Virus record (IMG/VR): IMGVR_UViG_3300020202_000165
Location: 1-37,940 of that record
Length of the DNA: 37,940 nucleotides
Reading direction: 5' to 3' (one strand)
DNA from: a virus
Lineage: Duplodnaviria; Caudoviricetes
This document shows positions 1-37,940 of the stretch, one piece after another. The notes under the pieces are model-generated. The model saw only the letters and a program-made list of their open reading frames with translations, did not search any database and was not told the DNA's origin. The position numbers and the translations under genes were made by a program. Numbering within the stretch: the stretch's first letter is position 1; every line of letters begins with the position of its first letter.

Positions 1-2
1 AC

Positions 3-1691
3 GAATGCGACCCCGAGGGCCAGTGGATACGCGAGCGGGTAGACCCGGGCGAGATGTTCTGGGACCCCGCGGCGAAGAAGAAGAACCTCTCGGATGCCCG
101 CTGGCTGCTTCGCCGGACCCGGGTCGACTCCAAGCTCCTGGAACTCAAATACCCGAAGATCAAGGACGTGCAGGCCGAGGGCGAAACCTTCATGGCCGAG
201 CCGTCCGACGACGACCAGGGCGACCACCTTGCGGACCTTGCCTACCTCTACACCTACGGCAAGAAGGGCCAGGTTGCCGGCACGGAAACCGTGGTCGAGT
301 ACCAGTGGTATGAGCTGGTCACCGAGTACCGGGTGATCGCGCCTGGCTTCCCCGTCACCACGCTCGACGAGACGAAGTTCAAGAAGGGCGAGAAGCGCCT
401 TGAGTCGATGGGCGCGCAATGGGCCAGGGTGCAGCGCAAGAAGTACATGCGCGCGCTGCTGGCGAGAAACCAGGTGGTGGAGAAAGGCCCGTCCCCGGTT
501 GACGGCTTCACCTACCACTGCATCACCGGCCGCTGGGACCGCAACAAGCGGATGTTCTACGGCATGGTCAGGGATCTCAAAGATCCCCAGCGCTGGGCGA
601 ACAAGTTCTTCTCCTCGATGCTCGATATCGTGTCCGTCAACTCCAAGGGCGGCATCATGGCGGAGGAGGGGGCGTTCAAGGACCCCCGCAAGGCGGAGGA
701 GGATTGGTCGAACCCCGGCAAGGTCGTGCTGATGACGCAGGGTGCCATTTCCGGCAACCGCGTCAAGGAACGGCCGCGCTCCGAATACCCGTCCAGCATG
801 GACAAGCTGCTTGCTTTCGCGGTGTCGAGCCTGCGTGACGTTTCGGGTGTCAACGTCGAACTGCTCGGCATGGCGGATCGGGATCAGCCGGGCATCGTTG
901 AAGCTCAGCGGAAGCAGTCAGCCCTTGCAATCCTCGCGCCGTTCTTCGATGCCTTGAAGAGCTACCGCAAGACCGCCGGGCAATGTCAGCTGCAGTTCAT
1001 CCGCCGCTGGATGCCAGATGCGGTGATGCAGCGGGTTCTCCCTCAGGAGTATCACCAGTACATCCCGGCGATCCGCGACGAGAAGGCGATCAAGTTCGAC
1101 GTGATCGTAGACGAATCCCCGGTCTCTCCGAACCAGAAGGAGCAGACCATGGCGGTGCTGGCGCAGTTCCTGCCCGAGGCGATGAAGATGGGCATCATGC
1201 CGCCGCCGGAGGTGCTGGACTACCTGCCATTGCCCAAGCCGTTCGTCGAGAAGTGGAAGGCGAAGCTCAGCCAGCCCGACCCGATGGCCGAGCAGATGAA
1301 GATGCTCGACCTGGAGGAGAAGAAGGCGGGCATCGATAAGGACAAGAGCCAGGCCGCGGCGAACATGGGCCGGGCGCAGCAGGCGATGAAGCAAGATCCG
1401 CGCATGGAAATGCAGATGCGGATCGCCGAGATGCAGGCCGAATTGCAGAAGATGCAAGCCGAGCTTCAGATGAAGCGCGAAGAGCACCAGCAGGAGATGC
1501 AGTTCCGCGTTGCCGAGCATCAGATGGACATGGCTGTCGCCCAGTCGGAACAGGCCATGCAGATGCAGCACGCCGAGCAGGAGCACGCACAGTCCATGGC
1601 GATCAACGAACAGGCCGGCGCGGCGAAGATCGAGCAGATGAAGCGCCAGCAGGCCGCGAAGCCCCAGCCGAACGGAGACGCGCGTGGATAG
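3..1691 (+). CDS. Portal protein, P22-like (5' truncated)
   Basis: Frame of ORF 54..1691 is open back to the window start (ECDPEGQWIRERVDPGEMFWDP); motifs YGMVRDLKDPQRWANK, LRDVSGVNVELLG, KFDVIVDESPVSPNQKE; long Met/Gln-rich C-terminal coiled coil like the P22 portal barrel. Confidence 0.88.
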   Translation, partial: ECDPEGQWIRERVDPGEMFWDPAAKKKNLSDARWLLRRTRVDSKLLELKYPKIKDVQAEGETFMAEPSDDDQGDHLADLAYLYTYGKKGQVAGTETVVEYQWYELVTEYRVIAPGFPVTTLDETKFKKGEKRLESMGAQWARVQRKKYMRALLARNQVVEKGPSPVDGFTYHCITGRWDRNKRMFYGMVRDLKDPQRWANKFFSSMLDIVSVNSKGGIMAEEGAFKDPRKAEEDWSNPGKVVLMTQGAISGNRVKERPRSEYPSSMDKLLAFAVSSLRDVSGVNVELLGMADRDQPGIVEAQRKQSALAILAPFFDALKSYRKTAGQCQLQFIRRWMPDAVMQRVLPQEYHQYIPAIRDEKAIKFDVIVDESPVSPNQKEQTMAVLAQFLPEAMKMGIMPPPEVLDYLPLPKPFVEKWKAKLSQPDPMAEQMKMLDLEEKKAGIDKDKSQAAANMGRAQQAMKQDPRMEMQMRIAEMQAELQKMQAELQMKREEHQQEMQFRVAEHQMDMAVAQSEQAMQMQHAEQEHAQSMAINEQAGAAKIEQMKRQQAAKPQPNGDARG

Positions 1692-1938
1692 TGAATGGGA
1701 TTGGCGTCAAGCGGTGCAGGCTTTGAGGGCAGAAATCCCTGACATTCACGTTGAGCATATGGACTTCGGCAACACGGTTGCGGCGCAAAATCCCACGACC
1801 GGGCGAGTCATCTATGTAAAGCGCGTGTATCGGCCGGAGCGCGATGGCGCGGTCGGATATTGGCTGATGTCGCCCTGCAGCGTGTCGGAGGCCGTCGAAA
1901 TACTCAGGCAGTCGAAGCAGCCGCGAGGTGAGGCTTGA
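1684..1938 (+). CDS. Hypothetical protein (84 aa)
   Basis: GTG start with GGAG upstream, overlaps portal stop; fills gap in operon. Confidence 0.55.
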   Translation: MDSEWDWRQAVQALRAEIPDIHVEHMDFGNTVAAQNPTTGRVIYVKRVYRPERDGAVGYWLMSPCSVSEAVEILRQSKQPRGEA

Positions 1939-2117
1939 ACCTCACCCCGTTGCAAGAAGCCCTAGCCGAGATGTGCGAAGCCCGGAAAGCCTGGCGCATC
2001 GCATGGCGCGCCTATGAAGCGGCAAATGCGGCGAAGCAGGCGGCCGATGCGCGCATGCTCGACGCGCGAACCCACCTGGACCACACAATCGACGCGATGA
2101 TCGAGGCTCACAAATGA
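1935..2117 (+). CDS. Hypothetical helical protein (60 aa)
   Basis: TTG start after GAGGTGAGG; 4-nt overlaps with both neighbours. Confidence 0.6.
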   Translation: MNLTPLQEALAEMCEARKAWRIAWRAYEAANAAKQAADARMLDARTHLDHTIDAMIEAHK

Positions 2118-2983
2118 GCGAAATCGACGTTCTCTCGGCCGAAGAGGCCGCCATCGTCTCTCCGGGCGCACCTCCTGCCGCGCCCGAGCCGGCTCCGGCC
2201 CCTCAGCCCGCGCCTCAACCGGAGCCGGCACCTACTCCGAAGGCTGAAGAGCCGCCGAAACCGGCTCCCGAAGCCCCGAAAACCGAGTCGGAGACCCCGA
2301 AAGGCGGTCCGAACGATGCAATCGCGGCCATGCGGCGCGAAAACGCCGAAATGCGCCGGCAATTGGCCGCTCTACAGCAGCAATTGCAGCCAAAACAGCC
2401 GGAAATCCAGCCTCCGGCCTTCGATCAGGACCCGGCAACCAACCTCAACGCTCGCCTGACCCCCACGGAGCAGGCCGTCGCCGAAATCCGCCAGCAGATG
2501 CAGGCGCAAGCGGTCCAGCAGCAGATCATGACCGCGTATGCGACCTCCGCGCGCGAGTTTGCGGCGCAAAATGCCGACTTCACCGAGGCCTACCAGTTCC
2601 TTCTCAACGGCCGCACCGAGGAATTGCAGGCCATGGGCTATTCGGGCGTCGAATTGGCCCGCCGCGTGCAAGCCGACGAGATGGGAATCGTCGCCACGGC
2701 GCTTCAGAACGGCGCAAATCCGGCTGAAACCCTCTACCGGGTCGCCAAGGCGCGCGGGTTCACCGGTCCGAAGCCGAAAGAGGCGCCCAAGACCGCTCCG
2801 GCCACACCCGCCCAGGCGGCCGACCTCCAGCGCATCGCGGAGGGCCAACGGGTTGCCGCGTCGCCGGTTGCCGGCGCCGAGGCCGCTCCGTCGTCAGAGT
2901 TGACACTGGAAACATTCCTGGCTATGGATGAAGAAGAAGCTGCCGCCCTCACGGGCAAGAAGTGGCAGCGGATGTGGCAGTAA
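2114..2983 (+). CDS. Capsid scaffolding protein (putative)
   Basis: Between portal and capsid; Pro/Glu-rich disordered N-terminus, coiled-coil middle, short C-terminal helix ending KKWQRMWQ. Confidence 0.75.
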   Translation: MSEIDVLSAEEAAIVSPGAPPAAPEPAPAPQPAPQPEPAPTPKAEEPPKPAPEAPKTESETPKGGPNDAIAAMRRENAEMRRQLAALQQQLQPKQPEIQPPAFDQDPATNLNARLTPTEQAVAEIRQQMQAQAVQQQIMTAYATSAREFAAQNADFTEAYQFLLNGRTEELQAMGYSGVELARRVQADEMGIVATALQNGANPAETLYRVAKARGFTGPKPKEAPKTAPATPAQAADLQRIAEGQRVAASPVAGAEAAPSSELTLETFLAMDEEEAAALTGKKWQRMWQ

Positions 2984-3174
2984 CGACCCCGGCTCTCGTC
3001 TAAACCGGCGCACGTTCGCGGCCTCAGCGTAAAGGCCGTCGCCGCCCGAAGCGACATTCGGAGTGCGAGGCCTGCCAAGCGAATCGGCAGGGGGCTCCCG
3101 AGCCCTGATCGGCGTGCGCGTAACCGTGCGGCGGATAGCGCGGTGCAACCGATTGCCGAAAGCACCCACCAATC
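2984..3174 (+). promoter_or_regulatory. Multi-hairpin structured leader upstream of the major capsid gene
   Basis: At least five stem-loops (3019-3038, 3038-3055, 3071-3091, 3092-3105, 3123-3144) and a long-range pairing GCGCACG 3008-3014 with CGTGCGC 3113-3119. Confidence 0.5.
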
Positions 3175-4278
3175 ATGGCAGCCACCTCATACGGGGTGAA
3201 CCACCCCCTGGCCGTGAAGGCCTGGGCGAAGAAGCTGTTCGTGGAGACCCTGAAGGAAACGCGCTACGCGCAGTTCCGGGGCTCCTCGGGCACCGAATCG
3301 CTCATTTCGATGAAGAACGAGTTGACGAAGGACGCTGGCGACCGTGTTCGCCAAGGCCTTCGCATGCAGCTCAGCGGCGCCGGTATCCAGGGCGATGCAA
3401 CCTTGGAAGGCAACGAAGAGGCTCTCGCCACTCACCATGACGATGTGTTCATCGACCAGCTCCGTCATGCTGTGAAGTCGGAAGGCGAGATGTCCGAGCA
3501 ACGCGTCTCCTTCGACGTGCGTCAGGAGGCGATGGACGGCCTGCGCGATTGGTGGGCCGACCGCTGGGATACCTGCTTCTTCAACCAGCTTGCCGGCGCC
3601 AGCGTCATCCAGACGCAGGCCAACACGGTCCAGAGCACCAACCTCTCGACGGTGTACTCGGGCAACCAGGTCGCGATTGCGCCGGACGCGAGCCACATCT
3701 TCTCGTCCAGCGCCACCAACGACAACACGACCGAGGCGTCACTGTCGGCGACGACCACCTTCGCGCTGAAGTTGGCCGACATCGACCGCGCGGTGGCGAA
3801 GGCGAAGACCCTGACCCCGGCCATCCGGCCGCTCAAGGTCAACGGCGACACGCGGTTCGTGTTGTTCATCCACCCGTATCAGACCTACCAGCTCCGCACC
3901 AACACGGCGGATGGAAACTGGCTGGCGATGCAGCGCGACGCCATGCAGGGCGGCAAGATCGGGGACAACCCCCGCATCACCGGCCTGCTCGGCGTCTACA
4001 ACAACACGATGATTGTCGAGGACGCGCGCGTTCCGAACGTCCCGACCATCACCGCGAACACCTCCTATCGTCGCAGCGTGTTCTGCGGCGCTCAGGCCGC
4101 ATTGATGGCGTTCGGCCGCAAGAGCCGCGACGGCACCATGACATGGGTCGAGGAGGGCTTTGACTACAAGAACAAGCTCGGCGTTTCGGCCGGTGCGATC
4201 TTCGGCATCAAGAAGACGGTGTTCAACTCCGCCGACTTCTCGACGATCGTCATCTCCGGCTACGCGCCTGCGGCTTAA
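3175..4278 (+). CDS. Major capsid protein, N4-gp56/DUF4043 family
   Basis: AVKAWAKKLF, KDAGDRV, LEGNEEAL, IDQLRHAV, FIHPYQ, GAQA, IFGIKKTVFN motifs; 367 aa; follows scaffold. Confidence 0.9.
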   Translation: MAATSYGVNHPLAVKAWAKKLFVETLKETRYAQFRGSSGTESLISMKNELTKDAGDRVRQGLRMQLSGAGIQGDATLEGNEEALATHHDDVFIDQLRHAVKSEGEMSEQRVSFDVRQEAMDGLRDWWADRWDTCFFNQLAGASVIQTQANTVQSTNLSTVYSGNQVAIAPDASHIFSSSATNDNTTEASLSATTTFALKLADIDRAVAKAKTLTPAIRPLKVNGDTRFVLFIHPYQTYQLRTNTADGNWLAMQRDAMQGGKIGDNPRITGLLGVYNNTMIVEDARVPNVPTITANTSYRRSVFCGAQAALMAFGRKSRDGTMTWVEEGFDYKNKLGVSAGAIFGIKKTVFNSADFSTIVISGYAPAA

Positions 4279-4290
4279 GGAGGCGCTGAA

Positions 4291-4728
4291 ATGGCAACCC
4301 AAACCTCCTCCGACTACGGCCTTATCCCGCCGCGCACCGTGCATGTCGGCACCAACCGCATGTCGGGCAACCTCATCGCCACGATCTCCGCTTCGGCGTC
4401 AGACGAGAACTTCATGTTCCCGATCCCGCCGAAGTGCGTTGCGGTGGGCGGCGCGCTTACGGGCTCCGTTCCCTCGGGCACCTCGGGCAACCTGGTGTTC
4501 AAGGTCGGCACCCGCGAGGACGATGACGCGTTCGGCACCTACACCCTCTCGGGCACGGCGCGGCTGCAGACTCGTCTGAACATCTACGCGCCGGTCACGG
4601 TCTCCACCTCTGACGATGTGGTGCCGTACCAGCGTGCGGTGATCGTGACGACCAACTCGGCCGCCACCTCGACTACCTCCTACTCCCTGCATCTGACGTT
4701 GGAATACGTCATGCCGGGCAACGCCTGA
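4291..4728 (+). CDS. Capsid decoration/cement protein (putative)
   Basis: Strong SD TAAGGAGG; directly after MCP; small beta-rich Ser/Thr-rich protein. Confidence 0.65.
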   Translation: MATQTSSDYGLIPPRTVHVGTNRMSGNLIATISASASDENFMFPIPPKCVAVGGALTGSVPSGTSGNLVFKVGTREDDDAFGTYTLSGTARLQTRLNIYAPVTVSTSDDVVPYQRAVIVTTNSAATSTTSYSLHLTLEYVMPGNA

Positions 4729-4735
4729 GGCATTA

Positions 4736-4757
4736 GGGAGGGGCTTCGGCCCCTCCC
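4736..4757 (+). terminator. Stable hairpin GGGAGGGGC-TTCG-GCCCCTCCC (weak terminator or RNA stabiliser after capsid genes)
   Basis: Perfect 9-bp stem with cUUCGg tetraloop; only a poor U-tract (GCTT) follows. Confidence 0.6.
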
Positions 4758-4764
4758 GCTTCGG

Positions 4765-6075
4765 ATGCGGAACGTCAAGGAAATCACCGAAGAGGCCTTC
4801 GTCCACCATCGGGCGGGCCGAACGCTTGAAGCGGCGGAAATCTATGATCGCCTCCTGGGTTATACCCACGGTGAAGATTTCAACGTTTTGCATGCCTACG
4901 GAACATTGATTGCGGAGAATGAGGCCTCGCCCGGCCTTGCCGCGTACCTACTGCAGAACGCCGTCAAGCTATATCCCGCGCACTCCCCGGCCTGGGTCAA
5001 TCTCGGCATCACCTACCAGCGTCTCGGCATGAGGAAAGCGTGGGCCGGGGCGATCGAGGAAGCGATCCGGCTCGACCCGAACAACGCGATTGCGCTCGGC
5101 AACATGGCCGGCGTGTTCATCAACACCGGCCAGCCGGCGAAGGTGATCGAATACGCCTCCCGCGCGCTGGCGATCGATCCCGAGGACAACACCGCGCGCT
5201 ATCATATGGCGTTCGGCCTGCTGGAGGCCGGTCGATTTGGCGAGGCGTGGCCCTACTACGAATCCCGGTGGCGCCAGCCGAACATGGCGAAGAACGCCCG
5301 GCCGTACAAAGCCCCGCGCTGGGATGGGAAGAAGGTCGGGACCCTTGCAATCCATGGCGAACAGGGCGTCGGCGACGAGCTGCTGTTCCTGACCTGCCTG
5401 GAGAAAGTCCGGCCGCTCGCCGACAAGATCGTCATCGAATGCGCCGACCGGCTTGTGTCGCTGCTGGAGCGCTCGCTTGACCTGCCCTGCTACGCCACCC
5501 ATGCCGAGCTGATCGAAGCGCACGGCGAGCCCGATGCTTACGTGCCGATGGGCTCGCTCCCCGGCATCGTCGGGCTTCCCTCTGGCAATCCCTACCTGAA
5601 GGCGCGGCAGCCGGCGGCGCGTAACGGCACCTACCGCGTCGGCATCGCCTGGAAGGGCGGCACGCAGAAGACGCACAAGGAGTTCCGCACGCTCAAGTTG
5701 GCGGAGCTGAAGCCGATCCTCTCGGTTCCCGGCGTCGAGTTCGTCTCGGTCCAGTACGGCGAGGAACCGGTGCTCGAGGAAGCGCGAGCCCATGGGCTGA
5801 AGACCAACTTTGCCGGCCGCGACATGGAGGCCATCACCGATGAAATCGCCTCTTGCGATCTCGTCGTCACCGTCTGCCAGACCGCGGTTCACATCGCCGG
5901 CGGGCTGGGAATCCCTTGCTGGGTGCTGACCCCTCGAAAGGTCGCCTGGCGCTACGTCGTGGAGCCGATGCCCTGGTATCGCAGCGTGAAGCTCTACCGG
6001 CAGGACGAAACCGAACAGTGGGAGCCCGTGATCGCGAAGGTCGCGGCGGATTTGCGTGCAGCAGTTCTACCTTGA
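4765..6075 (+). CDS. TPR-repeat protein with C-terminal GT-B (GT9/heptosyltransferase-like) glycosyltransferase domain
   Basis: N-terminal TPRs (AWVNLGITYQRLG, ALGNMAG, ALAIDPED); GEQGVGDELLF, VGIAWKGG, FVSVQYG, DLVVTVCQTAVHIAGGLGIPCWVL, PWYRSVKLYRQ typical of TPR-GT9 proteins. Confidence 0.85.
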   Translation: MRNVKEITEEAFVHHRAGRTLEAAEIYDRLLGYTHGEDFNVLHAYGTLIAENEASPGLAAYLLQNAVKLYPAHSPAWVNLGITYQRLGMRKAWAGAIEEAIRLDPNNAIALGNMAGVFINTGQPAKVIEYASRALAIDPEDNTARYHMAFGLLEAGRFGEAWPYYESRWRQPNMAKNARPYKAPRWDGKKVGTLAIHGEQGVGDELLFLTCLEKVRPLADKIVIECADRLVSLLERSLDLPCYATHAELIEAHGEPDAYVPMGSLPGIVGLPSGNPYLKARQPAARNGTYRVGIAWKGGTQKTHKEFRTLKLAELKPILSVPGVEFVSVQYGEEPVLEEARAHGLKTNFAGRDMEAITDEIASCDLVVTVCQTAVHIAGGLGIPCWVLTPRKVAWRYVVEPMPWYRSVKLYRQDETEQWEPVIAKVAADLRAAVLP

Positions 6076-6454
6076 GCCGGTCGATTGGGCGCCTCTCACG
6101 GAGGACGCCTATCTGGACGCCGCGGGGAACCCCGTCAACTTCCTCCACACCATGCTCGGCATGATGGAGCGGCGCGACTACAAGGAAATCGCCTTCGATC
6201 ACAAGACGCTCGATTGGATGGCGCGCATGTGGTCGCTCGCCGGCATGGCGGCGGTGGGACACAAGTTCCGCGATCAGATCCTCCGCGAGGCCGAGCGCTG
6301 CCGGCATTGGTCGAAGGTGCTGAAGGACGGCATGCACGAGCGCGGCGAAAGCGGCTTCGTGTTCTTCAACTCCCCCTCGGACTGGCCCGACAAGAAAACC
6401 GTCGTCTCCGCCATCCGCGCCCTGCAACACGCTGAGATCAGGACCATCCAGTGA
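6056..6454 (+). CDS. Hypothetical protein within glycosylation cassette
   Basis: GTG start overlapping upstream gene; GTGA coupling to next gene; typical codon usage. Confidence 0.7.
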   Translation: MQQFYLEPVDWAPLTEDAYLDAAGNPVNFLHTMLGMMERRDYKEIAFDHKTLDWMARMWSLAGMAAVGHKFRDQILREAERCRHWSKVLKDGMHERGESGFVFFNSPSDWPDKKTVVSAIRALQHAEIRTIQ

Positions 6455-7140
6455 TCGATGTCGTCTGCTACTACGCCGACTTCGGCCGGCCCTACGAGCC
6501 CCTGCTGGAGCGGATGTTCACTTCCGCCCGCCGGGTCATGCCGGGCTGCCATACCGCGTTCCTGACGCCCACGCCCCGCCCGTGGATGCACGACATGGCG
6601 GCGGAGGTCATTGCGCTCCAGGCCGAGCCGAACCTGATGACGCTCGCCCGCGATCGGGCGGTGGCGATGACATCGCTGATGGTGGTGGCGAAGCGCCCGG
6701 TTCTGCTTGTCGATCCGGACATCGCCTTCCAGCGCGCGCCCGATTTCCCGGATGCCGATGTTGCCTTGCTGTGGCGGCGCAAGAAGGTCGATCAGCCGAT
6801 CAACAACGGTGCGATCTACGCCCGGCCCGGTTGCCCGGAGTTCTGGAAGAAGTACAGCCACATCGCCATTAACCTGCCGAAGGAAATCCATCACTGGTGG
6901 TGCGACCAGATCGCGTTCACGACGATGACGAGCGTGTTCCGCCATCCGGGCGACACGTTCCAGGTCATGGATGCGAAGGTCCACCTGTGGGACGCCTACA
7001 AGGCATGTGCCCCGGTGAAGCAGGCGGAAGGCACCGCCTGGGCGCTGCACTACAAGGGTGCGCTGAAGGGCGAGGAGTTCGAGAAGTTCTTCCCCGGTAG
7101 GCCTGACAAGAGGACGGCAGAAGCCGTCGCGGCGTTCTGA
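6451..7140 (+). CDS. Putative GT-A fold (nucleotide-diphospho-sugar) glycosyltransferase
   Basis: Hydrophobic strand plus DxD (VLLVDPDI), INNGAIYAR, WWCDQ, ALHYKG motifs as in GT8/GT77-like enzymes. Confidence 0.65.
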   Translation: MIDVVCYYADFGRPYEPLLERMFTSARRVMPGCHTAFLTPTPRPWMHDMAAEVIALQAEPNLMTLARDRAVAMTSLMVVAKRPVLLVDPDIAFQRAPDFPDADVALLWRRKKVDQPINNGAIYARPGCPEFWKKYSHIAINLPKEIHHWWCDQIAFTTMTSVFRHPGDTFQVMDAKVHLWDAYKACAPVKQAEGTAWALHYKGALKGEEFEKFFPGRPDKRTAEAVAAF

Positions 7141-7643
7141 TGCCGCGCCGCTGGCATGTCATCGAGGTCATCGCGACCGGCCGCAGCTACAAGCGCGGTG
7201 CTGAACTTGGCGTCGCTGCAGGCAGGTTCACGGCGCACCTGCTCCAGCAGATTCCCGACCTTCACATGATCGCGGTGGACCTGTGGGCACCGACCCCGGA
7301 CCGTTTCCAGTGCTCCGGCAACTACGATTCCTGGCCGCACGAAGAGCACTATCGGAAGTACGTCGCGCGCACCGAGCCTTACGCCGATCGGGTGAAGACC
7401 CTGCGCATGAGCAGCGTGGATGCGGCTGCGCTGGTCAAGGACGGCTCTTTGGACTTCGTGTTCATCGACGCCGATCACTCCTATGAGGCGGTCAAGGCCG
7501 ACATCGCGGCATGGTCTCCGAAGGTCCGCGAAGGGGGGTTGATCGCCGGCCATGACATCGATTGGTCGAGCGTGCATCGCGCGGTGGTCGAGACCGGGCT
7601 GTTCGAGAAAACCCATGACGATGTGTGGCTGCGATGGAACTGA
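7140..7643 (+). CDS. Class I SAM-dependent methyltransferase (Methyltransf_24-like)
   Basis: GAELGVAAG, AVDLW, LDFVFIDADHSYEAVKADIAAWSPKVREGGLIAGHD. Confidence 0.9.
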   Translation: MPRRWHVIEVIATGRSYKRGAELGVAAGRFTAHLLQQIPDLHMIAVDLWAPTPDRFQCSGNYDSWPHEEHYRKYVARTEPYADRVKTLRMSSVDAAALVKDGSLDFVFIDADHSYEAVKADIAAWSPKVREGGLIAGHDIDWSSVHRAVVETGLFEKTHDDVWLRWN

Positions 7644-8146
7644 TCTCCACCGCATACCGGGACCTGAACAAGGAAGCGCATGTGCGCTATCCGACCTTCG
7701 GCCGCACCTCGGGAAGATATGCGCCGATCGTCCTGGAGATGATCAAGCGCTACAAGCCGAGTTCTGTGCTCGACTACGGCTGCGGCAAGGGCATGCTCGG
7801 GCACGAGCTGCGCCACCGCATCATGCAGGAGTGGCGCGAGTACGACCCCTGCATCGAAGGCAAGGACGCCAAGCCGGAACCGGCCGATCTGGTCATCTGC
7901 ACTGATGTCCTGGAGCACGTCGAGCCGGAGCATCTGGATGCGGTTCTTGACGATCTCCGCCGGGTCACCCGCGAACGGGTTTTCTTCGTCATCGCCACCC
8001 GGTTTGCCTCGCACCAACTCGCGGACGGCAGGAACGCGCACCTCATCGTCGAGAACGACGACTGGTGGCTCAAGCGGCTGTCCAAGCAATTCAAGCTCAT
8101 CGGCGGGCATGGCGATGAGCGGGAGCTGACATGCCTGATGTCCTGA
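7634..8146 (+). CDS. Class I SAM-dependent methyltransferase (Methyltransf_11/23-like)
   Basis: VLDYGCGKG motif I, YDP, DLVICTDVLEHVEPE; ATG at 7634 preferred over GTG 7625. Confidence 0.88.
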   Translation: MELISTAYRDLNKEAHVRYPTFGRTSGRYAPIVLEMIKRYKPSSVLDYGCGKGMLGHELRHRIMQEWREYDPCIEGKDAKPEPADLVICTDVLEHVEPEHLDAVLDDLRRVTRERVFFVIATRFASHQLADGRNAHLIVENDDWWLKRLSKQFKLIGGHGDERELTCLMS

Positions 8147-8913
8147 AGGTCTGGATTGGATACGACCAGCGCGAGCACGCGGCGTACGAGGTCTGCCGCT
8201 ACTCGATCATGCGGCATTCGTCGCTGCCCGTTGACGTGCGCCCGCTGAAGCTCGACAGCCTGAAGCGGGCCAGGTGGTACTGGCGGCAGCACTACCTGCA
8301 CAACGGCCAGCGGTTCGACACGCAGGACCAGAAGCCGTTCAGCACGGATTTCAGCTTCACGCGGTTTCTCGTCCCGGCGCTTGAGGGATACAAGGGCTGG
8401 GCGCTGTTTCTCGACTGCGACTTCCTGATCCGCGGCGACATCGCCGAGCTGTTCCAGGATGCGACCGACAAGGCGGTCTACTGCGTCAAGCACCATCACG
8501 AGCCGGAGGAAGGCTTGAAGATGGATGGCGTGCAGCAGACCCGGTACAGGCGGAAGAACTGGTCCTCCTTCGTCCTGTGGAATTGCGGCCACCCGTCCAA
8601 CGCGAGATTGACCGTTGAGAATGTGAACGCTCGACCGGGCGCGTGGCTGCATGCCTTCGAGTGGCTGGACGAGCACGAGATCGGCGCACTGCCGGCGGAT
8701 TGGAACTTCCTCGTCGGCTGGGACAAGCTGCCGTACAACGAAGTCCCGCGCGGGCTGCACTTCACCTCTGGCGGCCCGTGGTTCCAGCACATGCAGGAAG
8801 TTCCGTATGCGGAGCTTTGGAACCGCGAGAAGGCGCACAGGGACTACGCGATAGGCCGGCTGCCGAGCCCGAAGGATGCGGGCCTCCCTGAGTACCTTGG
8901 GGAGGCGGCATGA
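8131..8913 (+). CDS. Phage glycosyltransferase (GT-A, GT8-like)
   Basis: VWIGYDQRE, STDFSFTRFLVP, ALFLDCDFL (DxD), RKNWSSFVLWNCGHP, WNFLVG, LHFTSGGPW. Confidence 0.85.
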   Translation: MPDVLKVWIGYDQREHAAYEVCRYSIMRHSSLPVDVRPLKLDSLKRARWYWRQHYLHNGQRFDTQDQKPFSTDFSFTRFLVPALEGYKGWALFLDCDFLIRGDIAELFQDATDKAVYCVKHHHEPEEGLKMDGVQQTRYRRKNWSSFVLWNCGHPSNARLTVENVNARPGAWLHAFEWLDEHEIGALPADWNFLVGWDKLPYNEVPRGLHFTSGGPWFQHMQEVPYAELWNREKAHRDYAIGRLPSPKDAGLPEYLGEAA

Positions 8914-9530
8914 GCACTCTGGGCACGATGATCGATCGGATCGCCGACGAGCTTGGGCGAGACAACATCTCTACTCAAATCCAGCGCTCCATCAAGACCA
9001 CTATTGCCCGCTACGAGCGCGAGCGCTTCTGGAGCACGGAGCAGAAGTGGACCGCATCCACCGCTGACGGCACGCAGAGCTACACCATGCCGGACAGCTC
9101 GGGTGAAGGTCCGCTGATCTACGCCGACAAGGCCACCATCACGGTCAACTCTCAGATCAATCACCTGGAGCGGAAGCCGCATTCGGTCATCATCGACCTG
9201 ACGACGAACACTTCCTACAAGGGCATTCCCCGGCTCTGGTCCTACTTCCAGGACGCGGTGTGGCTGTACCCGATTCCCAACGCCGTCATGACGCTGACGC
9301 TCTACGGCGTGCGGCAGCTGACCGCGCTATCGGCGACCACGGATACCAACTTCTGGATGGTCGAGGCGGAGGCGCTGATCCGCTCTGGCGCGAAGGCCGA
9401 TCTGTTCGCGCATGTGATCCGCAACTACGACGAAGCGACGGCCATGAAGGCCCTGGAGCGGGAGGAATACCTGAAGCTCCGGGGCGAGAACGACCAGCGC
9501 ATCCTAGGTGAAGTTAGGGGGTGGCTGTGA
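8910..9530 (+). CDS. Head-to-tail adaptor / tail tubular protein A-like
   Basis: MIDRIADELGR N-terminus, GIPRLWS, LYPIPN, TNFW motifs; size and position typical of podovirus adaptors. Confidence 0.7.
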   Translation: MSTLGTMIDRIADELGRDNISTQIQRSIKTTIARYERERFWSTEQKWTASTADGTQSYTMPDSSGEGPLIYADKATITVNSQINHLERKPHSVIIDLTTNTSYKGIPRLWSYFQDAVWLYPIPNAVMTLTLYGVRQLTALSATTDTNFWMVEAEALIRSGAKADLFAHVIRNYDEATAMKALEREEYLKLRGENDQRILGEVRGWL

Positions 9531-9561
9531 TGGCAGGCGCCGCAATAGTGATCGCGCCGCG

Positions 9562-9711
9562 TCAGTCGGTGTGTCGCTTCAGCGCCTCTCGCGCTTGCTG
9601 CTTGGCGCGCTCAAGGATGTCGATGCGCTCTGCTTCATCGATGTCGCGGCCCTCAAGTTCGGCGGCCATGAGCAGGTTTCGCAGCGCTTCGGCGAGATCA
9701 GTCGGTCTCAT
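9562..9711 (-). CDS. Small antisense ORF (49 aa, MRPTDLAEALRNLL...REALKRHTD), moron-like
   Basis: Read manually, below the ORF-track cutoff; SD GGGAGAG 6 nt before ATG; fills the gap between 9530 and 9769; helical and charged. Confidence 0.6.
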   Translation of the reverse strand: MRPTDLAEALRNLLMAAELEGRDIDEAERIDILERAKQQAREALKRHTD

Positions 9712-9768
9712 GTTGGGCTCTCCCGGAGGGCGTATTCAAGCACAGCTGACGGGGCAATGGGTTAACGG

Positions 9769-10185
9769 ATGACCTACACGTCTGCTCAACTTCAAAGCCT
9801 GCGGGATGAGATCGACAACGATCCCCTCACGCGCGGCTACTCCGGCATGGGTGACGAGGCTGTCGCGAACAGCCTGAACGCCGAGAACCGTACCGTGCCG
9901 GTCGAGAGCATCACCCCGGCGCTGGTTCTCTACGGCATGGTCAAGAGCGAGTGGGACGCGCTCAGCGCGGCCGACCGTCAGTACCTCGGTATCGTTCTCG
10001 GCAACGGCCCCATCGACATCCGGCAAGGCAGCCAGATCAGGGCCGCGATGCTGGCGATGTTCGGCGCACAGTCCGGCACGCGGGCAAACCTGCTGGCGAA
10101 GCTGGATCGGACTGGCAGCCGGGCGGAGGAACTTGCCCTACCGCCAGCGACGCCCTCCGACGTGGCAGAGGCGCGGAGGCTCTAA
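9769..10185 (+). CDS. Hypothetical virion-associated protein (138 aa)
   Basis: Good codon usage, in structural operon. Confidence 0.7.
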   Translation: MTYTSAQLQSLRDEIDNDPLTRGYSGMGDEAVANSLNAENRTVPVESITPALVLYGMVKSEWDALSAADRQYLGIVLGNGPIDIRQGSQIRAAMLAMFGAQSGTRANLLAKLDRTGSRAEELALPPATPSDVAEARRL

Positions 10186-10188
10186 GTC

Positions 10189-10761
10189 ATGGCGAACAAA
10201 ATCCTCGTCCAGGAGATGGACGATACCCCGCCGCAGATCCTGTTCCGCGACAGCACAGACTACGCGCCGGCAGCGGCCAACACGCTGAGCAAGGGCACGC
10301 CGACCGCCGTGCAGCTCGACATGACCAGTGTGGCGAACAACGCGGCGCGCCAGTCGGCGAAGGCCGACCTCGGGGAGCATCGCGCCCCGGCCTACGCTGT
10401 CCGCGCGGCCTTTGAGCTTGCGGCGACGCCAACGGCCGGGAACCTGATCAAGCTCTACTGGGCGCCGTCGAGCAGCAGCACCGCGGCGAACGGCAATCCC
10501 GGTGGCGTCAGTGGCTCGGACAGCGCCTATGCCGGCTACTCGTCGAACCTTGATGCGTCGCTTAAGCAGCTCCAGTTGATCGGCAGCTTCGTTTGCACGG
10601 CCCAAGCCACAGGGACGGTGCAGGTTGCCGAGTGTGGCGTGTTCTACCCGACCGAGCGCTACGGCACCCTGATCGTGGACAACGATAGCGGCGCAGCGTT
10701 CCACAGCGACGCGGTGGAAATTTCCGTCGTGTTCGATCCGATCATCCCGGAAGTGCAGTGA
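10189..10761 (+). CDS. Putative virion structural protein, beta-rich (190 aa)
   Basis: Ala/Ser/Thr-rich; GTGA coupling to next gene. Confidence 0.7.
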   Translation: MANKILVQEMDDTPPQILFRDSTDYAPAAANTLSKGTPTAVQLDMTSVANNAARQSAKADLGEHRAPAYAVRAAFELAATPTAGNLIKLYWAPSSSSTAANGNPGGVSGSDSAYAGYSSNLDASLKQLQLIGSFVCTAQATGTVQVAECGVFYPTERYGTLIVDNDSGAAFHSDAVEISVVFDPIIPEVQ

Positions 10762-11642
10762 TCCACCGCGCCAACATCCTCGCATCGTGCGAGCCGAGCG
10801 ACATCCTGGCTCGGCCTTACGCCTATATGGTGGACCAGCGCCATCGTCTGGCGAAAGACATGGCGTTCTGCATTCCTGGCGGCTTCAACCTTTTTATGGA
10901 CATCACGCGGGCCAGTTCCGCGTTGTTCAAGGAGGTGAACGCCAACATCTCTTTGCAAGCCTCAGCTTACGGGGCGGCATGGAAGTTCGGCACGGCCGAC
11001 AATACCAAGATCGACTTCGGCACGACCCAACCGATTGTCACTGACGACGGAGCGGGAACGGGCAGTTTCACGGTTGCCTGCGTATCCAATCCACCCGCGG
11101 CAGCCGCCGAATACGATCAGATCGGCCAGCGGTTGGGCGTCAACCCGGCCAATCAATGGCGCCTCATGGCGAACATTGATGACGATTTCAATGTTGCATC
11201 TGGCAAGTTCACATTTGGAACATTTGCCACCGCCGCAAGCGGTGCCGAAACGGCGAACACTGCGGTTGACGGGAGCTTGCATGCCTGGGTCGGGCGCCGC
11301 GTAACTGGCGGTGGCAGTTCGACGCATACGATCTGGCGTGATGGTGTCGATGCGACCGCGGCCACCAGCAGCACAACTACGCGTGACGTGACCGTTGGAA
11401 CGCAGAGTTTCGCGATTGGCGGCCTACCTGGCGGCGCCGCGGTGGTGAGCGCCAACTCCTCTATCCCGATCTCGTGCGGCTGGAATCGCGCCCTCTCCGA
11501 TGACGAGATATGGGAGTGGTCGCAAAACCCATTCTGCATGATCGTGCCGCGCTTCGCGTTGATTGTAGGCACGGCGCCTGCGGCGGCGGCCTCCAGCATC
11601 CCAGTCTTCATGCACAACTATCGTAGGCGGCGCGCGGCATGA
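10758..11642 (+). CDS. LamG/concanavalin A-like lectin-fold virion protein (putative)
   Basis: HAWVGRR...TIWRDGVD...FAIGG...WNRALSDDEI pattern of LamG-like jellyrolls. Confidence 0.7.
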   Translation: MIHRANILASCEPSDILARPYAYMVDQRHRLAKDMAFCIPGGFNLFMDITRASSALFKEVNANISLQASAYGAAWKFGTADNTKIDFGTTQPIVTDDGAGTGSFTVACVSNPPAAAAEYDQIGQRLGVNPANQWRLMANIDDDFNVASGKFTFGTFATAASGAETANTAVDGSLHAWVGRRVTGGGSSTHTIWRDGVDATAATSSTTTRDVTVGTQSFAIGGLPGGAAVVSANSSIPISCGWNRALSDDEIWEWSQNPFCMIVPRFALIVGTAPAAAASSIPVFMHNYRRRRAA

Positions 11643-12763
11643 GGTTCCTGAAGCAATCCACAGCCGTGGACCTGGCACTCGGCCCGTTCCTCGACGCGAC
11701 CGATGGTGTCACCGCCGAAACCGGCCTGACGATCAGCCAGGCCGACGTGCGGCTGAAGAAGAACGCCGGGGCCTGGGCACAGAAGAACGATGCCAACGCG
11801 GCGACGCACGAGGAAAACGGCTGGTACGAAACCCCGCTCAACACCACCGACACCGACACGCTCGGCGTTCTGATGATCGCGGTTCACGAGAGCGGCGCGC
11901 TGCCCGTTTGGCACGAGTTCATGGTGGTGCCGGCGAACGTCTATGACAGCCTGTTCTCGACTGACAAGCTGGAGGTGGACGTTGCGCAGTTCGGCGGGTC
12001 GAACCTGACGGCATCCGGTGGACGCCCTGAGGTCAACACGTCGCACATCGCCGGTTCTGCCGTCTCGACCAGTTCAGCGCAGATTGGCGTCAACGTGGTG
12101 CAGGTTTCCGGCGACGCGACGGCGGCCGACAACGCCGAAGCCTTCTTCGATGGCACTGGCTATGCCGGCACGAACAATGTGATCCCGACCGTCACCAGCG
12201 TCACGAACGCTGTCAGCGCCAATGTCACGCAGATTTCCGGGGACAGCACTGCTGCGGACAATCTTGAGGCGGTACTTGATGGAACCGGAGGTGTGACGCT
12301 GGTTGCTTCGGCGATCACCTTGACGACCCCGATCACCGCCAACGCAACCCAGATCAGCGGCGACAGCGGCGCGGCGGATAATGCGGAGGCATTTTTCGAC
12401 GGCACGGGGTACGCGGGCACGAACAACGTCATCCCCACGGTGACCTCGGCCGGACTCTCCGCCGCTGCCGTGGACGCGATTTGGGACGAAGAGCAGTCCG
12501 GTCACACCACGGCCGGCACCTTCGGCAAGTACCTCGATCAGCAGCTAACCACGCTGCTCACCACGGCAATGACGGAAGCCTACGCGGCCGATGGCGCGAC
12601 GATGACCGTTGCGCAGGCGCTCTATGAGATTGCCCAGAGCATCGGCGAGTTCTCGATTTCCGGCACCACCCTGACGGTGAAGAAGCGCGACGGCTCGACG
12701 ACGGCCGCCACCTACACGCTCAACGACAGTTCGTCTCCGACCTCGCGCACGCGGGCGAGCTGA
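11639..12763 (+). CDS. Virion structural/fibre-like protein with internal repeats
   Basis: Thr/Ala/Ser/Gly-rich; repeats QxSGDxxAADNxEAxxDGTG; AVDAIWDE motif. Confidence 0.75.
   Translation: MRFLKQSTAVDLALGPFLDATDGVTAETGLTISQADVRLKKNAGAWAQKNDANAATHEENGWYETPLNTTDTDTLGVLMIAVHESGALPVWHEFMVVPANVYDSLFSTDKLEVDVAQFGGSNLTASGGRPEVNTSHIAGSAVSTSSAQIGVNVVQVSGDATAADNAEAFFDGTGYAGTNNVIPTVTSVTNAVSANVTQISGDSTAADNLEAVLDGTGGVTLVASAITLTTPITANATQISGDSGAADNAEAFFDGTGYAGTNNVIPTVTSAGLSAAAVDAIWDEEQSGHTTAGTFGKYLDQQLTTLLTTAMTEAYAADGATMTVAQALYEIAQSIGEFSISGTTLTVKKRDGSTTAATYTLNDSSSPTSRTRAS
12101..12448 (+). repeat. Intragenic repeat: 33-aa units at 12101-12199 and 12350-12448, 20-aa partial unit at 12230-12289
   Basis: QVSGDATAADNAEAFFDGTGYAGTNNVIPTVTS vs QISGDSGAADNAEAFFDGTGYAGTNNVIPTVTS (30/33 identical). 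Confidence 0.9.
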
Positions 12764-12972
12764 TGGCGATCAAGGACATCATCGTTCCCGGCTTCGTTGG
12801 AACCGACACGATCAAGTGGATCGTCACGCGCGGCCTGTCACTCGGCGCCGTTGCTGACGAATGGACGCCCGTATCTCCAGGCTCCGGCTCATGGACTGCG
12901 GCCAGTCCAACAGCGGCGTCATGGACTCCAGCATCGGCAGGGAGCGGCACTTGGACGCCGGTTGATCCCTGA
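12763..12972 (+). CDS. Small virion protein with four 10-aa WT(P/A)xS repeats
   Basis: TGATG coupling on both sides; EWTPVSPGSG-SWTAASPTAA-SWTPASAGSG-TWTPVDP. Confidence 0.7.
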   Translation: MAIKDIIVPGFVGTDTIKWIVTRGLSLGAVADEWTPVSPGSGSWTAASPTAASWTPASAGSGTWTPVDP

Positions 12973-14450
12973 TGCCGTTCAAGGTCCTCCCTTACGCAGA
13001 ATGGCTGCCCGACCTCCCCGATTGGAACAACCCGGGCGCCACGGTCGCGACCAACGTCATTCCCGGCCCGAACAGCTATCGGCCGTTTCCGGGCTCGACT
13101 GTCGTTTCCGGGGCGATGGCGGAGAGGGTGCAAGGCGCCTTCGCTTGCACGGATAATGACGGCAACACCGTTGTCTTCGCCGGCACCGCGACCAAGCTCT
13201 ACAAGTTCTCCAACGCTGATTCGACCTGGGAGGATGTGACGCGCGCCTCGGGTGGCGCCTATGCCACGGAGGCAGACGGGTTCTGGAGCTTTTGCAAGTT
13301 CGGCACGCGCATCATCGCGACCAATTTTGTTGATGACGTGCAATCCTACGTGCTCGGCTCATCGACGGATTTCGCGGCGCTCTCCGGCTCTCCCCCGCGC
13401 GCAAAGTTCTGCTGTGTCGCTGGCGAGCAAGTGTTTCTCGGCAGGCTCTCGACCGATCCCCAGGGGGTGGCCTGGTGCGGCATCGATGACCCGACCACCT
13501 GGTCTTCCTCGCAGACCACGCTGGCGGACAGCCAGAGCCTCGTCGGCGATGGCGGGCACGTCACCGGCCTTGTGGGCGGCGAGTATGTGACGGTCTTCCA
13601 GGAGCGCTCGATCTTCCGCGGCGACTTCATCGGCGCGCCCGTCATCTGGCAGTTCCGCGAGATGGTGAAGAATCGCGGCTGCAAGGCGCCACAATCGATC
13701 GTGCCGGTGAACCAGTCGGCGTTCTTCCTCGCCGATGACGGCTGGTACATGTGGAACGGCGTAGGGGTCCAGGGCATCGGCAAGAACAAGGTGGACAAGA
13801 CCTTCTATTCGCTGCTGGACCAGGACTACCTCTATCGCATCAACGGCACGGTTGACCCGATCAACTCCCTGGTCATGTGGGGCTTCCCCTCGGGTGCCAC
13901 GGCAGGCACGCCGAACCGCATCCTGATCTTCAACTACTCGATTGGCAGATGGTCGCAGATTACCGGCGTGGAATACGAGTTGCTGTTCCCCGACCTGTCC
14001 AAGGGTTACACGCTTGAGCAGCTGGACGCGATCAGCGCGAGCATCGAGACGTTGCCGTTCTCGCTCGACTCGCGCGCGTGGACCGGCGGCAATCTGCTGC
14101 TGGCGGCGTTCAACACGGACCACAAGCTGGTTGCCTTCACCTCGACCTATCTCGCGGCGACGCTGGAGACCGGAGAGGTGGAGCTGGGCGGTGCGGAGCG
14201 CGCGTTCATTTCCAACGTGCGGCCGATAGTCGAGGGAACCTCGGTCACCGTCACGTCGGCGCTCGGCTATCGCGAGACCTCGGGAGCCTCGCCTTCCTAC
14301 ACCTCAGCCGTTTCGCAGAACACGCACGGCTACTGCCCGATGCGCAACTCGTCGCGCAAGCACCGGGTGAGGGTTTCCATCGCTGCCGCCGGCACCTGGA
14401 CGCATGCCGTCGCGGCGGAAGTCGAGTGGCGTCGTGATGGCCGCCGCTAA
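12972..14450 (+). CDS. Tail nozzle / DNA stabilization protein (P22 gp10 or tail tubular B-like beta-propeller)
   Basis: 492 aa; EWLPD N-terminus, DPTTWS, RGCKAPQSIV, AFFLADDGWYMWNG, IGKNKVD motifs; upstream of ejection genes. Confidence 0.75.
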   Translation: MPFKVLPYAEWLPDLPDWNNPGATVATNVIPGPNSYRPFPGSTVVSGAMAERVQGAFACTDNDGNTVVFAGTATKLYKFSNADSTWEDVTRASGGAYATEADGFWSFCKFGTRIIATNFVDDVQSYVLGSSTDFAALSGSPPRAKFCCVAGEQVFLGRLSTDPQGVAWCGIDDPTTWSSSQTTLADSQSLVGDGGHVTGLVGGEYVTVFQERSIFRGDFIGAPVIWQFREMVKNRGCKAPQSIVPVNQSAFFLADDGWYMWNGVGVQGIGKNKVDKTFYSLLDQDYLYRINGTVDPINSLVMWGFPSGATAGTPNRILIFNYSIGRWSQITGVEYELLFPDLSKGYTLEQLDAISASIETLPFSLDSRAWTGGNLLLAAFNTDHKLVAFTSTYLAATLETGEVELGGAERAFISNVRPIVEGTSVTVTSALGYRETSGASPSYTSAVSQNTHGYCPMRNSSRKHRVRVSIAAAGTWTHAVAAEVEWRRDGRR

Positions 14451-14472
14451 TCGAGAGGAGGTGATCCAGTCT

Positions 14473-14523
14473 ATGGCGAAGGGTAAACCGAAGCCGACCC
14501 GCAAGGGTGGGAAAGGCTGCTGA
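14473..14523 (+). CDS. 16-aa basic micro-protein MAKGKPKPTRKGGKGC
   Basis: Very strong SD AGGAGGTGATCC at 14456-14467; stop overlaps next start (TGATG). Confidence 0.55.
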   Translation: MAKGKPKPTRKGGKGC

Positions 14524-14846
14524 TGGCAACGACCTTCCGCGGCCTAGGAGGCTTCCCCGGCAGCATCGAGACTGCATGGCACGTCTTGCGCGTGGCCTTC
14601 AACAGCATGCTTGCCGGGAAGCTGAACTGCACCGGCTCCGTGACGCTTACGGCCAGCGCCACCAGCACCACGCTCACGGACACCCGGATCGGCGGGTCGA
14701 GCGTGATCCTATTCTGCCCGACCACTGATGATGCCCGCACGTCAGGCGTCCCGAAGGTCTCCGCAAAGGCCGATGGCTCGGCGACGCTGGGGCATACCTC
14801 GGACGCATCCACCACCCGGACCTATGACTATGTTGTCATCGGCTGA
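14523..14846 (+). CDS. Small virion protein (107 aa), Thr/Ser-rich
   Basis: GKLNCTGSVTL...YDYVVIG; follows nozzle gene. Confidence 0.7.
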   Translation: MATTFRGLGGFPGSIETAWHVLRVAFNSMLAGKLNCTGSVTLTASATSTTLTDTRIGGSSVILFCPTTDDARTSGVPKVSAKADGSATLGHTSDASTTRTYDYVVIG

Positions 14847-15294
14847 AGCAACAACCATGCCAACCGAGCCGGCCGAGGCTCCCGAGACTGAACTGGTCCC
14901 GGTCCCGGCCGACCAACTGCTGTCCGTTGCAAGGGCCGTGGGGCCGCTTCTGGAGCCCGCCCTGGCACGGGAGGGCGACCTGCGGGTCATAGACGTGTTC
15001 CGCAAGATCCTGGCCCAGGAATGGCAGCTTTGGGCCGTCCAGAAGGATGGGGAAATCGTCTGCGCCCTGGTGACCGCCCTGGCGATCAGACCCATGGCGA
15101 AAGTCCTGCAACTGAGGTATGTTGGCGGTGACAACATAGACGCCTGTTTGGAGCACCTGCCGACCGTCGAGGCGTGGGCTCGCCAGCTGGGCGCGGTGCG
15201 GGTGGAGGTGGTTGGGCGCAAGGGCTGGAAGCGGAAGCTTGCCGGCTACCAGCAGACGGACGTGATCCTGCGGAAGGTGTTGGCCGATGTCTAA
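14830..15294 (+). CDS. GNAT-like tail assembly / internal virion protein A-like
   Basis: WQLWAV, LRYVGG, VEAWARQLGAVRVEVVGRKGWKRKL pattern; usual slot before ejection proteins; start uncertain (14830 or 14857). Confidence 0.6.
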   Translation: MLSSAEATTMPTEPAEAPETELVPVPADQLLSVARAVGPLLEPALAREGDLRVIDVFRKILAQEWQLWAVQKDGEIVCALVTALAIRPMAKVLQLRYVGGDNIDACLEHLPTVEAWARQLGAVRVEVVGRKGWKRKLAGYQQTDVILRKVLADV

Positions 15295-16234
15295 CGAAAC
15301 CGAGACGGTCTCGACCACGCAGACGGCCTCCCCGTCGCTGCCGAACATGCCCTTCCTGTCGCAGGGCTTCTCCGAAGCGGCGCGGTTGTACAATCAGGGT
15401 GCGCAGGTTCCCGACGCCTACAAGGCAATCGAGACGCGCCTGTTAGGGCCGTCCGGCCAGCACGCCTCGGACTGGAACCGCCGCGCGGCTGACACGGTGG
15501 CGCAGTACGCGACAGGCCACCACGGCCAGTATTTTACCAGTCCGACGCTCCAACGCTTTATGTCCGGAGAGATGCTGTCACCGGACAGCAACCCGTGGCT
15601 TAAGGGCGCCTACGAGGACGCGGCGGGGGCACTGCGTGGGCAGATCAGCTCGCAGTTCGCCGGGTCGGGCCGTTACGGCTCCGGCGCCAATCAGGAAATC
15701 CTCGGTCGCAACCTCGGGCAGCTCGCCAACCAGATGTACGGCGGCGCGTATCAGCAGGGCATCGGCCAGATGCTTTCCGCCGGCATGATGGATTCGCAGC
15801 TGCAATCCCAGGACACCGGCCGGCGCATGCAGGCGGCGGCGATGGTGCCGGGCCTGATGGACTCCGACCTGAACAGCCTGTTCAAGCTGGGATTGGTTCA
15901 GCAGGGCCAGATCAATGCTCCATGGGAGAACTTGCAGCGCTACATGGGCGTGGTCAACCCGGGGATCAACTTCGGCGGCTCGACCACTTCGCAGCAGCCG
16001 TATTTCAGCAATCCGGTAGGGCAGGGCATCGGCCTGCTTGGCTCCGGTCTCTCGGCGGCGAACATGGCGTTCGGCCAGAACGGGCTGTTCCCCGGCGCGG
16101 CGCAGAGCGGCGCGTCGAACCTGTGGAACTGGGCGAGCACCGATCCGTTCGGCTTCTCGCTGCCGTCGGCCTCCGAACTCGGCTTCCTGACCAATCAGGC
16201 CAACGCCTACCTTGATGCGGGCATCGCCCTCTGA
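15287..16234 (+). CDS. DNA ejection / internal virion protein 1
   Basis: Gly/Gln/Ser-rich, SQFAGSGRYGSG motif, hydrophobic Gly-rich C-terminus. Confidence 0.65.
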   Translation: MSNETETVSTTQTASPSLPNMPFLSQGFSEAARLYNQGAQVPDAYKAIETRLLGPSGQHASDWNRRAADTVAQYATGHHGQYFTSPTLQRFMSGEMLSPDSNPWLKGAYEDAAGALRGQISSQFAGSGRYGSGANQEILGRNLGQLANQMYGGAYQQGIGQMLSAGMMDSQLQSQDTGRRMQAAAMVPGLMDSDLNSLFKLGLVQQGQINAPWENLQRYMGVVNPGINFGGSTTSQQPYFSNPVGQGIGLLGSGLSAANMAFGQNGLFPGAAQSGASNLWNWASTDPFGFSLPSASELGFLTNQANAYLDAGIAL

Positions 16235-17157
16235 TGGCGCTGGTAGACCAAGGCCACATCGACCCCTTCGGCGGATATGGAGGACTGCTGTCCTCTCCGC
16301 GGTACGGGACGATCTACAACCCGCCGGAGACAGGCGGCGGCCTGCTGAGCAATCCGCTTACGGGCATGGGCGCCTCGGCGCTGTTCCGCGGCGCCAAGAG
16401 CTTTTTCAACGGCGGCAACCCGTTCACTTCGGCCGGCGCTTCGCTTGCCAATGCCGGCGCGGGGTGGCTGGGCTCGAAGCTCGGCACCTGGGGCGACGGG
16501 AATGCCGGGTCGAGCATCGGCGGCGCGGTTGGTGGATTCGCCGGCTCGTTCCTCCCGGTCCCGGCTTTGGGGACCTTGCTCGGTTCGGCGATCGGCTCGG
16601 CGATTGGCGGCAACTTCGGCCCGCCGCCCACGGTCGGCCCGAATGCCCAGGCCTGGCTCGGCAACCAGGGCGGCCGGCTCGGCGTCATGGGGAGTTCCGG
16701 CGACAACGGGCTCAACGCATCAACCATGCCGGGGCTGCTGGGCAACGCGCTCAACTACGCCAACCAGTTCCCGATGATCGGTGAACTGCCCCGCCACTTC
16801 CAAGTGAGGGGCGGCGAGAACCGCATGCAGCCGACCATCGAGATCGGCGGGTTCATGGCGCCGATGCTCAACGACCAATCGCTTGCACGAGCGATGGCAA
16901 AGCGCGGGCTGTTGAATGCCCCTGGGATCGGCGAGGACCCGACGCGCATCTTCACCGGCACGAACTGGGTCGAGCCGGAGAGCATCCATCCGCTGTGGGC
17001 CGGCGGCATTCACGAGGTGCCGAATACCGGCTTCCTGTCGCTCGACACCGGCCGGGTAGGCAACGCCGTTCCGCAAGCCTATGCGCGGCTCGCCGAGCTG
17101 GGCGTGCCGGCCAACGACTCCACGCTTCGTCAATTCGCGCTCGGCGCCTACGGGTGA
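16234..17157 (+). CDS. DNA ejection / internal virion protein 2 (glycine-zipper)
   Basis: GSSIGGAVGGFAGSFLPVPALGTLLGSAIGSAIGG glycine zipper; TGATG coupling. Confidence 0.6.
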   Translation: MALVDQGHIDPFGGYGGLLSSPRYGTIYNPPETGGGLLSNPLTGMGASALFRGAKSFFNGGNPFTSAGASLANAGAGWLGSKLGTWGDGNAGSSIGGAVGGFAGSFLPVPALGTLLGSAIGSAIGGNFGPPPTVGPNAQAWLGNQGGRLGVMGSSGDNGLNASTMPGLLGNALNYANQFPMIGELPRHFQVRGGENRMQPTIEIGGFMAPMLNDQSLARAMAKRGLLNAPGIGEDPTRIFTGTNWVEPESIHPLWAGGIHEVPNTGFLSLDTGRVGNAVPQAYARLAELGVPANDSTLRQFALGAYG

Positions 17158-17160
17158 GCC

Positions 17161-18588
17161 ATGGCTAACGGACTGCTCGACAACTACCTGCTCCCGCCTG
17201 AAGTCCAGCGTGATGCAAACATCCGGGGGATTCTCGGGACGCTCATCGGGATCGGGCAGGCCTCGGGACCGTCTCCGGTTCCTGTAGGGCCGGGCACCAT
17301 CGCATCGTCCGGCGCCGCTGCTGGCCTGAAGGCGATGGATGACTACGAACAGGGGCAGTTCAAGAAGGCGTACATCGGCGCGCAGGTCAGCAAGCTGAAA
17401 GAGGCGACGGAGCAGAAGCAGCGGGTCTTGCAGTATGCGCAGTCGCTTCCGCCGGGCGAAGAGCGCGATCGGCTCATGCTCGAAATCCAGGGCATCAACT
17501 CCAATCGCATCAAGGGTGACCGGCCTTGGTATGCGATCAGCCCGGAGAACGCGCAGACGGCGGCCCAATTCGAGGGGCTGAAGTCCTACTTCGGTGGCAT
17601 GGGCGGGATCGTGCCGGAGACGATCAAGAGTAGTCTTCAGACTAGGATCGTCCCGGGCGCCGACGGTCGCATTCAGGGATTCGGACCGAACTACCAGGGT
17701 GGCGCTGGAGCCATCATGGAAGGGCTTGGCTTGCCCGGCCTTCTCAGCGGTGGTCTTCCGTCGCCGTCCGGCAGCGCCATGCGCCCGCCGCCGGTCAACA
17801 TCCCGCAGCAGCCGTCGCCGTTGGCAATGGCCGATACGGCAGGTCCCGCGAATGCCTCTGCCGGCGTGCAGATGGCGCAGGCGCAAGGCGGCTTCCGCCC
17901 GGGCGGGACGCAGCTTGCCCCGCCGACGGTTTCGCCGGGAATGTTGTTCCAGCAGCAGAAGGCGGGAGAAACAGAGCGCGCCAAGGTCATCGGCGGAGAG
18001 AAGGGCGAGGCCAGTTTCTACACGCGCGCGGTCGGTGAGTTCCAGAAGGCAGGCGAATTGCGCAACGCGTTGATCCAGATGGAAACGGCGGTCGCGCAGG
18101 GGCTCCAGACGGGCGCTGGGGCGGATGTGCTGTCTGGCCTCGCCAACGTCGCCGTGCGGCTCGGGGCGGACGAAAAGAAGATTGCCGAATTGACGAAGGT
18201 CGCGCCGGGCGACGCGCGAGCTTTCGAGTCCGCCGCCAAGGGGCTGGTGTTCGCCGCGCTCGGGGGGTTGGGCGCGCAAATCTCCAACACCGACCGCGAC
18301 TTCATCGAGGCGATCTTCCCGCGCCTCAAGGACAGCCCTGAGGCGGTCAAGCAGATGATGGGTTGGCTGCATGCCAAGGCTGATTACGCAGAGCGCAAGT
18401 TCGAGGGCATGCAGGAGTGGGTTGACCAGGGTAAGAGCCCGGCGACCTTCGAACTGAAGTGGCGCAAGGACAATCCTCCGCCGCTGCCACCCGGAATCTC
18501 CGCACCAAGGGGCAAGGAGGAGTACGACACCCTTCCATCCGGCTCCCTGTTCCTTGACCCGAACAAGCGGATTCGCGTGAAGCCGTGA
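17161..18588 (+). CDS. DNA ejection / internal virion protein 3
   Basis: MANGLL start, GAQISNTDRDF motif, C-terminal EEYDTLPSGSLFLDPNKRIRVKP. Confidence 0.65.
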   Translation: MANGLLDNYLLPPEVQRDANIRGILGTLIGIGQASGPSPVPVGPGTIASSGAAAGLKAMDDYEQGQFKKAYIGAQVSKLKEATEQKQRVLQYAQSLPPGEERDRLMLEIQGINSNRIKGDRPWYAISPENAQTAAQFEGLKSYFGGMGGIVPETIKSSLQTRIVPGADGRIQGFGPNYQGGAGAIMEGLGLPGLLSGGLPSPSGSAMRPPPVNIPQQPSPLAMADTAGPANASAGVQMAQAQGGFRPGGTQLAPPTVSPGMLFQQQKAGETERAKVIGGEKGEASFYTRAVGEFQKAGELRNALIQMETAVAQGLQTGAGADVLSGLANVAVRLGADEKKIAELTKVAPGDARAFESAAKGLVFAALGGLGAQISNTDRDFIEAIFPRLKDSPEAVKQMMGWLHAKADYAERKFEGMQEWVDQGKSPATFELKWRKDNPPPLPPGISAPRGKEEYDTLPSGSLFLDPNKRIRVKP

Positions 18589-20510
18589 GCAACTGGTGGG
18601 AAGCAGCCCCCCTTGCCGGCGATGCGGCCAAGCGCGCGATGCCGCCACCGAAGGCGACATCTGGTGAGTGGTGGGAAGCCGCGCCGCTGGCTGCTGATGC
18701 CGCGAAAGCAAAGGCCGATCCTCCTGTTGACCCTCTCGGCGGCGATGTCCTGAAGCCAATGATGGCGCCACCGGGCCGTGCCGAGCGTGCGGGGGCGGCG
18801 GTGGGGGATGTGCTTAACCGCATCCTTCCCGACAATCCGACCGCGCGCGACGTGATTCAGTCAGCGGCGTCAAGCGTGCCCAAGGGCATTGCCGGGTTGG
18901 CGGGCCTGCCCGTTGATGCGCTGAACATGATGCGCTCTGGCGCTGGTTGGCTTGCGGGGCAGCCGGTCGGGCTTGGCTTCCGTGGCATGTACATCGATCC
19001 GCCAGCCGCTCCGTTGCCGGGCGGGAAAGCAGACTTCGAGGCGCCCATGCGCGACCTCGGCATGCTGCACGACCCGCAAACCACGGCGGGAAAGTTCGCC
19101 GACACCATGGGCCAGTTTGCGACGCAGGGCGGGTTGCTGGGCGGGGCTCGGGCTTTCTTCATGGGGCTTGGCGGCGGGGCTGGCTCTGAGGTCGGCGGGC
19201 AGTTGGCCGAGGGTACGCCGGCAGAGCCGTGGGCGCGCCTCTCTGGCGGCCTGCTGGGCACCGGCCTGACGGGTGTGGCCCTTCCATCGTCCAACCCTGG
19301 CTTGATGCTCAGGGAGCGTCTGGCTGGCACCACGGCGGATGATTTCGCCACTGCCCGAGCGCGCATGGCCGAGGGACAGGCAAGAGGTGTCCCACTATCC
19401 CCGGCCGAAGCGATTGACGCCCGCCCGGTGCAGGGACTTGCGGCCGACACCCTCGCGTCGCCGACTGGCGGACCACAGATGGGCCGGTTCTTCGATCAGC
19501 GCGCGGCGACCCTGCCGAACACCATCCGCAATGAGATCGCGCCCGATCTGGCAAGCGCACCCGGCTACATGCGCGCGGCAGGCACTCGGAACGCGGGGCA
19601 GGCGTTGACGCAGGAAGCGCAGCGGGCCGGGTACACCGCGGCAAACCCGCAGAGCATCGACCCGCAGGCGCTCCGCCCGGTCATCCAGCGGCTCGACAAC
19701 GCCATCATGACTTCGCCTGCGGACGTTCGCCGGCAGCTGATGGCGCTACGCAATGACATCATCGAAAACGGCGTCCCGATTACGAACATCAACCGGCTCG
19801 ATACCGTGCGGCAGACCTTCGCCGAGCGCATCAACAACATGGCCGAGGGCGTGCCGCAGAACGCCATCAGGCGGGCGATGCAGCCGATCCTTGATGACGT
19901 GAACGCGGCGCTCCAAACGAATCCGCAATTCGCCGCAGGGCAGGCCGCCTACCGGCAAGGCGCGCCAGCCTCACAGCTGCTACGGCAGGCTGATGATGTC
20001 CTGGAGACCGCCGCCAAGCCGACGCAGGCTGGGCCGACCCGCATGGCCGGCGTCAACTTCCGGAACCAGATGCTTGGTGGGCCGGGAAGCCAGCAGGCTC
20101 AAGAAACCGAGGCGCTGATCCGCGAGGCGGCCACGCGCGCAGGCGCCAATCCCGATCAGGCTTGGCAGGGCGCTCAGCGTGTGTTCGACGTTCTGGAGCG
20201 CACAGGCCGCATTCCTGGTGTCGGGTCGCAGACCGGCGGGCGTTTGCGGGCCGGCCAGGAGGCTGCGAATACCGGGGCAATCGGCCAACTAGCTCAGACG
20301 GAAATAACCGCCCCGCTTCGCTTTGTGGATCGCATCATGGCGAACACCGTCTATCGGAACGCCTACCGCCAGCTCGGGAACCTGTTCACAAATCCGTCGC
20401 CCGAAGCCATCGACATCATGCAGCGCATGGCCCGGATGTCTGATCAATCCGCAGCACTGCTCCTGCCATCGCTTCTGGCTACCGCTCGCGATGCAGGCAG
20501 TACCCCATGA
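18585..20510 (+). CDS. DNA ejection / internal virion protein 4 (large)
   Basis: 641 aa, Ala/Gly-rich helical; duplicated WWEAAPLAxDAAK motif at N-terminus; GTGA coupling. Confidence 0.65.
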   Translation: MSNWWEAAPLAGDAAKRAMPPPKATSGEWWEAAPLAADAAKAKADPPVDPLGGDVLKPMMAPPGRAERAGAAVGDVLNRILPDNPTARDVIQSAASSVPKGIAGLAGLPVDALNMMRSGAGWLAGQPVGLGFRGMYIDPPAAPLPGGKADFEAPMRDLGMLHDPQTTAGKFADTMGQFATQGGLLGGARAFFMGLGGGAGSEVGGQLAEGTPAEPWARLSGGLLGTGLTGVALPSSNPGLMLRERLAGTTADDFATARARMAEGQARGVPLSPAEAIDARPVQGLAADTLASPTGGPQMGRFFDQRAATLPNTIRNEIAPDLASAPGYMRAAGTRNAGQALTQEAQRAGYTAANPQSIDPQALRPVIQRLDNAIMTSPADVRRQLMALRNDIIENGVPITNINRLDTVRQTFAERINNMAEGVPQNAIRRAMQPILDDVNAALQTNPQFAAGQAAYRQGAPASQLLRQADDVLETAAKPTQAGPTRMAGVNFRNQMLGGPGSQQAQETEALIREAATRAGANPDQAWQGAQRVFDVLERTGRIPGVGSQTGGRLRAGQEAANTGAIGQLAQTEITAPLRFVDRIMANTVYRNAYRQLGNLFTNPSPEAIDIMQRMARMSDQSAALLLPSLLATARDAGSTP

Positions 20511-20664
20511 AGGCGGGCGAGCCCTTGGGCAGATTCGCGTGGTCGCGGTCCATGGCGTCGCGCGTAGAGATGCAGCTTTGTATGTCGCGCATCTCAACCT
20601 GCTGCACGACCGGCGGATGCCCTGCGACGACCCAAACGGCCAGCAACACCGCCTTGCCCATCAT
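20479..20664 (-). CDS. Small antisense secreted/membrane protein (about 61 aa), moron-like
   Basis: C-terminal part of ORF 20479..21153: MMGKAVLLAVWVVAG hydrophobic N-terminus, two Cys; upstream TTGCTT-N15-TAGGGT with TGn extension. Confidence 0.45.
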   Translation of the reverse strand: MMGKAVLLAVWVVAGHPPVVQQVEMRDIQSCISTRDAMDRDHANLPKGSPAFMGYCLHRER

Positions 20665-20724
20665 CCCCATCCCATTTCCGCACACCAACCCTAGCACATT
20701 TTCTACTGAAGCAAGGGGCATGCC

Positions 20725-21639
20725 ATGACTGATGTGAGCGCCTGGAGTCCGACAGACGCCAGCAACAACACGGCGGCCCCAGCCGGCTTTCCGGAAGGCA
20801 TGGCCCCTTCCGGCGTCAACGACTCCGCCCGCGCAGTGATGGGCGGCGCGGCGCGGTGGTTTGAGCTTATCAACGGCAAGCTTACCACTAGCGGCACGAA
20901 CACCATCACGGTCAGCGCGACGGTAGCTCCGTCCGCTTACGTCACCGGCATGCGTTACATGTTCAAGGCCGGCGGGACGAACACGGGTGCGGCAACCATC
21001 AACCTCAGCTCGCTTGGCGCGAAGGACATCAAGCGCCTCAACGGCACAGCCCTGATTGGCGGCGAAATCGTCAATGGCCAGTATTTCGAACTGGTCTACG
21101 ACGGCACAAACATGCTCCTCCTGACGCCGGGCGATCGGGCATTGGTGGCGCAAACCACGGCGAGTGCCGCAAGCGATGTCACGTTCACCAGCCTCCCGAC
21201 CTACTTCAACAAGTTCCGGCTGATGATCTTCGACGGCCAGGTCGGCACCGACAACGTGGCGATCTACGCCCGCCTCTCCGAGTCCGGCACCTTCAAGAGC
21301 GGCGCGAGCGATTACCAGTACGCCGACATTGCCTTGGTGCGCGGCTCGACGGTGACCAACGTGGATGCCGTGGCGGGGCAGATCGTGCTCGCCAACAGCA
21401 TCGGCAACGCAACTGGCGAGGGATTCGACGCAGAGCTTGTGTTGAGCCGGCCGTCTTCCAGCACGGTTTGCCAGTTTCTGAAGGGTGAGCTTGGGGCGAT
21501 CAACAACGCCAACACCATCGAGAACTGGCAGATCTGCGGCAACCGGACGCAGGGGTCTGTCGTGGCGCAGGACGGCCTACGCATCCTGCCGTCGAGCGGC
21601 ACGATCACGGGCAAATTCCAACTCTGGGGAGAAATCTGA
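20725..21639 (+). CDS. Tail fibre/spike protein (putative)
   Basis: N-terminal SAWSPTDASN...PEGMAPSGVNDSARAVM anchor, TNTGAATINL..LGAKDIK domain, beta-rich C-terminus; follows ejection genes. Confidence 0.7.
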   Translation: MTDVSAWSPTDASNNTAAPAGFPEGMAPSGVNDSARAVMGGAARWFELINGKLTTSGTNTITVSATVAPSAYVTGMRYMFKAGGTNTGAATINLSSLGAKDIKRLNGTALIGGEIVNGQYFELVYDGTNMLLLTPGDRALVAQTTASAASDVTFTSLPTYFNKFRLMIFDGQVGTDNVAIYARLSESGTFKSGASDYQYADIALVRGSTVTNVDAVAGQIVLANSIGNATGEGFDAELVLSRPSSSTVCQFLKGELGAINNANTIENWQICGNRTQGSVVAQDGLRILPSSGTITGKFQLWGEI

Positions 21640-21818
21640 TGTCACGCCATCGCGTCGTCGTGAACTGCCAGACCGGGCGAGCGGAGCAGGTTGCCTTCAC
21701 GCCTGAGGAAGAGGCTGCGCAGGACGCCATTGATGCGGCCGACGCCCTGAAGTGCGCAGAGGTGGCCGAGCTGCGACAGGAGGGAAGGATCGCAGAGGCT
21801 TTGAAGCTGAAGCGTTGA
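21639..21818 (+). CDS. Small tail-fibre-associated/chaperone-like protein (59 aa)
   Basis: Read manually: MSRHRVVVNCQTGRAEQVAFTPEEEAAQ...; TGATG coupling to fibre gene. Confidence 0.6.
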   Translation: MSRHRVVVNCQTGRAEQVAFTPEEEAAQDAIDAADALKCAEVAELRQEGRIAEALKLKR

Positions 21819-21890
21819 GTGCAACCCGCGGAGTTGGCGAGATGGCCGGTAACGACATAGAGCGCGCCATCGGGCGGCTGGAGGGGGCCA

Positions 21891-22109
21891 ATGTCTGACG
21901 GGCTGAAAGATCAGCTGGTCAAGACGGCGGCTGACGCGAGCCTTGCCGTCCCCGCTCTGACTTCCCCGTTCTGGTGGTCGCTGTTTGACGGTGTGACGCA
22001 CGTGCTCCTGGTCCTCGGGGGCCTGGTGCTTCTCTACCTGCGCATTCGCACCGCATTGGATGAGCGCAAGAGCCGGCGCGGGTATCGACGGAGGGCGAGC
22101 GATCTATGA
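21891..22109 (+). CDS. Holin-like membrane protein (72 aa)
   Basis: SD GGAGGGGG; TM segment HVLLVLGGLVLLYL; basic C-terminus; start of lysis region. Confidence 0.55.
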   Translation: MSDGLKDQLVKTAADASLAVPALTSPFWWSLFDGVTHVLLVLGGLVLLYLRIRTALDERKSRRGYRRRASDL

Positions 22110-22231
22110 ACGAGCACGACCTGCCCGACTGGTTCATGGCGATTGTCGAGTGGGTGGTCAATCACCCTTGGCTCACGCTCGGGATCTTCGTCGGCTCTGC
22201 GGCCGTGTCTGTCGCGCTGGTGATCCGATGA
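22106..22231 (+). CDS. Small membrane protein (41 aa)
   Basis: Read manually: MNEHDLPDWFMAIVEWVVNHPWLTLGIFVGSAAVSVALVIR; ATGA coupling at both ends; SD GGAGG. Confidence 0.55.
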   Translation: MNEHDLPDWFMAIVEWVVNHPWLTLGIFVGSAAVSVALVIR

Positions 22232-22317
22232 CGCCGGCCGACTTCCTGATCCTGACCATGGTCGGCTGCCTGCTCGCCATGATGCTGGTTTCGGGCGCGC
22301 TGCTGATGGTGCCCTAG
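22228..22317 (+). CDS. Small membrane peptide (29 aa)
   Basis: MTPADFLILTMVGCLLAMMLVSGALLMVP; ATGA start overlap and TAGTG overlap with next gene. Confidence 0.5.
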   Translation: MTPADFLILTMVGCLLAMMLVSGALLMVP

Positions 22318-23360
22318 TGGCCACCCCCCAGCTCCCCGACGCCGTACTCGCCGAGACCATGGCAGCCCTGGAGCGGCACGGCGGCAACATCAAGCACGCA
22401 GCCGATAGCTTGGGATTGGCCTGGAGCACCTTCAACAACCGGGTGCGGATGGCAACCCTGAGGGGGGTTACGTCATCCAAGCCGTTTGAGCGGGACGAGC
22501 TGCCGAGCGAAATCGCCCCGGCCTCCGAAATCATCGCGCGGCGTAAGAAGGAATACGCTCGCCGGCATGAAGCGGCCGAAGCCCGCCGGCTGATCAACGT
22601 CCGGATCAAGATCGACGGGCCGATCGGCATTGTGCACGGGGGCGACCCGCACCTTGACGATCCCGGCTCCGATATCGAGCTGATCGAAGCCCACTGCAAG
22701 ATCATTCAGAAGACCGAAGGCCTGTTCGGCGCCAACGTTGGCGACCTGCACAACAACTGGGTCGGTCGCCTTGCGCACCTCCACTCGCAGCAGAGCACGT
22801 CGGCGCGAGAGGCCTGGGCGCTGGTCGAGTGGTACATCAAGGCCACCGACTGGCTCTACATCATCCGCGGCAACCACGATTGCTGGACGGGTGCGGGGGA
22901 CCCGCTCAACTGGATGACCCAGGGCGCCAACGGCGTACACGAGGACTGGGGCGCCAGGCTCAATCTCCAGTTCCCGAACAGCAAGGAAGTCCGGATCAAC
23001 GCCCGGCATGACTTTAGCGGCCATAGCATGTGGAACACCGCGCACGGCCCCGCCAAGGCCGTCCAGATGGGCTGGCGAGATCACATCCTGACCTGTGGCC
23101 ACCTGCATGTCTCCGGCTATCAGGTGCTCAAGTGCCCCTCCACCGGGCTGGTGTCGCATGCCATTCGCTGCGGCTCCTACAAGCGGCATGACCGCTACGC
23201 CCGGGAGAAGGGGCTGCCGGATCAGAACATCTTTCCGGCCGCGGTGACGATCATCGACCCGACGCGAGCGGATGACGACCCGAGGCTGGTGACGACGATC
23301 TTCGATGTCGAGCAAGGCGCGGAGTTCCTGCGATGGCTGCGGAAGAAATCGAAGTCGTAA
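22317..23360 (+). CDS. HTH + calcineurin-like metallophosphoesterase
   Basis: Fis-like HTH (GGNIKHAADSLGLAWSTFNNR); GDPH, VGDLHNN, RGNHD, RHDF, CGHLH phosphoesterase motifs. Confidence 0.85.
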   Translation: MATPQLPDAVLAETMAALERHGGNIKHAADSLGLAWSTFNNRVRMATLRGVTSSKPFERDELPSEIAPASEIIARRKKEYARRHEAAEARRLINVRIKIDGPIGIVHGGDPHLDDPGSDIELIEAHCKIIQKTEGLFGANVGDLHNNWVGRLAHLHSQQSTSAREAWALVEWYIKATDWLYIIRGNHDCWTGAGDPLNWMTQGANGVHEDWGARLNLQFPNSKEVRINARHDFSGHSMWNTAHGPAKAVQMGWRDHILTCGHLHVSGYQVLKCPSTGLVSHAIRCGSYKRHDRYAREKGLPDQNIFPAAVTIIDPTRADDDPRLVTTIFDVEQGAEFLRWLRKKSKS

Positions 23361-23629
23361 CCGAATACCCCGTTGCTCAGTCGATCGACGAGCAGCGCCG
23401 CGCCTTCGTGTTCGCCCAGCTGGCGGACGCGGAGATCGACGGCGAGGTGTTGGTCAAGAACATGGACATGATCGCGCGATGGATCGAGACGGGCGAAGTG
23501 CCGAAGAAGGGCCAGAGGGTGGTCAAGTTATCTACGTCCGCTGGCTCCCCCACGGCGAGCCCATCCCCGAGGGATGGAAGTACGTCGAGAGGCAGCCCAT
23601 CACCCGACACCATCGGTACGCAGTGCTGA
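23333..23629 (+). CDS. Hypothetical protein (real coding part probably ends near 23530)
   Basis: First ~65 aa look globular; last ~33 aa are low-complexity Ser/Pro read-through (see finding at 23515-23646). Confidence 0.55.
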   Translation: MAAEEIEVVTEYPVAQSIDEQRRAFVFAQLADAEIDGEVLVKNMDMIARWIETGEVPKKGQRVVKLSTSAGSPTASPSPRDGSTSRGSPSPDTIGTQC

Positions 23630-23642
23630 TCGAGAGGATGCG

Positions 23643-24158
23643 ATGAGCTGGGACAAGGCCATCACGCATGTTCTGGAGTGGGAGGGCGGGGCCGCCCACA
23701 GCCTTGATCCCGACGACCCCGGTAACTACACCGGCCAGGACAAGACCGGCGAGCTGCGCGGCACCAAGTACGGCATCTCCGCTCTGAGCTTTCCCCTTCT
23801 CGACATCAAGGGCCTGACGGAGGACCAAGCCAGGTCGATCTACCGCGACCGTTACTGGCGCGAGATACAGGGCGACAAGCTGCCCGAGCCGCTGGCGATC
23901 ATGCTGATGGATTCGGCGGTCAATTGCGGCATTTCCCGCTCGGTCAAGTGGCTCCAGAAGACGCTCAGGATACAGGCCGATGGCTCGCTTGGCCCGGTAA
24001 CGCTGGCGGCGGTGAAGACACAGACCGGCGTCTACCTCGCCAAGGAAGTGGCCGACCAGAGGGAGCGGCATTACCGGCTGCTGAAGACCTGGGGGAAGTA
24101 CGGCAAGGGCTGGATGAATCGACTGAACGCCTGCCGGAAGCTGGCGGGCATCCAGTGA
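23643..24158 (+). CDS. Endolysin, glycoside hydrolase family 108 with PG-binding domain
   Basis: WEGG catalytic motif, DPG, TKYGIS, IYRDRYW, DSAVNCG, ADGSLGPVTL, YGKGWMNRL; ATG at 23643 after GAGAGG. Confidence 0.92.
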   Translation: MSWDKAITHVLEWEGGAAHSLDPDDPGNYTGQDKTGELRGTKYGISALSFPLLDIKGLTEDQARSIYRDRYWREIQGDKLPEPLAIMLMDSAVNCGISRSVKWLQKTLRIQADGSLGPVTLAAVKTQTGVYLAKEVADQRERHYRLLKTWGKYGKGWMNRLNACRKLAGIQ

Positions 24159-24332
24159 CGACGGAAGGCTATGGAGGTGTTGAGGTGATGCGCTCCAGGC
24201 CGGGCTGGGCTCGCTCCCTTTCGGGCCACCAGCACGCGCACACCGCCATGGCGGAAGCTACGGCCGCGAGATTCACCGTGTTTCCAACCCGGAGCGCGGC
24301 CCGCAACTTAACACATGACCGAGGACTAACCA

Positions 24333-24719
24333 ATGCTCGCCGCGCTACTCCCCATCCTAACCCCCCTGCTGGGCAAGTTGCTGGAATCGGTCATCCCCGA
24401 TCCCCAGGCCCGGCAGAAAGAGCTAGATCGCATGCTCGGCGCGCTGGCGCAATCGGACCTCTCCCAGCTTGAGGTGAACAAGGCGGAGGCGACATCCGGC
24501 AACCTGTTCATCGCCGGCTGGCGCCCCTTCATCGGTTGGGTGTGCGGCACGGCGCTTGCCTACACCTACCTGTTCGCGCCGCTGGCCTATTACGTCGGCT
24601 TCCTGATCGGCAAGCCCATCCCGAAGCTGCCGACGCTCGACGGCAACCTCTACGAACTGATGCTCGGCATGCTGGGCATGGCGGGCCTTCGCACGTTCGA
24701 GAAGATCAAGACGAAGTAG
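24333..24719 (+). CDS. Holin of 3 TMs (GTA_holin_3TM-like)
   Basis: EVNKAEA, FIAGWRPFIGWVCG, LGMLGMAGLRTFEKIK; SD GAGG. Confidence 0.88.
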   Translation: MLAALLPILTPLLGKLLESVIPDPQARQKELDRMLGALAQSDLSQLEVNKAEATSGNLFIAGWRPFIGWVCGTALAYTYLFAPLAYYVGFLIGKPIPKLPTLDGNLYELMLGMLGMAGLRTFEKIKTK

Positions 24720-24722
24720 GCC

Positions 24723-24914
24723 CTACTTCTTCACCCTCTCGTAAAAGCCCCGCTTCCTCTCATCTGACAGCTCCTGCCTGAGCTGTTCGATGGTCTCTAC
24801 CAGCTGGTCGATCAGCTCGGCGAAGGCTACCCCTGTCGGCCCCGCCGTTCTCGATACCGCGGCCACCTTCCGGGCGCGGATCACAAGCTTGCGGATGTCG
24901 GCGGAGCGGGGCAT
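24723..24914 (-). CDS. Hypothetical protein (63 aa), convergent with holin
   Basis: Coiled-coil C-terminus; fits gap exactly. Confidence 0.5.
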   Translation of the reverse strand: MPRSADIRKLVIRARKVAAVSRTAGPTGVAFAELIDQLVETIEQLRQELSDERKRGFYERVKK

Positions 24915-25063
24915 GGTTGGGCATCATGGGCGATTCAATCCACGCTATCCACAGGGACGAGGGCTAGTCGGGCGTTGACAGTCCGAACCGGGGCTTAGAG
25001 TCGGCTTTTAAGTGCTTGGGCGCAGAAGGAAAGCAATAAAATTGCGGGCGCGCAATAATATTA

Positions 25064-25091
25064 CTGCCGCATAATGTATATGATGGTACGT
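25064..25091 (+). other. dif-like XerC/XerD recombination site (candidate attP or resolution site)
   Basis: CTGCCGCATAA-TGTATA-TGATGGTACGT vs E. coli dif GGTGCGCATAA-TGTATA-TTATGTTAAAT: 20/28 identity including 14 contiguous nt; in AT-rich intergenic junction. Confidence 0.7.
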
Positions 25092-25141
25092 GACGGTGCA
25101 GTATACCACCAGTATTGTCTGAGCTGGTTAAAATCCACAGG

Positions 25142-25504
25142 CTAGACATTTGCCATCCTGCGCTTGGCGCGGTCAACCAAATTCCGTGCTTCTCTAAGCA
25201 CTTCGGCCTCTTGTTTGTGCCGCATATAGCTCAATCCTTCGAGCCCGCGAGATAGGGTGTCTAGTATCTCGCTGACTGCCTTCAGGTGCTCGAACGAGCG
25301 GAGAGGGAGGTCGAACCGGACGCGGCGGTCCAGGCCGGTCATCTCGACGCGCCGCTCGGTGATCGGCACCAGCGCATCGCGCGTCGCTTTGGCAATCTCC
25401 TGGCTCGCGACCTTGCCCAGGCGCGGAATCATCTTGGCCACATCCGGCTCCACCAGCGGGGTTCCATCGGCCAGTAGGCGGCCGTCTTGTGCGATCTCAA
25501 CCAT
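25142..25504 (-). CDS. Hypothetical protein (about 120 aa), last gene of the early-left operon next to the dif-like site
   Basis: ATG at 25504 with SD GAGGAG; helical C-terminus. Confidence 0.65.
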   Translation of the reverse strand: MVEIAQDGRLLADGTPLVEPDVAKMIPRLGKVASQEIAKATRDALVPITERRVEMTGLDRRVRFDLPLRSFEHLKAVSEILDTLSRGLEGLSYMRHKQEAEVLREARNLVDRAKRRMANV

Positions 25505-25546
25505 GTTCACTCCTCAGCTCCAACGGCAGGCGTAGGCGTCGCTCTG

Positions 25547-25819
25547 TCATGGGGTGTCTTGGTGGGGCCGCCACTCCTGGCATGACCGAGTTAGGTCATC
25601 CAATTGCTCGCGCAGTTCGTCGGGCAACGCGGTCTCTGGGCCAATCTGGTCGAGATCGATCGCCCCGCATTCACCGCCCTCGGGATACGCCCAAAGCCCC
25701 GAAGGATTGGTCTGCGGATCGGGCTGGTAGGTCGGAGGCGGGAGATCGATGCGAGCCACCTCCCACATGTCCGAGTGCCAGTGTTTGATCCAGCGATAGG
25801 TGCCGGGCTTTGCGTCCAT
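25547..25819 (-). CDS. Hypothetical protein
   Basis: ORF with GGAG upstream; in - strand operon. Confidence 0.55.
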   Translation of the reverse strand: MDAKPGTYRWIKHWHSDMWEVARIDLPPPTYQPDPQTNPSGLWAYPEGGECGAIDLDQIGPETALPDELREQLDDLTRSCQEWRPHQDTP

Positions 25820-25876
25820 GGCCTTTGCTCCGTCCGGTCGTCGCGCTACTGCGCGAAACAGAATCCATCTTCTCTG

Positions 25877-26176
25877 TCACCCCCTCGTCTCCTTCAGCGT
25901 GGAGAGGCGGGAGAGGGCGTCGGTAACTTCCAGCCTTTCGCCCCAATATTTCTTGGCAAATTGCCTGTCGGCCTCCGCAGCCCTCGCCACCTCGACCAGC
26001 GCCAGCACGGCGTCGGCGAGAGCGGGGGCGGCGGTCTGTTGCCGAGCGCCAGCCGCCAAAATTGATTCGAGCCCTCCGGGAACGAGGGTGGCTCCAGCTT
26101 TGATGAATCGCTGATCATCCTTCACCTCCTCCGCCATGCGCGTGATTGCGGAGAGCGTGGTTTCGAGGTCGGTCAT
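25877..26176 (-). CDS. Hypothetical protein
   Basis: ATGA coupling with upstream gene; ALADAVLALVEVARAA helix. Confidence 0.55.
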   Translation of the reverse strand: MTDLETTLSAITRMAEEVKDDQRFIKAGATLVPGGLESILAAGARQQTAAPALADAVLALVEVARAAEADRQFAKKYWGERLEVTDALSRLSTLKETRG

Positions 26177-26439
26177 GTTGGGTCCATCCGCTGCTTGAAT
26201 GCGCGCTCAGCGGCAGCCCGGTCCTTCATGCCGCACGAGAAGCAGACGTTCTCGCCCCTTGGACCGTAGGGGCGTGTTTCGGCCACTGCGCCGCAGAGAT
26301 CGCAGCGCTGAGCGGCTTCCGCTTCAATCAGCAAATTCCCAGTCTTTAGTCGTCGCGTCATTGCCCCTCCCAAGGCACGCGCGGCGCGGCGTCGTGCGAC
26401 CGCCTCGACCAGCGCGGCCTTCAGCTCGTCGGGCGTCAT
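26173..26439 (-). CDS. Small zinc-finger protein
   Basis: CDLC...ETRPYGPRGENVCFSC. Confidence 0.6.
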   Translation of the reverse strand: MTPDELKAALVEAVARRRAARALGGAMTRRLKTGNLLIEAEAAQRCDLCGAVAETRPYGPRGENVCFSCGMKDRAAAERAFKQRMDPT

Positions 26440-26735
26440 GGCCGGGTATCCTTCTTCAGCTTGCCGACCGCAACCAGCGCATCAATCAAGCGCTTGCCTT
26501 CCTTCAGGTCCATGAACGGAGCGAAGGTGGTCAGCAGCGTGCAAACGGTCGCAGCCTCGGCAAGCTCCTCGAATTTTGCCCGCTCCGCCTCTCTCCCCCG
26601 CTGCTCGGCGGCGAGGAGGGCGGTTTCGATGTTCTTGATTGCGGCGTACACGAGGCTGTTCTTGCGAAGTGCGTAGGCCAGATCATTGGCCAGCCTCTCC
26701 GCCTGCTCGCGCGCCCACTCGGTGTCCTGGGTCAT
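26436..26735 (-). CDS. Hypothetical protein
   Basis: MTQDTEWARE start; ATGA coupling. Confidence 0.55.
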   Translation of the reverse strand: MTQDTEWAREQAERLANDLAYALRKNSLVYAAIKNIETALLAAEQRGREAERAKFEELAEAATVCTLLTTFAPFMDLKEGKRLIDALVAVGKLKKDTRP

Positions 26736-26739
26736 GGCG

Positions 26740-27138
26740 TCACTTCCCATGGCTCGGCTCCTTGGTGAGGGCTGCAAGCGCGCGGTCTGCCGGGTCACCT
26801 ACGGCGCTACAAAATGCCGAATGCACCCGACTGCGCGTGCTGCAGATGTGGCAGGCCGGCGCGTGCAAGTTCAGCGCAGCCCGCAGCCTCGCCGCTTCCG
26901 CCTCCGCTGCGGCGCGGGCGGTCTCGGCGGCGGTGAGACGGTTACGCTCCATCTCCCGCTGTGCGATGTAGGCCATGATCAGGCAGTCATCGTCATGGTG
27001 CGGCCGACACGGAATGCTGAAGCGCGCCCGGTTGTCGTTGCCGAATGCCGAGTTGATCAGCCGTTGCGCGATCTCCAGCGCTTCCTTGTGCTCGATGATG
27101 CGAACCGCCGTCATCTCCTGCGGTGCTGCTGGGTCCAT
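26740..27138 (-). CDS. Hypothetical protein with coiled coil and CxxC
   Basis: SD AGGAG before MDPAAPQE. Confidence 0.55.
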   Translation of the reverse strand: MDPAAPQEMTAVRIIEHKEALEIAQRLINSAFGNDNRARFSIPCRPHHDDDCLIMAYIAQREMERNRLTAAETARAAAEAEAARLRAALNLHAPACHICSTRSRVHSAFCSAVGDPADRALAALTKEPSHGK

Positions 27139-27139
27139 C

Positions 27140-27481
27140 TCACTTCTCCTGGGTGGCGCGGGCGCGGAGGGCAACCGCAAGCCATAAACAGGGCTCGTGA
27201 TAGCCCTTGACGATGATGTCGTCGAAAGCCATACCGCGATAACGGCGGGTGCCGAGTTCATAGAAGCCGGCACGCGCGCGAGCCAGCGTCCACTGCTCCA
27301 GCCATTCTTTGCCGGCGCAGTCTCGGGCAAGCATCAGGTCGGCGGTGTACTCTGGCTCCTGGTCGTCCAGCTCATACATCGCGCGCTTGCGAAGAAGCGG
27401 GTCAACCGCCTTGTCGAGGGCGCGATCCGGCCCCGTCGCCTTCTCCAGCCGTTCGATCAGCGCCTCTATCTCACTCGCCAT
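27140..27481 (-). CDS. Hypothetical protein (LIERLEKATGPDRALD N-terminus)
   Basis: SD GGAGG; N-terminal motif typical of phage early accessory genes. Confidence 0.6.
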   Translation of the reverse strand: MASEIEALIERLEKATGPDRALDKAVDPLLRKRAMYELDDQEPEYTADLMLARDCAGKEWLEQWTLARARAGFYELGTRRYRGMAFDDIIVKGYHEPCLWLAVALRARATQEK

Positions 27482-27689
27482 CGTCATCCTCCGGATCGCC
27501 CCAGTCGGGGAGGTCGTCAGGGTCTTCGCCCATCACCCAGCCGTTGATGCACTGCATGCAGGGCGCGCCAGAAAGCCAGTCGCGCGTGCCAGTGCCGTTG
27601 CAGGCTAGGCATTCGGTGAACGATGCGGCCGGGTCTAGGACTGTGCCCGCCCGCTTGGCGGCGATCAGCTCGCGGCGGCGACGGCTCAT
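27471..27689 (-). CDS. Small DnaJ-type zinc-finger protein with acidic tail
   Basis: CLACNGTG...CMQCING; DPDDLPDWGDPEDDDGE tail. Confidence 0.55.
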   Translation of the reverse strand: MSRRRRELIAAKRAGTVLDPAASFTECLACNGTGTRDWLSGAPCMQCINGWVMGEDPDDLPDWGDPEDDDGE

Positions 27690-28207
27690 GATGACACTTC
27701 CCCGTAGCGCTCGACTTCCATCCGGTGAGCCCGGTAAGACCTCTCGATCTCCAGGTATCTCCGGCCAGCGGCTTCGTCGGTGTCGTACTCCTTGCGGGAC
27801 TTCACGTTGGTCCGCCACCGGAGCCACATTGCCGCCTTCTCGGCGTCGTCAATCTGAATGCAGTTCTCTTGCCCGAGCCGCTTTGCTTCCTGAGCGTTTG
27901 CCCACTCCCAGAACATCGGCTCTCCGCACATGATCGCGGCTCGCTTGGAGAGCTTCAGGGTGTGCCAGGGTTCGGATTCCTTTTTGCGCGCAGTAGCGCG
28001 CTCCGCCGGAGCCTCGGGCTTCTGTTCCGTCACCTTGTCCAGCTGTAGCGGTGCGATGCCGACCCACTTGCTGCCGCCTGGGTCTGGCGTGCCGAGCAGG
28101 TCGAGGATCTTGCCCGTCTGCTCGACCGGCGCCTCGAACACCAACTGGATTTGCTTCCGGCCGGCGACGGTGCGGAAGCTGTGGAAGGTGGCGGCTATCG
28201 CGTTCAT
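27686..28207 (-). CDS. Hypothetical conserved phage protein
   Basis: AAIMCGEPMFWEW...WLRWRTNVKSRKE motif; ATGA coupling. Confidence 0.7.
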   Translation of the reverse strand: MNAIAATFHSFRTVAGRKQIQLVFEAPVEQTGKILDLLGTPDPGGSKWVGIAPLQLDKVTEQKPEAPAERATARKKESEPWHTLKLSKRAAIMCGEPMFWEWANAQEAKRLGQENCIQIDDAEKAAMWLRWRTNVKSRKEYDTDEAAGRRYLEIERSYRAHRMEVERYGEVSS

Positions 28208-28434
28208 AGCCAGTCGATCTCCGCGCCCGGTTCGTTGTTGAACAGCGCCATCTTCTGCATGATGTCGGCGTGGTCCTTGCCGTAGACCAACACCACGTCC
28301 TGACAGTCGCGGAACATGTCGAGGCGCAGGATGAATGGCTTGCCACGCTCGGTCAGGCGCTCGATGTTGCCCGGCTCCATGCCGATCATGCCGATTCGGA
28401 TGTCGCCCTTGCGGCAGACTGCACGTACACTCAT
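28204..28434 (-). CDS. Hypothetical protein (76 aa)
   Basis: MSVRAVCRKG start by ATGA coupling. Confidence 0.55.
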   Translation of the reverse strand: MSVRAVCRKGDIRIGMIGMEPGNIERLTERGKPFILRLDMFRDCQDVVLVYGKDHADIMQKMALFNNEPGAEIDWL

Positions 28435-28790
28435 TGTGCTGCCTCTCTGATGCGTTGATCGGGGGAGCGCCGAGCGAAGTCCCGGCAGATGATGCGGAGA
28501 TTGAGTCCGAACATCTTCTGGAACTCCGCTTCGCCCACCTGGTGCTGTAGACGATGGTGCGCGTCGCATACGCAAAAGATGAACTGATCCGCCGGCTTCA
28601 AGCCCATCCCGCCACCCGTCGCAGTCCTGAAGTGCGCCGCGACCTTCGGCCCACCACAGGGGTACTTCGGGTGGTTGAACGCCGCGCACACGCATTGCTG
28701 CCGGCGGATGAATGCCTTATGGCTCGCCGAGCGGATGAAGCTGGACTGCTTCACCCCCATGCGCTTGCGGAGTGGGGCGGGGCCTATCAC
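28431..28790 (-). CDS. DUF968-like / HNH-type nuclease
   Basis: HKAFIRRQQCVC...AAHFR...GGMGLKPAD...VCDAHHRLQHQVGE. Confidence 0.7.
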   Translation of the reverse strand: MIGPAPLRKRMGVKQSSFIRSASHKAFIRRQQCVCAAFNHPKYPCGGPKVAAHFRTATGGGMGLKPADQFIFCVCDAHHRLQHQVGEAEFQKMFGLNLRIICRDFARRSPDQRIREAAQ

Positions 28791-28792
28791 GG

Positions 28793-29425
28793 CTACAGCC
28801 CGAATGGATCGTCTGCCGGGTCGGGCATGCCGCTGCCATCATGCGGCGGCGGGTGGGCTTCGGTGTGCTGGCCGTGAGCCGCCGCGTACTCGGGCGACTT
28901 GGCGATGGTCTCGCGCAACCGCTCGCCCAGCTTGTTGAACAGCTCGGCGTTGAACGGCCGTTCGTCCAGGTCAAAGAAGATCGTCTCGTTCACCCGCTGC
29001 GGGGCCGCGGAGCCCTTCGGCAGCCGCATAATGCCGGCGACGTTCGCATAGGTGCGGTCGCCATTCTCGTTGTGCACCACATTGAGCAGACACGGCTTGC
29101 CCATGAGGGTGGACAGGTCGAAGCGGGCGATTTCGTCATCCGTGAATTTGGCGCCGCGCCACGCCTCCAGGTCCTTCCGCAGTCCGGCTTTCTCGTGGCT
29201 GGACAGCGTGTAGGTCTTGCTGATGGAGAAGGGGCGGCCGTCCTCCATCTTCTCGTCGCCGCATAGCTCCCAGGTGATCATCACCTTGTGCGCCTTGCGG
29301 GGCTTGCCCTGGTAGCTGCCTTCCTGGGTGCCCAGGTCGATGAAGCGATAGCAGATCGCGATATGCGTTCCGCTCGGCGCTAGTTCGAAATTGCCGCCAG
29401 TGTTGGCGGGCATCGTGCGTGCCAT
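28793..29425 (-). CDS. Single-stranded DNA-binding protein (phage type)
   Basis: GTHIAICYRFIDLGTQ, LSSHEKAGLRKDLEAWRG, GKPCLLNV, YANV; acidic C-terminus ending DDPFGL. Confidence 0.75.
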   Translation of the reverse strand: MARTMPANTGGNFELAPSGTHIAICYRFIDLGTQEGSYQGKPRKAHKVMITWELCGDEKMEDGRPFSISKTYTLSSHEKAGLRKDLEAWRGAKFTDDEIARFDLSTLMGKPCLLNVVHNENGDRTYANVAGIMRLPKGSAAPQRVNETIFFDLDERPFNAELFNKLGERLRETIAKSPEYAAAHGQHTEAHPPPHDGSGMPDPADDPFGL

Positions 29426-29440
29426 GGTGCTTTCTCCTCT

Positions 29441-30115
29441 TTAGGCTGCGCGCTTTTTCAGTCCACGGTCGATGTCGTACAGCTCGCGCATCAGCACGAA
29501 CGCGCGCCACGCTTCGTCCAGGTTGGCGAAGTAGTGGTGCCCGAAGTCCGCGTGCTCCTTGGCGAACCGCAGTAGATGAAAGCCGCCGGTCAACGGCCGG
29601 TCTGGATGGTTCTCCTCCCAAAGCTGCCGGTAGGCGGCAAGCTGGATCAGGTAGTCCTGATAGACGCCGTTGCTCGTCTTCCAATCCAGCAGGCACAGTT
29701 CGTTGCCAATCATGCCAATGGCGTCGGGCGTGCCTCCGAACCGGTACTGTTCGGAGACAAGCTGCATTTCCTGCTCGACCACCACGAGCTTGGTCATCTC
29801 CGCCCACTTGAGGTAGGCAACGAAGCTCGACCGGGCTTTGGTTTGCATCTCCGGGTCGGGTAAGGTCTTGTCGAGCCAGTCATTCAGTTCGGCGTCGCTT
29901 GCGCCCTTGATGCGCAGCTCGACCATGCCGTGTGCGGCGGTGCCGATGTCGGCGGCCTTCTCCGCTTCATCGTAGAGCTTGGCCTTGCCGAGCTTGCCTT
30001 GCTGGAAAGCCCAGAACATCAGCCCGCCGCTGTCCTTGAAGCGGCCAATTATGGTGGTGGTGCCCGGCACCTTCGTCCCATCTTTCAGGAAGTACCCGGC
30101 CTTTGGCGTCGGCAT
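29441..30115 (-). CDS. PD-(D/E)XK exonuclease (Cas4/RecB-like)
   Basis: PGTTTII, IGTAAH, GGTPD, LLDWKTS, QLAAY motifs; start 30115 by TAATG coupling. Confidence 0.85.
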   Translation of the reverse strand: MPTPKAGYFLKDGTKVPGTTTIIGRFKDSGGLMFWAFQQGKLGKAKLYDEAEKAADIGTAAHGMVELRIKGASDAELNDWLDKTLPDPEMQTKARSSFVAYLKWAEMTKLVVVEQEMQLVSEQYRFGGTPDAIGMIGNELCLLDWKTSNGVYQDYLIQLAAYRQLWEENHPDRPLTGGFHLLRFAKEHADFGHHYFANLDEAWRAFVLMRELYDIDRGLKKRAA

Positions 30116-30351
30116 TAAGCGGCCTCCTTGCTGGAAACGAGTAGCGCGAGAGACGAAAGCCGATCGGCCAGCTCGCGGAGCCATTCACCGTTGCGGCGGA
30201 GCAGGGGCGGCGGCGCGCTTTCCAGGCCGACAAGCGCGGAGTGGATCGCCTGCAGGTCGGCCTCGGTGTCTTCCAGGGTCGCCGGCAGAAGCGCGCTACT
30301 GCGCGCAATCCCCATATCTGGCGCCTCTGCGATGCGCTGCGGCTCGGTCAT
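30115..30351 (-). CDS. Hypothetical protein
   Basis: MTEPQRIAE start; overlaps with both neighbours; ends KEAA. Confidence 0.5.
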   Translation of the reverse strand: MTEPQRIAEAPDMGIARSSALLPATLEDTEADLQAIHSALVGLESAPPPLLRRNGEWLRELADRLSSLALLVSSKEAA

Positions 30352-30656
30352 GGCGCACCCAATTCTGAGCGCGCCTTCTCGCTTAAAGCGGCGATGACGG
30401 CCTTCTGCTGCGCGATATGCGCCTCGATGATGGGGCGCGCGAGTCCCCAAGGGACATTGAATAGCCGCCGACTGTTGGAGCCGGACGGCACGCCGAGTTC
30501 CATGCCGCCGACCTGCCGTCCGAAGGCGTCGCGGATGTCCGGCGCCGGGTGTCGCCCCGTGGCCTCCGCGATTTCAGCCAGCAGTGTCTCTGCGGTTTCG
30601 ATCTCGCGGTAGGCGAACGCAATCGCCCGCGCAGTTTCAAATTCAATGGCGCTCAT
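30348..30656 (-). CDS. Hypothetical conserved phage protein
   Basis: IAFAYREIETAE...DAFGR...LGVPSG; SD GGAGAGG. Confidence 0.65.
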   Translation of the reverse strand: MSAIEFETARAIAFAYREIETAETLLAEIAEATGRHPAPDIRDAFGRQVGGMELGVPSGSNSRRLFNVPWGLARPIIEAHIAQQKAVIAALSEKARSELGAP

Positions 30657-30829
30657 GACAGCCTCTCCAGTTCCGCCGCCTCGTCCCGCCACGCTGCGGA
30701 GACGGGCCGCTCCAGGGCCACACCGGCAAGAAAATTCCTCCACCAGACCGCGTTCTCCGCGATCGGCAGCACGTCGCTCAGGGAGCCGGACCGCTTACGG
30801 ACGGCGGGGAGGGGGACGATGGCGTTCAT
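30653..30829 (-). CDS. Hypothetical protein (58 aa)
   Basis: MNAIVPLP start after GGAG; ATGA coupling. Confidence 0.5.
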   Translation of the reverse strand: MNAIVPLPAVRKRSGSLSDVLPIAENAVWWRNFLAGVALERPVSAAWRDEAAELERLS

Positions 30830-31160
30830 GGGGTGGCTCCGGGTTAGTCGGCTTCTCAAGTGAGGTGATCGCCTTGTCGAAGGCGCGGAGCACCTGGGCG
30901 TGCGTGCGGCGAGGGGCGTCGTTCCACTCGGCGATGGCACCGCCAATCGCCACCTCAAGGGCGGCCCGCGCATTGTGGTAACCGCCATTCCAGCCGCCGC
31001 TAGCTCTTGCGATAGCCCCGGCCGCGCAGAAGCAGACCGCCGCGCGAGACTTCATCCCAACCGGCACGCCATCCCGATCCTTCGCCGCGTCGCCCTTGGT
31101 CCATCGCTCCGGCGTCTCGATCAGCTTCCTTGCCTTGCGCAGTACCTGCAGCGCATTCAT
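30795..31160 (-). CDS. DUF6197-like protein
   Basis: VLRKARKLIETPERWTKG...CFCAAGAI...WNDAPRRTHAQVLRAFDKAI. Confidence 0.65.
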   Translation of the reverse strand: MNALQVLRKARKLIETPERWTKGDAAKDRDGVPVGMKSRAAVCFCAAGAIARASGGWNGGYHNARAALEVAIGGAIAEWNDAPRRTHAQVLRAFDKAITSLEKPTNPEPPHERHRPPPRRP

Positions 31161-31405
31161 GGCCGTTCTCCTTCGTTGCACCCGCGCTCGACCCAGGTCA
31201 TCAGCCCACGGGCTTTCTTCGCCAGCGCCTCTGCCTCGCGCATCAGCTCGGCGCAGGCATCAGACCTTCCCGTCGCCCACTCCAACCCCCGCTGTGCGGC
31301 CCGTAGGCTGCCCATGCTGTCCTCCAGGGAGACCGCGAAGTGCTCCAGGAAGTCGGTGGCGTCGGCCAGGTCTTCCCGGCGGGTGGCGTAGTTCAGCACG
31401 GTCAT
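31157..31405 (-). CDS. Hypothetical protein
   Basis: ATGA coupling at both ends. Confidence 0.55.
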   Translation of the reverse strand: MTVLNYATRREDLADATDFLEHFAVSLEDSMGSLRAAQRGLEWATGRSDACAELMREAEALAKKARGLMTWVERGCNEGERP

Positions 31406-31635
31406 GTCCAGATGCCCTTCAGGAAATGCTTCGGCGTGGTTTGGAAGGCGCGAGCTATCGTCTCAACGTCGTGAAGCAAGATGCGCTGGCGACCGGTTTC
31501 GATGTTCGCCACGCTGGCTCGCGTGAGGCCGATCCGTTTGGCGAGGTCTTGCTGCGTCCACCCGATGGCCTCGCGGGTGTGGACGATCTTCGCGCCGATC
31601 AGGACATAGATCGGTTGCATGGGCTTCGCGGTCAT
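31402..31635 (-). CDS. XRE-family HTH transcriptional regulator
   Basis: REAIGWTQQDLAKRIGLTRASVANIETGRQ. Confidence 0.9.
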   Translation of the reverse strand: MTAKPMQPIYVLIGAKIVHTREAIGWTQQDLAKRIGLTRASVANIETGRQRILLHDVETIARAFQTTPKHFLKGIWT

Positions 31636-31637
31636 GC

Positions 31638-31988
31638 TCAGCGGCCCTCCAGCGTGGCGCGGGCGATGGCGAGAGCTTCCTTTGCGTTAGACCAAGGGAG
31701 CTTTTCCTTCGCGTAGACCAGCTCGCCCACACAGCGTTTCAGCGCCTCGCGGAGCTTGGCGTTCTCCGCCTTCAGGGCGTCGTGGGCGCGGCGGTTCCAG
31801 GCGGCGATAGCGTCTTGCCGGTTGGCGCGGCGCGGCCCCTTGGCGCTGCACTTCACGCACCACATAAAGTATGCCTCCATGCTGGCGCCTGGCGACAGCT
31901 CCGCCCACGGATGCGGCTCACCTTCACCACAGAACGGGCACGGCCTCGGCGTCGCTGTGTCTGCCATCGCGTCGTTCTCCACGGTCAT
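31638..31988 (-). CDS. Lar-family restriction alleviation protein
   Basis: PCPFCG...CVKCSAKGP...AIAAWNRRA. Confidence 0.75.
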   Translation of the reverse strand: MTVENDAMADTATPRPCPFCGEGEPHPWAELSPGASMEAYFMWCVKCSAKGPRRANRQDAIAAWNRRAHDALKAENAKLREALKRCVGELVYAKEKLPWSNAKEALAIARATLEGR

Positions 31989-32335
31989 CGGATGCTCCGC
32001 AATTCAGCGTATGGCATCAGTTCGTGCGGAGCGGCCTTCAGCCGGTGCGGAACAGCAGCGATGGCCGCCTGAAGCTTCTCCCGCGCTACGTCATTCCGCA
32101 CCGTGACGAGCGCGGACTGAGCGCACCGCATCACCCGCATCAGCTTGGCGATGTCCTCTTGCAGGGCCTGTACGTCGCGTGCGCGGACATCCAAGGCGAC
32201 TTCGGCATGTTGGCTGCGCGAGACTTCACGCAGGAACTGCCGGGCCAACACCGCAAGGTCGTCATCGGGGTCGGCGTTGACGCGATCTAGGACTGTGTTG
32301 GCGAGCACAATTGCCGCCATGCGTTCGTCGCTCAT
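31985..32335 (-). CDS. Hypothetical protein
   Basis: ANTVLDRVNADPDDDLAVLARQFLR; ATGA couplings. Confidence 0.6.
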   Translation of the reverse strand: MSDERMAAIVLANTVLDRVNADPDDDLAVLARQFLREVSRSQHAEVALDVRARDVQALQEDIAKLMRVMRCAQSALVTVRNDVAREKLQAAIAAVPHRLKAAPHELMPYAELRSIR

Positions 32336-32532
32336 GGGCGTGCAGCCTTGGCGGCTTTGACCGCCGCGCGGAGATCGTCCATCAGCGCCTTGTCGATGCG
32401 GTAGTGCGTGACCTTGCCGTTGATGACGCTGGCCAGCGGGTTTGCCCGGCCGACAACAGCGTCGGCAGCCTTCAGCAGCTGGGCTAAGGCCTCACCGGTC
32501 GTCGCGCTACCGCGCGAAATCCCATCTTCCAT
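32332..32532 (-). CDS. Hypothetical protein (66 aa)
   Basis: SD GGAGGT upstream; ATGA coupling. Confidence 0.6.
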   Translation of the reverse strand: MEDGISRGSATTGEALAQLLKAADAVVGRANPLASVINGKVTHYRIDKALMDDLRAAVKAAKAARP

Positions 32533-32578
32533 CTCTCTTACCTCCGCTGTGCGGCTCTGCGCCGCGGGGATGGGGGAA

Positions 32579-33178
32579 TCAGGCTGCCATGTCGGGCAGG
32601 GGCTCCTTGCCCTTGCCGGCGTCGTCTTTCTCGAATGTCTTCTTGAACAGCGCGCCGCTCTGCGTGTGGAAGATCACGACGCCCTCGGGGTTCATGTAGC
32701 CGGGCGCGGCCGCGCTGCCCTTCGCCTGCAACAGCGTCATGGTCGCAGCCACTCGCGCGGTATCGAAGTCGCCCATGTAGAGCGTGGGCACGACATGGCA
32801 GCACGCCGGGCGCTTCTCCGGGTCGGTCCAGCGCCGGACGTTGAACAGGCTGAACCGCTTCTCGTGGCCGAGCCCGTAGCCGCGCTGGATGCCGCCGCCC
32901 CACCACTCGCCGAAGTGCCGGCCGGGGCCAAGCAGGCGCAGCGCTGGAGCGTTGGAGATCACCCAGGTTCCGAAGCCGTGGTTGTCCGGCGCATCCCAAG
33001 CCCAAGAGCCGTCCGCGCCCTGCCGCACCAGCAAGCGCGAGCGCGACGCGGCGCCGATCCGGCCGTCCTCCGTCACGATCACCTGGGCGTTGGTGCCGTC
33101 CAGCTTCTCCGTGATGATCACGTCGCGCGACAGGCGCCCGATCTTCGGAAATGCCTCGAAAGTGATGTCGGTCAACAT
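32579..33178 (-). CDS. RNA ligase (Rnl2-like adenylyltransferase domain only)
   Basis: Motif I TEKLDGTNA, SRSR, FGEWWG, FSLFN, EGVV, LFK; SD GGAGG. Confidence 0.85.
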   Translation of the reverse strand: MLTDITFEAFPKIGRLSRDVIITEKLDGTNAQVIVTEDGRIGAASRSRLLVRQGADGSWAWDAPDNHGFGTWVISNAPALRLLGPGRHFGEWWGGGIQRGYGLGHEKRFSLFNVRRWTDPEKRPACCHVVPTLYMGDFDTARVAATMTLLQAKGSAAAPGYMNPEGVVIFHTQSGALFKKTFEKDDAGKGKEPLPDMAA

Positions 33179-33220
33179 TGGTCCTCCGTCCGGCTCCAGC
33201 GCCGGGGGCTTGGTGGTGGG

Positions 33221-33460
33221 TTACTGGTTGCAATCCTCAAGCGCCGCTTTCATGAGCGCGCGCAGTACGGTCTCAGCGCCGAAGCGGTGCAGGCTGGCCT
33301 CAGTGTCGGGCGGGAACAGGTCTACGGCCTCTTTCGCCACCACGAGGGCGCGCTGCCATACCTGGGCGCGCTCAGTCGCCTTGGCCGGCGCGAATACCTC
33401 AGCCCAGAACTTGGCGCGGTCGTCGGCCGTCATGGATGCGAACAGCGGTTCTATCTTCAT
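33221..33460 (-). CDS. Hypothetical protein (79 aa)
   Basis: MKIEPLF start by ATGA coupling. Confidence 0.55.
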   Translation of the reverse strand: MKIEPLFASMTADDRAKFWAEVFAPAKATERAQVWQRALVVAKEAVDLFPPDTEASLHRFGAETVLRALMKAALEDCNQ

Positions 33461-33576
33461 GGCCGGAACCATCCGAATTTGTCGGCGCACCACAGGAACA
33501 GGGCGAACAGCCAGAGCAGCGCGAACGGCGTTATGGCCGCCGCGACGTAGCCGAGCGCGAAGCTGCCCCAACTCAC
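33457..33576 (-). CDS. Small membrane protein (39 aa)
   Basis: Read manually: MSWGSFALGYVAAAITPFALLWLFALFLWCADKFGWFRP; GTGA and ATGA couplings. Confidence 0.55.
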   Translation of the reverse strand: MSWGSFALGYVAAAITPFALLWLFALFLWCADKFGWFRP

Positions 33577-33902
33577 GCCCACACCAGCGTCTGCGAATCG
33601 ATGCCAGCTTCATTCGCCGCCTGATTGGCGCGCGTCATCGCGTCGCTGAGCTTCTGCGTCAGGCCGTATTCGGTGATCGTGCCGACATTGACCGGGCCGG
33701 GCGGCTGGCGGCGCTTCAGTTCCGCCTTCGCGCAATCAAGCGCGGTCACGCCCGAGCGGCTGGACCAGCTTTCACGGTTTCGATGGCTGTGCTCGCACTG
33801 CCAAACGATCTTGCCCTTCGCGTCGCGCAGCACGCCGGCATAGTTGCCATCGCCCTCGCGGCACTCGGTCAGTCGCTTCGTCGATGCTTTGAGGTTCGCC
33901 AT
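33573..33902 (-). CDS. Hypothetical protein, first gene of early-left operon
   Basis: SD GGAGGG before MANLKAS; WQCEHSH...ALDCA motif. Confidence 0.7.
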   Translation of the reverse strand: MANLKASTKRLTECREGDGNYAGVLRDAKGKIVWQCEHSHRNRESWSSRSGVTALDCAKAELKRRQPPGPVNVGTITEYGLTQKLSDAMTRANQAANEAGIDSQTLVWA

Positions 33903-33943
33903 CTCGTCCCTCCATGTCGCCGGCTGCCCGGCTGATGGAAAGG

Positions 33944-33994
33944 AGAATATCACATTGCGTGATGTACGCAAGCCCAAATATCACGTGCCGTGAT
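33944..33994 (-). promoter_or_regulatory. PL promoter with two operators (OL)
   Basis: -35 TTGCGT (33966-33971), 16-nt spacer, -10 TATTCT (33944-33949) with TGn; operators ATCAC-N5-GTGAT at 33949-33963 and 33980-33994. Confidence 0.85.
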
Positions 33995-34021
33995 TTTTAC
34001 CTTTTGACCGGAATTGACCGC

Positions 34022-34055
34022 AAACAAAAACCCCCGCCGGGGTAAGCGGCGGGGG
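34022..34055 (-). terminator. Rho-independent terminator downstream of repressor gene
   Basis: CCCCCGCCG-loop-CGGCGGGGG followed by TTTTTGTTT on - strand. Confidence 0.88.
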
Positions 34056-34090
34056 CGAGGGTGCCGAGGCTGAAACGGCGAATAGGTGGC

Positions 34091-34405
34091 TCAGTGAACC
34101 TGTTCGGGAGACAGCCCCGGTAACTTGGCGATCAGCTCAAGCGGCAATCCGGCGCGGATGCCGCGATAGATGAAATCCATGGTGACGCCTGTGGCCTCGC
34201 ACAAGCGCCGGCCCTCCAGGGGTTTGGGGACACGGCTGCCCTTCTCCCAGTTGTTAATGGCGGGCTGGGTAAGCCCCACCTTTCCGGCCAAATCCTCCTG
34301 CGTCCAGTCGAACGCCAGGCGGATCGCTTTGATGCGGCCCCCAACCGAATCCATGTCAGGCGGGGCCTCGGGTTTCTTGCGTCGAGCCATGCCCAACGAT
34401 GGCAT
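34091..34405 (-). CDS. cI: CI-like repressor, XRE HTH only (no S24 peptidase domain)
   Basis: RIKAIRLAFDWTQEDLAGKVGLTQPAINNWEKG; divergent from cro across operators; start may be 34390. Confidence 0.85.
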   Translation of the reverse strand: MPSLGMARRKKPEAPPDMDSVGGRIKAIRLAFDWTQEDLAGKVGLTQPAINNWEKGSRVPKPLEGRRLCEATGVTMDFIYRGIRAGLPLELIAKLPGLSPEQVH

Positions 34406-34419
34406 TCCCAGGCACGAAA

Positions 34420-34469
34420 ATCACATCACGTGATATTCTCTTGCAAGACATCACGCGTCGTGATAAACG
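34420..34469 (+). promoter_or_regulatory. PR promoter with two operators (OR)
   Basis: Operators ATCAC-N5-GTGAT at 34420-34434 and 34450-34464; -35 TTGCAA (34441-34446), 17 nt, -10 TAAACG (34464-34469). Confidence 0.85.
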
Positions 34470-34475
34470 TGCGGT

Positions 34476-34664
34476 ATGGACGCAGTGAAGGTCATTGATG
34501 AGGAGTTCGACGGTCCGACCAAGCTGGCCGCGCTGCTGAGTGAGGTGACTGGTCACAAGTTCACCCAGCCGCAGGTTTCCAACTGGAAAGAGCGCGGCAT
34601 CCCTTGGCGCTGGCGGCCGGTCATTGACCGGCTCCGCGCGGCCAAGCAGAGCGAGGCGGCCTAA
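34476..34664 (+). CDS. cro: Cro-like HTH protein
   Basis: GPTKLAALL...TQPQVSNWKERGIP; 62 aa; divergent from cI. Confidence 0.82.
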   Translation: MDAVKVIDEEFDGPTKLAALLSEVTGHKFTQPQVSNWKERGIPWRWRPVIDRLRAAKQSEAA

Positions 34665-34852
34665 GTGGGGCGCGTCGAGCCATCGCCTTCCTTGCCGGGC
34701 GCCACGGCGAAGCGCTTCAGCGCCTCCCATACGGCCTCCATCTGGTCATCGGTCACCCAGGGGTCTACCGCCGCCCATGCCCGCCGCATGCGGGGGGTCA
34801 GGTCAGCCGGCAAGGTGATCGTTGTTCCCCTATGTCGATTGGCCCGCGCCAT
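34661..34852 (-). CDS. Hypothetical antisense protein (about 63 aa)
   Basis: MARANRHRGTTITLPADLTPRMRRAW...; converges on cro stop with 4-nt overlap. Confidence 0.4.
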   Translation of the reverse strand: MARANRHRGTTITLPADLTPRMRRAWAAVDPWVTDDQMEAVWEALKRFAVAPGKEGDGSTRPT

Positions 34853-35035
34853 TTCAGTCCAGACCGGCGGGTTTCCAAAGACGGTCGTGTCCCATCGCCG
34901 CATTCCCATCTCCTGCAAAGCAGTTGCCCCAGTTGGTAGCAAGCCTAAGCAGGTTCGCGGAAACGGATGGTGTAGAGAATTGTTCAAGTGGCAATTTTGT
35001 GACGCTGGTCACGTATTCGCCCGCCGCATGCCGGC

Positions 35036-35146
35036 TCACCAGGGCGCCGGCCAGACCCCCAGCCAAGCCCCGATCCACGCGAGCAGCGCGACCATGCCCG
35101 CTGCGCTCGCGATGATGATCGATCCGATCCAGCGCCCGTTGCGCAT
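35036..35146 (-). CDS. Small antisense membrane peptide (36 aa)
   Basis: Read manually: MRNGRWIGSIIIASAAGMVALLAWIGAWLGVWPAPW; AGGA 7 nt before ATG. Confidence 0.4.
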   Translation of the reverse strand: MRNGRWIGSIIIASAAGMVALLAWIGAWLGVWPAPW

Positions 35147-35174
35147 CGCTCGATCCTATCAGGTGGGGGCGTAG

Positions 35175-35441
35175 ATGAGCGCGCGGGCGCACGCAGAGCG
35201 GTTCCTTGCGGCTTGCCCGGAGGATGTGCGGGCTGCGCTCAGGCGCACCACGATTGACTGTGAGGGCGTAAACCTGCTGTGGCGCGGCGAGCCGCGCTAT
35301 TGGCTCTCGCCGTCCGTCCAGATTTCGTTTCTGCCGTTCGGCAACGTCTACGTGCGTGTTACCGGCCAGATGAGGCGCCATACGCACATCGACCGCCTGC
35401 TCTCCAATTATCCGCGCGAGGTCAGTCATGATCCAGCCTGA
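35175..35441 (+). CDS. Hypothetical protein
   Basis: ATG after AGGTGGGGG. Confidence 0.4.
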   Translation: MSARAHAERFLAACPEDVRAALRRTTIDCEGVNLLWRGEPRYWLSPSVQISFLPFGNVYVRVTGQMRRHTHIDRLLSNYPREVSHDPA

Positions 35442-35676
35442 CCCGCGCAACGACGCTTCCCGCGACATCCCCGAGCCTCACCCAGTTACCCGCTCGGCTG
35501 ATGTCCTTCACTTCCCCATTACCAGCCGCATGCAGCAGCGCCTTGCTCGCGCGCAGCAAGCGGCCTCTCTCGTTCAAGTCATCAACCTGCTCAGCGAATG
35601 CAGCGAGATCAGCCGCCAAGCTTTCAATCTCCGCTGCCGTGCTGAGCGCATCCTGCGGGGGCTGCGATGCCCCTAG
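35428..35676 (+). CDS. Hypothetical protein
   Basis: SD GAGG; overlaps upstream ORF. Confidence 0.45.
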   Translation: MIQPDPRNDASRDIPEPHPVTRSADVLHFPITSRMQQRLARAQQAASLVQVINLLSECSEISRQAFNLRCRAERILRGLRCP

Positions 35677-35741
35677 AGCTTCGTTCTCCACCTCCTGAAC
35701 TGATCGATCCCTCTGCATGCCAAGAACATGCAGGAGGACCG

Positions 35742-36137
35742 ATGTCGCGTTCACTGGACAAAATGGACAGCGATGTGCCGGCGATGGCGCTCGACCAAGA
35801 CGGCTACACGCTGTTGGTCGCCGACGCGCTGCAGAAGGATTTCGGGCAGGGCCGGAACGCCATCAAGCGTATAGCCGCCGCGGCGAATAGCAACATCAAG
35901 GCGGCGAAGAATTGGTACTACGGCGTCAACGCGCCGGGCGGCCTGCATCTGCTTCGCCTGATGGCGCACAGTCCGACGCTGGCGAGTGAAGCGCGCCGTT
36001 TGGCTGCGATGGAATCGAACATGGACCCCGCCTTTGAGCGGGCGATGCATCAGGCGGTCAGCTTGTTCATGCGTCTTCCCCGTCCAGAGCAGGACGCGGC
36101 GATGCGCCGCATGGCGAGAGCGGAGGGCGCAGATTGA
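35742..36137 (+). CDS. CII-like HTH transcriptional regulator (putative)
   Basis: SD AGGAGG; AIKRIAAAANSNIKAAKNWYYGVNAPGGLHLLRLM HTH-like; downstream of cro. Confidence 0.6.
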   Translation: MSRSLDKMDSDVPAMALDQDGYTLLVADALQKDFGQGRNAIKRIAAAANSNIKAAKNWYYGVNAPGGLHLLRLMAHSPTLASEARRLAAMESNMDPAFERAMHQAVSLFMRLPRPEQDAAMRRMARAEGAD

Positions 36138-36397
36138 TGACCGACCAACTCGCCGCCGCCTACACCGCCACCGCCGAGAAGCTGATCGGCAAGAACAGCT
36201 ACGTCGTCTCTCGCGATGTTCCGGTAGAGGACATGCCTCCGGCGGCGCGTGATGAAGCTCTCCGCGCTGCCGTCACCGAGCTTGCGATCACCCGCCTTGC
36301 TCTTGCGCTGGCCTGCCAGGACGTGTCCGCGGGCTTCATCCAGAAGGGCGGCAAGCCTGTTCTCCCACCGAAGCCTGCACCGGAGGCGATTGCATGA
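36137..36397 (+). CDS. Hypothetical protein
   Basis: TGATG coupling; DVSAGFI motif. Confidence 0.6.
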   Translation: MTDQLAAAYTATAEKLIGKNSYVVSRDVPVEDMPPAARDEALRAAVTELAITRLALALACQDVSAGFIQKGGKPVLPPKPAPEAIA

Positions 36398-36504
36398 CCA
36401 GCGCCCGCTTTCCCCATCGCGCCCCTAGTTGGCTCGGCTGCCTTGCTCTTGGCGGCGGGACGTGGGCGCTTGGCTGGGCCGCGATCATGTGGGTGTTCGG
36501 GTGA
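36394..36504 (+). CDS. Small membrane peptide (36 aa)
   Basis: Read manually: MTSARFPHRAPSWLGCLALGGGTWALGWAAIMWVFG; SD GGAGG; ATGA and GTGA couplings. Confidence 0.5.
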   Translation: MTSARFPHRAPSWLGCLALGGGTWALGWAAIMWVFG

Positions 36505-36671
36505 CCGAACTCACCCGCCGCCTCTCCGCTCTCCGGGACGCCGGCCAGGCTGCCTGCCTGCTGCTGTGGGTGTTCTTTCTCGGAGCCTTGGCGCTCTACG
36601 CCGTGACCAGCCCGATCACGCTGACCGTGATGCTGGCGGCGATGTTCTTCAAGCGGGGGATGTGCGGATGA
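36501..36671 (+). CDS. Small membrane protein (56 aa)
   Basis: GTG start; long hydrophobic segment CLLLWVFFLGALALYAVTSPITLTVMLAAMFF. Confidence 0.5.
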   Translation: MTELTRRLSALRDAGQAACLLLWVFFLGALALYAVTSPITLTVMLAAMFFKRGMCG

Positions 36672-37114
36672 GCGCGCTCAAATTCAATCTGATCTATCCC
36701 GGCTCGCGACTCGACCGCAAGCCACCCGCGTTGGTCGCCGCGTTCCTCGCCGGCATCCGCGATGGTGCCGACGCGGCGCCGTGGCGAGACGAGTTCCAGA
36801 CTGGAAGCGCCACCCCATCGGCGACCCTCAATTACGAGCGCGGGCGCATCGCGGCAATCGTTGGGCCGAAGGCCGCGCCGCTCGACGCGCTGAACATCGC
36901 GCTCAAGACGAAGGCCATTCCGACCCCCGGGCGCTGGCGGGGCGTTGAGCCCAGCGCGGTTTCCTCCCTGAAACTCCCCCGGCTCAGCGATGGGCCGGGG
37001 GCTCTTTCCCGAGATTCCATCTCGCCGTCGATCCCGCCAGCAAAGCCGACGGCGAGCGGCGGCCGTGTGACCCCCTCATCCCACACGGCCGCCAACCTAT
37101 CGGAGGCGCCATGA
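36668..37114 (+). CDS. Hypothetical protein
   Basis: MSALKFN start by ATGA coupling; AFLAGIRDG...LNYERGR core; low-complexity C-terminus. Confidence 0.55.
   Translation: MSALKFNLIYPGSRLDRKPPALVAAFLAGIRDGADAAPWRDEFQTGSATPSATLNYERGRIAAIVGPKAAPLDALNIALKTKAIPTPGRWRGVEPSAVSSLKLPRLSDGPGALSRDSISPSIPPAKPTASGGRVTPSSHTAANLSEAP
36976..37009 (+). terminator. Intragenic terminator-like hairpin (tR-like)
   Basis: CCCCCGGC...GCCGGGGG stem followed by CTCTTTCC. Confidence 0.4.
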
Positions 37115-37500
37115 AGCGCCGGCAGTCAGAGCAATCCCTGCACCGCGCCGTTGCGCAGTACCTCGACGCGGCGCTGCCGAAAAGCATGTTCTGGACCACG
37201 TTTCCGGCGGGCGGTGGCGGGCGCATTCGCGGGGCTCAGCTAAAGGCGATGGGGCTCCGCGCCGGGGTGCCCGACCTTTTGATCATGTGGAACGCCGCCA
37301 CCCTGGGGATTCTGCAAGTCGGCTGGATCGAGCTGAAGGCCAAGCGCGGGATGGTGAGCATGGTGCAGGACATCGTGCACCACGACTTGCGTCGCATGGG
37401 CTGCCACGTCGCCTGCTGCCGCTCCCTTGATGACGTGCAAGAGACGCTGATTGGGTGGGGGATCGTGCCTAAGGCCACTGTCAGCAGGAGGGCTGCATGA
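37111..37500 (+). CDS. VRR-NUC domain nuclease (Holliday junction resolvase-like)
   Basis: SEQSLH, AMGLRAGVPDLLI, WIELKAKRG, Q...LRRMG, CRSLDDV. Confidence 0.85.
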   Translation: MKRRQSEQSLHRAVAQYLDAALPKSMFWTTFPAGGGGRIRGAQLKAMGLRAGVPDLLIMWNAATLGILQVGWIELKAKRGMVSMVQDIVHHDLRRMGCHVACCRSLDDVQETLIGWGIVPKATVSRRAA

Positions 37501-37775
37501 GGGTGGAAGTGGATGTCGATGTCTTCGACGTTCTGGACGAAGTGCCGAACGAGGATTTGCTTGAAGAAGTGGCCATTCGAGGCCTCAACGTGCCAACCGG
37601 CGTCAAGGATGACGATCTGTGGCGTTTGCTGGCGATGATTGAGTCCGGCTCCCCTGGCGCGGCTGCTGACGAACTGCGCGAGATGCTGCGTCACATCGGC
37701 GAAGTAGATCGCCGCCGCGAGTGGGACGCCGTGAAGTCCGGGGAGCATCCATTCCTCCGGGCGGGCCGCGCATGA
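37497..37775 (+). CDS. Hypothetical acidic protein
   Basis: SD AGGAGG; VDVDVFDVLDEVPNEDLLEEVAIRGL. Confidence 0.7.
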   Translation: MRVEVDVDVFDVLDEVPNEDLLEEVAIRGLNVPTGVKDDDLWRLLAMIESGSPGAAADELREMLRHIGEVDRRREWDAVKSGEHPFLRAGRA

Positions 37776-37940
37776 CCCGCCCCCGCACCGGCTGGGAGCG
37801 CCACTGCCTGAGGCAGAAGATCAAGCGCACAGCCCAGCTCCGTCGAGAGACGGCACAGAGAGACTTCCCGGTGCTGAAGAGGCCGGAGAAGGGGATTCGG
37901 ATTTCGGCCAGTAGGCCGACGACCGGAGGGGCAAGAGTAT
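37772..37940 (+). CDS. Hypothetical protein (3' truncated)
   Basis: ATGA coupling; open to window end (MTRPRTGWERHCLRQKIKR...). Confidence 0.4.
   Translation, partial: MTRPRTGWERHCLRQKIKRTAQLRRETAQRDFPVLKRPEKGIRISASRPTTGGARV

Follow-up and report, generated by a model that had tools for sequence, protein, structure and literature searches.

The phage genome analysed here carries a mimic of the bacterial dif site in the slot where a related phage fragment carries its attP, integrase and xis. The mimic is real and goes beyond chance. It is probably an attachment site of the TLC type, through which host XerC and XerD would insert the phage circle at chromosomal dif; we hold this reading with moderate confidence. 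The window, that is, the whole stretch of 37,940 nt that was analysed, encodes portal, capsid, ejection, lysis, recombination and cI/cro-like functions. A P22-like portal, a terminase, ejection proteins and cI/cro were all found, as in a temperate P22-like podovirus, a morphology that is judged from the genes. The positions of the features are given in Table 1.

Table 1. Features of the window that bear on the dif-like site, its surroundings and the lysogeny switch
Feature	Position (nt)	Strand	Remarks
Portal, P22-like (5' part missing in the window), scaffold-like ORF and major capsid protein	3..4278	+	Pfam/PHROG scans
Endolysin (Glyco_hydro_108)	23574..24158	+	Pfam/PHROG scan
Holin (PF11351)	24333..24719	+	99% aa to G003
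orf63, left edge of the swap	24723..24914	-	84% aa to the integrase-bearing G003
600-bp cassette (site and orf122)	24917..25516	.	Replaces the 1,460-bp attP-integrase-xis cassette of G003
dif-like 28-mer, candidate attP	25064..25091	+	dif profiles, pattern counts, slot comparison
XerC-type arm	25064..25074	+	Inner 7 nt canonical; 9/11 to dif of G619 and G621
Spacer TGTATA, 6 nt	25075..25080	+	Same spacer in many alphaproteobacterial dif sites
XerD-type arm, degenerate	25081..25091	+	Position 2 is G, not T
orf122, 120 aa, last gene of the early-left operon, in the xis/int position	25142..25504	-	Candidate Xer helper
49-bp block, right edge of the swap	25517..25565	-	Identical in G003; directly upstream of orf122 / xis
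Four ATCAC-N5-GTGAT palindromes	33949..34464 (33949, 33980, 34420, 34450)	.	Around cI; likely operators
cI-like HTH_3 repressor	34091..34405	-	Pfam/PHROG scans
cro-like small DNA-binding protein	34476..34664	+	phrog_8008, E 3.5e-05

Anatomy of the dif-like site

The 28-mer reads CTGCCGCATAA-TGTATA-TGATGGTACGT on the plus strand, in an arm-spacer-arm layout. It lies 345 bp past the end of the holin gene, in a 226-bp gap between the minus-strand genes orf63 and orf122. The first-pass annotation had described an 11-6-11 dif layout in which the inner XerC arm and the spacer are intact and the XerD arm is degenerate, and comparison of the arms with dif sites confirms both descriptions. The 28-mer matches E. 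coli dif, as printed in the part of PMC3603311 available, at 20 of 28 positions, including a 14-nt run (counted by eye). Thus the count given earlier holds, but the proper yardstick is alphaproteobacterial dif, the best of which among the stored sites matches at 22/28. The XerD-type arm agrees with general alphaproteobacterial dif at 6-8 of its 11 positions and with dif of the candidate host family at 5-7.

Pattern searches yielded dif candidates in 64/151 gammaproteobacterial, 116/301 alphaproteobacterial and 37/50 candidate-host-family genomes, though not all of these matches are dif. Profiles (PWMs) were built from the sites stored as loci, which comprised 14, 17 and 23 distinct sites, respectively. 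The training sites behave as true dif because KOPS converge on them (16:1 and 1:9 for 19 alphaproteobacterial loci; 16:0 and 0:10 for 27 family loci). With all three PWMs the 28-mer ranks first in the window, at 21.6 (gamma), 26.6 (alpha) and 15.8 (family) bits; the second-best window scores are 1.6, 5.0 and 1.0 bits, a margin of 15-22 bits. Its score was reached by 0/40 whole-window shuffles for each PWM and by 0, 0 and 2 of 3000 shuffles of the gap (gamma, alpha and family PWM). The 28-mer scores under every true dif (leave-one-out minimum 35-49 bits), and the deficit sits in the outer XerC arm and the XerD arm. A 14-nt XerC-arm/spacer pattern, picked post hoc from the phage site, occurs 23 times in 21 of the 50 candidate-host-family genomes (about 210 Mb; control 0/50). 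Full dif sites account for 22 of these occurrences and a prophage junction for one; the phage has the pattern once.

It is very hard to credit that the 28-mer is a chance AT-rich promoter or terminator sequence. The gap around it does rank with the AT-richest parts of the window, a terminator-like hairpin ends 8 nt to its left, and loose dif patterns match IMG/VR about as often as random. Against this stand the shuffles, which reach its score hardly ever or never, and its position within a swapped att cassette (described below). Rfam and promoter scans of the slot returned nothing except one terminator-like hairpin, and no second dif-like site was found within 24801-25400, where the best other match was 14/28.

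The integration slot and the cassette swap

A 29-kb fragment (G003), retrieved with orf63, has several parts in common with the phage: the holin gene (93% nt), orf63 (87% nt), an identical 49-bp block on the far side and further early-gene pieces. Sequence comparison found the structural module of the phage not to be common to the two, and G003 is, on its sequence, one mosaic relative. Its 1,460-bp cassette holds the 3' part of a tRNA, a 354-aa integrase (PF00589, E 1.4e-18) and an HTH_17 xis, and has no similarity to the 600-bp cassette of the phage. Just past the 49-bp block, xis starts in G003, and a ribosome-binding site and orf122 start in the window. In other words, int, xis and the tRNA-type att core are present in G003 and absent from the phage. 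The phage site occupies the integration slot because G003 carries attP-int-xis between the shared flanks. The proposal that the site lies in the usual int/attP slot is thereby upheld by direct comparison, from one relative. The lambdoid or P22-like int-xis-attP module at a tRNA gene, as seen in G003, uses the same genome slot and differs in the int, xis and tRNA core that this phage lacks.

In runs X1-X3, at least three further sequences are found joined downstream of orf63 (window 24723-24916), and from these several partners the att slot seems to be often exchanged. A region so highly mosaic in the same soil runs would suit a relic whose int and attP were lost by exchange with DNA of a dif-associated element and whose site is now inactive. 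That the 28-mer scores under all true dif sites and comes from one independent context only points the same way. We nevertheless regard a relic as quite unlikely, because the inner XerC arm and the spacer are perfect, orf122, a member of a conserved family, is intact and has a good ribosome-binding site, and cI and its four operators are intact. Furthermore, two soil runs from two studies contain the phage (X1 and X2; one of the two may be the source), and the assemblies in both runs pass through the site. Runs X3 and X4 hold small phage pieces only, in which the site is not covered.

Genome completeness and the missing recombinase

The window is an IMG/VR record classed as linear and 89% complete, hence not a whole genome. 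A sister record (G001; 46,347 nt), retrieved with orf122, is 100% identical to it over 15145-35510 and 7597-8944 and 99.99% identical over 1-7745, in a direct alignment that left out 8945-15144. The ends of G001 share 149 nt with one mismatch, and joining them yields a circle of 46,198 nt; IMG/VR classes the record as linear and 69% complete, and the closure of the circle rests on the terminal overlap test. The roughly 8 kb that G001 has in addition encode a terminase, an O-like initiator, a C5 methylase and a GcrA-like gene.

Because the window is only 89% complete, the claim that the phage has no integrase rests on G001. Six-frame profile searches for tyrosine integrase, resolvase, large serine recombinase, protelomerase and ParA (PF00589, PF00239, PF07508, PF16684 and PF13614), in which the positive controls matched, gave 0 matches in the window and in the closed G001. 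Pfam/PHROG scans of 85/341 window ORFs and of 54 ORFs of the missing part found no recombinase, no ParB and no DUF3653 (XafT). The earlier impression that no ORF looks like a tyrosine or serine recombinase is thus borne out.

The lack of a recombinase would also fit a circular plasmid prophage, in which the site and host XerCD serve the phage's own dimer resolution only. An O-like initiator is present, an integrated copy was not found, and plasmid prophages require dimer resolution according to the available text of PMC8026635. A plasmid prophage is unlikely all the same: partition genes are missing (PF13614 in 0/2 records; no ParB among the scanned ORFs), the cassette occupies the att slot, and most circular plasmid prophages carry a tyrosine recombinase of their own (PMC8026635, same sections). 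Dimer resolution itself would pair, self with self, two degenerate XerD arms, and the broken second XerD-arm base removes a motif that FtsK requires in Vibrio (PMC9226527, in the part available). Nor do KOPS converge on the site, as 7/8 of those within about 19 kb rightward point away from it. Since there is no ParA and the inner XerD arm is broken, integration fits better than dimer resolution.

Two side observations concern these records. The last 1.8 kb of the window (36137-37940) match G001 in patches at 73-87%, and other alleles are seen in the contigs of runs X1 and X2; this end is either a strain variant or an assembly chimera. In the part of the genome missing from the window, two overlapping frames (L007:15316-16119 and 15393-16115) each match DNA-methyltransferase families, an arrangement found in two-subunit C5 methylases with overlapping genes, and L007:16630-17193 is a GcrA-like regulator borne by the phage.

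A model for integration at dif

The first-pass annotation proposed that the phage may lysogenise by hijacking host XerCD at dif, or may persist as a circle and resolve dimers at the site. The slot, the lack of a recombinase and the TLC-like arms fit the first option; no prophage was found at dif. In the model that we favour, host XerC and XerD would insert circular phage DNA at chromosomal dif through the phage dif mimic. Crossover inside TGTATA would create a host-XerC-arm/spacer/phage-XerD-arm site at the orf122 end, and at the holin end a working dif would be restored from the phage XerC arm and the host XerD arm. The degenerate XerD arm at the orf122 end would then block excision of the prophage by FtsK-driven dimer resolution.

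The phage XerD arm keeps T1 and G5 and has a changed T2. In V. cholerae, as the accessible sections of PMC9226527 describe, FtsK-driven integration requires the first five XerD-arm bases to be intact, and XafT-driven integration requires mainly T at position 1 and G at position 5. The retained T1 and G5 together with the changed T2 thus predict a stable prophage and a requirement for a helper. The rule from Vibrio may not carry over: most dif sites of the candidate host family have C as their fifth XerD-arm base, where the remaining alpha- and gammaproteobacterial sites collected have G. KOPS in the phage run 8:1 toward the predicted restored dif, a bias that is not above the general bias of G-rich octamers (p 0.16), since permuted octamers run 314:149 in the same direction.

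How would XerD be activated? The likeliest phage helper for activating XerD or setting direction is orf122, which stands in place of xis and int; a role as Xer helper is possible, as a guess from its position. The family comprises 9 clusters at 43-62% identity (BLASTP) with 31 invariant columns. No Pfam, PDB-sequence or fold match was found, and the protein is unlike DUF3653/XafT. Its predicted structure (pLDDT 71) has a C-terminal helical hairpin and no fold match at E<=0.001. One metagenome scan and two viral scans for the context of orf122 returned the G001 contig alone, and the gene was found in 0/50 family genomes, 0/301 alphaproteobacterial genomes and no phage or plasmid record. More tentatively, the orf122 family might constitute a kind of Xer activation factor with no relationship to XafT or FtsK-gamma, with int-xis-attP exchangeable for a dif mimic plus orf122. 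This would amount to a two-part Xer module of tailed temperate phages in Alphaproteobacteria, carried here on a 46-kb tailed IMEX, and we put it forward as a doubtful idea.

The host

GcrA has the Alphaproteobacteria as its taxonomic range, so the match to a GcrA-like family in the extra ~8 kb points to an alphaproteobacterial host. The att core of G003, read as a serine tRNA from its anticodon (ARAGORN reported no whole tRNA gene), matches 130/301 alphaproteobacterial genomes, best G559 at 98% over 65 nt; the unpublished genomes G497 and G304 enter tallies only. Holin-like DNA of 66-80% identity occurs in 5/50 genomes of the family of G559, and homologues of orf122 and orf63 carry database labels of Salinarimonas and Sphingomicrobium bins. 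The host class is thus likely Alphaproteobacteria, and the host family, taken as that of G559 from the relative G003, is uncertain. Dif sites of this family (L357-L386) have TTATC as inner XerD arm in most members, and KOPS converge on them. Two contigs of a single bin (G645:C31 and G645:C54) hold one full dif each, which points to a mixed bin or a second replicon.

Searches for integrated copies and for the site in relatives

The searches found neither this phage nor a close relative integrated at dif, and few relatives were available. The exact phage-type pattern has 15 matches in GTDB genomes, none alphaproteobacterial by title and none similar to this phage. Among 20 family dif regions of up to 20 kb each, none has genes like those of this phage. 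Capsid relatives occur in 3/351 alphaproteobacterial genomes (G495, G453 and G519), none of them located at dif. The capsid gene in G495 lies 23 kb from dif, but the element that holds it begins beside a tRNA-like stretch and ends about 16 kb short of dif, with host genes between and the second site absent. This 15-kb element (G495:C9:329000-344300) has portal, capsid and lysis genes, no integrase match inside, and resembles a degenerate prophage or a gene-transfer-agent-like cluster.

The site was found in 0/197 other loci of holin, capsid and phosphoesterase relatives and in 0/5 capsid relatives. Among 198 distant-relative loci, G001 alone has the site in a GC-rich context, and other high scores lie in AT-richer DNA (0.33-0.49 GC). 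A loose dif pattern was tried on IMG/VR, giving 120 listed loci of about 180 estimated; only G001 exceeds 22/28 among the matches listed, and the other loci look like chance.

One dif region of the candidate host family provides a precedent for the predicted geometry. In G649, a prophage-like element of 9,714 bp (L498:9971-19712; G649:C7:161970-171711) lies between dif and an upstream site whose XerC arm and spacer are as at dif and whose XerD arm matches at 4/11. The element has genes for a packaging-type ATPase and a transglycosylase as well as a repressor gene that runs into the degenerate site, and no integrase was found in 14 scanned ORFs. It is likely a small non-tailed prophage, an IMEX of the alphaproteobacterial family, and it differs from this phage, with orf122 absent. 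The pairing of dif with a degenerate site, as predicted for the phage, was seen in this 1 of the 20 family dif regions fetched.

XerCD could also act at the phage site with secondary dif-like sites or other dif-bearing elements as target. Jorvik, which has no integrase and has dif-like att sites, inserts in a RuBisCO operon (PMC10589892, in the excerpt at hand), and a 235-nt contig of run X1 matches the window only over 25051-25092 (37/42) and diverges one base past the XerD arm. Such a target is improbable: the spacer and inner XerC arm equal chromosomal dif exactly, and beyond dif itself the 14-mer occurs nowhere in about 210 Mb of candidate host genomes bar the one prophage junction. The 235-nt contig could come from a related phage, a host dif or a hybrid (attR) junction; its diverging end was not found in IMG/VR.

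Relation to known Xer-exploiting elements

The closest likeness of the phage is to TLC-phi-type IMEX of V. cholerae (attP plus XafT) and to the gonococcal genetic island, which likewise have no integrase. As far as the available sections of PMC9226527 and PMC6744903 describe them, in TLC-type sites, too, the XerC arm and spacer are good, and the degenerate XerD arm retains T1 and G5. The differences are that the present element is a 46-kb tailed phage with terminase, portal and cI/cro, that its host is likely alphaproteobacterial and its integration would follow from the model above, and that its XerD arm deviates at 3-5 positions (against general alphaproteobacterial dif), in contrast to 8 in TLC-type sites. 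XafT/DUF3653, reported from gamma- and betaproteobacteria, was not found here. The two inverted dif-like sites that fold on ssDNA in CTX-type IMEX were not found in this phage, which is dsDNA and has a single such site within 24801-25400.

Vibrio double jelly-roll prophages, in the portions of PMC12715192 available, exchange modules of integrase/xis or dif-like attP as seen here, but they are small and non-tailed and have an XafT-like P15, where this tailed phage has an unrelated orphan gene. Enterogokushovirus resembles the phage in its single dif motif in a non-coding gap, its variable XerD arm and its lack of an integrase; it is a 4-6 kb ssDNA microvirus with experimental proof of integration, whereas the present case is a dsDNA tailed phage whose integration is predicted (PMC7062461, partial text). 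Jorvik (Vinavirales, Rhodobacter) is likewise an alphaproteobacterial phage without integrase and with dif-like att; it is non-tailed and inserts away from chromosomal dif (PMC10589892, same excerpt).

The accessible parts of the literature describe Xer hijacking for filamentous, micro- and double-jelly-roll phages, satellites and islands. No tailed phage that uses XerCD at dif was found in the full-text literature searched, a body outside which most subscription papers lie, and the available portions of PMC12715192, PMC7062461, PMC10589892, PMC8026635, PMC7901474, PMC3603311 and three preprints contain no tailed case. If the favoured model is true, integrase-less tailed phages, often predicted to be lytic or plasmid-like, can be true lysogens. 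The sharp natural cassette swap offers a ready test pair and singles out one small gene as a possible new XerD activator, which bears on the integration of elements without XafT such as the gonococcal island.

The lysogeny switch and other phage genes

The cI/cro switch claimed in the first-pass annotation is present: a cI and a cro-like gene were found, together with the four palindromic, operator-like sites, and no such palindrome occurs in the att slot. A gene cluster between the capsid and adaptor genes (window 4765-8913) encodes TPR/glycosyltransferase-like, two methyltransferase and more transferase-like proteins; it is partly common to G608 and possibly serves virion or DNA modification. 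An HTH-phosphoesterase gene lies ahead of the lysis genes (window 22317-23360), and the early-left operon contains an RNA ligase (window 32579-33178).
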